Part shown: in pieces, positions 1-64,000 of the stretch | Layout of the letters: each line of letters opens with the position of its first letter | How positions within the stretch are numbered: position 1 is the stretch's first letter | NCBI GenBank assembly: GCA_035084275.1 | Contig: CM068749.1 | Location: 9,114,001-9,178,000 of the forward strand | Reading direction: 5' to 3' | Length of the DNA stretch: 64,000 bases | Origin: Hydrolagus colliei | Lineage: Eukaryota | Position numbers and translations under genes: made by a program | Notes under the pieces: generated by a model | What the model saw: the letters and a program-made list of their open reading frames with translations, nothing else | Databases searched by the model: none | Told to the model about the DNA's origin: nothing

Positions 1-169
1 CACAGCCTGTTTCTAACTTTTCTTGTTTCTAACTTTTAAAGGTAAACCTTTGTTGAGCCACTGGTGATGGCTGAGCAAAGGTAGAAAACTTGTAATGTAT
101 GGGAATTTTTCATGCTTTAAATGCATAAGGCCTTAATGTAATCCTGTACTTTGTTTCCTATGTATTTTT

Positions 170-189
170 TTCCTTAATGACTGGTGCAC
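170..189 (+). promoter_or_regulatory. Probable U12-type branch point and AC 3' splice site of ARPC5 intron 1
   Basis: TTCCTTAAT (170-178) is close to the U12 branch consensus TTCCTTAAC and lies about 10 nt upstream of CAC|A GGA AAT ATG. There is no polypyrimidine tract between them. Confidence 0.7.
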
Positions 190-1842
190 AGGAAATATGA
201 GTGGAGCTCTCCAGGCAGCGCTGAAAAATCCCCCAACTAACACAAAGAATCAGGCAGTTAAGGTAAGGCTGCATTATCTTTATATGAGCCATGACTGGCT
301 GTTTCGTGCAGGTATTGGATGGCTATCAAAAAACGAAATTGAAGATTTAAAATTGGACTGTTTTCCCTACAATATGTTCAAAGTTTAAAAACTAATGAAA
401 ATCTTAGTTATTAGTTCCAATCTGCCAAACAGCAGCTGGCATTCTGTCCATTTGATGTTACAGTATCTTATTCGGATATCATTGAGTTTAAAATCTGGTT
501 TGCCTGAGTCAATGCATGCTTTAAATGTAAAGGCAAGAAGAGTTGGAGTGAAGCTATGAATGGTCCAATAGAATTACTGCCCTCACATAGATTCAATCTA
601 TTCATGATTTGGCAGCACATTGTGGCATGGAGAACTTCACTGTTCATATGAAAAGGTAGACGGGCTCATTAAATTTAATTTGATCAGATACTATTGATTT
701 TGAATGTTTGAATTTTCCAGAGTTTTGGATTGAAATTGAGCACTTTCCATTTCTAGGACCGGGCGGAAAATACTGTTCTGAAGGTTTTGACTTCATTTAA
801 AAGTAACGATATTGAAAAGGCAGTTCAGTCCCTCGACAAGAATAGTGTTGATCTCCTGATGCAGTATGTCTACAAAGGGTTTGAGAAGCCATCGGAAAAC
901 AACAGTGCACATTTACTACTATGGCATGAAAAGGTAAGAGCTGCTTGGTATTCATATATCCATTGATTTCTAATATATTAATCTGCACCATTTAAAGGAA
1001 GGCTCTAGCCTCTGTATTTATTAACAGAATGGTCTTGAAACATTTTATTTTCTAACCATAAGTCAAAATGTTGATTTTTATTCATATTTAGCAGATGGTA
1101 TTGTATATGTACATAGTGAGTGACAATCCCAAATCATGGATGTTGTCTCAACAATGCAAGTGGTTCTCCTGAGATTTCCTACCAACTTTTTTTCAATATC
1201 TGTTGGCCTAGCTCAACAGATATTGTTGGGCTTGAACCCACAACTTTCTGACTCAAAGGCAAGTCTAAGCTGAAACTGCAATGCAAGTGGGCTACAGTAC
1301 AGGAGAGACGGAGGGTGGGGGGAATTCATTATCAGAGGTGCTATGCTTTGGATGAGGTGTACATAAAGATCTCATGGCACTACTTGAAAAGAGGAGGGAA
1401 TTTCTCCCAGTGTTTTGGCCAACAATCCCTCAAATAAAATTGTTCACTCATTCCGAGACTGTGGGACATTGCTGTGTGCAAACTGCTGCTTTGTTTAGCC
1501 CAGAAAATACAGTATCTACTTGACAGTATATCCTGTAAAGTGCTTTGAGACATCTCAACAACATAATAAGGCGCTTTAGATTATTATAATATTTCTGTCT
1601 CTGATGAGACTCAACCCAATATCTATAGGAATTACTTTAAAGTGGTTAGTAATTTATACTTCAGTGAGAAACTTAGAGATGCTGGTGGAATATAGATTAG
1701 AGGTGATTTTTCCCTCCAATACTAAACATCTTGGACTCTCTGAACAAATTATTAACTGGATCTTTTGTGTTTTCTTCAGACTTTAGCAGTTGGAGGAGTG
1801 GGAACTGTTGTAAGAGTTCTAACAGCAAGGAAAACAGTTTAA
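190..1842 (+). CDS. ARPC5: Actin-related protein 2/3 complex subunit 5 (p16-Arc), last three coding exons; 5' exon outside the window
   Basis: Exons 190-262, 757-933 and 1780-1842 (TAA) join in frame to ...[24 protein letters not shown]|[59 protein letters not shown]|[20 protein letters not shown]. The two downstream introns are [17 protein letters not shown] and [13 protein letters not shown], plus the NCF2/SMG7 neighbourhood, favour ARPC5 over ARPC5L. Confidence 0.95.
1335..1590 (+). mobile_element. DeuSINE-type SINE (Deu domain plus L2-like tail), degraded
   Basis: Contains GGATGAG...AAAGATCTCATGGCACTA...TTCTCCCAGTGTTTTGGCCAACA...GTGGGACATTGCTGTGTGCAAA, typical of the Deu domain. Related copies at about 9000-9330, 11930-12170, 12740-12965 (-), 14485-14735 (-), 18360-18655, 21730-22120, 34990-35125 (-) and 43180-43365 (-). 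Boundaries approximate. Confidence 0.7.
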
Positions 1843-3941
1843 CTATTGGAGGTAGGAGCAGCTGTCTGGTACAAAGGAATTGTTGGCGCCCAGACCAAAA
1901 GAACCACTTCGTGCAACTCTGGAGTCATATAATCTTTCTATTTCACTTTATTTTTTGGCTTGCTTTTTATGGCTAATCTGTATACATTATTATCTCCATT
2001 CCACTGTCAGCCAGAATCCACAGTGCAATTAATCCTTGTTTTATATGCACAATATTTAGTACAAAAGCCTGTGTTTTTTTACTTTTTTTTAAAAAAGGTA
2101 AAGAATGCGGAATTGCCAGGCAACTAAGATATATATTTTTTTCAGAAAATCTTTGCTGAGGTTGTACCATTTCCTTAAATGTTTAGTTGAATAAAGGGTA
2201 CAGTGGATGATTGTGTGATGCAGGCAGCAAATTAATTGCTTGAAACTTGATGTGTTCAAGTACAATTACTTCCTTAATGGTCGTTTTAGATTGACGCCAT
2301 GCCTTTTTGGTGAGTTGTAATCATGTGGTATTAAGTAAGGTTTTATTAAAAAAAACATCCATTTGAAATCAAGGGGTTGGATAAATAATTGGTGGTTTCT
2401 AGAAGCTTTACTGTGCAGTGTTTTCATACTAAAATGATCACTGGTGTGGGGGAATAAGATAATTAATTGCATGCTTTGGAGGTAATGCTTGCTAATAGAT
2501 CAGTAAGCTGTTTTCTAATTTTTTTTAACTTTTAAACTTAATAATGACCGTTGCATCAATAGCAGGACCAGGCAAAGCCCAAAGGAAAACTTGGAAGAAA
2601 TATCCTGAGTCAGCATGCTAGTGGCTTACTCTCAGTCACTGCATTGCACTGTGTTAAGTGAGGGCATCAAGGTTTTGTAGACTTGCAGTTTTCAAAGGTA
2701 ATGTCGCACTATTACATTGACTAAATCTTAAGAATGGAGCCTAATGTTGATGCTTTTAGGAACGGGAGCAAGAATTGGTGTGATTTAACTGAGGAAGAAC
2801 TCTGAATTTACAGTTAGCACGTCACTTTTTTTCATTCTACATCAGTTTATGTATACCACATACAAATGTTTGAATATATCTTAAATTGGTATTGAATTTC
2901 AAACCTTCTGTGGGGGCGATTGAGGGGGTAAGAAATTCTACCAACCAGTATTAGAACAATGTACTCATAATCTGAAATGTTTTTAAAGTTCACAGAATTC
3001 TATAAATTAAAATCTGTGGAAAATGAGTTTGAAGCAGTCACCATGAAAATAGGTAGACGGGGAAATTTAAGCGTTGTACAGCACCTTTAATAGATGCTGA
3101 AGCTTTGGCTGAATATTTAGTTCCTACGTCACTTCTTAGTATTTATGATTTGTTTTCCAGCTAACATACTACATGTCTGTAGACTCCATGTCTACAGGCT
3201 CAAATAAAAGTCTATAAAAACTTCAGGCTTTAGACGCATGGCAGGAAATAGCACTATAGTGGGTAGTGGCAGCCATATTGAATTTGAAATCTCCGCCTGC
3301 CATTTTCCGAAAATAGTAAACAAGACAGTGATGCATCTTGGAGTTCAGGCACTGTTTACACTTGAATATTCAATTGCTGACTCTAGTATTCTGCATGTAG
3401 CCTTAAAGTGTGTATGTTGGATGTAGTCAGTACTATTAGACAGGCTCTCCAGTGAGACTACATACTGTAAGGTTTGTATTTCACTGCAGCTCCATGGCAC
3501 CTATTAGAGTAGTAAGAAACATTGATCTTGGCCTGTTTGAGGAGCTTCATCGAGGCAACTGCCTTAAAGTATAGATCTATATACAACAATTCCAAATCTC
3601 CCAACAGACTTGTCAGCTCCACTTTGAGCACCGTGCATTTTGTACATTTTCAAATCGTGAACACATGTTCTTTTAAAAGCAGTTCCACTTCAGGTTAAGA
3701 AGTCTACAAAGTCATTGAACCGTGCCACCTCCACCCCATCCTTTCCTTCCCACAATGTCATTGATTGTGAATGTGGGTATCAATCTTGATAGTTCCACCC
3801 TCATTGTATCTAATTACAATGTCTTGAAACAAGTGTATTAATGTGATAAAATATTTTAAGTTCATGACCAAATCTTGTTCTAGCTGGAAATGTATTGTAA
3901 TGAAATTGCCTTGAGATTTTGTAATGCTTTTTTTGAAAGAC

Positions 3942-3947
3942 AATAAA
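3942..3947 (+). terminator. Candidate distal polyadenylation signal of ARPC5
   Basis: AATAAA at the end of an apparently repeat-poor ~2.1 kb stretch after the stop, followed by T/GT-rich sequence. Other AATAAA hexamers occur at 2190 and 3203. Confidence 0.45.
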
Positions 3948-4629
3948 AATTATTGTTCAAATGATTGTAATCTTTTATTGAATGCAAACAGGATAAAATT
4001 AAAGTTGAAGGTAAACTGTCTTTGCTTTCCCCAAAACATTTAATGCTAATAAAATAGAACAGGCTCAGTGGGTTAAACGGTGTACTCCTATATCTGTTCT
4101 ATGTTACACTAGCTTTGGATTGTTTGTTGCCTCTCTATTTTCTCCAATACAATCAAATGGGGTGGAGAGGGAGGGATCTGAAACCAATATGGAGATGTTG
4201 CATACTTACATGTTTGTACTCCAGTTTCTCTCCTGTTGCTTGAATTATGCGTGTGATCGAATAGAAAGTTCTATATTATAAATAATAGGAAAACAAATTC
4301 TATGGAAAAATACCTTGCTATCTCTTAAACGTGCTTAGAAGTAGGAGTTTGTTTTTGATGCCTGAGACTTCCATCTGCCTTTGGATCAGAAATTGAATGT
4401 ACAGGTAAGGTCCCCTCTTGGCCTGAGGATTGCATTTATCCTTGCATTATCCTTCATGCAGGTTCGCATCCAAGAGTGCATAATAATGCAGTTTGACATA
4501 TTTGAATAAAGCCCCTTTCATGTCAAGAGGATGTCTCAAGGCATTTCTGAGATATGCTGTAAAGTGTAATGATTATTTTATAGGTCAATGCAGTACCCAA
4601 TTTGTGCACAGCAATGTCACACAATCTGC

Positions 4630-5000
4630 CATAATAATCCTTGCATTTGATATAGCTCCTTTTTACGTCTTCTGGATGTCTCAAAGTGCTTCACAGAATA
4701 TACTGTAAAGTGAATTGACCTTATGTGGGTAAAATGCGGTAGCAAATTGCGCACAGCAGTGTCCCACAAACAGTCGTGAATTGAAATGACCAATTATTGG
4801 GGGGTTTTCTTGAGGGATTATTTTCAAGTGTGTGGAGTAAAACTTGCCCAAGGTTTCGCCCTGTCTGGAGTCAACAACAATAACAACAATAACTTTGATT
4901 TATATAGTGCCCTCCACGCCGGACGCCATCTCAGCGCTTCAAATCCAGGTCTCTCACTTGCAAGGCGAGTCCTCTAATCACTGAGGTACAGAATTCCACA
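4630..5000 (-). mobile_element. tRNA-headed SINE with L2-like 3' tail, interrupted by a short LINE-tail insertion at 4872-4939
   Basis: Reverse-strand match to the recurrent family: tRNA-like head, CCTTGGGCAAGTTTCCTTACTCCACAC core, and AAGCGCTTTGAGAC...TATCAAATGCAAGGATTATTAT tail. Confidence 0.75.
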
Positions 5001-5089
5001 TGAAGTTAATGACCAATTTTATTTGATGATTATTAGCCAGAATCCTGGGAGAAATTCCTTTTGCTTCAAATTTTGCCTTGGGAGCTTTA

Positions 5090-5482
5090 ACATTCACCTT
5101 GCACCTCTGATCTCCTAACCTCCAACCAACCTTGGGACTTCCTCACAGAGTGAAAGGCGCTAGACAAATTAAATTGTGTTTTCCACTCAGTGTGCTCCAG
5201 CCTGCTTCCCGTCACCTGCCTTGCCTGTGACACCATTGGCAGCAGGCTTTCAGCCTGTCCGGCCCTCTCAATTGCATCCCACAGTCTCTTCCCCTTGCCT
5301 TCTCTCTTGCCTCCTTGAAGATCCATCTCAAGACCCTCCTCTTCAATCATGCCTTCGGTCACCAACCCCATCCAGCACCTTTCTTGATCCCAACATCCAG
5401 CACAGTTGTGGATCCCTGACTCCTTGCAACAGCCTTCCTAGTATGAAAGGTGTTACACAAATTCAACAGCTGCCTTGTTGAA
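5090..5482 (+). mobile_element. L2-type LINE 3' fragments, degraded
   Basis: Similar to the 3' end of the L2 at 29.9-31.6 kb (GGCTTTCAGC...CCCACAGTCTCTT...AAGACCCTCCTCTTCAATCATGCCTTC...TGAAAGG). Similar fragments at about 17340-17545, 18028-18220, 35230-35620, 56430-56640, 61250-61505 (-) and 63100-63300 (-). Confidence 0.6.
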
Positions 5483-7082
5483 CAGGCAGCTGGGACCACA
5501 ATTTAACATCTAATTGAACTAAGCTGACAAACTTGCCATATCTTGGTGGGAAGGGGGAAGAGAATCAACCATTGTAAGGGACAAAAAGAACCTATATAAA
5601 ACTTTACAAGAAAGATTCTACGGTGAACAAAATTCAAGTTTCCTATTGGTATAAGCCCTGGTGTAATCAATGCACAGAAAGTGAATTAAAAAGAGGCAAT
5701 CAGTGATGTTCTGCAATTGTTTTTATTTTTTAAATAATAATCCTTGCATTTGATATAGTGCCTTTCACATCTTCTAAGATGAATCAAAGCACTTGTTAAG
5801 AATTAAGGATTTATATAACTATTCCTACTTGCCATCCAATTGTATCAACAACAACCTTTGATTTATATAGCGCCCTCCATGCCGGATGGCGTCTCAGAGC
5901 GCTTATAGAACACTTACCACCATTACTTTGTAATAAAGAGATTAGTTTGTAGCATTGCTATATTTTCATTTCAAGAGTTGATTAAATTCCTCTTCCTTAA
6001 ACTGCCAGTTCTAGAAGGAGTGGGGGGAAGGGGGAGAAGAAAATGTGACTCACTAATTGACTGGGTTCACAGACATAATGGGTGCATTTGTTCCCATTGT
6101 AGTACTTCTGATTTATCCAAGGCAACCTCAGCCAGTAATCTAGATATTGCGTTCAGTAGGGAGTTGAGTTGGGAAGGACATCCACTTGCTGTCTGTGCGG
6201 GCGCTTCACTGAGAAACAGCCAAGTTTTCAACTTTTGCAGAGCTGAAAAGAAGCAGGATGTGGTAAGAACTGTGGCAAAACATGAATGAACTGTTGAGGT
6301 CACTTTTTTTTAATGTTCTGGTGTCACAATTGAGAACGATTCCTTTTAAGGTTAGGACTGAACTGAGTGACCTGTGCAGAGTTAGCTTGGCTGCAAATGT
6401 GGTTTCCAATTTGAATGGATCATTATTTGAATGCAATTAAATGGATTTAGTTGTTTTTATTTTGAAACGAAGGCGAAAACTGTTGACCTTGAATTAATAC
6501 AACTTCCATTAGCCAAGAGAGCAGGGCAGCATATTCTGCAAATGTGCTTGTCACCACTTTGTCTCCCGATGCCTGAAATGAAGTTGGATTTCAGCTGAAC
6601 AAGTCGTCATTTTTCATCAAAGCAAGAAATGTAAGCTACCTTCAGCACCATTCAAATTAATGTGACCCTGGGAATTTAACACAGGCCCATGTTTTTAAAG
6701 GTTAGAAAAGCTAAAGTCTGCTTTACGTTGCCACTGTTCGTTATTCAACTGTTCACTCAAAGTAGAGCAATTTTGAGTTCCATCTGACTTTCAAACCCCA
6801 AATTATTTTTTAATTATTGAAAGATTCAGCAAGTCCTACCACAATCAGGAACAGAGACATCTTAATCGGTGTGTACTGAATGACTTGGGAAATGTTTTCC
6901 CAAGGAAATGTTTTGTTCTGCAATTTTTTTCTTCACTTTTTTTTTCTTCAGCTCTGTAAGCTCTACTCCAAGGCTTCATAGGAACCATTCAGCCCTGAAA
7001 CCTCTTCCAGCATGTTATTACGTCATGGCTGATCTGTACCTCAACTCCATTGATTCGAACTCCAAGCATTATGAAAAACTGT

Positions 7083-7640
7083 GGAGTCCTGTAGCTCACT
7101 GCAGAACACTTGCCTTACAAGCGAGAGACTTGGGTTCAATTCCAGGCAGGGCAAAACCTTGAGCAAGTTTCCTTACTCCACACCCCTGATAATAATCCCT
7201 GATAATAATCCAGTAATAAATTGATCATCTCAATCCATGACTTTGTGGGCACAGCTGTGCGCAATTCATAGAATCATAGAATTGTAGAATTTTACGGAGC
7301 AAAAGGAGACCATTCAGCCTATCGAGTCTGTGCCAGCTCTTTAAAAAGAGCAATTTAATCCCACTCCCCACTTCCCATTCAGGGCAAAACCTTGGGCAAG
7401 TTTCCTTACTCCACACGCCTGACAATAATCCCTCAAGAAAAAAGCACAATAATAAATTGGCTGCCACGTTTCGCTGGCAAAATATGCAGTCAATTCACTT
7501 TACAGTATCTTCTGTGAAGTGCTTTGAGATGTCTTGAAGACGTGAAAAGCACAATATCAAATGCAAGAATTATGCTATGTCCCACAAACAGTTGTGGATT
7601 GAAGTGACCAGTTTTATTATTGTTTTTTTTCTTTCAGAGC
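7083..7640 (+). mobile_element. Cluster of tRNA(Val)-like-headed SINE pieces with a nested CR1 3' end (7267-7380, minus strand)
   Basis: Head GGAGTCCTGTAGCTCA...CCTTACAAGCGAGAGACTTGGGTTCAATTCC has A/B-box-like motifs. CATAGAATCATAGAAT is the reverse complement of a CR1-type (ATTCTATG)n tail. Confidence 0.7.
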
Positions 7641-7748
7641 TGTAAATGAAGATCCGACTGGTACATTTTCTTGACCCTCACACCAAAGGAATGTAAATAT
7701 TCTCTGATTGAACTGTAACCATCCACACCTATCCTTGCTTGGTGCTTG

Positions 7749-10700
7749 TTAACTATCCAGAATCTCGCTCAATAAGTCACTATTGGCCGAAACCCATTGC
7801 CTGAAGGATTGCAATTCAGGATGCAATTGCAGGCTTAAAGTCCTGTTCATTTTCTGACCTCCTCTCTTCCAGAATTCAAACATATTCCCAAGGTCCTGAG
7901 AGCCTGCTCCGCCAAACTTCTCCACAAAGTTTCTGACCGAAATCTGTCACAAAGGGAAAACAAAAGTAAAACTTTGTTCAGAGCATTGAACCAAAAAGGA
8001 CCAGGTTGGGTGGGGTGAGTGGGTCAGTGAGCAAAGTATTGCTTTGTGTGGATTCATGCTGTTAGCATTTGGTTTAAAGAATACAGTAAAACTTGTTCAA
8101 AGCTGATCTATATAAATCCTACAATTACCTAAGTCTCCCCCAATTTAACTTGGGGCCAATCTGCCAAAGCCATGTTGAATTTACTGCAACTTATGCGAGT
8201 TTCACATAACTTTGGATAAGTCATATTAAATGTCTGGTCCCAACTGGTATGATTTATGTGAGGTTTACAAGAACTACAAAATTACATTTTTGGAGTGCCT
8301 TTCATGTCGGGAGAATGTTTACTGTACCATGTTTGTAACACCACAACATAGAAAGTCATAGCACAGACATAAGCCATTTGGCCCAACTGGTCTATTATAC
8401 TTCACATGAGCCTTCACAATAACAACTTGTATTTACATAGGGATTTTCATGTTTTATATTTTTAAAAGTTTCAAAGGATTAACTATTGGTAAGGGAAGAA
8501 AAGAGGGGCTGGCGATTTTAAAATGGTGAGATTCCTCCACATCTGTGTGATTTTTTAATCTGGTCTTCACAATGTGTTAACCTATGCTTTGAATTACAAT
8601 AACAAAATTACATTGATAGAGTGCCTTTCATGTCCCAAGGAGCTGAATTACAAGGATTCTGTTTAGATTCTTGGTGTTTTAAGTATTTGTTCTCTGTCTG
8701 TTGGGTGTTTTTTTTCTTCCAGTCTTTAGTTGTCCATCCATAAAACTTGGCAACAAAATCTGGACTAATATATCAACTGATAGTTCAGAATGTGCTGAGA
8801 GCAGATAGGATCTGTGCTTTTATGCGTCAATAAAATACCAGCAACTTGCTCTTTGTCAGGTGTTGTTGACAGCTTTCTCTACTTTACAATACCCATGTCA
8901 GAAACATCCAGAAATGTGCATCATCCTGGATCAGCTCATACCCTCTCAGTGACAAGGTTTAGGGGTTGAGGACTTTGAACACATGTAGTCCAGACTGACA
9001 CTAATGCAGTTATGGGGGTGGCACTGCAATGTTGAAGGTAAACATCCTTTGGATGAGACATTAAACTGAAGTCCCACCTGTCTAATTAATGGAAGTTAAA
9101 GATTGTTTGGCACTATTCAAAGGAGATTGGAATTTGTCCCTGTGTCCTGGCCAATAATCCTCACATAAAAATTAATCATTCAGTTTGTCTCTGTGGGATA
9201 CTGTGTTACTGTGTGCAAACTAGCTGCAGAATTTGCCTGCAAAATAGAGTCACCATACTTTTACAGTATATCCTGACTTCCTGAAATTCCATCCTATTTG
9301 AGAAGAGCTATAAATTCAAGTTGTTGTAATGTGCTCTGAATTTTGTCACAACACTTAACGTGGAAATTCTGTGATCATCTTTGAGATGGTTTGACAACAG
9401 GATAAGGCACCGTATGAAAATGCAAAGATGAATTTGTTTTGACTGTTGTTTTCCTAAGGTGGTTATACCCGGGAATCCTTAATCCTTTTGGGGTCCAGGT
9501 GGTGGCTGAGGATTTGTCCGTATTCCTGGATTTGCAGCCTATCAGCAGACAGAAAGCAGCTCTTGCCTATCCAGCGCTTGGGGGCTTTAAATAAGGCTGT
9601 CACGATCGGACCAATCTGCTTGATGCTTATTCCGTCCATGGCTGTATCTCCCATTGGGATAGCTGTAAGCAATCCACAAGTTATAAGAAGCACACCATTG
9701 ACAACTTGGACATTTCCACTTGGCACCTCATACAATAACAACATAATAATAATAATCCTTGCATTTGATATAGTGCTTTTTTATGTCTTCTAGATGTCTC
9801 AAAGTGCTTCACAGAATATACTCTAAAGTGAATCTACTATATAATCGTGGGCGAAATGCAGCAACCAATTGTGCACAGCAGTGTCCCACAAACTGTCGTG
9901 GATTGAAATTACCAATTTATTATTGGGGGGATTTTCTTGATGGATTATTATCAGGTGTGTAGAGCAAGGAAACTTGCCGAACATTTCGTCTTGCCTGGAA
10001 TTGAACCCAGGTCTCTCACTTCCAAAGTGAATACTCTAACCACTGAGCTATAGGACTCCGCTTGTATTTACATTGCGTTTCACACATGGCATGGGATCTT
10101 TGAACAGGCAGACGAGACCTCAGTTTAATGTCTCATCCTCTGAAAGTGCAACAGCCCATCTCCAGCACAGCATTCAAATGTCAAGTCCTGATGTGTGGCT
10201 TGAACCTACAATGTTCTCACTCAGAGGCGAGAGACCTTTCACTGCACCAGGCTGACAACAATGACTGAATTGAAGGGAATTGTTTCCATGTCGTATCGCT
10301 CTATGTAACACTTTGTAAACTACTCACCAATTTTATAAGTGTCTTTTCCAGCTGGGGTTGGTTTGAAAGTTGTAAGAAAGTTTTCAAAGTAAAAGGGAAC
10401 AATTATCTCAGTCTTGGGCAAAGCGATTTCATTCATGTAGTCATTAATGCAAGCCTTTGCATCCATATGCCTCGCTGGCAGGCTGTACTTCCTGTGGACG
10501 TGCTGGGCTCCATTGAACACAACTTGCTTGATGTTGTGCTTCTTGCACATGTCAGCGATCCTGTAGCCTTGTTGGATTTCAGTCTGTGAATTCATAATAA
10601 TACTCTATTATTCATTATTATTATTAATCAGTAATGACATGAATGAAGAGAGAAAACCTTGCCAGGTCTTATTAAAACTAATAAAACAACACAAGCATTC

Positions 10701-11394
10701 GCCTACAAATTGAAACCAAACCACTTTACAACGTATCCTATGAAGCGCTTTGAGGCATCACAATGACTTGTCATTTCTTTCTCTCCACACAGCAACCATT
10801 TGTCTTTTTATTTCACCCACAAAATACAGTTAATTCAAATGGCACTTTATCCTGTGAAATGCTTTGTGACTTCTCAACGACATGATGAGCTACTTATATG
10901 AAATGCATTATTATTACTATTTGCTCAGTGCCATTCTACACAGAAACTGTTCATTTTAACATGTTGGTTCAAAACACGGTCTTTACTGCAAAAAATCTGC
11001 AAAGCGCTTTGAGACGTTTTGACACTTAAGAAAAAATGACCAGACTTTCAAGCAAGCGAATAAAAACACGGCTGTTGTACTTCAGCTTTATAAGCCTTTG
11101 GGAAATCAACATTAAAGTGGTGCGACTGACCCTCAGAGGATCTGTGGTGCTGAAATCTGTATGGGTGACAACAAAGCACTTGTGTACATCCCTCAGAGCA
11201 GAGTCGATGGTTGAGGTTTGGTTGTAATCCACGGCCACAGTCTCTGCCCCGGAGGCCTGCAAGTGCCGAGCAGCTGGGTTGGTTAATTCACTCACTGCCG
11301 CGCGCAGTTTAAAGTTGCCGTCCTGGAGCAAGGCAGAGGCAACCTCATTGCCTTCGCTGCTATCAGCGCCAAACACCACTACCATCTCAGCCAT
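7749..11394 (-). CDS. NmrA-like family protein (NMRAL1/HSCARG-related atypical SDR, Rossmann fold), 4 coding exons, 302 aa
   Basis: Exons 11394-11131 (MAEMVVVFGADSSEG...DPLR), 10583-10328 (TEIQQGYRIAD...HMDAK...PFYFENFL...YKI), 9662-9469 (AIPMGDTAMDGISIKQIGP...KDSR) and 7943-7749 (ISVRNF...DLGNMFEFW...SFRQWV...ILDS*). All introns are GT-AG with phases 0/1/0, giving 909 nt with no internal stop. Colinear with NMRAL1 motifs (VVVFG..G, H.D.K, P.YFEN, P.GD..MDG.S...GP, DL.NMF.F, QW). The last exon is missing from the ORF track. Confidence 0.92.
9747..10060 (-). mobile_element. Near-full-length tRNA-headed SINE in an intron of the NmrA-like gene
   Basis: Read on the minus strand: GGAGTCCTATAGCTCAGTGGTTAGAG... 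head through to an (ATT)n tail. Confidence 0.8.
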
Positions 11395-11772
11395 CCTCTG
11401 GGGAAGAAAGAAAGAAGATTGACATAAGAGGTTCGGATTTTTTGGTGGGGTCAGTCGGCTGTCTGACACAAGTGGAGACCTATCACCATGTTTAAGACTG
11501 TTAAAGCAACTGAGAGTTACACCCAATAATAATCCTTCCATTCGATATAGAGCCTTATCACATTGTTGAGACTTCTCAAGGCACTTCACAGAATACTGCA
11601 AAATGAATTGACTGTATATTTTGTGGGCAAAGCATGCAAACCAATTGCATACAGCAATGTCCCACAAACAGTCGTGGATTGAGTGACCACATTATTATTA
11701 TCATTTTCTTTTGAAGGGATTATTACCCCCGGAAAAGCGATCTGCGAATCGAGTTCCATGTATAACACCTAC

Positions 11773-12716
11773 GTTTGGAAATTTTCCTGGATGTGAAATA
11801 GAATGAATTCACTCTCCCAAGAACAGTGCACCCTTCTTATAGAAGTCCAGAGAGAATTAGCCATAGGTTGGTAACAGCCCAGGCTTGGGGTACCCAGAGT
11901 GTGCATGGGTCACGGCTGGAGTTTAACATTTGGTGTTTTAGTTGGTTGTGGATTCAAGTTCACGGGCGAGGCTGACACTTCAAACCTGTGTTTGTGCATT
12001 GTCACCCATTAGATGAAACACTAAACCAAACTGCCTTTTGCCTGTTCAGGGGGACATTCAAGATACAGTACCTTGGCAGTTTTTGAAAGAGAAAGGGGAG
12101 TTTCTCCCGGTGTCATGGCCAACAACCCTCATTTAATGGCAAATTGGCTACTGTGTTTGCCTACAAATAACCCAATAAAATCCCATAACGTGTTTTGATT
12201 TCAAGGTAAGGCACTATATCAAATATAGGTTAATATTATTCATATCATAATAATAGTATTTATTTTTGCCATGAACCTTCTCTGTCTCTAGGCAAAATTG
12301 CATACTGTTGCATATACAAAAAAAAAACCTCATTCCAGATTTGCATGGGGAGGAAGGGGATGTGGTGAGACCCATTGAACTGGACAGAGATTGCAGTGGA
12401 TTCAAACCTTTTTTTAAAAAAAAATTAGAGGCGAAATCATGTGTACATTATCATACATTTGCTCCAAAACTCACCGTGACACTGACTTGCTTTGTGTCTT
12501 TGCTAACTCGGAATCTGTTGTTACCGGGGCTACTTGGGTGCCACTTCCTGAACTATTGCTTGTTTCCACTGTAGTCAGGGAAACAGCAAGTCAAAGCCAG
12601 ATTTCCAAGACATTAGCCAATGCATCGACTGCACGCATTGCTGGGGGTGTGCTGTTATTAGACCCAATGCATCAGCTACAGTTTGCATACATCAGTGTCT
12701 CACAGACAGCCATGGA
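11773..12716. promoter_or_regulatory. Putative divergent promoter region shared by the NmrA-like gene and NCF2
   Basis: Minus strand: TATAAGAAG (11841-11833) and a donor AAC|GTAGGT at 11773, a candidate non-coding exon 1; the coding exon has an acceptor 3 nt before its ATG. Plus strand: ETS/PU.1-type CACTTCCTG (12542-12550) and donor GA|GTAAGT at 12716, a candidate NCF2 5' exon; acceptor TTTCAG ends at 13332. Confidence 0.4.
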
Positions 12717-13364
12717 GTAAGTGAGCAATTTTATTTGGAGAATTGTTGGCCAGGACACCGGGAGATACTTTTAGGGAAATGATTTACCTTTATAAACTTG
12801 TCTTAATAATCTTAATGATCCACTTGAACAGACAGGTGGGACCGGGATTTAATGTTTTACCCAAAGGATGGCACCTCCCCCACCAAACCCCAATACTGTA
12901 TTGAAATGTCATCTTAGACTATGTTCTGATGTGGGGCTTGAACCCACAACTTTATGACTCAGTCAAAGGGTGCAGACAGATTTAAAAGGGAGACAGGGCC
13001 TTAGTTTAACGTCTTATCTGAAGGACTTCTAGCTCTCCTCTAGCTCTCTCATGCTTCGCAGGAAGATAAATGTGCAAAATTCTATAATCCAGGCCTTTTC
13101 AAATGCCAAGCAATCATCGACTCGTGACTTTATTATGCAATGATAGTGGCTGACAGTTTCCCGTACATTGTAACTGTGGTTCATTCCTAGTTATGATCAC
13201 ATATCCTGTAATGATTTTGTCACTTTTCGGTCAGGGTAGGAACCCATTTGAAAAAAAGAGGTAGTTTATATTGGCCATTATCACTGCATTGGTAAGGAGT
13301 TTGCTGCCGAAAGCTTCGGTTCCACCTTTCAGCCTGTGTGCAAGTTTGACACGCAAAGTTAACC

Positions 13365-16300
13365 ATGGGTTTAATGGAGACCTTAAAGCTATGGGATGAA
13401 GGGATCGCTGAGGCAGACCAGGGAGAATGGGCAACTGCACTGAAGATATTTACTTCAATAGACGAGGCCAGCTCCAAAATCTGTTTCAACATTGGCTGCC
13501 TGCACCTTTCACTGGGAGATCTGCAGGAGGCTCAGAAAGTAAGTGAGTTGGAAGGAATTTTGTTTGTGTGCTACAAGCCCATTCTCTGCAGAACTATTGC
13601 GGCCACCTGAAACTGAGTCCTGTAGCGTATTGGTGAGAGCGCTCACCTCACAAGCGAGAAGACTGGGTTCAATTCCTGGGCAGGGCAAAACCTTGGGCAG
13701 GTTTTCTTACTTCACACGCCTTTGTCTAAGCGCTCTGAGATGCCGTCCTTCGTGGAGGGCGCTATATAAATCATTGTTGTTGTTGTTGTTGTTGTCTACC
13801 TATCAGTAAGTAAGAACCCAGTTAGTCGATTGGAGGATCACTAACTGTAATAAACCCTTGCGAAAAAATGTGAGGGTGGGTGTGAGTATGGAGAGCAGTG
13901 AGAATTTTTTGTTTTGTTGTATGCATGTTCCGACGTGAAAGGCGCTGTACAGAAGGAATTTTGTTGTTGTTGTGTTTTTTTTCATGTTATAAAAGATTGT
14001 GAAACCGCTACAGCTGATGCAATAGTAATCCTTGCATTTTAATATCGTGCTTTTTGCATCTTCTAGATGTCTCAAAGCGTTTCACAAAATAGACTGTAAA
14101 GAGAATTCACTGCATATTTGTGGGCGAAACGCGGCAGCCGATTGTGCACAGCAGGGTCCCACAAACAGTCGTGGATTGAGCGACCAAATTATTATTTTAT
14201 TTTTCTCTTGAGGGATTATTGTCGAGTGTGTGGAGTAAGGAAACTTGCCCAAGGTTTCGCCCTGATGTGTTTTAATGTGAAGAATACCTAAAGCTGCCAA
14301 CATGTCCAGTCTGGAGTTTTCAAGTCACAAAAGTTTTCAGGTTGCTGCAAACAGTGTGTAACAATTGCACAAGTCACTGAGTTTAGTTATGTAACCGTCT
14401 TGTGGACACTGCAGAAACACCCGAAGCCTCGTTCATTTCCATCCACAAATCCAACCCGTGATATTCAATTTGGGGGGGGGGGGCATTTGTTGGCCAGGAC
14501 ACTAGGAGAAACTCCTTTCTCTTTTTGAATAGTGTCATGGGATGTTTAATGTTCACCTGAACTGGTAAACGGGACCTTGGTTTAACATCTCATTCAAAGG
14601 ACGGCATCTCCGACAGTCATGCAGCAGACTTCCAACGCTGGAAAGTGAGCCTGGACTTCAAAGTCCTGACATGGGATTTGAACCCATAACCTTCTGACTC
14701 AGAGATGAGAGTGCTACCAACTGAGCCAGCCTGACATGCAAAACAGTGTTGTCCTAACTGAAATGGAGGAAATTGTATATTGTGTCAATTTGTGTGGACT
14801 GATCTCTTTCCCCCTCTCTCTCTCTCTCCATTTCCAGGAATTTGATAAGAGCATCTGTAAGGATGAGCATTTGGCAGTGGCTTTCTATCAACGTGGGATA
14901 ACTTTCTTCAAAATTGAAAAGTAAGCTGCTTCTGCACATTGGAGAGGTTTGTGTGAGCTAGGTGTGCCATGCACTACTTCATTGCTTGTCAGACAAACAG
15001 GCTGAGCACTGCACTGAGCTGGGCTAAGGAAAGCTCTACCTTTTGACCCTCAAGAATTGCATTCAGATTGATTTTGCTTAGAGAGGATGGAGATGTTCTC
15101 TTGAACGTTTGGTTAGAGACATGGTTGTGTGAGGGACAAATTATATTTTCGGGCAGGACAATAAATCACATTGGCTTTGCCCGCCAGTCCAGGGTGTACA
15201 ATTCTCCAAAACTGATTCTCATTTTTATTTGGTTTCCATGCCGAACAATGTGGGCGATATCATTAAGTTAGGAGGTATTTTGTTATTCAAAATTTCAACA
15301 AAAAATTATAATTTTGAGGCAAAGGTAAAACTTGTTGAAGGAAAATCAATCGAATCAGATTATTTTGGAAAATAATTTTGGAAGTAGGACATTCAGCCCA
15401 ATGCAATGTTGAAGGATGACATTCGACCCACACTCCACACGCCTCTGTTTACCTTGCAGTAAGTAGGAACCCAGGTGTTCCAGGGGTAATTACCCTTCAA
15501 GAAAATTAACTTGGTCACTCAGTCTACGACTGTTTATGGGAAACTGCGGTGTGCAATTGACTGCCATGTTTCACGCATAAAATACAGTCAATTCACTTTA
15601 CAGTATATTCTGTGAAGCACTTTGAGCTGTCATGAAGATGTGTTAAGGCATGATACCAAATGCAAGGATTATTATTAAGAATTATTTCATTTGATATTTC
15701 CTTAACATCCGCTTAATCTATAGTGATTTTGAAAATGCCAAAAGTATCCCTGGAATACTGAAGCCATTTCCCTCCTGTTTTCCTTTTCTGTTGCCTTCCA
15801 GGTATGAAGAAGCCATTAGAGATTTTAAGGACGCATTTCATCAACTTAGAGGGAATTTACTGATAGACTACCACCAGCTAGGCCTGAGATACAAGCTGTT
15901 TGCTTGTGAGGTACATGGATTTATGAATTGTTTGTATTTTCATGCTGACAGAAACTCTTTCATGTCCTTTTATTTTATTCATGTTAATTATGTGCTCCCA
16001 CAAGTCACCAGTGGTAGTCCTGGAGCTCAATAGTGAGAGCACTCGCCTTACAAGCGAGAGACCTGGGTTCGTTTCAAGGCAGGGCAAAACCTTGGGCAAG
16101 TTTCCTTACTCCACATGCCTAATAATAAGCCCTCAAAAATAAAACAATAAATTGGTCATTTCAATCCACGACTGTGAGACACTGCTTTGCACAATTGGCT
16201 GCCGCGTTTCACCCACAAATACACAGTCAATTCGCTTTACAGTATATTCTGTGAAGCGCTTTGAGACGTCTACAAGATATAAAAAAGGCAATATTAAATG

Positions 16301-19300
16301 CAAAGATTATTATCATTATTCTTATTAAGTCAATCTAGCTGAACCAGTTGGGAAATTTCTTTCTTATGAACACATTAGATGTTTGCCCATTGTAACTGGG
16401 CAAGCCCGAACAGGTGACAAACTCACATTGAGTGGAGCAAATTTATGATGTGGCTGACGGATTCGAACAGCACTAAAATTTACCACATGAACAATATATT
16501 AAAGGCCTCCAATTTCACTGAACTGGTTTAGTCTGGCATGGTCAAATTAACTTGCTATAAAGTTTAAAGCAGTAATTTCAAGTCCAATGCTCAAAGATGT
16601 TCCTGGTTTTTAATTTTGGGTTGTTGAAGTTTTCCTACTGAAAATTCAGGACATTTGAATCTTTAACAATGTAAACTGGGTTAAATAATAATAATCCTTG
16701 ATTTTACATAGCGCCTTATCGTGTCGTTGAGACGAGTCAAAGCACTTTACAGAATATAGTGTGAAGTGGATTGACTCTGTCTTTTGTGCGCAAAACCTGG
16801 CAGCCAATTGTGCATAGCAATGTCCCTTAAACAGTGATGGAGTTTTTTTCAATCCTGTGAAGCTCTTTGAGACGACCGCCAAAAATGAAAGTCACAGTAT
16901 CAAATGCAAGGATTACTATTTTGTTTAGCCTTAACCACAGTTAATGTTGTCTTGACTGCCTGTTTTCCCAGGTGCTCCAAAACCAGGCACTGGCACATGC
17001 CCAGCTACAGGCATGGACTGAGGCGGAGGAGGTGTTGAAGAATGCTTTGGGTTTCAAAACCGAGCCCAAGCATAACTTTGTGGATGAGGCATTGGGAGCT
17101 GTTCGGGTATTGGCTTCTTTTGTACATTTGCAGGGTTCCTCTGCACATTGTCCTGCTCTCCTTGCATCCGCCTAAGGTGCTGAAGGACTATCATTGCAAT
17201 TTGTACCATTATGTTTGCAGCTTTGCATATCTGACCAAACTGTCTTGACTAATCTAGCAAATAAAACCTACTTGACCTTATATTGCACTTTAATGCAGAG
17301 TAGCATCTTGAAGTGCTGAACAATGATACAGGTTTATGCTGAGCCAACCTCATACTGATCTTCCTTTTCCATTCGCTCCATGTCCCTGACCTGCCATTCT
17401 TCCATTAGCAGTCTGGCCTTCAGTCTTTCTGCCCCCATCCTCTGGAACTCCACCTTGCCCATTACCCCAGCCCGCAGATCAGCTGCAAAACCCTCATTGT
17501 CCAGCACCTTGGGATGTCCTCCTGAAGTGAAAGATGCTATATACATTTTGGGGATAAAAGCGGAGGAGTGGGACTAGTTGGTAGCTCTTTCAAAAAGCCG
17601 GCAGAGGCAAGATGGGCCATATAGCCTCCATTTGCGCTGTAAAATTCTATGATTCTATACTAAATACAATTTGTTGATGTTGTTTCCCACTAGAGGAAAT
17701 ATGTATTTTTAATCATAAAACTGTTCAGCACTGCTCATTAAAAATAACCCTCCCCCATCTTGTCCCTCCTATGTACAAGGGCAGGAATATAAATACTGCA
17801 CTCTGATCCCTGTTCACAGAACCAGAAGCTCTTTGAACTATTGCAGCTGCCGAAAGGGAAGTTCTTCAGACCAAAGAAAACCAAAGTGGCCCAATTGGAA
17901 AAACAGGATTTTCTGGGAGAAGCCAAGGTACCAGCTGGAATTTCAATGCTTACTGGTGCTAAAAGAAGAGTGGATGCGCTGCTGGACTCTAAACACTAAA
18001 TGCTTTCCAATAGATATGCTATCAGCTGTCTCCTCCAAGGCCGGTCTCAAGACCTTCCTGTTTGATCGTGCCTTCTGCTGCCCTCCCACCTCTCTCCCTC
18101 CCCTAACCTGCTCATCCCCCGTGCTTGGGTCATGACCCCTGACCGTTCAGCGCCTTGGGACATCCCCCTGACGTGAAAGGCGCTCTATAAATATAATTTT
18201 GTTGTTGTTGTTGTTGTTGCATGATTTAATGGGATTCTTTCAGGAAGTAGTTAAGTTATTTGATGGGAGCTTTCAAGTGGAGACAATTTACACTACTTTG
18301 GCTTTAAGAATGCTTGATAAGGTTCCTCGTATGAGACCTTTAGAGAATGTTGAAGTCCATATTCCTTCTTTGGATGAGATGTTAAACAGAGGTCCCCCGG
18401 TTCAGTTTAAAGATCCTGAGGCATTATTCGAAAAGAGAGTTTCTCTCTCCCAGTGTCTTGACCAACAGATACACCCAAAATAAAATTGATCACTCACTCC
18501 ATGGCTATTTGTGGGTCACTTTTGTGTGCAGACTGGCTGCTGCATTTTGCCCACAAAATACAGTCAATGCATTTTCCAGTATATCCAGTGAAGCGTTTTT
18601 GGACATCTCCACAAAAAGATGATATTCTATAATAAATGCAAGGATTCTTGTTAATATGGCAATGGATGAAAAGTTGGCTAGTTGAATTGAACTGGTTCAG
18701 TGATAGAAAGTGGAGGGTGTGATTGGGAAAGACTTGCTGGGTTCCACGGAGAGTTATCTGAATTCCTTAATCTTCAGCTCTAGTTTTCCATTTCTTTCTG
18801 TTCCAGGTGGTGGCGTCGATCATTGACCATGATGAATTCTCGGGCTTTGCACCTCTGCAGCCTCCGGTAGCTTTTAGTTTCTGAATTCTTTAAGACGGTT
18901 GAGAACCTGACTTTTCACGTTTCAGGCCATCAGCATTGAATCTACCTGGTGGAGAGACTGTGTTTTCTCCAGAGTGTAACTTCTTGAGATGTATCTTCTA
19001 AGACTAAGATACCCAGCTAAAATTGGTCTTTCACACCAAGTCTATTTATGGGATATTGCTGTGCGCCTATTGGGTGCCTCGTTTGCCTACAAAATACACA
19101 GTCACTACGATCTACACTAAATCCTTTGAAGCACTTTGAGATGTACCCCCGAAGTGTTGAGGCATTATAATCAAATGCGTGTTTACTGTATTATATCATA
19201 CGTGAAAGCTATTGATGATAAGCAAGGTTTTTTTTATATTGAAGAAATGTGAATTACTGTCTGAACAAAAAGCTTAGTGGATGAATGTCTGATTAGGCCA

Positions 19301-22300
19301 TAGGTATAACTGAATGCGAGTGTGTCCTCTGTAGAGAATGGAACTTTGAAAAATTATAGGAAGATGTCAGAATCCTGTCCCTTGTCTGCTTAGTCAGATG
19401 TTGTAATTCTATACATACGCAGTGGACCGCGGCTCTCCAGTGCAAAGCCTAATGTTTCCCTGCAACTGTGGTTATCGCTTCATCACATCTTCAATTCTAT
19501 CTTAACAGGCTCCAGAATCCGTCTCCCAAATGAAACTTCCAGAGATACTGAAGTAAGTCTCAGTGACCCTCTTTCAAAAGGCACAAGCGGAAAACGGGCA
19601 TCACTCCACGCAGAGTCTCGTTGTTGTGATTGTCTGTGTGTCTGTGTCTCTCTCTCTATGTGTTTGTGGGTGTCTCTATGTGAGTATGTCTCTCTCTGTG
19701 TCTCTGAGTCCGTGTGTCCGTCTCTCTCTGTGAGTGCGTGTGTGTGTCTCTCTCTGTCTGTGTCTGTGTGTATGTGTCTTGCTTTGGGTGTCTGTTTCTG
19801 TGTGAGATGCTGGGCCCTGAGAGGCAGGAGGTGGTGAGCTCCTCTAGCCCCTCAGTCAGGACACTGGTCCAGAGTGTCTGCTTCTTGGTGGATCTCCAGA
19901 TGTTTCTAAGACTTCTCGTTCTTGTCGCAGTTCCCTGCAGGGAGAACTTTACCGGGTCCTGTTTAACTTCATCCCTAAAGGTGAACAGGAACTGAGAGTG
20001 CAGTCGGGTAACATAGTCAGTGTCCTGGAGAAAGGAGATGACAGTTGGGCGACAATCATGTTTAACAACAAGGTGAGTGCCTGAGCCAGATCGGAGCTCT
20101 GCTCCTTGAAAGGCAGCAATGAGGCCAGGTATTAGCCTGGCTCAGTTAGCAGCAGCAGCAGCAGCAGCAGCAACAAAATTATATTTGCATAGCACCTTCC
20201 CCGAGGCGCTGACCAGCACACTCGTCTCTGAAATAGATAGTAATTGGCTGCCGTGTTTTGCCTTGAAAAGATGAGGGAATTTCTCTCAGTGCCAGGCCAG
20301 CAATCCAACAATCCCCCTGATTCACGTCATGGCGATCTGTGGGACTTGTCTGTGGGACTGTGCCGTGCGCAGGTTGATTGAGCCACATTCACCCATAAAG
20401 TACACGGTCACCGCACTTTGCATAACATCCCGTGACCTTCACAACGTGTGAGATGCTGATATCAAATGCAGTTATTACAGTAATAATGACAACTTCTTCA
20501 TATCAGCTTCGTATCATCCCAGTTACTGTAACTGCATTTTGGAAATCGCTTCTTGCAGGAAGAGGAAGCAGCTTTTTAATGTGTGAAACGCAACCCGTGC
20601 TCAATACCCTGGTTTGCATTTTCAGTTCCTCTTTCTGTGTGTAGTTCCCTCGGATGAACTAGTCCACACTTTTGAAACCCCGCCAGTTGGGCTGACTCAA
20701 ATCGCACGCCCAATTCAGGGCAAGGAGGTTGTTGAGGGTCTGAAACTTGAAATCGTGGCTAGGTTTTTACACTCCAGATACACGCCAGAAATATAAATAA
20801 AATGATCTGATTTGCAAGGAAGTGGCATGATTTTCTGGTGATACTTATACCCGTAGAGCCTCTCTCTCTTCACTGAGACGCTGATGATATCCCAGGATGG
20901 ACTTTCAGAAATTGGGTGGGAAAAGGCTGAAGACCTGACTGCTGGGCTGGAATGTTGGGCTGGGCAAGGGCGGGGACATGGAGAAGGCCAGAGATTGTGG
21001 AGCATAGGGAGAGGACAGTTGGGAAAGTTTTCATCGGTCACAGATGTAGGGAAGAGCAAGACAATGGAGGGCTTTAAAGGTCTTTATGACAGGGCTCCTT
21101 GGTGAGATTGTATTACTCTAATTTAGCCTCTTTGAGACGGGTGACAATATCATCTATATTAGTGGCTGATCCATACCAATCGATACTAGTTTTTGGTATT
21201 TAACTGTTTTTCCACTCTCCTGCTAGGTTGGCTTGGTCCCTCTCAACTACCTAGAGCAACTGGAGCCTTTGAAGGTAAAAAAAAGAGCAAGCATGCTGAA
21301 TAACTGGTTTGGATTTTATTGAAAAAAATACCTTGTTTGGGTGCGTTGTGATATACAGAGTGCAGCTGATTTATTTTGCACTTAAAGAGATGTCACTGTT
21401 GGATAATTAAGGATTAATTATCGATGGGTTATTTTCCCGTTCCCATCGGGCAGCGGAATTTCTGTTCTGGAAGTGGATTGCAGTGCGGTGCAGTGTCAGG
21501 GTGATCGACTTCCACTTCACATTGGCTTGGATGCTTTATGGCGGAATGCAAGGAGTTTATTAAGAAATCCCTCAGATTAGACGCTGCCATTTAAGCAGAG
21601 GTAGAGCTGCACAGCACCCAGTGTCTTTTCTCCCAAAGGTGTGGTGATTGGATTAGCAGCCATACTGAGAAACAATGAGCTTCATCCAAACTCGCAGTGC
21701 AGCCTGACAATCCAGCATTACATATTTGGAGGTGATTTCAGGATGAAACGTTAAGTGAAGGTCTTGGGTATCTGTCTGTTCAGGTGGACGTTAGAGATCC
21801 CACGCAATACTCAAAAAGAGAAGTTTTTTTTTCCTCCAATGTCCAATTCACCAGATAAAGTTGGTCAGTCACCTCATGACCGTTTGTAGGAGATTGCTGT
21901 GTGCATTCACCTACAAAACACACAGTCATTATACTTAAGTGTAAATCCTGTGAAGTGCTTTGAGATGTCTCGCTGTCTTAATATGGTTGCCCACAGTCAC
22001 TTCACAGTATGTGCTGTGAGATGCGTTGGGATGTTCTCCCGACGTGAAAGATGCCATGCAAAATGTAAAAATAATCATCTTTATTTATATTATATCAAAT
22101 ACAAGCATTATTATTGTTAAAAGTTGGGCAACATTGCTCTGAGACACAAAGGCAACCTCTCCCACTTAACAATAAGAAAATATTTATTTTTCAAATGTAT
22201 TTTTAGGAATCATGAATTGTCTTTCTCCAAAAATTATTTGTCTTTTTCGATTAGGAAGTAGAATCTTTGTCTCCAAAAATCCCAGCACCTCCCACCGCAA

Positions 22301-25300
22301 CAGCCCCAGAGAAACCAAGCTTGAAGGTGACAGGTAGGAGCTGTCTCTCGCCTGCTCTTTGCTGTGACTTTTGGATGTACAATGGGTTGGAAGTTGCGCA
22401 TATCAAACACAAAACGGTTGCAAATTGGAAAACATCAAATCCCGACTGTAGAACGGGGAAAGAACAGGGCAATGGGTATCGCATGACTAGAGGATGTGCA
22501 ATTGTGGGAGCAAGCAGTGAAAATCACAATACAGTTTGCTTCAGTGGGGACTTGCTGAGTTTGACATAATGGCTTTTCTTAGAATTTAATGGAACTATTC
22601 ACACAATGGCTTTTGTCTTTCAGGAGCAAATCCAATCACAGGCAAATCCCAACAGACAGGGGAACCTGCACACAAGGTTCAGGTAAGGAGGCCAAAGTGT
22701 ATCCATAAATAGGACCGTTGTATTGTCGTCCCCCCGACATGAAAGGTGCTCTACAAATGTAATTTTGGTGTTATTGTTGTATCGTGTCCGGCCTTGACTA
22801 GGCTAACTCCCTACACAACGGACCTCCCAAATCTTCCCTCTACAGGCTGGATGAAGGCAGCTTGTTATTGTAGTTGTACCGATGAGCTGTCCCTTGATTG
22901 CACATCTTCCTCCAATTATACTCGTGGAGTAAAACTGGACAGAGAAGGAATACAAAGGCTGTAAAGATAACTGGAGCTGTCAGTGCCCTAAGCTATGTTC
23001 TGGAATTGCTGGCAGCTCAATACACAACGTTGGGAGTGGGTCTATGACAGGTTGCTAATGATTTCTTCTTTGTGAGGCAGCACTGGATGCAACGCACACC
23101 AAAACCTTCCATTGTCAAAGTGCACTTCACGTACACGGTGGCTTTGCGTGTGAAGCCAGGGATAACGCTCAACGAACTGCAGGCTGCTATTTGCAAGAAA
23201 TTCAAACTAACCGAGTGCAGATTTGGTTTGAGGTACGATCAAGGTTTTTCAGATCTTCTCGATGGCTTCATCAAAATAGGAGCTTTTAGAAACATCTTTT
23301 TGTTGTGCTCCTCAGATGAACATATAATAATAATCATAATCCTTGCACATGATATAACACCATATCATGTCATTGAGACATCTCAAAGCGCTTCACAGAA
23401 TATATTGTAAAGCTGTTTGACTGTATCTTGCAGCTGAAACGCAGCAGCCAATTGTGCACAGCGATGTCCCACACACATTCATGGATTGAGTGACCAATTT
23501 ATCATTATTATCGTACATGTTGATTGCATCCTGTGCATAGTAACATTAACTTGCACTTATGCAACCTTTTATACCTGCAAATGAACATCTTGGAATGTTC
23601 CACAAAATACAGTTGATTAGAAATAGAGTGAAACTTTTGATATATAGGCAAACCATGGCAGCTAATGCAACATGAGCAATTCATTCATTAGAATTGGTTA
23701 ACGTGGATTAGAAGGGGAAAGGAATATAAATGAAATTAAATTGAAATACCAGGTTTCTTGAATTAATGATCGCTTTTCACAACCCATAAATAGATGAATT
23801 CCCCGCCACCCACCCCTCCCCTTCTTCTTGCCCAGGTATCCGGAAGCCTATCATAGCTCGCGTATTGGCACGCCACAAGATCACTTATTGAGCAGACTAA
23901 AAATCAAACTAGAGACTGTATGTCTAAATTGGTCTGTGCATTTATTGCCTCAGACATCAGTGAGGTTGACCAGATTTCTTTGCCAAGTTTGAAAACCCAT
24001 AGACTTATCATTAATTTCTCATAACAATGGCATAGCAACTTTCACATTGACTTTGATAAAGTACTATATTTACTGCTTATAAGTTAGGAGGTGATCGATC
24101 AGAAAAGCCGGGTCATTTTATGTGTAAAACGTCACTTAATGACCTTCTATGTGCAACCTGTTTGCTTCATGTCGGAGAATATAATCAATTCTTTACTATC
24201 TCTTATGGTTCTTCCCATCAGTTACAAGGAGAGTGATCAGCTTATTCCCATTACCAATGAAACCAAGATGAAGAATGCGTGGAGTCAGTCCAACAATGGA
24301 CGTATGACAATTTGGTGTAAATATCTGAAGGTAATAGATTCAATACAAAACTAAATTTATAATAGCGGCTTTCACATTGGGATTAAGCATCTGGGAAACG
24401 TACACCAAGCATCTGGCAAACGTACATTGTAAATGAAGTGAGTTTGTAGAAATTGAGAGCCTATTGAAGCTCTGGTCTGAATCTCCCCTACATCTGCATC
24501 ACCCTCATCCCTGCCGAGGTGCAATGTCCTCCAGGGGATCAGTTTCAAAACCTCCAAAGCTTTTACACCATCCTATCTGTGAAATTTTCTCGTCATATAT
24601 CCTAACCCCTCGTTCATCCCTATTCCGATGCCACTTTATAGTCCACCCCCCACCCCGCCCACCCATGCTTCACTTTTGTAAGCTGAACACAAACACACCT
24701 TTGCTCTCTGAAACTCTAATTGAAAACCATCTTCACCTTGCTATTTCAAACCGCTTTCTAAACCCCCTGAAAAATTATTTTGACTATTCTTTGAAACATC
24801 TCTAAATTCCTCTTACATTATTATTCATCTAAATGGGGTAATTATTGACCAGAATAGATTGCCAAAAAGGGTGGGTGAGGCTGATGGTGTTGTGTGGTGT
24901 GGAGGTGGGAAATAGAGGTAATTCAGGAAAGGTTAGATCAAATGGGCTGAAAGGCTTTGTTTATCCAAACCAATCTTGTGATGATCCAGGTAGTGGCACT
25001 ATATGACTACGAGACCTCAGAACCTGACGATCTGCTCTTTCAAGAGGGTGACATCATCCACATTTTAGCACAAGGTAAGAATGAAGGAATTGCTCGCCTA
25101 AGATTTCAAATCGAAAGAGGATGGAAGCGTAGCATGTGTATTACATGTCTGTTCTTTCAGTTGAATTTCTAAAACAGATTAAAAAATACAGAACAACAGT
25201 GTTCCAGTCATAGATCGGGTGACCATATTATTATTAATTTTTTTTGAAGAAATTATTACCCCAGGAAAAGCAATCTGCTAATTGACTAATGACCGGTTCC

Positions 25301-25685
25301 TATTTTACTGCAAAATAAACAGAGGAAGGTGGAGTAAGGAAACCTACCCAAAAATCGAACTTGGGTCCTCTTGCTTGTGAGGCGAGTGCTCTAACCTCTA
25401 TGCTACAGAATTCCCAGTGTACGCATATTTGCCAAACATCCTTTTTTTTTAGCAACACTTGGGTAGTATTGACAGTGGATTCTGCAGTGCATTCTGAAAG
25501 GTATATTTCTCTCTCATTCTCCAGCTTGCTCATTTCAATGTTGTTTCAGTGACTTGATTTTCTTCAATGTCTCCACAGTGAATCAGGACTGGCTTGAAGG
25601 GCAATGCAATGAAAACATTGGTATCTTCCCGTCAGTCTTCGTCAAAGAGTTGAGCATCGTCGATACATCAGATGCAAACATTTAA
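13365..25685 (+). CDS. NCF2: Neutrophil cytosolic factor 2 (p67phox, NADPH oxidase activator): TPR, activation domain, SH3, PB1, SH3; about 497 aa
   Basis: Exons 13365-13538, 14838-14920, 15802-15910, 16972-17106, 17820-17927, 18807-18866, 19509-19552, 19931-20072, 21227-21274, 22255-22333, 22624-22682, 23081-23232, 24222-24330, 24990-25074 and 25579-25685 (TAA). All GT-AG and phase-consistent (1494 nt). Motifs: [46 protein letters not shown], two SH3 domains, PB1 VKVHFTYTV. An intact first SH3 and the synteny argue for NCF2 rather than NOXA1. Confidence 0.96.
13614..13865 (+). mobile_element. tRNA-headed SINE with a nested ~65-nt LINE-tail insertion (13727-13795)
   Basis: tRNA-like head (CTCACAA loop, GGTTCAATTCC B box). 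The insertion is flanked by a duplicated TTGTCTA. Confidence 0.75.
14025..14265 (-). mobile_element. SINE of the same family, lacking its head, inverted relative to the 13614 copy
   Basis: Reverse-strand match to the family core and tail. Confidence 0.75.
16014..16322 (+). mobile_element. Full-length tRNA(Val)-like-headed SINE
   Basis: Head with CTTACAA loop and GGTTCG B box, family core, and L2-like stem-loop tail ending in (ATT)n. Further copies or fragments at about 11525-11750, 15430-15675, 23330-23510, 25230-25410, 29540-29650, 34760-34885, 36750-37012 and 62470-62925. Confidence 0.8.
17547..17660 (+). mobile_element. CR1-type LINE/SINE 3' terminus
   Basis: GATGGGCCATATAGCCTCC...CTGTAAAATTCTATGATTCTAT tail. 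Related ends at about 7267-7380 (-), 32480-32605 (-) and 57760-57960 (-). Confidence 0.65.
19633..19803. repeat. Degenerate (TG)/(TC) microsatellite
   Basis: Alternating TG/TC low-complexity run in NCF2 intron 7. Confidence 0.9.
20148..20172. repeat. (AGC)n trinucleotide repeat, probably the tail of a retroposon fragment
   Basis: About 8 AGC units followed by a reverse-strand L2-tail-like sequence. Confidence 0.8.
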
Positions 25686-26573
25686 ATTTGTGCTGGATTT
25701 TCCTTCTCCCAGCCAGAAATGTACCAAGTCGGACATCAAAGCAGCTTGGATTTAGCTGTAATTTTATTACTCGATGCTCGCTTGATGTCAAAAACGCAAA
25801 CCAAATTTAGGCAAATAAATTATTGGCAGTACTTTGCACTAGGTAACTGATGTGCTTTTCTGGCTCGTCAGATTGAATTCAAATTCGGCAGAAAACTTGA
25901 GAGAAATTCCACTTAAATGTAGATTCTCCTATTTATGTAGCATTTTAAGAGTCCAACATTTAAAAGTTAAGGCAGTATTCAAGGCACTTAAAAAAAAAAG
26001 CCAAATTCTGGATGCTAAAATGCGCAGTGAATCTAAACCCAGGACAAATTTCTCCACACACATTTTTCTGAAAACAGGCTATTTTAAACAGTTTAATGGC
26101 ATTGGGATTTGCCTGATATTCAAATGACTTTAGGTGAGATATTTTGAGTGTAGTAACTGATGGGTAAGGTGGATGGATTACTGGCGCACATCAAAATTGT
26201 TACACCAAGATGCTAATAGAATATAATGTACAGTATTTCAGTCAAGCTACAGCTGTGACAATTTTAAACCTTATTGTGGGACCCTGCCTCGCTTGGAGGG
26301 TGCTACATAAATGCAAGTTGTTGTTGTTGTAATGAATTAAGGTATTGGGCCCTACTTTATGTATATTTCCCAAATATCCAAGGTCTATTTATTCACCTTA
26401 TATAGAGTTCAGAGCCGATGGTCAGATTTACAATGGGAGAACAAAACGCAACAGACCAGGTTTGTGAATATTAGAATTTTAAGAGCATTATCAAATAGAA
26501 AAGATTCAGTCTGCACATTGAGGTAATGTATTATATTGATACCCATGCGAATGTGTCAGTTATTCAATATCAG

Positions 26574-26714
26574 AATAAAATATTTTATAAAAATTTCTGT
26601 TCATTTGATTGTTTTGCAGCTTTGCAAAAAGGTTATTCGATTAATTCCGGATTTCCAAGCAGACACTATTCTTTGTGAAAGTATCAACAGCTTTATCTTT
26701 GCTCTTGTAATAAA
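26574..26714 (+). terminator. Candidate NCF2 polyadenylation signals
   Basis: AATAAA at 26574-26579 and 26709-26714, about 0.9-1.0 kb after the stop codon. Confidence 0.45.
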
Positions 26715-27072
26715 AGCATTGTTATTCCTCATTCTCATGCTAGATCTGGAATTCCACAATACAGAATCTGCTCCCCTTTAATTTTGACTGGAAATCTCCA
26801 GCTGTAAAATGGACAACTTTATTCAGTGAACCTTACAGTTGATTAATTAAGGAATCCAGTGAGTAAATAATGGCGATGTCTTTATAGCGAATCTCCTCTC
26901 GAAAAGGAGCTTTGGGATGTGCTTAATGTTAGGTTTTGGAAAGTATGCACCACCTTTTGAGAATTATACACATTTTGCACTTGTGAGTTTTTCAACTAGG
27001 AGTTCATCATTAGAAAAAGACATGCAGAGAAACAAGCATCAAACAAATACACAGAATTAGAACATGGTTTCA

Positions 27073-27078
27073 TTTATT
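27073..27078 (-). terminator. Candidate distal SMG7 polyadenylation signal
   Basis: Minus-strand AATAAA followed about 20 nt later by TGTGTATTTGTTTGATGCTTGTTT, a GU/U-rich downstream element. Confidence 0.65.
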
Positions 27079-28037
27079 GAAGGCAAAGCTGATTCCAGCA
27101 ATTGCTGCACAAGTTCTTACACAAAAAGGACATGAACACAAAAGCTTAGAACATAAACCTTTTCCCCGAGGGCCCTGTACTCTTTCTTGCAGTGCTCCTG
27201 TTCCCCAGAAATATAATCTATTCTGAACAGTGTACATGCATGCAGGTTGTGAACAACTTGCTCTGGTGCTTTTGTTAACCTTCTAGGACTTGTCGGCTCA
27301 GTGGGAAGGAAGACCTGGGGCCAGGCGATTCAGTACAAGAGTAGATTTAGAGATGTGTGACCAGAGCAGAATGGTGGAATGTTTCTGTGGGCAGGGTGTT
27401 GAGCTGTACTTGTGATGCAGAGTGCTGGTTTGCAGTGGGTGGGTTGGGAAAAGGGAGGGTCGTCGTCTCATTAAAAAAATTGCTTCCCATCTTAAAGAGG
27501 CTGTTGCATTCTAGTTAGCAGATGGCAATTTTCTATGGGAAAATTCTAGTTTCTTTAGTCTCCCCCCACTTTTCCATCCTAGCGTCAGGTTATTATCGCC
27601 CTGGTTTGAATTGTCCTAGTACCTGTCTGAGATACATACTTTAGTGATGTGCCAAGCAGCATGTGATCTTAGTTCCAAACAAACTTCACAGTGACACACA
27701 CAATGTGACTCCTTCACCTGAAAATAACAAACATTCTTTTCCCACACAGTTCCAGCACGTTTCTGCACCAGAAATCCACTGTAAGAGTTTTTACAAGCAG
27801 ATTTTGATTACAACAACCCGAGGAAGGTTATAAACACACAGTCCAAATGGAGCCTTACATACCCTACATTCTGATCTTTCCACAAAGCTCAAAAGGACAA
27901 ATGTTTGTTACATTCAACAGCCTGAATATTACTTATGATGAGCAGTGAATGACCCATGCTTTTTAATCCCCTCCCCACCGTTTTAATGGGAGCAGTACAT
28001 GGGCACACGCAGTAAGACACACCCACAGTACAAGTGG

Positions 28038-28089
28038 CCCACCCACCCACCCACCCACTCGCTCTTTCACCCACCCACTCACTCACTGA
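28038..28089. repeat. (CCCA)n/(CACT)n tetranucleotide repeat in the SMG7 3' UTR
   Basis: Seen directly; reads (GGGU)n on the SMG7 sense strand. Confidence 0.85.
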
Positions 28090-29187
28090 CCTGCTTTGTG
28101 CCCCATTTTGCTGAACCAGCAGCATTGCTGGACCCGTTCACTTTTTTGCAAGACATGGCCAAATCAGGAATTTAAAATGACCATCCGACACAACAAGCCG
28201 ACAGAAGCTGTTCTTACCTAGTAATTAAAAGCCTGAACTAGAACTAAATAGATAAATTAACCAGTTTCAAGGTTTGTATGCTATAGTAAAATTTATAGCT
28301 ACTATTATAATCAAAAAACCACTAATTTAAAATCCCTAGCAAGTACTGCCTTTTCTTGTTTGAAGCAGAGCCCTCTGCTGTACGTCTTACCCCCGCTTTA
28401 GCTAGGATTGCTACAGAACAGTATCACAAAGATTTAATATTGTAATTCCTACTGCAGCTATTGACATTAACAACTATTTTTTAAAAAAAATCTAGAGCTA
28501 AAGGTGCAGTGATGTGAAGCTGTTTTGTTTCATACACACAAAACCCTTGCCTGTCTGAAAAGATGCCTTCATATAAATTCTTTGACAGAATGCCTCTGCA
28601 CATCCTTATGTAATAGGTTCGAGGAAAGCTGATGAATGGGCCAGTGTCACTACACTTATAGATTACGAGCACGCCTGTTCCTCAACAGAGCACAAAATGA
28701 TCACTCTCAACAACCAAGATGATAGAGGATTAAAAAATTAAACCATTTCCTCTCTAGCAGAGCATTCATTAGTTGATTCTTTTTAAGATTTGTTGTTATA
28801 ATGTAACACTAACTTCAGCCCACTTGGCTGGTTATCTCCCATCTCATCCCCCTTTCACTGCCCGACAGCAATAGTGATGTACAAAATGGACAGGAACCTA
28901 GGAGGGATTTTCGAACAAGCAGATCAAGTGGTTGAGATAACTGAGTGAAACAGATGATGGCCCTTCCTCTGGAAGTGACAGGAAGCATGTAATGTTCTTT
29001 TTATTTTGTTTGTTTTTCCTCAGCAGCAGCTTTGTGCACACTCAGCACTGGTGGAGTGCTTACACCCTCTCAACAGCAAGAGAACAGAGAAGAGGGCTGC
29101 CACCCGCAGGGGACCGTGGGTTGTAATGCAAACCCAACATGCCTTGAGTTGTGTAACCTGGATTCACCGGTCATGCCATTGTGCCGC

Positions 29188-32100
29188 TCAGTGTGGTGGG
29201 TTCAGTGTGCCGATTCCTCGCTGCTGCTTCTGTTTCTGCTGCATTAGCAGCTGCTCCAGTGCGGAGGGTCCAGGGTGCATCATTGAACTGGACCAGATCG
29301 ACTGTAAAGAAAAAGACAAAAACCTCTTTAGGCAACATCTTTCGGTTATGATTTACATAATGATGCTACTTCAGTTATTTGCTGAAGTTACAAGCATTCC
29401 CCTAAACTCTCTTGGTAAATAAGATACAGACTCTTGGAATGGTATTGTGGGTTTAAAATTTAGGGCATAGAGTAGAAAAGTGTAGCAATAATGCAACTTT
29501 TGCATAAATCTTGGGTAGACTAATTAGAGTAACGCGTTCATGTGTTCGCCTACAAATAAGCATGTCAATTCACTTCACAGTATATTCTGTGAAGCACTTT
29601 GAGCTGTCTAGAAGAAATGAAAAGCAGTACATCAAAATGCAGCGATTATTATTTTTTTGTGTAATCACTTCAAGGATGTTAAGACCTTGGAATGGGTGCA
29701 GAGGAGATTGACAAGTATGATATAAGGAATAAAAGAGTATAGTTCTGAGGAAAGACTGAATAAGTTGGATTAGTTTTCACTGAAGCAAGGAAGAATGAGA
29801 GGAGGCCTGATAGAGGTATTTAAAATTATGTGGGATTTGATAAATAGGGAGAAGCTAAATTCCACTAGTAGAGGAAATCAGGGATTAGAGGATATACAAA
29901 CAACAACAACAACAACAAATTACATTTATAGAGTGCCTTTCACGTTGGGAGGACGTCCCAAGGCGCTGCACAGGAGGCGTGTGACCCGAGCTGAGAGGGG
30001 AGTGTTTGGGAAGGGGTAAAACACGAAGGGGAGGTAGAAAAATTCGGGGTGGAACAAAAGGCACGATCGAAGAGGAAAGTCTTCAAACCGGCCTTGAAAG
30101 AGGAAAGGGAAGAAACTAAATGGAGGGATTGAGGGATGGCATTCCATAGGGTGGGAGCGGAGAAACTGAAGGCCCGGCCTCCGATGGTGGGGCGGTTCGG
30201 GTGGGGGGTTTGGAGCAGGCCACGTCCTGTTGAACGGAGGGTCCGGGTGGACTTATAGGGGGAAAGTAGATCGGTTAAATAGGGCGGGGCAAGGCCGTGT
30301 AAGGCCTTGTAGGTGAGGACGAGGATCTTGAACTCGATCCTCCGGAGGATGGGGAGCCAGTGGAGACGGGTGAGGGTGGGGGTTACGTGGTCGCGGAGGC
30401 GGGTGCGGGATAGTACACGGGCTGCAGAGTTTTGGATGACCTGCAGCCTGTGAATGGAGGAACTGGGGAGGCCGACGAGGAGAGAGTTTCCGTAGTCCAG
30501 CCGTGAGGTGATGTATGCGTGCACGAGTGTTTCGGCAGCGCTGGGGGTAAGATAATTGCGGAGCCTGGCAATATTGCGCAGGTGGAAATAAGCGGTGCCG
30601 GTCAAAGCGCGGATGTGGGGGAGGAAGGAAAGTTTTTGATCGAACATGATGCCGAGGTTCCTGATTGGCCTTGTGAGGTGGAGAGTGCAGCCTTGGATGT
30701 TGAGGCTGGCAGCGCCCGATGTGCGGAGGCGCTGGCTTGAGCCAATCAGGAGGGCCTCAGTCTTACTCACGTTCAATTGCAAAAAGTTGTCCCTCGTCCA
30801 GGACTCGGTGTCGGACAGACATGCTGTCAGAACATCGATGGTTTGGGGGTTGAGGGATGAGGCAGAAAGGTACAACTGGGTGTCGTCCGCATACATGCGG
30901 AAATTTACCCCATGTTTGCGGATGACGTCGCCCAGAGGGAGCGTGTAAAGGGTGAAAAGGAGGGGGCCTAAAACAGAGCCCTGAGGGACGCCGTGAGAAA
31001 CTGTGTGGGGGTTTGAAGAAAAACCGTTGGAAGAAACAAAATGTAAACGGTGGGTCAAGTAAGAATGGAACCAGTCAAGGACTGTGCCTTGAAGGTTGAG
31101 GTGGGAGGAAAGACGTTGAAGGAGGATGGTGTGATTGACTGTGTCGAACGCAGCAGACAGGTCAAGGAGGACGAGGAGGCAGAGGGAGCCCTGGTCACAG
31201 GCGGTTAGGATGTCATTTGTAACCTTGAGCAGGGCAGTTTCTGTGCTATGGATTGGGCGGAAACCTGATTGGAGGGGTTCAAAAAGTGAATGAGTTGAAA
31301 GGAAAGAGCGGAGCTGGGAGGCAACCACTCTTTCAAGGACCTTGGATAAAAACGGGAGGTTGGAGATGGGTCGATAACTTGATGGTTGCGACGCATCAAG
31401 GGAGGGTTTCTTCAGGATAGGGGTGATGGTGGCTGTTTTACGGGAGGTAGGGACGGTGCCTGAGGAGAGGGAAAGGTTAATGGTGTCAGAAATGAGCGGG
31501 GCTAACAAATGGAGCTGGGTGCGGAGGAGGGGGGTGGGGATGGGGTCCAATGAGCACGTGGTGGGTTTCATGGAGGTAATTGTTTTTGTGACTGAAAGCG
31601 GGGTGGTGGGGTTGAAAGTGTGAAATGGGGTTGAAAGTGTGAAAACAAGAATTTAGAAGATTCCTCCCACCCCCATACATGGTTTTTGGGATATGAAATC
31701 TCCTGCAGTAAGGTGGTAGAAGCAGAAACATTCCTCCTAAATGCCAGGATGCAATTTTAATTTGGATTCAGTTCTATGTTTTTGAAAAGTAGCTTTTTAG
31801 ACCAACCATGATGATGACAAATGCTATCACCAAATTGTTCAAACTAAGTTAATTCAGTAGAGTCACTAACAAGGTCTCTATTCGGAAAAAAATTAAGGCA
31901 AAAGAAGGACCGACAGAGATACAGACAGTGACATGTGTGGCCTGCTGGGATTTTGTAACTGTCTGTCAGGAGGGAGACCAGGATGATATGTGGTGAGATT
32001 TTGGTGCTTAAATTCTTGATGGATTACCTACTGTATGAATGAAATCTTCTCCCGAATAAGCAAGTGAGTCAGTATGCAGTGCATATTTGTGGAGAGAGTG

Positions 32101-35100
32101 GCCAAATGGTGTGTTCTGTTCTTTATGTTCTTACACTCTAGCAAGATTCACCTTCAGCAGCAAAGGGAGGAAAATAAAATCTAATACCTTGAAACTGTCC
32201 AAGAGCAGCGTGGACGAGTCATCCAGTGTGGTGTCTGGGGCGGCCCATGTGTTGCTGGGAGTGCTGCCCTGATGCCAGCTGTTGTCCGAAGATGAAGATG
32301 CAGCAGGCAGATAGTCCAAGCCAAATCCACTCATTGCTTTGAAAACAAAGCCCCCCACACAAATATTATTGATTTTACCACAAATTGTAAACAAAATTCC
32401 AAACTTTAAAAAGGCAACAAAACCCACTGTTATTTTCGATCTATGGTCATGTGAGATTTACGGCAAACGTACCTAAAAACATACGAAATAGGAGCAGGAC
32501 ATTAGGTCCCTCGAAAATGCCCCACCATTTAACAAGATCATGGATGATCTACTAACCTAATTTCACTTGCCCACCCTATCCCCATATCCCTTAATCCCTC
32601 TAGTTTTTAAAATCCCTTTAGCTTTTCTACCTGGCTTGTCTGTACGTTTCATGTTCCAGCGATCTGTCAGTCTCCTCTCACTGTTGTCAGGAGTTCCAAT
32701 CGGTCCAAAACCAGAGAAACAGTTCTGGTTGTGAGTTGGAGGAGAGCTGGGTAGGCTGCTGGGATTGGAGGAGTGAGGAGACTGGCTTGCTGGTGTTGAG
32801 TGATCTATCATTAAAAAAAAGACAAAAAGGAGAAGATTTAAGTTATTTCAAGCCTGTGACTTGCACTTTAAAAGTAAAAACCTATCTACATTTCTGGAAC
32901 TCCTGAGGGAATGTTGCACAAGTTTATCTCCTTACATGTAATCACAGATATATTTAATACAAAGCTCATTTCAAACAAAGAAAACAAAATGTGGTTATAA
33001 CAATCTAAACAGCAGCAGCTCAGATACACTTTTCCAGTCATCAGGGCCAATAGAAAATTGCAGAAACATATGTCAAAAATTGCAGGGAAATGGTGCTATT
33101 GAAAGGTTTATAGTGGGGGGTGGTTATAGTCAATTCTGAAGCAAAATTGCAACTACACTTTTCTATTTGCCTGTGTCATTCAAAAGATTAAGATGCCACA
33201 TAGCTGTCACAATCTATTATTGTCTATGAAAATCCCATCAAATCTGAAGTTAGGGAGATATATTTTGAGGTGCGTAAGTTGGGGGGAAAAATAAGCAATA
33301 TTCTTACAATTGCAAGATAATAAATGAAGGTGAATTGCATTCAAAAGCACTCACCAGAACTGGCAGGAAGGGATGGAGACCAAGGATTTCCATCAAACAG
33401 CGAATAACAGGAGGCCTCGTGGAATGCGTGTGGTGGCATATTGTCAGATTTGACACTAGGTGCTAGGTGCTTGCCATAAACCTCACTGAAAATGCTATTA
33501 TTCTGACAGTTTTCCTGAAAGCAAGTGAAAAGAAATGAGAACTTCACAATCAGAAAGACACGCGCATTTTTAAACTGCATGATCTATTTAAATATTACGT
33601 GCTGATTATTTTGAACAGGTGCAATAAGCAAAACATGCAGTTTCTTATGATTAGTTTAACAGAGATTACAATAGGAAAACATTACCATTAGTACAGCTCT
33701 TACTCATTGAAGTGGGTTTCATTGATTTTCCTCACTCTCTGAATTCCAAATGGATTTTACCGGTTAACATACCTGATTGAGTGGAAAAGGAGGCAAGGGC
33801 AAAAGAGGGGAGGAAGAAATCAACTCCGACGGCCTCTCCAGCCGAGATCTGTTAGGCAACTAAATAAAGGAAATGGAGAAAAGAATGAGAAACATTACTT
33901 AAATATGTCATGTCAATTAGAAAATCAAATGAATAATCTACAATAGCTGCAGGGCAAACAAAAAAAAATTGGGGAATTGAAGTTTGTTTATGATGGACTT
34001 ATATACCAATGGCCACAGTACTATATTTGTTAGTTACTTATGACACACAGAAGCGTTGTTTCTAGTAACTAAACACAGCTGGGAATCTTCACAGATAACT
34101 GATGATAGTGTGGAGGGGACATCATTAACACACCTGTTTAACACATTGCAAGTATAAAAGGAAAGACAGTTTCCATATATGCATTTGTTAATAGATCATG
34201 TGCACTTGAATCATAGAAATGTGGGCAATGTCGGGATGAGGTGGAAAAGAGAAAATGAAATTATGAATAAAACACAAAGGATCTTCCAACATGCAAACAT
34301 GGGAAACGTTGAAATATTGTGGCGGACTTAACTGGATGGTCTAGACAACATTTATAGTCTTGGCATGTACAAAGGTTGGTATTTAGCACACTGATAAGAT
34401 TTAATATCAAACTAAATTCAGTGAATCAATCACTGACAAAACTGTTACTCTGACCTGATGCTCCCACTCGGAGGCCTGCCATTTGCAATAATGCTTGTAG
34501 CTTCATCCTTAAAACATTTTCAACAATCAAGCTAAGAAATCTGGTAAACGGTTGTCTTTCTGTACTTTGGTTTTCAGAGGTTTCAAGCTTTTGCAGTGGA
34601 GATCAGTTTCAGGAAATTGATGTTTGGGTATTTATATGATGTGGAATTTATTGATGTCATCAAGAATTTAATTTATTTAAAAGTTATTACTACATTAATA
34701 ACAATCCTTGCATTTGGAGGTGCATCTTTCATGTCAGGAGGATGACCCAAACTCCTTCACAGGATGGCTGCTACGTTTCGCCCATAAATATACAGTCAAT
34801 TCACTTTACAGTATATTCTGTGAAGTGCTTTGAGATGTCGATAAGATGTGAAATGTGCTATATCAAATACAAGGATTATTATTAATATATTTACTGTAAC
34901 ATGCAGGCTCTCGCCATGTTGTGGCCGAATGCAACAGCTAATTGCATACAGCAATATCCCACAAACAGCCATGGAGTGAATGACCATTTTTTGGGTGGGT
35001 GACTTCAGAAGAAACTTCAGGACTTTAGAAGAAACTCCCTTCTCTTTTTGAATAATGCCATGAGATCTTATAATGTCCACCTGAACAGGCAATTGGTGCC

Positions 35101-38100
35101 TCGATTTAACATCTAATTTGAAGGATAAGACATTTAATTAAAAATAATCTACAGTTGTACACATGCAAAATATTGTACTCAGTGTTTTGATTAAGAAATA
35201 ATGCAGATCAATTCAGTTTATTCAGCCGTTTGTTATCAAGCCCTCATCCACATCACCTCTCAAATTCCTTCTAAATTCCTTCCACACAGGTCTCCCCAGG
35301 ACCTCTACAAGCTACAGCTTATCCAAAACTCAACAGCTTCTTGTAATACAAAACTTTGTGTGCCAATAACCATAGCTGTCAGGCTCTATTGTCTCCAAGC
35401 CGATTGACTTCAAGATGCATACTGTCCAGAATTTGTAAATCCTCAAATCACCTACAAATCCCTCCATCCCATCATATCTTCCTTCCTCTAGTGTTCTCAA
35501 AACTCAATCTCCTTCTCGTTCCCCCCACTCAGCAAACTCGAGCCTTCTGTGCATTCCTCTAGCCTCCCATACCCCACTCATTAGACGTGAAAGACAGTAT
35601 ATAAATGCAATTTACTGTTTCCATAATAAATCATTCTTGCATTTGATATACACATCAGGGGGACATCTCAAAAAGCTTCACAGGATTCAAGGTGAAGTGC
35701 AGCGACTTATTGTTTTCCACACATTACACCATATGCCAACATCATATCAGAGACAAAGGAAAAACACTTGGGACATCTAAATAGCCTCAATTCAACATGA
35801 AGATACCCCAACAATTCCAGTGGGCGGAAACTCTGACATGTAATACTCTGCAGTATGTTGATAAGATTGAATATTTTCATACCTATAATTTTGTTTTCCT
35901 CAAACACACATGCACAGCAACCAGGACAGTATTTGAAGACACAGAATAGAAACCTGCTGTTTCAAATATTGAGTTAGCTGACTGAGTATTTATAATACAA
36001 TTTTCACATTTGATAAAGTGCTTTTCATGTTGGGAGCACGTCTCAAAGTGCTTCACAGGATATACGCTAAAGTGTATTCAAAGGCAAATGCAGCGGCCAA
36101 ATTTTCACATTGGCCACGAAGTGATTGATCACTTATTTGGGGAGATTGTTGGCCAGAACATTGTGAGAAAATCTCTTCTCTTTTCAAATAGTGTTGTGGG
36201 ACCTTTAACATTGGGATCTTACCATTAATGTCTAGTTAAGAAAGGATACAAGTTAGGGTTTCTGCTCCTAATTACTTATTAGAAATCCCTACTGGAATCA
36301 GATTTCTGGAGTTGGGGAAGGACAGGATCAGGAGTCGGTTAGGATGTCCCCCAAGAGCCTCCCAACACTTCCAAGCGGAGAAGAAAATTGGAAAACAAAA
36401 TTAGAAAGTTCCATTAAGTAACTTGTATTCACAGAAACTTATGCTCCTTACATTTCTATCAGGTCTCCAATACAAGCCAGCCGGATGAATGTAATGGATC
36501 CCTGAAGTAAATGGATGTTAAAGTTTGTGGAAGCCAAAGGTGTAATTCAACACATATGAAGGGAAGCAAATGGTATGGAGTGCAGAATAGGATACGCCAC
36601 TAAAGGCAGCATTTTCACCGCAACTTAATCAACAAAATTTCAATTCAACATATTTGTAAGCTTTTGTTAACCTACTAACTAATTTTTTTTAGTTACTCAT
36701 GATCTATCCTATCGTTTGTCTAGTCCAACTTTTGCTCAATAAACAAAATAATAATAATCCTTGCATTTGATATAGTGCCTTATCACATCTTCTAGAAATC
36801 TCAAAGCGCTTCACAGAATACAGTGTAAAGTGATTTGACTGTATATATGTGGGTGAAACACAGAACAGCAGTGTGCCTCAAAGTCAAGTCAATTTATGAT
36901 TTTTTTTTAAGGATTATCGAGCGTGTGGAGCCAAGGTTTCGTCCTGCCTGTAATTGAACCCAGGCCTCTAGCTTAAAAGGCGAATGCTTTAAACATTGTG
37001 CTACAGGACTCCACATAGGTTCACCACTTGATAATTATAATTGCATTTTATATTGCACTTTATGTCAAAATGTCTGAAAGCAATTCAGAGATTTATTTTA
37101 AGTGTAGTGATTGCAGTTGCATACAAATTGCAGACAATTTAAAGGCTGACTGGACCTTGATGTAATTTCTCGTTGGAAGGGGAGCACCTCTGAAAATGCA
37201 GCACTCCCTCTGCACTAGAATGTTAGCCTACAATATGAACTCAAAGTCCAGAGGATTTCTCGTTTTCAAAGTTACTAAAAAATATACAGTAAACTGCGGG
37301 TGTTAAATTGCAAGCTGAAAACTCCATTAGCCCTCATTAGTTTAAACTATATCCTTAGTGCATGTGGTGCAGTCTTTTTTTAATGACACAATGCAACTTA
37401 CTTTGCAACCTTACCCTCAATAAATCAACCTAGTTTGGTCATTTCATCATTCTTTAACAATGATCAATGTCTCCCTGTACTATGTACAGTATGCTCTGGA
37501 TTATATCAGTCACGTTTCAAGCCTGATCCCTTTTACTCTCTAATCATAGTCAAGGAAAAAAGGAATGGGATGATAGGTTGCCCTTCTCAAGCCTTTCTCT
37601 CTATCGTGGTCATCTACTGTCATAGATATGTTCCTGCAGGAATTGTTCATTCTTTCAGGCCACATCTTCCAGAACACTGTTCATTTACTGCTAGCAAGGA
37701 CATGAAGGCTGATGTGTAATTAATTTTGCAGGATTGCCTCAGTCCTACTTTATTTTAGAAAAGAGTTTTATTTAACGAGAAACATGCACAAAAACAAAAA
37801 AGTTTAAATTAAACTAAGTTTAATTTAAACTATAATTACAATGGTTTCACAGAAACTTAAAACCATCGAGTGAGTACAGCCAGTTTGATTCCTAGTTCAT
37901 TTTCACACTCACTCCCAACCAAATCAGTCTCTTATTCTCCATTACATCAGTTGCTTAGAACATTAAGGAAAATGAAAAACACGTAAATATGTAGACTACA
38001 GCCAGTTACTTCCATCACTGCTTGAACTAGGAATAATATTTTAAACTATTGTTCGCTTTAAGCACTTGTAAAGATTGGAACTACAAGACAGAAACAGAAG

Positions 38101-41100
38101 AACAAAGTAAGTACATACAAAGAAACCTCTCCCAGAAGCACTGCCCAGAGAGCCAGCCAAAGCCTGGTAGAAATCATGGGGTTTGGAAAAAGCCAGCTCC
38201 TCCTCCTCCTCAAAGTCAGCAATACTTTTTAACAGGTCAGGAGGCAACAGAGGTGAGCTCTTGGCATCCTACAGATAGAAGAGGAACAGAGGAAGAAAGT
38301 ATACTGAGACAGAAGAAACAAAAAAAAATCAGCAGACTCAGATCTTGGCTCAGGATCAGAAACACAGCAAATGTAATAGCAGAGATTTGTGACTACATTA
38401 TATTAAGAAAAACCTTTTAACTGAGTGGTTCCCTTTCTACATAATTTACCTTACAGCTGAATCAATACTTGAGGAATTGGGGAATTGCTGATGTGCATTA
38501 AGGCAGGTCATTCATTTTCAAACAAATGAAGTCCAGGGATAATGTCAAACAGTCTGAAGCGCAGTGTTGATGTCAGTGAACCGAAAAGGAACACTTACAT
38601 ATAGTGACAGTAATTTGGATTACTGTTAAATTGTGCACCTCAGCAAAACAAATTGTTTACTTTATTCCAATGTATTTATGGAGAACCTTGGACATGGCAA
38701 TTCACCTGCTTTTATGTCTGCAAAAGCATCTAGAAAGTAGCTATTTGTGTTTAATTCTGCATTTACAGCTGACCTTTAAAGATCATCAAATCTTTCACAC
38801 ATCCGTTGCACTGTTAAACCATTGAGTAAGACTGCTTGACAAGTAGTCTAACTATATCATGATATATTTCAACATGTTAATACAAAGACTAAGAGGCTGC
38901 TGAACTCAACTGTGAAATATAGAATATGGTAGGTGGAGTAGGACAGACAAGAGAAAGTTACAAAAAAAAGAGCGACGAGGCAGTACCCTGGCTGGGTTCT
39001 ATTCAAGAGTCAGGCTCAGCAATAAATTAATCAATAATTCCGAGATTCTTTAGGGGGGCGAGGGGTGAAAAGGCAAAGGGAAGCCATTTTGCTGAGTAAA
39101 AAGTTCATCAACATTTCTCATGGAACATCAGGCTGGGATGCTGGTTTTAAACCTGGGAGGAAAAAATCTTCCTAACTAGCTTGGAAGACATTAATGGATA
39201 ATGAAACACCTTTTCTAAAATCTGTAGACCTGATAACTATCCAGAATAAATAAAAACACCAAAGTCATTTCAAAAATCAGTATTGATCGAATTCAGATGT
39301 TCCCTTCTTGAGGTGAACCATTTTGCATTTCTATTGGCCTCTTCTATAATATTGTATTTCCACAAGCAAAGGCTTTCGCATATTCACACCAAGGCTAGAG
39401 ACCTTTACATTCAGTAAACCCCAAAGGTTAATATGGAGTAGAAATCTGCCTCTAATGTTGAAGAATGGGTGAGCTAAAAGGAGGGCAAGGAAATCTTTGA
39501 TTTCTGAGATTTGCCTGGCAACATAATTTTACTGTACAGATTTATTCTGTGTAAACTAAGCAAATTAACATATTCAACACCTCAACCATGGCCTGAATAC
39601 ATTGCAGTAAACATGAACTATATTTGGATCATTTGGTAGCTTACCTCAAATGATTGCATTCTAGGCATACTGTCCTGGTCAGATCGGAAGACCCCTTGCT
39701 GTCGCTTCACCAGACGATCATTATTCATATGCTGCCCCATCATGTGCCGCATATCTGACATACTATAGTCCCAGGCAAACTCCTGCATTTTCTGCACATC
39801 TGAAGGACTCTGAGGAAATGATTCCATTGCAAAAACCTTCATGTTCTTTTCCATTTGCACTTGAGATTGCTGCTGAAGTGACTGTTCAAACAGCTTTAAT
39901 GGGTCCTGATGAATGTAATAGGGCTGCTTTAAAGCCACTTGGATAGAAGTCTTCTGAAGTTGAGAGGGGACTGGGTGATGGTGGTTCCACAGCTGGTTGG
40001 TCTGGTCAGCCTGCAGATACTGAATGTGAGAAAACAAAATACATCAATTGTGAGGAACTAAAATTTAATCACCTACCTTCAGTCATCTTTCTTTGCGGAA
40101 AGCATTTCTTGTGTAAACAAAAAGAATTAACCAACCAGGGATCCAAGGTAATCTACATGCCTGCAGCCCTATTCAAGTACTCCAGGACACTAAATGCACT
40201 ATACAATTGGAAGTTGTTGTTACAAGTTGTTGGTACAACTCTTTCCCAAGTTACACTCTACAGACAGAATATTCCTCGCCATCCCGTATGCTTTTTTCCC
40301 CTTCCACTGTCATTGAAGTGAGCATATCTCCAACACCAATCAATCAAGACTGACATTAATATGTAAAGAAAAATGGTCAAGACACAGTAGGTCTTTATTC
40401 AGGGTGGGTTTGAACCTTTGATCCATCATATCCTTGCCATTCTAAGCAAATGGCACACTATGTTCAGCTGATTAATTCAAACAGCACTATTCGTGAAAAA
40501 GACTGGAGTAGGATAACCAGCTTTAAATGTGATGTGAAACTGAAGAAAACAGGTCATTGAATATTTATTAAACGTACAACTGTTTTTATAACTTTGAATT
40601 CTTTTGAAACTAACATCTGAGAAAAGGATTAGATGTTAGTACAATACAATCCATAATGTAAAATACGGATTTGCTAACCATTTCAGTGCAGACAATTGAA
40701 AACGAGTTATAAATTTGCACTTGCAAAGCTGTTGCTATAAATCATTGTATTTTAAAAACTTTCATAATATCCTTGCAATTTGATATACAGGTATTCCTCC
40801 CCAATCGCGGTGGATACGTTCCTGAAAACCTCCGCGGTTGGTAAAACTGCGGCAGGAAAATACAGGGCCCTATGGGAAACATGGGGATAGGGGGAGTAAG
40901 TTTGCGTTTTGTAGAATTAAACACAAACAAAATACACAGTTATAACATACATGGGGATAAGGGGAGTAAGTTTGGGCACATTGGCTGCCAGGATCTGCAG
41001 CAATCCGCGAGGCTGTCTGACTGACTGATCTACACACAGACAGAGAGAGAGAGAAAAATCAACGGAGAAGGTGGTGTGGTGGGTGACACGGAGGTGAGAG

Positions 41101-44100
41101 AAATCAACAGAGAAGATGGTGTGGTGGGTGACATGTTTGGGAGCATTGGCTGCCAGGATCTGCAGACACAGAGAGAAACAGACAGAGAGAGAGAGAAAAT
41201 CAACGGAGATTTATCTTAATCCTAAAAGAGAAGCGACACCTCGCTGCTTGATTGCGACATCGCAACTGGTCCCAGTGCCAGACGCTAGCGTGAAGCTGGT
41301 TGATGCAACTGGGGCCTAGTGCCAAACGCTAGTGTTAGTGTTAAAACCCATGGATAAGCAAGGGTTAAGCAATAACCACTGAGTGATTAGCAAGGATTGT
41401 CGCATTTAGCAAACCGTGGAGTTTCGCGGTTGTCGAGGGCATGGTTGGGGCGGGGTACCTGTAGTGCCTTATGTTGTTGAAACATCTCAAAGTGCTTCAG
41501 AGAATACTGTATAATTAATTGACTACCGTATATCTCCCCGTTTTTGACCTTTTCTTGGTGAAAAAAACAGAAGCATTTTCAATGATATTGCCGGCAGAAG
41601 GGAGGAGAGACAGGAGAGACAGGAGAGACAGGTAGGTAGGGAGGGAGAGAGGCAGGCAGCCAGGGAGGGAGAGAGGGAGAGAGGCAGGCCGGCAGCGTGG
41701 GAGAGAGAGAGGGAGAGAGGCAGGCAGGCACGCAGGCAGGCAGGGAGAGAGAGAGGGAGAGAGGCAGGCAGGCAGCCCGGGAGAGAGAGAGGGAGAGAGG
41801 TAGGCCGGCAGCCTGGGAGAGAGGGAGGGAGAGAGGAAAGTCGGCAGCCCGGGAGAGAGGGAGGGAGGGAGAGGCAGACCGGCAGCCTGGGAGAGAGAGG
41901 GAGAGAGGCAGGCAGGCACGCAGGCAGGGAGGGAGAGCGGCAGGGAGGGAGGGAGAGCGGCAGGGAGGGAGGCAGGCAGACTGGGTTCGGCAGAAGGTAA
42001 GCACAGCACTGAAGTCCGCTGCTGCTGCCGCTGCCCGGGCGGCCGAGGCCGAAGCCCCGTCACCCGCTCCCCCCAACCCCCGCCGGACACTGACCAAACC
42101 CCGGCTGACAGCGCCAGCCGCCCCTCCTGTTTACTGTATTTCCGAGGCTCAAAATTTCTTCTACCTGCGTATAGGGCGCACCCCCCACTTTCGAGATCTT
42201 CCGACCTGAAAAAAAGTGCGCCTTATACGCGGAGATATAAGGTATGTATTTTGTGTGCGAAATGTGGCAGACAATTGTGGCAGTGTCCTGTCTTGGGTTG
42301 AACAACCAAATTATTATTATTGTTTTATTTGTTTATTTTCTAAGGGATAATTCTCCCCCCAAAAATTATCTGCCAATTGTCTAACAACCAGGTTTCAACT
42401 TACTGCTAGGCAAACAGGTGTGTTGAATAAGAAAACTTGCCCAAGGTTTCAGCCTGCCCGGGAATTCAAGCCGGGTCCCCTTGCTTGCGAGACGAACGCA
42501 GTAACCATTATGCCATAACAATCTTTACAAATGTCAATATTCTAAACCTTTCTGTGAATTCAATATTTACAGCTCAGTTACATCATAAACAGCAGACAAC
42601 CGGAGCACCCACTTCTAAGCAAGCAACCCCCCACACACACACAAAAAGTCAAATATTTAAATATTTGAAAATTCTCCTGCTTGCATTTTCCCAGAACATG
42701 AAGGATTCATTTGTTTCAGTTTACCTGCTGAGGTCCAAGGTGGTGTTGATTCTTTCCCATCTGCTGTGCTGGCTTGGTGGGTGACTGCTGCTGGTTCACA
42801 GTCTGCACCTGGAGCTGGGGCACCTGTTGTTGCTGACCTTGTTGCTGTTGGGGCCCTTGGTTTAGTGGCCCTTGTCCCGATGGCCGCTGTTGGCTGTAAG
42901 GGACATGGGACTGTTTGCCACCCGGAACCTGGTTTCCTGACTGAGGGTGGCCAGCGCCTTGGATGTAGGGTCCTGGTATGGAGACCCCAGGTGGAAATGT
43001 ATAACCATGATTCATCTGGAAACTAACAGGTGGAGACACCAAATAGGGAGGTGGAGGAAACCCTGGAACAAAAAATGTATTACTATGGTCATCATCAGGT
43101 ATTTTAATCTCTGATAAGTGTGTGTTAGTTCCCAATCTGGCACAATATAAAACGCACCTCATCAATGATCAGTCTTTCTAGGCCAATCTTAATGTCAACC
43201 TGAGCGGGCATGGACCCAGGTTTAACATCTCACCCGAAGGATTTTATCTCCCACCTCAAGGTAATGCACTGGAGTGTCAGTCTGCGCTATGCAAGCTCGA
43301 AGTCTCAACTTGGTGTTCGAACCCACAGCCTTCGGACTCAGAGGCAAATGTACTAACTGAACCCGATTTAAGATTCCAAAAACTTTTATCCCGATCGCTT
43401 GGACTAGATAAAAGGAGTTTCCAGTGAGGTAGAGCAAGTCCTCTAAATTCCACTATGCCAGCCGCTGTAAAACCAAACTAACTCATGAAATACTCGGAAT
43501 TTTAAGTGCCTTGACTGCCTCACCTGGTCGGCTCGGAAGAGGAGGAAATGCTCCTGGATGGTGAATGGGGATAAACTGTGAGCTGCTGGTCGGAGTCTGT
43601 GACTGAGTCACTGGGGTTTTCCTAGCCTCCGACACTGGTGTTTTTCTCAGATCCGTTTGAGCTTTTACCTAGTGATCACAATGATACATTATCAGTTAAA
43701 TACCAGTTGCATCCAAATCCTCTACATTGGATTCTTACCAAAAAATGTATCAAATGCTAGTCCACATGGATCTTTGTGATACCAAGCAAACTTATTGATA
43801 CATTTCAATGTCACATCAGTCAGTGCAATTGGCTACCAAATATTCACTGTCCTTGTTAGGCACTGCCTTCACACATTCTTTCTCCATCACAATGATATAA
43901 ATACTGTACAGGGGTTGTTGTGACAGCTATGGAGCAGTAAAAAAGGCCCATTCTATAATTTACATCTTCTGTAAACCAGGTGATGTTCTTTTATTTCAAT
44001 CTTCATTTGGGGGTTTTTTTACGCTCCAAAGATAAAAGTATGTGTGGCTATGGTACACTTGCCTCTTAGTCGTAGGGTCAAATGATCACACAAGTGTAGT

Positions 44101-47100
44101 ACAAGCCACATTCAGAACACCCTCTAATCTACTCCATTGTATGCATGATCATAAAAAAAACTCCCTGCTCCACCAGCAGAAATATTTACAATCCCACAAA
44201 GGGAACCTTGTGGCTTCTCTAAAGGAGACTGGTATTGAATTTAAGCAGAAGAGAATCAAAAATGCCCAAAGTCATCTTGTCCCTGGAAGATAAGATGGTC
44301 TATGGTCTAGGTCAGCCGTGATCTATGGTCCCTGGGAGAATTCCACCCCAGTAGTCTGGGCTGGATTTATACAGAGTTCCATGATCAGAAGGAACAGTAT
44401 ATTAATCCACATGCATTAGCATGTACCAAGGGAGCCTTTGAACACATTTCAAGTAGGGTCCGGCGATATATCGATATATCACTAAAAAACGATATAATTT
44501 TCATATCGATACGCTGATATAGGCATTTCAAAAATATCGATATATCGAAAAGTCGATCGAGGTGAAAAATTGGAATGCGCGCATACTGAACTACAAGACC
44601 CAGGATGCTCACCTCTATACACAATGCACAGACTGAGGTGCAAAGCCGCCATATTGTATTCATAGTCCTAGAATACAATATACAGGGCAAGGGGTGGGGG
44701 AGGTGAGAGACGGCTGGGGGGGGGTGGGAGGGGAGGGGAGAGGGGGGAGAGACGGCTGGGGGGGAAGGGGAGAGAGACGGCTGGGGGGGGAGAGGGGGAG
44801 AGAGATGGCTGGGAGGGAGGGGGAGAGAGACGGCTGGGGGGAGGGGGAGAGAGACGGCTGGGGGGGGGTGGGGGAGAGACGGCTGGGGCGGGGGAGAGAG
44901 ACGGCTGGGGTGGGGGAGAGAGACGGCTGGGGGGCGGGAGGGAGAGAGAGATGGCGGGGGTGGGGGGAGGGGGAAAGAGACGGCTGGGGGTGGGTGGGGG
45001 GGTGGGGGGGGGGGAAGAGAGACGACGGGGGTGGGGGGTGCGCAGTACGAAAAACCCGAAAATATCGATATTTCTGTATATCTCGATATGAGCTCATCGA
45101 TATATCTAAATCGGAAATTTTCGATATCGACGGACCCTAATTTCAAGAGAATTATTTCACTTTGGTGGTCATCTTAAACCTATCGTACTGTTTCACTATA
45201 TTATTCACTATATGTATTTCACGTGTTGTATTTCTCTTACTACAAGAAATCTCTTATAATTTCAGAAGCTAGACCAATAAGTGAGCAGGGCAGTTCAAGG
45301 TAATATTGCACACTGAACCTGAAAATCAGTTTTACTTTCGACTCATAAAAACGAAAAATAATTGAACATTTTAGGAAACAAATCCCACAATAAAGCTGTT
45401 ATATTTATTAGCAGATCGTTGTTGTCCAGAACCATTGTAGAACATTTCCCAATTGTTAAAATGTAATTTTGTAAGGGAAAAAGAGTGGATTTTGTTCAAT
45501 GGCAATTTTAGCCAGAATATTTAACGATACTGCAAAGCAAGTGGTGAAATCTATTTTTAGTCAAGTGCTGAAATAACTCTTTTATGATCCAAATTTGGTT
45601 TCTCCATATTCCAACAATAGTAAGTGCACATCCAGTATTATGCGAGGCAGCCCAATAGATTGAGGGGCTTTATAAAACCCAGTGGCTGAAAATGCTGACA
45701 AAATGCTCGCTAGTTGATTGTTTTGCAACATGGTTAACCCCACAAATTCCCAATGTTACTGGGGCATTCAAAGAGAAGATACCTCTCATCATCAGTGATA
45801 CGTAATTGCCTATAGAGCTCCTTTTTTGGGCATGGAAACTCAATTCTTACTGTAAATAAAACTGGAAACTGCACTATATATGCCCCCTTCTTATCCTGAT
45901 GTGTACTGCACTCAAACAGAAAGGTAGGTTTTCACAGTCAGCACTGTCCTCATATATCTAAACCAAGACAGCAAGAGTCATCCTGCCTAAAATGAAGCCC
46001 AATCTGGTGCCACTTTGAATGGAGGAATCGTAGTATAGCAATTAGGGTGCACACAGCTCGACTACAAGATATACATGGATACTGAGACCAATTATAACAT
46101 CGCCACCATCAACTGAGATCAGTTAGATCAGTGCAGTCTAGGAATTCAAGCTGGGGTTACACTGAATGGCTCAGTGTAAATGAACATTGGGAACAACAAC
46201 TTGTATTTATATAGCGCCCTTCAGTGTCTCAGAGAATCATCATATGAAAGACCTATCTATTCCAGATCCAATTTAAATGGTAGAATATTAGCATAGCAGC
46301 TCCCAAATATTGTAAATGAACTTCAAAATCTGACAGAAAGGTTTGTTTCTATTAATTTACGAAGTTGGAAAGTGACTTGTTAATATAGGTCACCATTTAA
46401 TATATTTAGAATTGTTTGGAGACTGTCGAGAAGTAGATGTGTTGCAAGATTAAGTGACATTATTAACTGGGTAGTGGACACGCATAATGTCACAGAAGGG
46501 GAGAGTACCGCACAAGATCTGCTTCAAGTGTAAAACAAGAGGGGACAGACATCCCAGAAAGTGTACACCCGGTTCTCCCAAAACTCTTAGGATTATACAG
46601 AATGCAGACTATGCTTCCCTTTATGTTTCATGATCAAAGTTGCCCTAGTAACCATCACAGCAGTTGCCAAAATCAGAATAGCTGCCGGCAACATCTGTCA
46701 ATTCAGTGTTCAAAGCTAGGTTAGAATCCCAACTTTTATACTTAGACTGGTGATTTCTAAAGGGTTTATTTAAAAAAGAAATATAATGTGTCACAACAAC
46801 TTGGGGGAACTCCACTGATTTCATTTACATTGGGATCAGAAGATGACTTGATTAGTGCTGGTTTGCCAGATAGCTTATAAATTATCCCATTAGAAAGCAC
46901 TGCACATTAGACGCCTCTGGTTGTAGACATTATTGTGACCTAATTTCTTCCTAAGCAAAAGGAACATGGAAACAAGTTGGAAACCAAAAACGTAATCGAT
47001 TAATATGTACAGGTTTCTCTTTTTTTAAAAAAAATTCTGAGCCTCTTATACAGTTCTGGTTAGTATCAGAGTCGATCCTAGGGACTGAAAAATTCCCATA

Positions 47101-50100
47101 CTAAGAAGCAAAATGAAAGTAGAAAATGTCTGATTTCATTGTACAAGCTCCAAAGCACCACAATGTTTGAATCCAGCACGTGCCATCCTACCTGCACAGC
47201 CACATTCTGCTTTCGCACATGTTCCAGATTCTTCTCCTGATTGTTGTTTTTCTTTGGTTCAGTCTTTCTCTTATTGCTGTCTCTTTTTATTTCCATTTTG
47301 TTTGCATTGTCACTTCCTTTGTTAAAGTCCCTCCTATCCTTCACGCCTTCTTTCTGGTGGTGATTCCGATTCTGTTCCCGTGGTTTAATATTCTCTTTGA
47401 AAGTAACAAGTTTCTCCCCACTTTCCGAGCTGTTGCCCTGAGTCTTGCCTGAAGACAAGACTGATTTTAGCCCCTGACCAATCTCCAAGGTGGGTTCTGA
47501 AAAGGAAGATTCCAGGAGGATCAGTCCATCTTTGGACTCAGAAGAATCCTCAACCAGTTCTGCGATGTCAGTTAGGAACAGTAGTTTGCCTTCCTCACTT
47601 TTGCTCTGGATAAGTCTGGAGAAAATAAAACCACACAGAATAATGTTTGAGCAAAACTATGCAATCGGGTTATGGAAAAGTGCCTTTAAGACAGTCAAAA
47701 CTTTTAAAGTGTATCCCAACTTTTAACAATGCTCTATGCTGTGAGTTGCCAGCATATAGATTGTGGATATATTTGAACAACAGATTTTATGTACAGTACT
47801 AATTTAGTGGCATCACATATTGCTCCACGTGACAGTAAGCATGCACGAGTGACTGACTGGAAACAGATACTACCACCACCATGTGTCTAGTTTTAATATA
47901 AATATTGTCAAAGGGTTTATACTTTTTTTTTATTTTCACCTGGCCTGAAATCAAGCTTTTTAATTTAAAAAATGCTCCTCAGAATATCCCATCAATAAAA
48001 TTGATTCCACTCGGGAGCCATTTACAGTTAAGTTGAGGCATCGAACTGTCTGCAGTCAATCTGAGTGACAGACTACTTTGTCATGCCATACCTGGAATGA
48101 TTTTCTGCTATCCATTTTCCAAAAGTAAGTAATCGCTGGTGCCGGGTCCTTAGCTGCTGCCCTTCCTTGTCCACTACAATTCCTTGGTGCCCCTTTGTGA
48201 AATCAAGATTCCTGTACAAGAAAGCAAGATGCAATAATATTAATGCAGATCATTTCATACTATCCATCACACTGTAATACAAATATATCAATGCAATCTC
48301 AGTAATATACACTGTAAATGTTAACCAAATATATTTCCAGTTTCAGTCGTTAATCAACATTTGACTTTTTTTAAAATCAGTTAGCTAAAATCGGTAAGCG
48401 ATGGGTAAACACAAACAGAGAAGCTATTTCTCCCAAAACTTAGGTTGCACCACTACTCCTCAAATGTAGAAAGCACCTGGCACAAATTGCAAGTGGCCAG
48501 GATTGCTTTCTTATAATAAGTATTCTACGATATTTCACATTCCCCTTCATTCGTCAGTTCATGGGATACAAAAATCCCGTGATCAAAACAGAGCTGCAAC
48601 TCCAGCGAGTGTAACAAAATAGGTTGGCCAGCAACTAACACACTGAAACTCTGCCTTAATTTTCTCTACCATCCAAAAAGCCGGTACAGAATATCAGCCT
48701 TACTCATCACTTCTGCTGTGGAACTGAGTATTTCTACAAGGGTCATGTTTACGTATCCTACATCCCAAATCAGCCTAGTTTCTGGTTACATTGCAAGCCA
48801 GAGTGACACCAATGTCAAACAGAGCAGCCAAAGATCACTAGTGTCAGTGCCAAATGCACTCAGTTCACCAATACCCACCATACCATTACTGCTAAATATA
48901 TTGTGTATGCGCAATAGATTTTGCAATGCCATCAGCTACAAATTCAGAAGACAAACAGAGAATCAGTAGTCACACTATGAGTTAAATCATTTTGTTACAA
49001 AAACTAATTTTTGCTGGTTAAGTATTTTGATTAAGGACAACCTTGAATTTATACTATAATTATATTTTAAAATTTGCAAATTGCAGTGCAGGTACTTACA
49101 TTGGTCACCCTGCCTGGGAATATGCACTTGCTCTGCTTGCTTACCCCCATTTACTGTTTCTCAGTGGAAACACCCGCAGATACCTACTGTGTTGAAGCTA
49201 ACCTTATTCCCAAGTGAGAGCTGCAAAGTACCTTACAAGCAACACAGAGCACATTAATGATTCATACAGACCACCATGTCACCATTTCCTGAAGTGGTGC
49301 GCAATTGACTTTCAGTAAACGTGCAACACAATAAACTGACAGACTTCACAACTACACTTGCGGATTTATTCTAGTTCTGTTTCATAAACAAAACAAGATC
49401 TGGACAGACTCCGAGACAGTCTGAAACTTCAGTAATTGGTTATTGATAAATGCCACCGCTGCACATTCCATAGATCAATGATTTATGTGAGGAAATAGAG
49501 CTTAACATATCTAAATTTGCGGATGATACAAAGCTAGGTGGAAGAGTAAGATGTGAGGATGACACAAGACAAATTCAAAGGGATATAAAACAGAAGTTGC
49601 TGGGAAACTCAGCAGGTCAGGCAGCATCCATGGAGAAAGGAAAATGAGTCAACGTTTCAGGTCTACAACCCTTCGTCAGAACTGGGATTTGTTTGGAGGG
49701 AGAGGTTTTTAAAGACTTTAGAGGGGGAGAGGCTGAACATGGAAGACAAAGGAGACAAAGGAAAAATAATGTTAACTGATGGATTGAAAATAAACAAAAG
49801 GACGAAACAAAGATTTGCATTTTTAATTAATAAAACAGAAATTTGGGCTAGATTAGTGAATTCACACAAAGCAGGGCCCATGGAAACAATGATTCGGGAA
49901 CTTGGCTCATCAACTCATGTGAAGGATAGCATCTCAAAACATTGCATTAGAATTCCACTATGATCTCAAAGTCCCAATGTGTGACTTGAGCCCATAACCT
50001 TCTGATTCAGAGTAGAGTGTTCCCAACTGAGCAAGGTTGCCTTTATTTTAAGCATTGCATTTGAATCCTCTGAAGAAAACATTCAAATGATTTGCTTGAA

Positions 50101-53100
50101 AGGTTTCACTTGAAGTGTAAATATTCAAATCACAAGCTACTTTTTTTTACTATAACATAAAGTCAGACACAGCAATCGTAGTCTGCATTCAAATTGATGA
50201 CTCAATTGGGGAGATATGTTTTAAGCAATTTAGCACTGCAACACACGTAAAATACAACAAAAGTTTTACCTTAGGGAAGGCCTGAGAGCAAGAAATCCCT
50301 GCAGCTCAAATTCTTCAGGAAGAGGAGTGGCTGTAAGAGGAGGGAAAAAGCAAGAAATATAATCCATGTCTGTGTTTGTCAAAAGTTTGTTACATTTTCA
50401 TTTAAAGACATTGCTGCAGAAATTACTTTACTCGGTTTTAAAAATTAATTGGGCACCTCGTACATTACCTTTAGGGTCTGCTGATTTTTTTTAACATTAG
50501 AATGACCGACAGTTTGATATAGGATAACATGTCTTCCTAACGTGTATCAAAATTCTGTTGAATTCAACTTCTGGCACTGCACAAATTATAATATTCACTG
50601 GAAACCCTACACAAAGTGTTTCTTTTTAAGTCAACAAGCTTATCCGAACAAGCATATGCGACCTGAGTTTATCATCTCTTCTGAAGGACAGCATCTCGTA
50701 GAATTAGAATGCCATCATGAGTCCTCAACAAACATTAAAGAAAAGTTCTAGAGTAAGATAATCATTATATTTTCATTGTGAAGCGCTTTGGGTGAGATAT
50801 CCTCTCGACATCAAAGGTGCTATAACAAATGCAATGATTATTTGTGGCTTTACAAACCAGCTTGTTTCACCTCATCATCAATGAAAGTACTTTCCTGCTA
50901 CTCTACAGTGAATCAGTCTGTTATACTAAACAGGTATAATCTATCTGCTACCCTCTGACATTTTAGTATCCAATTACAATCCTCCTCACTCAGCTCATGC
51001 TTGAAGAGTGCAACTATGGATACAACTTCATTTGTTGGTACCTAAATGATAAATCAAGCACTTAGTTCATGTACGTTGTTGAGCCTGAATAAAAATAATA
51101 TCGAAACCACTTCTTCATGTCTACAGTTTATCTATTTGGTTGTTGAACTTCAGAATAAATCATTCATCATTTCAAAACCCGTTAAAAAAACAATAATCCC
51201 ATATTTGATATAGCAACTTTGAGAAACATTTCAAAGCCCTCAAAAACTTTCTGTAAAGTAGGGTGTCTGTGGGCAAACATGGCAGCCAATTTACATGCAA
51301 TGAAAACAGCAATGAAGTGAACAACAAGTTGAAATAAAAAAAACTTACCATTAAAAGTACATAGATCATCCTCTTGAGGTTGAAAACTGTTCAGCAAAGA
51401 TACAACCCAGGGCCAAATGCTGTAAAAGAGTCACCATAGGTACTAAAATACAAATAATAAATATTCCTTGCATTTGATGCAACACCCTACCAGATAGGAT
51501 TAACTTGCAATGGGTCTCCCCACTCCAACTATAGCGTTGAACAAGAGGCAAGTAGAAATAGGAATTTCAACCAGATTAATACAACAGAATTATCAGCAGA
51601 AAATTATGATAATAACCCTTACTGTTGACATTTCATATCAGAATGAAACCTCAAAGTGATTTACAGGATTGTAGTGAATGTATTTAGTAGGCAAACTCAA
51701 CAGCAATGGCCCACGAACAGCCATTAAGTAAAATTATCAATTTTGTTGGTCAGCACAATGGGAGAACCTCCCTTCATTTTCAAATAGTGTCACAGATTCT
51801 TTAACATCCACTTGAAGAAGGGTTTAATCCAAATGACAGCAGCTCCTAAAATTCAACAGACTACATTGGTGTCAGACTAGACTGTAATCATGAAAATATG
51901 CATGAAATTTAAATGCATTTCTGTCATTAAATTGGGCATGAATAAGATCCAATTTAGAGCAAAACCAAATTAATAGTTAACAATGGCAAGGGCTGTCTGT
52001 GTCTGAAATTATTAATTACCAAAAAATAATACATTAACCATAACCACCAATTGCTTCAGAAATTCAATGCTTAGAGTGGGAACATCAATAGCAATATCTA
52101 TTTGTTCTTAGATGAATACTTACTGCTGCCTTTCCTCTAACGCACTCTCCTGAAAGACATTAGCTCTGAGTTTCAGCCAATCCAACGAAACTTTAACAGC
52201 TGGTAGTGGGCATTCACCCAAGATTTCTTTAAGATTCTCATCCTGTAATGCACACTTGCACATGACGCCAAGGAACGTCACTAGAAAACAGAGACAGAGT
52301 GGAAAAAAACAGAATAAGTATAAGCTACTATTAAAAAGATGTTTGGCACAAATCTGCACACCTGTGAGTGAGAGGAAACTGCTGATGGAATATTTTGATC
52401 ATTCCATCAAATGATGGCATCAGTACTCCTACTGACCCCCCTACCCCCTCCAAATTACTCCCGACCACATCAACTAGATAGAAACGTGCTTGTGTATTAC
52501 ATTTATCTTTTCACTTCCCAAAGGTTATAGGTTCTGGGTGATATGAATAGGGACAATGTGTTATATTTCAACAGAAATTTATGCTGTAAGGTCACGTGTA
52601 CTGAGACTAAATCACTAAAAGAAACATCCGTCTGTGCTGGATGTTACCAAGGTTACAGACAAAGTTCTAGTTTTCTCAGACTATGACATGCAGCTGCCTG
52701 CTTCCTGGGTTATTTTAATTCAATCTTGCAGAGACTCAGTTCATTTGGTCATAGGTTTCAAAAAGGAATAATATCTAGCTACATATATGATTTTTTAAAA
52801 ATCATTGTTTCAAAGCACAACATGGGATAGAATTCAATGGAGGCATATGACCAAAATACCTGTATTAACTGGAGATGGTTTCAACCCGTAAGGTAAACGA
52901 GTTCTCTACTTATTGAAGTAAAACAATTCTATGTCACTTTGATAACATTCACTTCAACAGCTTACCACTGAAGTACAAACTGCAGCAAAGATTTGCACGC
53001 AGTTACATTCTAAAATATGTTTTTTTAAATCTATTACATCTTGAGGACTGAAGCCTGAGGAGGTGTAGTGGGGGATTAGTGCCTCAATGAATCCTTGAGC

Positions 53101-56100
53101 AATATAACAAGGAAATAAATAAGACAACTGAAAATCTCATCAAAATAAAATCTTGAATAGAATCAATCTATTAGGAAATATTTCCTGACAGTGAGATTAC
53201 TTTGGGGGTTTAAGATGCTCTGAGATGCCGTCCGGCGTGGAGGGCGCTATATAAATCAAAGTTGTTGTTGTTGTAGTAGTTTTATTTGCCCATTTATAAT
53301 CTAAATTTGGTTTTAAGCATTGTAACCAATAACTGATAATTATTAAAGGTTCAAATTTAAAACTGCATTGAAATAATGGCAATAGTTTGCTACAGCATTT
53401 AATCCATGAATACTTGACCTATCTGAACCAAAACACTAGTGAATGGGTTTGAATTATTCCTCGTCAATGGGATCAAATGACAATAAACTCAAAGATGGAA
53501 ATACAACTACTTGAGCAACTATAGTAATCCATTTGTGGTGACTATCCTCCAATATGCCATCTCATTCATCATTAGCAAGTTTGATCTTATTCACTTCCAG
53601 CAAATTGGAATGCTTTGTTTATCATTCACAGTGAGAAAAAAGGATTTTAAAAATAAATCAAATTCATGGTTTGCAAGTGACTGAAATTGTATTTCAAGGG
53701 CTATTTATTTACTGCATAGTAGGGAAAAAAGCACAAAAGCAACATGAACACAAATGTCACCTAACATTTATAGAAAAATGTCATAGAATGACAAGGTCAC
53801 ATCATTTGAAATACTAACAAGCAGCTGAGTGCCACAGACAAGCATTCGTGTTGACAGCACTAGCTTCCTGGTTTAGATTCCATCCAAACAAATGACCCGA
53901 TCACATGTCAAATGTTCAGATTCGGGGTTCTGTAGGTTGTTTTCAGATAAGGAATTTTACAAAAATACTGTTCCTACCTCTAAAATAAAAGGGGGCAAAG
54001 AGGCAGAAACACAGTGGTTTTTACTTTTAAAGTTAGAAAGGCTAAAAAAGTGGTAATATAAAACAGCATAGAAAACAATATGAGCAAACACATTTTAATA
54101 TTCATAGAAGCTGTTCCTAAATATTTGAGATTATTCACCGCCGGGGCAAGATAAATGTCGGCCATTTACCATTCTCTGTTAGCTGGCAGTAGCGCTGCAG
54201 TATTGCTACTTCTATTGTGACAAAGTTAATTCTCAGCACACTTTCTTTAGGGAGTAAAACATTATACAATTTTCCTTTTTAAGTCTGCATCCTTGAAACA
54301 GAGAAATTTGTGAGATTCAGATGACTTCACAGATTTCTTCAGAACCCTGAAAATCTGTGACTGAGCTACAGCCTTCGAGTTCTTTCCAAGCAACTGCACA
54401 ATTGTTGTTGGTTCACGCATTAAGTCTGACTGTAAGATGTTATGCACCGATTGCCACGGACCCAGATTTACGTAACAGATCAAAGGGTATACAACCCTTT
54501 GTTTTGCACAACTACTAACAGGTTTGATCATGCAAAAGTAATAGATCATTTAGCACACACTGATGATTATATAGTAGCCAAGATACCAGTGTAGAGGTAA
54601 GTGGCCAGTCACTCCTGATGTAGACCACACTGTTTTTCCTTAAACCACTGGATGGTATGTTGGGCAGCTAAAAAGCAACATAATAATCTGAAGATCTTTT
54701 AAAAAAAAACCCTTACTGAAGAGGCCAAGGAGTTGCGTCCAGCAAAGTAGTTCCTCCTCACTATAGCTTGGTTCTTCAGCCTCCATGCTGAAATCCCGCA
54801 AATGGTGTAATTCAAACAGGTTGATAACTGTGAGATGTACAAGCTGCTGAGAACTGAAAGCCTTTTGCGGAAGAAGTTTCTGTAAACAAACAAATCTAGA
54901 TAAGAATTACAAAACCAAAAGGATAATGCATTCCCTCCACAAACTGTTACAAAGACCATTGTAAGTATTGTGTCCAGTTTTGGTCATCTAACTTTCAGAA
55001 GAATGCCAGGGCCACAGAGTGGGTGTAGAGGAGATTTACTAGGATGACACAAGGGACAAGTGGTTTGATATGACCAGAAACTAAATCTATTTTGCAATAA
55101 TGAAAGTTATTGCAAAATAGATTTAGTTTCTGCTCATATCAAACCACTTGTCCCTTATACCATCCTAGTAAATCTTTTTCCCCTTCAATATTTCCGAAGC
55201 TAAGAAAATATCAGAAATTCCCCAACTATTTTCAAATTTTTCACTGTAATAAAAAGTCCTAAAAGACATGAATGAGCAACGCAGTGGGAACTTGCTGCGC
55301 AAATTACAATATATTATGCATCTTACCTTGAATTGGTCCTCCAGCCTCTCTCTCAGTCCACACAACTTCTCTAAACTTTTAGCCAGATAGACATGTCCGT
55401 GGAATTTAATAAAAGCCTTTATGAAGTCAGAAACATTCCACTTTGTCTTCACATCGTCACGGCTAAAAAAGAATAAAATTAATTGAATAACCACCAAATC
55501 ATTGGCCACACTTGCTGCTTACTTTGACCAAATTAGTATCCTTAGCATCAAGTGCTGTTAAATCTGCCATTTTCTTTGCTTCACTCTTAAAGCTAATATA
55601 GCAGGCCAGACTTGTATTAGCTATAATCTTGATTCGAGATACAAGCATATTTAAATTATTTGGGCTTTACAAAAATAAACAGAGTTTAACATATAAAGTA
55701 AATTTTCTTTCCCCGTCCTAATGGAACCATTATCTGGAGGAGAGACAGGCTACCATTAGGATGCAGTTTGAGGACAGATCATGTCCTCAAGATGATTTCC
55801 TCCTCCTTATCATTTTAGTGGGGAAGCATTTAACCTTTGTGTGGTGACATTAACTGATGCCCTAGAATATATAACTTGGTCACCTGCAGATACAAACTCT
55901 ATCCTGTTACTCTGTTGAACATATCGATAAATACATTCCTTCAATCAACAAAACCTAAACACTTATAACCCTGGATAATTGATTTTTTTAAAATCATAAT
56001 GGCAAAACAAAATGAATGCATATATACTATAAACTATTGCATGAATTTTGAATAAGATTTCCCGGCATGCAACATATACGTTTACATCTACTCGTAACTT

Positions 56101-59100
56101 TAATAGATTTCTTTGCTCACCTCTCCAAAGCCTTAGAAAGCGCTTTCTGCAGATTAGTGGAAGCAGCTGGGAAAGGAAATTTGACAGCAATACTTCTGCA
56201 ATAGTAGAAGATTGTTGTAAGGTGATCACCTTTGGAGGAAGCCAGGATTGCCAGCTGATTGTATGGCTGACCTGAAATAGAAAAGGTGATCAAAGTACCA
56301 TAATAAAATAGGACATATTGATCATTAGGTTGTGGCAAAGATTACATTGAAAAAACACTGCTCCATTTTAAACCACTTATCCTACATACCCACTCATCTG
56401 GGTTTGTAGGACTACCTACCACAAGCATTCCTTCAACACCTGTTTCAAAACCTTCCTCTTCAACCTTGCCTTCCCTCCACTCCTCCTGATTCCAACCCCA
56501 GCTCGGGTTCAATCCCTAACTATTGTCCAGAAGACATGAAAAGTGCTATATCAAATGCAAGGATCACTATTATTGTTATCATCATCCAGCATCTTAGTAC
56601 ATCCTCCCGACGTGAAAGGTGCTATACAAATGCAATTTGTTGTTCCTCATTTTAAAAAAAGAAATTGAGTTTGACAATCAAATACCATTGCTGGCCACCC
56701 ACCATACACTTGAAAGGGTGGAAAATAATAAAGGAAATTAAAATCATGCCTTATGATGCATTTGCATCAAACAATCTCCCAATGCTAGATAAGCCTAACT
56801 GCTAGATATGAATTTTAAAATGGTATTCAATGCATTGTAGCTAAAGTTTAACTTTACTCTGAGTAACTGAAATAAAGATGGATAATAAAGGTAAAGCTTA
56901 CCATTGGATGGAACAAGTTGAGCTGCATGTCTGTAGTAAGACTCAGCCTGGCTGGTTTGATTTCTGTATCGAGCTATCAACCAAAGAACAAAAATATCAG
57001 GGAACTCACATCTACATGGCTGACAAGAAAAGCGTATCCCTATATTACTTGCTCACCAATTTACTTGCGTAAAATTAGAATTCATTCCTCACATTGTTCA
57101 TCCCTGTAGTCCTCTTATTTGGTCCATTGATTTACGTCCTCCCGACGTGAAATGTGTTATACAAATATAATTCTGTGTTGTTGTTATTGGCACATTACAG
57201 AAAGTTTATGATATGAACTTGGCACCTAAAACCGTTTTCTTTAGAGTAGATTGTTGGAGAAAACAGAAGCTGTCATTCCGTCAATCTGGGCTGGATCAGA
57301 ATTCTGGACCCAAGATGCTGCTCTTTCACCTCTATCACACTGCTTGTTTACTCATTACTCACTTGCTAAAACAGTCAAAGAAAACTTTATGGAAGTACCT
57401 GCAAGTACACTGCATGCCTTTCCAACAATTACTGGACAGGCATTAAACAATCCACTTCCTAAAATGAGTGTACTGAAAAGTGCCCCTACCCCCACAACCT
57501 CATGACTTTCCTTTTCATTGAAGGATATTCGAGTAGCATTAATCTAAGTTTTCTGAACACTGCTAAATAGGAAGGGAGAATTTTTATAAACGTCGGTAAT
57601 TTCTCATAAACTTCTGACATAATATATAGTATTCAAAGTTGGAACTTAAGGATCAGCGAATGCAGAATTAGAACACGATTCAGTAATCTTGACCCCTGCT
57701 TCAAATACATAATTGACTTGAGGATTCATGACAAGTTCCTACTCCCGAGTGACAGATCACATAATCAGATAATATTACAGCATAGGAGGCCATTCAGCCT
57801 ATCATGCTTGTGCCGGTTCTTTGGAAGAGCTAACCAAATCAGTCCAACTCTTCGCTCTTTTCCTATACCCTTGCAATTTTTTCCTTTTCGAGTACCTATC
57901 TAATTAATATTTGAAAGGTGTTACTGAATATGCTTCCACCACCCTTTCAGGCATGTATTCCAGACCATATCTAGTGACTCTCCCCCTTGGGAGTACGTAC
58001 ATATTATTAATCCCAGGCCTGGTTGTTTACAATAGGCTGCTGACAATCACTTCAATATTTCATGTAAATATTGAATTGGCCTAACAAAATTTACTGACAT
58101 CAGTGATTTTGGATATGTTTAAATTCATGTTTATAGTCTTCAAATGTGCAATATTTAAGATTAATTGTTCACAGAATTAAAACGCTTTGACAAGGTATTA
58201 GAGGTTAGCTATGAAATTCTAACCCAATAAAAGGAAATTGTCAAAGAAATAAAATTGTCAAGGAGTAAAAATCTACTTCCAGGAACTGTAGTTTTTTTTA
58301 AATGAAGAGTGCAAAATAAACATGCAATATCTTGTGTTCACCAGCACTAACAGATACAACATAATCACATGGAACCTTCAGCTAGCTACTCATACTTCTA
58401 ATTTAGTCATGACTAACTCAGTAAAATATCTCTCTGTTTAAAGGGCGAATTCTGACACTGTCTCCGCAAGAATTGACTGGAAAGAGATTTGAGGGAGTTG
58501 AATTACTTGAAAATAGTCATTAACACAGGATGCTTCAGCCACACAGCCATGCCCATTGTTGAATGAGCTACTCCTCTAAGACAATTTCCCAATGGGATCA
58601 TTCTACTATGTAATATCTGAAATTTAAATACAGGCTGTCAATTTTCCGAAAAGCATCTTAAACAGACTCACATGGATGGAACCACAGAATATTCCTGAAC
58701 TTTTAAAAGCTATAAATTGGCTGGTTTTCATTTTGACACAGACATGTTACTTCACCACATTTAGATAATTGTGTCATCCCTTTTCCTACAGTGAATTGTT
58801 AGTAGGTTAGCAGTCTTTAAATATCCAACAAATTGGTGGGCATTGCCCATTCCATCATATATATATTGCCACTAACCATTGCTTTAACATACCTATGTCT
58901 CCGAGATGAACAAGGCAGTGCTGGCAGATATAAGAGCAAGAACTAGGTTGGGGCTTCACAATGCCACTGGTGCTGCACTGTTTATTGCTGATAATTCCTA
59001 GCTCTGAGGATTTAACTCGGCAGGGAAGGTCCACGTTGAAAACTGTGCACAGCTCCTGCAACAACTGAAAGGAATTTAAAAATAGGTAATATTATTTTTT

Positions 59101-62100
59101 TTAACATTCAACAATCCGACTTTAAGTCAAAATATAAATTATTTTCATCGCTGAAATCAAGATCACAGAATATAGGGTTATATTTCCGTGGTTCTAAGCC
59201 CCAATAGCTTTCAAACTCAAAAATTCTCTTAGCTAGCTATTCTCTTATCCAAGTTTCCTCCCAATCAGCATTTTCCTCTGTTCGTCTATCTGCCAACTAA
59301 ATATTTCCAGCCCCCTGAAGCTCAGATTAAACTCATTATCACAGTTTATCAAAGCACAAGTTTTATCTCAGCACTTACCTGTGTGTAGAAGCCACTAGCT
59401 GCCTCCAAGAAGAGTGAAAGGTTGGCCTGTATCTCGCTACGATTTGGATTGGCTCGATTCTTGGCTTGACCCTGTAGTGTAGTAATTTGATTTTTGAAGG
59501 CATGATTCCAGCTGTATATCAGGAAATTAGAAGAGATTAATTCATGGTACAACACCACATCAAGAGAACTATACGCAAACAATATTAAAAGCAAGTTTTG
59601 TTTAAAAAAATTTAAAACACTAAAACAAAGTCTTAAAATTTTTTCTTTTTTCAGGAGCTAAATACTGAACTGGTAATAAAGGAGGATCCATGAATGAAGT
59701 AATTCCCTTCATTACATTACTCATTCTTTCCTTTAATTTACCTTAGTCCCTTAATTTGTTTATAACCTTTCGGACATAAGATGTTTATGAAAAAAAATGA
59801 ATAATTTGGCCCTTGATTTAATTACAATAATTTTATTGCTCCATTTCTCTTTTCTTAGCTGATTAAGTCAGATTTATGGGTTTGGACAGCTGGAGTGGGT
59901 GATAGATAAAAACCGACACGGAAAGAACTGTATAGAAGGAGTAAAGATAAGGAAATAAGCAACATTTCTACAACATAACTCAGTTTCAATTTACCAGATT
60001 TTGGACATTCTGCAATGTTCTATTCTTAGAAGTCTTCAAAGTCAGAAGACTAACCCTGGTTAACAGAGCCCACGTTTGATAGATCTCTAGAGTCAAGGAT
60101 GAAACTTTTTGGGGCTTCTATAATTTAGATGTACTAGAAATCAACATATGGATATGTCGGCAATGAAATATTATCCCCAACGAAACCATTTTTACATTCC
60201 TAATGCTAAGGTGCAAAAACGAAGACATCTATTTTCACCTGAAACTTATTAGATACTTACAGGTCTTGCTCCACCTTCTTATCCAGTGCATACTCCAAGT
60301 CTGTGACCAACATTTTCTGGTAAAGGTCCTGCAGAGCTTGTCTGGATGTCCAGACCTCAGCTGTACCCAGCTTTGAATCTGCTCAGGCAAAAGAGTTTGG
60401 AAAAGAACATGTATAAAAACAGTGCAAATATTAATAGCAAAATCGGAAAGATCCCAGCTGATAACCTAGAAAAATGGAATACTGGTACTCTTCTCTATTC
60501 GCCGTCGCAGTATACATTATTTTGATTATATGTTGTTAGTGAATTAATATATAGTTAGAAAAAGCAATTCGAAAATTGGATTAATTGAAGGGATATTAGC
60601 TGATTACATTTTATATTAGTTGTTTAGTAAATATATAAATAAGGTAATAAATACAATTGAGAACACTTACTGAGGAGATGGCTGATGTGGTCAGTGAGCG
60701 GGATGGGGTACGCATTTACTCATTCATAAATGTACAACTTTAGAAAAAAGTGTACAACGGCACAAACACATACCAGCGATCAGCTGTTTGGGACCGCGGC
60801 GTGAGGGAGACCCCTCTGGGGATCCATACAAGAGGTAGGTAATGCCGCCCGTTCATCTGAATGACTCCGCCCCCTCGCACTCACCATATAAACCATCTCG
60901 AGTAAGTGTTCTCTCAATTGTATTTTTTACCTTATTTATACATTTATTAAACTTTAATTTTCAAAACTATAGTGTTGTTTTTGGTCTTTATTTAATATTA
61001 GTGTGTGAAAATTTAGACCAGAAATGTACAGAAGGAACATAACCCCTATTGATAGCATTAGGGCCTATGGTAATTTAGGTTTTGCTATCCTTTGTTTCAC
61101 TTAAAATCGCACTTTACACGAACACATCCCCAACGTTAATTGAGGAGTCCCAGTATCTACTTTCAAGCATTAATTCACACACCACCACACACACTCCCAC
61201 CAACCCCCCTCACCTTACCCCACTCACACTGCTACAGAATTTCTAAACAACAAAGACACATTTGTATAATATCTTTCATGTCGGGAGATCATCCCAAGTG
61301 ATGGACACTCAGTGTTTCGGATCCAAGGGCGAGGCGGAGGGATTGCGGGATGGAGTTCCAGAGGTTGGGGGCACAGGAGCTGAAGGCTCGCCCACCAATG
61401 GATGGGTTGGGGGACATGGAGCAGGCCAGAGCCTGCTGAGCGGAGGGGGCGAGCTGGGTGGTAAGGTGATAAGATGTAGGGTGGGGCAAGATTGTGGAGG
61501 GCTACCCTGAGGAAGAAGACACTACCCTCAGTGTATCCATGAATAGTGATGCTGCAAGACATTTTGATATTCATCACAATGTTGTTTCATGTTAGATCAT
61601 TTTCCAGAGGAAAGAGCCTATGAGGTAACTTCAGCCAGTCCAAGCTGCTCCAATCAAAACCATGTTTACCTTCAAAGCTAGATCCTACAGCTTTTGATGA
61701 TGGTATAATATTTGTATTGTGGATCATGACCTGGGGAATCTATCCCCTAACCAACTGCTCAACTCTGGTACCTCAATACATCTGCCTGAATTCAGGGTCA
61801 CACGTCTCAGTTACTCATCACTATGTAGTTAGAGTAGTTATTACAGTAAAAACCCGTTTATCTGGCACCCCTGGGACCTGGCGAATCCTGGTTAAAGCAC
61901 CTGCCGGATATTCGGCCGAAAATGCAAAAAAAACAGTATCGATTTTTTTCAATGCATTTTTCCGGATAAATTCCAGTTAATTGAATGCAGACTTTTTTTT
62001 TGCGATGCGGTTACATGAAAGTTACGGTTGATCGAGTGCCGGATAAATGGGCTTTTACTGTATAAGGCCCCATTCAAATCAGATGCCCAACATATGCAAC

Positions 62101-62153
62101 TTCAGTTAAAAAAAGTCTTACCTGTCATGTCAGCCTTCAGGGCCTCTGCCTGC
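29188..62153 (-). CDS. SMG7: Nonsense-mediated mRNA decay factor SMG7; 22 exons in the window, first coding exon beyond the window end
   Basis: Exons 62153-62122, 60378-60261, 59511-59379, 59064-58893, 56973-56902, 56271-56121, 55462-55327, 54879-54717, 52280-52124, 51419-51349, 50330-50270, 48211-48092, 47615-47192, 43668-43524, 43062-42725, 40019-39645, 38268-38119, 33859-33773, 33514-33355, 32804-32631, 32336-32188 and 29301-29188 (TGA). All GT-AG and phase-consistent. Peptides [81 protein letters not shown] and [29 protein letters not shown] are SMG7 hallmarks. Confidence 0.97.
29683..29898 (+). mobile_element. Old CR1 LINE ORF2 3' fragment, interrupted by the L2 and resuming at about 31645-31735
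   Basis: Decayed LE.VQRR.T.M...[22 protein letters not shown] motif. After the L2, GTGGTAGAAGCAGAAACA (VVEAET) continues the CR1 3' end. Confidence 0.7.
29899..31644 (-). mobile_element. 5'-truncated, young L2-clade non-LTR retrotransposon with an uninterrupted RT reading frame (29940-31571)
   Basis: 543-aa ORF with [72 protein letters not shown] and LHWLP. It has a 3' stem-loop region and (TTG)n tail, no endonuclease domain or ORF1, and many CpGs retained. Confidence 0.95.
40788..41461. mobile_element. Tc1/mariner-superfamily (Tigger/pogo-like) MITE
   Basis: TA|CAGGTATTCCTCCCCAATCGCG ... CATGGTTGGGGCGGGGTACCTG|TA: imperfect TIRs, TA TSD and internal direct duplications. Confidence 0.8.
41526..42242. 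mobile_element. Second Tc1/mariner-superfamily MITE carrying a purine-rich minisatellite (about 41600-41980)
   Basis: TA|CCGTATATCTCCCCGT ... ACGCGGAGATATAAGG|TA TIRs, with TATAGGGCGCAC/GTGCGCCTTATA subterminal motifs. Confidence 0.8.
44454..45139. mobile_element. hAT-superfamily non-autonomous element with internal G-rich minisatellite (about 44690-45040)
   Basis: TIRs TAGGGTCCG...CGGACCCTA, perfect 8-bp TSD ATTTCAAG (44446-44453 and 45140-45147), and many subterminal CGATAT/ATATCG motifs. Confidence 0.92.
49478..49586 (+). mobile_element. CR1 reverse-transcriptase fragment
   Basis: Encodes [27 protein letters not shown]. Confidence 0.75.
49587..49690 (-). mobile_element. Penelope-like element terminal fragment containing a hammerhead-like motif
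   Basis: GCTGGGAAACTCAGCAGGTCAGGCAGCATC...AACGTTTCAGGTCTACAACCCTTCGTCAG; the minus strand reads CTGACGA..GAAAC. The family assignment is from resemblance only. Confidence 0.55.
55032..55175. repeat. Long inverted repeat (69-bp arms, 6-nt loop) made from a CR1 remnant
   Basis: 55032-55100 matches the reverse complement of 55107-55175 with 4 mismatches. Confidence 0.93.
60622..60952. repeat. Spaced inverted repeat (~60-bp arms, ~210-bp spacer)
   Basis: GTTTAGTAAATATATAAATAAGGTAATAAATACAATTGAGAACACTTACTGAGGAGATGG (60622-60681) versus CCATCTCGAGTAAGTGTTCTCTCAATTGTATTTTTTACCTTATTTATACATTTATTAAAC (60893-60952). Confidence 0.85.
61844..62060. mobile_element. Tigger/pogo-like MITE
   Basis: TA|CAGTAAAAACCCGTTTATCTGGCAC ... 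GTGCCGGATAAATGGGCTTTTACTG|TA: ~25-bp TIRs and TA TSD. Confidence 0.88.
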
Positions 62154-62541
62154 CTAGAAAAGGGGGGGGAAGAAGAAAAATGTTAAAATAAAAATAATCA
62201 GTTCTTTCTTATTGACAATCTTAGGCTGGTTATATATGCATTAACTACATTTTTTTCTGGTAATGTTTTATACTTTGAGAGATTAGAACAATCCCATCTA
62301 CTCTCTTACTACAGGGTATTTCAAATGGAAGGTACATAGGTCCATGCATATACATAATAGACAGAATTACTATATTTGATACAAATAACATTTGTATAAT
62401 GCTGTTCACGTCAGGAGGACGTCCTAAAGTGCAAGGATACCAATACTAAATACCAATTAATAGGCATCAATAATAATAATAATAATAATCCTTGCATTTG
62501 ATACAGCACTTTTCACGTCTTCTGATGTGAAACCACTAGAT

Positions 62542-62832
62542 CAGTGGTTCTCATCCTTTTTCAGTAATGTAGCCCTTGTTAATTTTCAGCATCATCATGT
62601 ATCCTCACCCAACCACATACACACAATACCCCCCGCCACCCCCATTCCATTTGCATTTTATGACCAATACTGTATAACAAAATAACTAGCACATAGAAAC
62701 AAGGGGAACAACAATTAAATATAAATTTGGAAGGCTATAAAACGCTAAAATAAATCAATGTACTGTCACCTGTACTCCTGGAAGTAATTTTGTACACCCT
62801 GGGGTACATGTACCCCTGGTTGAGAATCTCTG
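62542..62832. mobile_element. hAT-Charlie-like MITE inserted in a SINE
   Basis: CAGTGGTTCTCA ... TGAGAATCTCTG termini. The flanks CACTAGAT and TTCTAGAC share the CTAGA core typical of Charlie target sites. Confidence 0.75.
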
Positions 62833-64000
62833 TTCTAGACGTCTCAAAGCGCTTCACAGATATACTGTAAAGTGACTGTACATTTGTGGGCAAAATGTGG
62901 CAGCCAATTGAGCACAGCAGTGTCAATGATGAATAGCTTAAATGTTTTGAAGTTGAGAAATAATTTGAAAGTTTGCACCGAAGACAAATTGAGGTTGAAC
63001 TCAATAATAAGGTCTCCTGTGTAAACACCATCAAAAAAGCACTGTACATTTAGCAGGCTGATAAAACTCACCATCAGGAACTTTGGATTTTATACTGAAT
63101 AAAACAACAATAAAATTACATTTGTATAGTGCCTTTCATATCGGGAAGACGCCCCACGGCGCTGGGCAGTCAAGTGTTTCAGACCTGAGCCGGGATCGGG
63201 GAGGGGATTTGGGGAGATCAGTGAGACCGTTGAAGAGGCGGGTCTTGAAGGAAGCTAGGGAGGGGCGAGACGGAAGGACTGTGGGAGGGAATATAACATT
63301 TCAGATCTAAATAAAATCCCTAGTAAACTTAATTCCTACCAATGAGGCGGGTGTTTGCAACTTCACCGTCAGCCTGTTGATGGAGATACACTGTTGCTGT
63401 TGGAATCATGCACATTTATACACAGACAAGCTGCAATTCTTCCCTGTTTCAACTGATCTCAAACACATTTAATATTTTAACTGCAGAGAAAATGCGGACC
63501 AATTAATAATACCCAAAGCACACATTATGGTAACTAAATAACCTAGTGCCATCTTATTTTATACATCTACTGAAGCCAGTACAGTACATAATTACATCCT
63601 TGCCTGGAGGGACCATACAAAAATATTGTATAAACCCTCATTCCCCAAAAGAAGAAACCTGTTTGTACAGATTATGCTAGAATTTAAGCCTCTACTAAGT
63701 AGTCCAGGAACAGTGAAACCTGGCTGCAGTGAATTGTGGCAATGTACCAGTGTATCCTTATTTGACTTTCACTTGATGAAATAAATGTTTTGGCTGTATT
63801 TACTAGGAATGGAATACCATAATGAATCCAATTTTTGCAAGGATATACATTCTGCCAATCACTGAGTATATGAAGAATGAAAAATTATATCGTGAGCAGT
63901 CTAAACAGAAGAAAATACAAGTTATTAAAAATTTGAATCATTTTTGAAAGAAAAACAACACTATTGGATAAACATTCTTTAACTGTGTGGCTCTAGATAC

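Follow-up and report, generated by a model that had tools for sequence, protein, structure and literature searches.

A constrained NmrA/HSCARG-like gene adjoining NCF2 in Hydrolagus colliei probably represents an old lineage distinct from NMRAL1

Analysis of a 64,000-nucleotide stretch of Hydrolagus colliei DNA (hereafter, the window) revealed an NmrA-family gene that we consider, with good confidence, to be an intact and constrained member of an old NmrA/HSCARG-like lineage, clade X, distinct from both NMRAL1 and a second NMRAL1-like clade of therian mammals. Judged by sequence comparison, jawed vertebrates have in clade X the equivalent of the one "NMRAL1-like" gene carried by amphioxus, echinoderms, molluscs, annelids, brachiopods, and nemerteans. 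The gene does adjoin NCF2, and a chance neighborhood is our default reading of this arrangement.

The gene lies on the minus strand at positions 7749–11394 and consists of four coding exons separated by GT–AG introns, giving 302 codons (88+85+1+64+64, each exon translated separately) with no internal stop (Table 1). Exon 1 alone (38.9 bits) and exon 2 alone (33.5 bits) passed the 27-bit cut-off of the Pfam NmrA family (PF05368). Exons 3 and 4 gave no Pfam match of their own, and both matched human HSCARG. Indeed, HSCARG/NMRAL1 was the best solved structure for all four exons, which aligned with its residues 5–80 (E 9e-10), 90–168 (E 9.5e-11), 178–232 (E 2e-9), and 246–291 (E 0.007), respectively. 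A Callorhinchus milii protein (P0165, NCBI), also 302 aa long, spanned the four window exons end to end with the same exon joints and was identical to exons 1–4 at 75/87, 80/85, 56/64, and 57/64 residues. The intact 4-exon, 302-aa NmrA-family gene reported in the preliminary description was thus confirmed. In addition, a strong acceptor-like site (a pyrimidine tract followed by cag; 11395–11425, minus strand) ends 3 bases before the ATG, suggesting at least one candidate non-coding 5′ exon further upstream. The shark (P0166) and paddlefish (P0170) orthologues have N-terminal extensions joined just before the equivalent Met.

Table 1. Features located in the window (numbering from its first nucleotide)
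Feature	Positions	Strand	Details
ARPC5 exon	787–963	plus	P16-Arc E 6.6e-18; tail-to-tail with NmrA-like gene
NmrA-like coding exon 4	7749–7943	minus	64 codons + TAA; acceptor ...tgacag/
NmrA-like coding exon 3	9469–9662	minus	2 bases + 64 codons; acceptor ...ttacag/, donor CGG/GTATAA
High-copy SINE, NmrA-like intron 2	9748–10063		depth to 4.7 million in run X1
NmrA-like coding exon 2	10328–10583	minus	85 codons + first base of split Ala codon; acceptor ...tcacag/, donor TTG/GTGAGT
NmrA-like coding exon 1	11131–11394	minus	88 codons; ATG 11394–11392; donor AGG/GTCAGT
Inter-ATG spacer	11395–13364		GC 0.416; CpG observed/expected 0.36; no N; repeats over most
NCF2/p67phox first coding exon	13333–13538	plus	acceptor-like AG 13331–13332; ATG 13365; donor AAA/GTAAGT
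ORF with NCF2 C-terminal SH3 exon	24957–25169	plus	SH3_1 E 7e-9
EST1 + EST1_DNA_bind exons, SMG7-like gene	56120–59594	minus	E 2e-18 and 2e-4; tail-to-tail with NCF2

NCF2 exons span from 13365 to about 25100, and the first of them corresponds to residues 1–58 of human p67phox (PDB 1e96/1hh8, E 8e-13), with TPR matches as well. The two genes are head-to-head, with 1,970 bases between their ATGs (11394 and 13365), in agreement with the ~2.0 kb given earlier, and the proposed location inside an ARPC5–NCF2–SMG7 block was borne out by the ARPC5 and EST1-domain (SMG7-like) genes that flank the pair in the window; the domain content of the latter is consistent with SMG7. Human NMRAL1, by comparison, is presumably divergent from HMOX2, whereas the window gene adjoins ARPC5 and NCF2.

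The encoded protein resembles human NMRAL1/HSCARG (PDB 2exx, 2wm3, 3dxf, and 3e5m) in its NmrA-family Rossmann fold, its length of about 300 aa, and the alignable H-x-D-x-K segment and F-E-N and P-M-G-D/E motifs. It differs from HSCARG in two indels, in falling into a separate clade, and in its dinucleotide loop: the Rossmann beta1-loop-helix, carried by exon 1, reads GADSSEG where HSCARG has GGTGAQG, and the canonical GxxGxxG loop was not found in the window protein. The clade X loop can be written G-A-D/E-x-x-E/Q-G, with Asp or Glu at position 3 in 22 of the 23 protein rows (Gly in Pleurodeles); the central Gly is kept in only three of them (Callorhinchus, GADGSEG; Latimeria; Erpetoichthys). 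Ser and Thr of the window protein are aligned with Arg37 and Tyr81 of HSCARG, both of which we take to contact NADPH. Structure titles in the PDB record alterations of Arg37 (3dxf, "R37A mutant") and Tyr81 (3e5m). Because both the glycine-rich loop and the Arg37-aligned residue are changed, the redox-sensor identity assigned in the preliminary description became doubtful. Weak or altered NADP(H) binding by the window protein is, from these substitutions, roughly an even call, and the changed glycine loop alone does not prove that binding has been lost. Aspergillus NmrA (PDB 1k6i, 1k6x, 1ti7, and 1xgk), according to the PDB titles a regulator and not an enzyme, also has no canonical glycine loop, and it was crystallized with NAD and NADP (1k6x and 1ti7) despite its non-canonical loop (1xgk title). 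Since the fungal protein shares this feature, the loop change is not fatal for NmrA-family membership, although Aspergillus NmrA is distant (TM about 0.55, 17–22% identity) and, at 352 aa, has a C-terminal extension.

The fold was assessed using P0165 as a proxy (89% identical). Its AlphaFold model had a mean pLDDT of 69.7, with values of 87–96 in the N-terminal half and 41–57 in the C-terminal half, and its top eight fold matches were HSCARG chains (E 1e-20 to 2e-23, TM 0.59–0.70, the best 0.66–0.70). The model thus predicts the two-domain Rossmann fold of the HSCARG/NmrA type, with low confidence for the C-terminal half. We propose that the clade X protein would be a regulator of the HSCARG/NmrA type, with a Rossmann fold and no catalytic role, that would act through protein contacts and have a dinucleotide site different from that of HSCARG.

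The proximity of the gene to NCF2 raises a functional reading, in which the spacer would be a bidirectional promoter region, the two genes would be co-expressed in phagocytes, and the NmrA-like protein would act on the NOX2 respiratory burst as its redox sensor or its brake. In addition to the head-to-head order and the short inter-ATG distance, acceptor-like sites precede both ATG exons, so that each gene probably has its candidate 5′ exon within or across the spacer. A single-copy stretch at 12428–12720 contains two CCAAT motifs and, on the minus strand, one ETS/PU.1-like core at 12549; donor-like sites occur there on either strand (minus, 12474 and 12703; plus, 12717). Against this reading, isolated motif matches are expected by chance in a sequence of 2 kb, and neither a TATA nor an NF-kB motif was matched in the 1,970-base spacer. 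A CpG-island-type shared promoter is usual, though not obligatory, in bidirectional gene pairs; the spacer is CpG-poor, with 6 or fewer CpG per 200 bases, and has no CpG-island character over its 1,970 bases (Table 1). Its single-copy (low-depth) parts lie at about 11837–12033, 12428–12624, and 13019–13364, more than half of it falling into high-copy depth bins (run X1). High-copy depth begins about 50 bases upstream of the NmrA-like ATG exon, and a SINE copy of the intron 2 family lies just upstream of this exon (11525–11717). Repression of p47phox by human HSCARG reduces NADPH-oxidase output, which favors a brake; the effect described in that report, however, goes via NF-kB and p47phox, not p67phox (PMC3602244). 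Moreover, the "NADPH sensor" component is weakened by the absence of the canonical NADPH loop and of an Arg37 equivalent. We therefore regard the complete functional reading as distinctly improbable, and regulation common to the two genes, taken by itself, as unlikely.

Assignment of the gene to clade X, the reading we prefer, rests on identities, trees, and indels. Based on per-exon comparisons over 301 residues, the window protein was 89% identical to its Callorhinchus orthologue, 77% to Heptranchias, 58% to Latimeria, 56% to gar, and 55% to the Pleurodeles clade X copy, and over the same residues 38% to the amphioxus protein and 32–37% to five NMRAL1-type proteins. In the trees, the window gene was represented by P0165, and each window exon had its best match in clade X. 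The careful tree (66 rows) recovered clade X (21 rows) with support of 100/100 and joined it with bilaterian invertebrates in a group of 32 rows (100/99), leaving the NMRAL1/2-type clade (18 rows) outside; a quick tree of 83 rows agreed. Joining clade X with the NMRAL1-type clade cost 41 lnL units in an AU test (p = 0.0155), a moderate value for a grouping that was chosen after the tree was seen. The clade X stem was long (0.53–0.60), and support was weak (31–91, quick tree) at the deep nodes relating cnidarian, bivalve, and NMRAL1-type rows; coral P0094, with NMRAL1-like motifs, nevertheless fell outside the NMRAL1-type clade. Two indels set clade X and the invertebrate genes apart: a T-x-T-D-F...D-P-L segment that is 2 residues longer, and the absence of a two-residue insertion ("GG") ahead of the H-x-D-x-K segment. 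Finally, the salamanders Pleurodeles and Ambystoma each possess one clade X gene and one gene of NMRAL1 type, located on different chromosomes (contigs of different length).

An alternative is that the window gene is the NMRAL1 (HSCARG) orthologue, fast-evolving and relocated beside NCF2. In its favor, NCBI and UniProt call every clade X member "nmrA-like family domain-containing protein 1" (NMRAL1), HSCARG was the best solved-structure match of each exon, and among the matches none from a cartilaginous fish was a separate protein of NMRAL1 type. However, plain NMRAL1 orthology is contradicted by identities to NMRAL1-type proteins no higher than that to amphioxus, by the trees and AU test, by the indels, and by the two salamanders that hold both types, leaving this alternative very improbable. 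The earlier proposal of a separate NmrA paralogue was thereby supported, and in the family phylogeny the window lineage did not group as the NMRAL1 orthologue.

The invertebrate "NMRAL1-like" genes (amphioxus P0004, sea urchin P0028, oyster P0031, Lingula P0050, Owenia P0011, and Tubulanus P0007) resemble clade X in both indels, in the T-D-F...D-P and R-H-x-D-A-K motifs, and in their length (300–304 aa). Unlike clade X, most of them retain both the canonical G-x-[TS]-G-x-Q-G-G loop and an Arg corresponding to Arg37. The second therian clade (horse P0193, bat P0284, and opossum P0299) is, like clade X, a vertebrate paralogue that was lost or pseudogenized in some lineages, and presumably of the "NMRAL2" type, with the pseudogene NMRAL2P as the human copy. 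It lies inside the NMRAL1-type clade and has a canonical GATGAQGG loop (horse P0193 aligned with human HSCARG over 297 residues, E 1e-106), whereas clade X lies outside.

We also considered a decaying or non-functional copy, such as a gene on its way to becoming a unitary pseudogene, or an artefact of annotation. The turtle members of clade X (P0009 and P0195) are degenerate, with a long stem (0.84) and a scrambled N-terminal part of exon 2, and the window loop has lost the central Gly kept by Callorhinchus. For the window gene, decay is at odds with the open frame, the canonical splice joints, and a length and exon joints equal to those of the Callorhinchus model. Run X1, consisting of DNA contigs from another individual, covered all four exons, and all seven single-letter differences from that individual inside exons 1–2 were synonymous; random transitions would produce this outcome with a probability of 5e-4, so the gene is constrained. 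Together with 51 columns invariant across 21 clade X species spanning the jawed vertebrates, these data render decay highly unlikely.

Clade X members were found in cartilaginous fishes, bichir, paddlefish, gar, bowfin, elopomorph teleosts, coelacanth, lungfish, caecilians, and salamanders, in addition to the degenerate turtle copies. In a profile search, the first 31 of the 120 matches listed were clade X members (E ≤ 1e-88), followed by a gap to E 1e-70; these 31 came from 27 named species and two further clusters. Searches of annotated or predicted proteins yielded no member from mammals, birds, squamates, crocodilians, frogs, or other teleosts, absences that are soft, given that candidates were pre-selected by shared words, that the profile search missed turtle P0009 and P0195, and that pseudogenes or genes lacking annotation would escape such searches. 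With the same reservation, the suggestion that mammals lack such a gene stood, no mammalian member having appeared in any protein search, as did the description of the gene as probably uncharacterized, our literature search having found no paper on the clade X lineage.

One scenario combining this distribution with the NCF2 linkage is an ancestral jawed-vertebrate pair of NCF2 and a clade X regulator, the latter with a rewired loop and tuned unlike HSCARG, which would be co-expressed in phagocytes and limit or time the respiratory burst, the partner being lost later in amniotes (turtles being mid-decay), frogs, and most teleosts; we offer it as a speculation with little likelihood. In the two further clusters, the full clade X ORF was present on contigs of 2,097 and 1,695 bases. 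Because the window coding exons span about 3.6 kb, these contigs are probably intron-less and transcript-derived.

The four coding exons of the NmrA-like gene were translated, searched and aligned singly, and P0165, the 302-aa orthologue from Callorhinchus milii, stood in for the full protein in the fold comparison and the trees. All four exons had canonical GT-AG borders and together comprised 302 codons. Exon 1 alone and exon 2 alone each reached the Pfam NmrA cut-off, and the top solved-structure match was human HSCARG, the NMRAL1 product, for 4/4 exons. The first coding exon of NCF2 matched human p67phox residues 1-58 (E 8e-13), and only generic TPR clusters were returned when it was used as a protein-cluster query. 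These matches, together with the P16-Arc, SH3 and EST1-domain matches on either side, bear out the preliminary description of an intact four-exon, 302-aa, minus-strand NmrA gene beside NCF2 within an ARPC5-NCF2-SMG7 block; the two ATGs, placed there about 2.0 kb apart, have 1,970 bases between them. A long pyrimidine tract and the cag after it form an acceptor-like site that stops 3 bases short of the NmrA-like ATG, indicating that a non-coding exon probably lies 5' of the ATG exon. N-terminal extensions in the shark and paddlefish orthologues are joined just before the same Met, and an acceptor-like AG is present 33 bases upstream of the NCF2 ATG.

Coding exons of the NmrA-like gene and neighbouring genes in the window
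Feature	Position	Strand	Description
NmrA-like coding exon 1	11394-11131	minus	88 codons, from sequence reading and translation
NmrA-like coding exon 2	10583-10328	minus	85 codons plus 1 base
NmrA-like coding exon 3	9662-9469	minus	2 bases plus 64 codons
NmrA-like coding exon 4	7943-7749	minus	64 codons plus TAA
NCF2 first coding exon	ATG 13365 to 13538	plus	donor AAA/GTAAGT
ARPC5	upstream of the NmrA-like/NCF2 pair	plus	P16-Arc match
NCF2 exons	up to about 25.1 kb	plus	SH3 match
EST1-domain gene, consistent with SMG7	beyond NCF2	minus	EST1 domain matches

Run X1, the DNA contigs of another individual, covers all four NmrA-like exons. A search for RNA runs of this organism listed this run alone, which is not recorded as RNA. 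Its depth was even, at about 65, across introns and spacer, as for DNA; none of its junctions was a splice joint of the NmrA-like gene, those listed being repeat-to-repeat. All seven single-letter differences within exons 1 and 2 (7/7) were synonymous, an outcome with a chance of 5e-4 for random transitions. P0165, an NCBI model, agreed with the window gene in its length of 302 residues and in its exon joints. It was 89% identical (268/301 compared residues), which suggests a holocephalan-like cartilaginous fish as the source of the window, and 51 columns were invariant across 21 orthologues. In addition, two Logan clusters, with contigs 2.1 and 1.7 kb long, contained the complete ORF; since the coding exons span 3.6 kb in the window, these shorter contigs should be transcript assemblies. 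The synonymous differences and invariant columns, with the 302 open codons and GT-AG exons, reject the reading of the locus as a pseudogene, and the NmrA-like gene is real and intact. Over 7700-13600, run X1 and the window differed at 18 single letters in about 4,954 uniquely covered bases. Exons 1 and 2, with 520 coding bases between them, account for seven of the 18 (cluster 10443-11290), six of these seven being T>C on the coding strand, and the 547-base intron between these exons holds at most one. This excess over the intron (Fisher p 0.0015 and 0.004) is not explained by purifying selection. It could reflect an old haplotype, or gene conversion by a second gene copy or a retrocopy.

We then placed the gene among its relatives. 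Exon 2 alone was submitted to an exhaustive representative search, and the full-length relatives returned were used for word-indexed and profile searches. The first 31 of the 120 matches listed in the profile search had E <= 1e-88 and came from 27 named species and two other clusters. These 31 belong to clade X, the vertebrate NmrA/HSCARG-like lineage of the window's gene; the next match had E 1e-70 and 38% identity. Clade X is carried by chimaera, sharks, rays, bichir, paddlefish, bowfin and gar, by six elopomorph teleosts plus tarpon, and by coelacanth, lungfish, three caecilians and two salamanders. Among predicted proteins, with candidates pre-selected by shared words, no member was found in mammals, birds, squamates, crocodilians, frogs or non-elopomorph teleosts, an absence that is soft given such searches; the turtle entries themselves were missed by the profile search. 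The suggestion that the arrangement is missing from mammals thus holds insofar as no mammalian clade X member was present among predicted proteins, and is equally soft. No NMRAL1-type protein of cartilaginous fish was seen among the relatives returned.

Two NmrA-family trees, a quick one of 83 rows and a careful one of 66 rows, gave results that agree. Clade X (21 rows) had a support of 100/100 in the careful tree, and its inner branching matched the species tree. With a support of 100/99, the 'NMRAL1' genes of amphioxus, echinoderms, molluscs, an annelid, a brachiopod and a nemertean (P0004, P0007, P0008, P0011, P0020, P0025, P0028, P0031 and P0050) joined clade X and not vertebrate NMRAL1. 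The vertebrate NMRAL1-type clade (18 rows) lay outside this group. Forcing clade X together with the NMRAL1-type rows cost 41 log-likelihood units (AU p = 0.0155, for a group named after the tree had been seen). Clade X and the invertebrate proteins also share two indels: the segment after strand beta-4 (T-x-T-D-F...D-P-L) is two residues longer, and a two-residue insert preceding the H-x-D-x-K segment is lacking. Furthermore, Pleurodeles and Ambystoma each have a clade X copy and an NMRAL1-type copy, on contigs that differ in length.

NCBI and UniProt name clade X proteins NMRAL1 in at least 27 species. A plain NMRAL1 orthologue is nevertheless rejected by the separate, fully supported clade, the AU test, the two indels and the salamanders with both types. 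The therian second copy, probably the NMRAL2 type, is rejected because the therian subclade lies inside the NMRAL1-type clade and clade X outside it. The NmrA-like gene is thus a paralogue separate from NMRAL1, as had been proposed, and these sequence comparisons point to clade X as a third, older vertebrate lineage, the one to which the invertebrate gene truly corresponds. The deep nodes of the trees are weak and a coral protein with NMRAL1-like motifs falls outside the NMRAL1-type clade, so that any order of the old duplications is tentative.

The therian-only second clade within the NMRAL1-type (P0193, P0284, P0291, P0294, P0298 and P0299) lies next to the clade of monotreme, tenrec, sauropsid and amphibian NMRAL1, and its horse member, P0193, matched human HSCARG with E 1e-106. 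This clade probably represents the intact counterpart of the human pseudogene NMRAL2P. In the HSCARG/NMRAL1 literature, the vertebrate family consists of one gene and a human pseudogene. In frogs, many NMRAL1-type copies share a single contig, with at least five in Eleutherodactylus coqui (P0189-P0192 and P0216; contig of 210,109,471 bases), in line with a study that reportedly dealt with NMRAL1 duplications in Pristimantis.

Clade X entries were also present in the turtles Terrapene, Chelonoidis, Macrochelys and Platysternon (P0009, P0015, P0153 and P0195); one of the four carries the name 'Aprataxin and PNK-like factor', and the rest are named NMRAL1. Their stem length of 0.84 and scrambled internal sequence indicate that they are degenerate. 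A 2026 preprint reports NMRAL1 loss in turtles, with chicken and crocodile as references. Since the UniProt turtle "NMRAL1" is a degenerate clade X member in our tree, turtles may have lost, or be losing, both lineages, and NMRAL1 gene-loss calls such as this one need to separate NMRAL1 from clade X. It is likewise unsafe to assign HSCARG function by orthology to the 'NMRAL1' entries of fish, sharks and invertebrates. Among the CC-licensed PMC papers and bioRxiv preprints searched, none described a third vertebrate NmrA-like lineage, separated clade X from NMRAL1 or tied clade X to NCF2, which fits the earlier view of a probably uncharacterised paralogue. That no clade X member was found in the commonly used model vertebrates, namely mammals, birds, frogs and non-elopomorph teleosts, would explain this lack of study.

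The predicted model of P0165 had good confidence over the Rossmann half but poor confidence over the C-terminal half, and its closest fold matches were HSCARG chains. The segment aligned with H-x-D-x-K of HSCARG is nearly invariant in clade X. In contrast, the glycine-rich loop differs: nearly all NMRAL1-type and invertebrate rows have G-x-[TS]-G-x-Q-G-G, whereas the window gene has GADSSEG, and loop position 3 is Asp or Glu in 22/23 clade X protein rows, with the central Gly kept in 3/23. HSCARG Arg37 and Tyr81, which are mutated in PDB 3dxf and 3e5m, correspond to Ser and Thr, respectively, in the window protein. The altered loop has been conserved for as long as jawed vertebrates have existed, which speaks for an altered function that has been retained, not for decay. 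This G-A-D loop suggests that the cofactor is handled differently, although fungal NmrA, judging from PDB titles, has a non-canonical loop and is able to bind dinucleotides. The favoured reading, with chances about even, is that the clade X protein would act as a regulator without catalytic activity whose NADP(H) binding is weakened or changed. The NmrA-like gene is a member of a genuine unnamed paralogue lineage in a known family, with a notable change in the loop.

The preliminary description had further proposed that this gene and NCF2 form a co-regulated sensor/brake module of the respiratory burst. HSCARG lowers NADPH-oxidase output via p47phox repression through NF-kB (PMC3602244). The spacer between the ATGs is poor in CpG, with a CpG observed/expected ratio of 0.36 and a GC content of 0.416, and a motif scan of its 1,970 bases gave no match for a TATA or NF-kB motif. 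Most of it is high-copy repeat by run X1 depth. The high-copy signal begins some 50 bases upstream of the NmrA-like ATG exon, at 11443, with an aligned SINE copy just upstream of that exon at 11525-11717. Its single-copy part (12428-12720) contains two CCAAT motifs, an ETS-like core and, on either strand, donor-like sites; chance would give such single matches in 2 kb, and they are not counted as evidence. Support for a link between the two genes extends to adjacency and no further; co-regulation seems unlikely, and a full sensor-brake module is more improbable still. The NCF2 partnership is a hypothesis, and the link would bear on how NADPH-oxidase control evolved only if the gene arrangement turned out to be conserved.

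One SINE family, partly tRNA-like by eye, occurs in many copies and in both orientations, including those at 7119-7460, 9748-10063, 11525-11717, 13610-13721 and 14021-14265, and its summed run X1 depth reaches 4.7 million versus about 65 for single-copy sequence. Between NCF2 and the SMG7-like gene, an open reverse-transcriptase ORF of 543 aa lies at 29940-31571 on the minus strand (RVT_1, E 1e-35), a retrotransposon region in which GC is high and GC skew strong. At 41515-42209 and 44385-45146, within SMG7-like introns, both strands have long open frames that lie in GC-rich Ser/Pro/Leu-type low-complexity repeats. GC and GC skew are raised in the corresponding bins, and these frames are probably simple repeats rather than genes.

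Follow-up and report, generated by a model that had tools for sequence, protein, structure and literature searches.

The window analysed here, a 64,000-nucleotide stretch of the Hydrolagus colliei genome, contains an intact NmrA-like gene. Databases name this gene NMRAL1, yet by its sequence and phylogenetic placement it is not the NMRAL1/HSCARG ortholog. The loop that grips NADP is altered in every jawed-vertebrate copy examined, so the protein likely works without a cofactor, and we lean modestly towards the role of a binding protein independent of cofactor, and away from that of a redox sensor.

The gene lies on the minus strand and comprises four coding exons with GT/AG junctions and an open frame of 302 aa, whose product is identical to a Callorhinchus milii protein at 269 of 302 positions. 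Its ATG is at 11394, and a splice acceptor just ahead of it points to an upstream non-coding exon. The coding exons and the two altered cofactor-site segments are as follows.

11131..11394, minus strand: coding exon 1, codons 1-88; PF05368 38.9 bits (cut-off 27); HSCARG match E 9e-10
11350..11370, minus strand: Gly-rich loop G-A-D-S-S-E-G, codons 9-15; family Thr replaced by Asp11, middle Gly by Ser12
11287..11295, minus strand: end of strand 2, V-S-E, codons 34-36, at HSCARG Thr36-Arg37-Asn38
10328..10583, minus strand: coding exon 2, codons 89-174; GT/AG junctions; HMDAK at 10455-10469, YFENF at 10377-10391
9469..9662, minus strand: coding exon 3, codons 174-238
7749..7943, minus strand: coding exon 4, codons 239-302 and stop; holds the conserved DLGNMFEFW helix

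The segments VVVFGADSSEG and KLRAAVSELT correspond to codons 5-15 and 29-38, and exon 2 carries HMDAK (residues 127-131), YFENF (residues 153-157) and a His/Arg-rich stretch. Against PF05368 (NmrA-like, atypical SDR fold; curated cut-off 27) the C. milii ortholog scores 114.3 bits and exon 1 38.9. No second or processed copy was found in a search of the animal's own genome, the ESM Atlas returned generic NmrA clusters only, and NCBIfam gave no match for the subfamily member P0002.

A protein search was made with the C. milii protein as query, and the best 120 of 242 matches were listed. Among these 120, identity to the query is 46-87% from sharks to salamanders and then drops to 41% or less. 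The close matches among the same 120 of 242 come from sharks, rays, paddlefish, bichir, gar, bowfin, eels, bonefish, tarpon, coelacanth, lungfish, caecilians and salamanders, and none comes from frogs, most teleosts, birds or mammals. The absence of the paralog from these last lineages is suggestive only, because a single word-seeded search lies behind it. A profile search of 1.84 billion representatives, in which 20 of the 150 matches listed were put to species, added amphioxus, sea cucumber, urchin, molluscs, an annelid, a brachiopod, a nemertean, tunicates, an acoel and a turtle copy of degenerate appearance; neither lamprey nor hagfish is among the species so identified, the 20 being a minority of the representatives. 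The turtle copies (P0256, a cluster of Terrapene and Platysternon) look degenerate, which suggests that the paralog got as far as the amniote stem before it decayed there. A link to urea retention, based on the binding of argininosuccinate synthetase by HSCARG, was considered and dropped: the gene occurs in basal ray-finned fishes, which excrete ammonia, and has no close frog or mammal match among the best 120 of 242.

A careful tree was built from 47 rows. It unites the 12 vertebrate members in one clade (100/100) on a stem of 0.54, nests this clade with 15 invertebrate rows (100/99), and sets eight canonical vertebrate NMRAL1/NMRAL2-type rows apart (99/98); the acoel row is long and its placement unsure. 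A quicker tree of 98 rows gave the same split, with support of 94 for the subfamily, and the subfamily protein tree agrees with the species tree. Bowfin (Amia) and Pleurodeles each have one gene in each of the two clades. The separate clades, with these two species in both, point to a paralog of bilaterian age; as placed by the tree, the gene is one whose split from the NMRAL1/NMRAL2 line predates the bilaterian radiation, and its earlier treatment as a rewired NMRAL1 gives way to membership of this separate subfamily. The literature searched, which took in few subscription papers, yielded no description of the paralog or its subfamily and no characterisation of the invertebrate members; the paralog is conserved and apparently undescribed.

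Cofactor-site residues were counted in 26 vertebrate subfamily rows (the window protein and P0002-P0026), 16 invertebrate subfamily rows, 122 canonical vertebrate rows and 21 others. The 26 do not include P0001 (an alternative model for C. milii), the duplicate model from bichir, a bonefish sequence that is partial, a tarpon fragment lacking its N-terminus, or the turtle row; where the N-terminus is present, these excluded rows look just as non-canonical. The canonical 122 are mostly frog paralogs (best 120 of 4808), and their rows are not independent. Alignment to human HSCARG PDB chains runs in ungapped register across the loop and strand 2, and bears out the residue changes reported in the preliminary description: in the loop, HSCARG Thr13, Gly14 and Gln16 become Asp11, Ser12 and Glu14, and at the end of strand 2, Thr36, Arg37 and Asn38 become Val34, Ser35 and Glu36. 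The full fingerprint of GxxGxxG, loop Thr/Ser and Thr-Arg is present in 0/26 vertebrate subfamily rows, compared with 5/16 invertebrate subfamily, 120/122 canonical and 17/21 other rows, and the changes at Thr13 and at Thr36-Arg37 extend across the clade.

At the Thr13 column the vertebrate subfamily has Asp in 20 rows, Glu in five and Gly in one (n = 26), with the loop Thr kept in none, and the loop net charge is zero or below in 25/26. Asp or Glu at this column (25/26) compares with 1/122 canonical vertebrate rows, 0/16 and 0/21 of the invertebrate rows, 0/80 distant, largely metagenomic rows and 0/81 other representatives with filled columns (of 88); eight of those 81 have Val at position 36. 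The Thr36 column is hydrophobic in all 26 rows (Val 18, Leu 4, Phe 3, Ala 1), the Arg37 column holds Gln 11, Arg 6, Ser 4 and others (Arg or Lys in 7/26), and no vertebrate subfamily row has the Thr-Arg pair. The middle Gly column (Gly14) is occupied by Ser 6, Lys 5, Glu 4, Arg 4, Gly 3 and others (n = 26; Lys or Arg 9/26), the Gly rows including C. milii, and GxxGxxG is retained by C. milii and bichir; the first Gly is Glu or Ser in 4/26. Because the middle Gly and Arg37 positions vary freely, the Gly-to-Ser change, genuine in the window, is incidental and not a feature of the clade. The Asn38-to-Glu change is likewise real in the window but no departure from the canon, since position 38 is normally acidic in canonical vertebrate rows (Asp 118/122). 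Judged from these alignments, the informative changes are Thr13-to-acid and the loss of the Thr36-Arg37 pair, and the pattern is one of site relaxation and not of rewiring to a new fixed motif, with the exception of Thr-to-Asp/Glu.

Seven positions are invariant in the 26 rows (human numbering): Gly17, Thr79, Glu90, Gly94, Lys133, Pro153 and Glu157. In window numbering, Lys131 is present in 26/26 and His127 in 23/26, so that the catalytic Tyr of YxxxK is missing and its Lys retained. HMDAK and YFENF are kept in the window, as first noted, but YFEN is not invariant in the clade (Tyr 19/26, Asn 12/26). Among the invertebrate subfamily rows, 10/16 keep the loop Thr/Ser and 0/16 have Asp/Glu there. 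Degenerate Gly loops have also arisen independently in P0253 and P0257 (Styela, Ciona), P0248 (oyster cluster) and P0254 (acoel), and the tunicate proteins P0253 and P0257 carry an insertion of ~17-19 residues in the loop. The degeneration of the loop in oyster, tunicate and acoel members indicates that the subfamily repeatedly tolerates its loss.

The preliminary description proposed that NADPH binding was lost or shifted to NAD(H). A shift, in which Asp11 would read the adenine ribose hydroxyls and exclude a 2'-phosphate, is improbable. It would fit the conservation of the loop Asp/Glu, the third Gly and Lys131 (25/26, 26/26 and 26/26), and SQD1, an NAD-binding SDR, reportedly has Asp at the same loop position. 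However, an acid immediately following strand 2 is required for NAD preference (PMC2792337), and this column is hydrophobic throughout the clade. Glu36 sits two residues later, where canonical NADP binders also carry Asp; the middle Gly is free and fast, the first Gly is itself replaced in four rows, and KstA11, solved with NAD, has a canonical loop and Arg. The hydrophobic column and the canonical loop of KstA11 therefore leave the NAD(H) shift unsupported. The other half of the proposal, loss of the NADPH site, is supported, and more strongly than the window sequence alone could show, the canonical fingerprint being missing from all 26 rows of a retained protein.

NADP can be served by a basic residue of the Gly segment or of the loop following strand 2 (PMC2792337). 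Weaker NADP(H) binding, with the phosphate served by basic loop residues or Arg37 in a low-affinity sensor, would draw on the basic residues counted above at position 37 (7/26) and at the middle Gly (9/26), on the intact GxxGxxG of C. milii and bichir, and on the tolerance of NmrA for non-Gly loop residues. We regard it as quite improbable: the window protein lacks a basic residue at both positions and carries two acids in its loop, and the basic residues present in part of the clade are not fixed in position. The Arg37 and middle-Gly basic rows (6/26 and 9/26) do count against a fully cofactor-free protein, as does the conservation of Asp/Glu at position 11, which looks like function and not mere drift. 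Retention of Lys131, the ribose-binding Lys of the SDR motif, leaves partial nucleotide binding open, and the invariance of Thr77, Glu90, Gly94, Pro151, Glu155 and the third Gly, with His127 in 23/26, weighs in the same direction. KstA11 binds NAD with Val at position 36, and fungal NmrA binds NAD and NADP with non-Gly loop residues (PDB titles 1k6x, 1ti7, 1xgk); single departures from the canonical site therefore need not abolish binding.

Site rates were compared between the clade and 26 canonical rows, using a list of cofactor-contact columns. The 11 adenosine/pyrophosphate-side columns have a mean rate of 1.40 in the clade vs 0.48 in the canonical rows (P 0.005 against resampled random columns, a test that was not blind because the contact list was fixed after the residue counts were seen). 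The middle Gly and Arg37 columns have rates of 2.8 and 2.7 in the clade vs 0.3 and 0.2 in the canonical rows. Nicotinamide-side columns are only partly relaxed (0.58 vs 0.42), with Tyr155, Asn158 and Ser112 relaxed too. Residues 111-150, encoded in exon 2 and including the His/Arg-rich stretch and HMDAK, are the most strongly conserved part of the protein, with a mean identity of 0.79 to 25 orthologs, vs 0.52 for residues 1-60.

The partly retained nicotinamide side could reflect a smaller or different ligand in that half-cleft, such as nicotinamide mononucleotide or riboside, a phosphoribosyl or anionic metabolite, or a metal, the protein being then a sensor or an enzyme. The half-cleft is relined with His and Arg: His116 and Arg119 are invariant and Arg126 is present in 25/26, all unlike canonical NMRAL1, and Lys131, Thr77, Glu155 and Pro151 evolve slowly in the clade (rates 0.17-0.35). 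NmrA-like folds also include the enzymes KstA11, CtdP and SimC7. Against this, all four groups show near-invariance at Lys133, Thr79, Glu90 and Gly94, which may be structural, and the Tyr155 and Asn158 columns are relaxed; another ligand is unlikely on balance.

A structure predicted for the C. milii ortholog (89% identical) from a 70-row alignment has pLDDT 97 and pTM 0.93. Its superposition on HSCARG gives Z 39.6-41.5 across chains, with the R37A form at Z 41.5 and rmsd 1.2 over 289 aligned residues; the fold is intact in this model, but the R37A and NADP-bound forms tie. The alignment behind the model contains canonical relatives, so the model is blind to the bound vs free state. A homodimer prediction for the C. 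milii ortholog, run without an alignment, scored 0.00, a value that carries no weight for or against a dimer.

In the favoured reading, a cofactor-independent binding protein, the acid in place of Thr, the free middle Gly (Lys, Arg, Glu, Ser) and the neutral-to-negative loop would prevent the ADP half of NAD(P)(H) from docking. The HSCARG mutants R37A and Y81A reportedly lose NADPH and are monomers, and NmrA T14V is said to lose dinucleotide binding and keep repression. Falling NADPH strengthens the binding of argininosuccinate synthetase by HSCARG (PMC3999155), so the cofactor-free form would be the active form. The paralog would then remain in the cofactor-free state, which HSCARG enters only as NADPH declines. 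Selection would now act on the partner-binding surface and the cleft (helix 85-101, segment 111-150 and the C-terminal lid), in which case activity would be set by expression and not by redox state. The head-to-head position with NCF2 may indicate phagocyte co-expression; the identity of the partner is the weakest step of this scheme.

The gene shows no stops, frameshifts, broken splice sites or neutral coding variation as signs of a pseudogene. Sequencing run X1, which may be from the source individual and behaves as DNA (introns are covered), differs from the window at seven coding positions, all seven synonymous (P ~5e-4 if neutral, for transitions). The X1 contig 10108-11576, with eight of its nine differences listed, has no listed difference at codons 9-15, and the difference at codon 35 is silent. 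Decay of the gene, with the changes as neutral damage, is accordingly very improbable. Its apparent loss from frogs, most teleosts, birds and mammals (best 120 of 242 matches) and the degenerate-looking turtle copies could be cited for it; the open frame, GT/AG junctions and seven synonymous vs zero replacement differences oppose it, as do the 50-77% identity to C. milii held across sharks, rays, ray-finned fishes, coelacanth, lungfish and amphibians and the concordance of protein and species trees. The choice between functional change and decay, left open at first, falls to change: from its sequence the gene is intact, and its unusual site is a clade-wide state, ~450 million years old. Over the gene (7599-13650), X1 differs at 20/5,151 bases at a depth of ~65, and over NCF2 (14709-29500) at 3 of ~10,400 listed bases at a depth of ~50. 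The seven coding differences cluster in exons 1-2, four of them at CpG, and are more frequent than differences in non-coding sequence; this region may be a divergent haplotype block or contain a collapsed copy.

Searches of the same genome with family PF05368, frog NMRAL1, the C. milii paralog and mammalian NMRAL1 found only the NmrA-like locus and one stretch of contig C14 that is interrupted by two in-frame stops.

G000:C14:3484731-3484898 (L037 4731-4898), minus strand: one-exon relic of canonical NMRAL1/NMRAL2 type, two in-frame stops

The relic is 51% identical to the Xenopus canonical protein over 51 residues (E 4.5e-10), compared with 42% to the NmrA-like paralog (E 1e-4), and no further exons were found in the surrounding 90 kb. 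It sits among Ets, crystallin, TBCC-domain and DnaJ genes, the order at human 3q27 near NMRAL2P. Human NMRAL1 lies between DNAJA3 and HMOX2, and the corresponding heme oxygenase/DnaJ region is on C25, another contig than the NmrA-like gene. There, heme oxygenase and DnaJ (DNAJA3-type) genes face each other ~10 kb apart (G000:C25:4836309-4850000), an orientation that differs from the human order, with no NmrA-like gene between them; tblastn and HMM searches of the 200 kb that surround the heme oxygenase, DnaJ and LRR genes found no canonical gene. An intact canonical NMRAL1 has likely been lost in this genome; the loss is not proven, since the genome search scores the best candidates only and the assembly may be incomplete. 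A relic without an intact copy recalls the loss of NMRAL1 in turtles and often in birds, described along with duplications in frogs in bioRxiv 10.64898/2026.03.05.709825.

Human NMRAL1/HSCARG (PDB 2exx, 2wm3, 2wmd; 3dxf R37A, 3e5m Y81A) shares the full-length fold of the C. milii model (Z 39.6-41.5, rmsd 1.2-1.5, 32% identity), membership of PF05368 and the replacement of catalytic YxxxK by HxxxK. The paralog differs in its separate clade and locus, the changes at Thr13, Gly14, Thr36 and Arg37, a two-residue insertion at the Tyr81-Trp82 loop (T-x-T-D-F), the replacement of Arg151 by Ile/Leu and the His/Arg-rich segment 113-127. NMRAL2 is likewise a second vertebrate NmrA-like gene beside NMRAL1, and PMC11640032 proposes a role for the bovine protein in NO and inflammatory control; unlike the paralog, the mammalian rows that we assigned to NMRAL2 fall inside the canonical clade and keep the fingerprint. 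Aspergillus NmrA (PDB 1k6x, 1ti7, 2vut; Z 32.5) is a non-catalytic SDR-fold regulator that acts via protein binding and has a non-canonical Gly loop, but it is fungal, 18% identical and dinucleotide-binding, taking NAD+ and NADP+ (PMC5122588 and PDB titles). The invertebrate members (amphioxus P0240, echinoderms, molluscs, annelid, brachiopod, nemertean, tunicates, acoel) belong to the same clade (100/99) and share T-x-T-D, Cys101, HxxAKA, IxxYM and Leu229-x-Pro231 with the vertebrate ones, differing in the full fingerprint (5/16), the loop Thr/Ser (10/16) and the loop Asp/Glu (0/16). Fingerprint-bearing invertebrate and fingerprint-less vertebrate members form a natural experiment on whether the NmrA scaffold needs a cofactor, with orthologs to hand from newt, axolotl and shark. 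Should the canonical gene prove truly dead, the chimaera would have to manage with no NADP-binding NmrA sensor.

The NmrA-like gene lies between an ARPC5-type gene and NCF2 (p67phox), head-to-head with the latter. Seven promoter patterns, those for ETS, C/EBP and RUNX among them, were tried on the stretch between the two start codons; expected counts are per pattern and uncorrected.

757..933, plus strand: ARP2/3 p16 subunit exon (ARPC5 type), the neighbour on the other side; PF04699 E 8e-21
11395..13364, no strand: intergenic stretch of the head-to-head pair, 1,970 bases between start codons
12475, minus strand: candidate splice donor; donors of such score occur at 0.42 per strand-kb
12542-12549: candidate ETS-type site; strict pattern, 1 seen vs 0.12 expected
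near 13133: C/EBP-like candidate site, one palindromic site counted twice vs 1.54 expected
two sites, one at 13175: RUNX-like candidates, 2 seen vs 0.43 expected
13365..13538, plus strand: first coding exon of NCF2 (p67phox) or a close paralog; p67phox TPR chains, E 8e-13

From these candidate motifs, a promoter shared between the NmrA-like gene and NCF2 is possible. Bidirectional promoter pairs are marked by co-expression and by divergent start sites no more than ~1 kb apart, and here it is the start codons that are separated by 1,970 bases. HSCARG lowers NADPH oxidase activity through p47phox expression (PMC3602244), which makes the NCF2 neighbourhood suggestive, the myeloid-type motifs being weak evidence; nothing relevant on NCF2 synteny with the NmrA-like gene was found in the literature searched. 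A fuller scenario can be drawn, in which the second jawed-vertebrate NmrA-like gene would be a cofactor-free, always-on counterpart of HSCARG that shares a phagocyte promoter with p67phox and brakes the oxidative burst or NF-kB, chimaeras having kept it and dropped the NADPH sensor, and mammals vice versa; taken whole, it is doubtful and improbable. Near the end of NCF2, a LINE-type reverse-transcriptase frame of 570 open codons occupies 29940-31652 (minus strand; PF00078 E 1e-35). Exon-like ORFs at ~39600-55500 (minus strand), to which Pfam gave no name, are presumably SMG7, completing an ARPC5-NCF2-SMG7 block.
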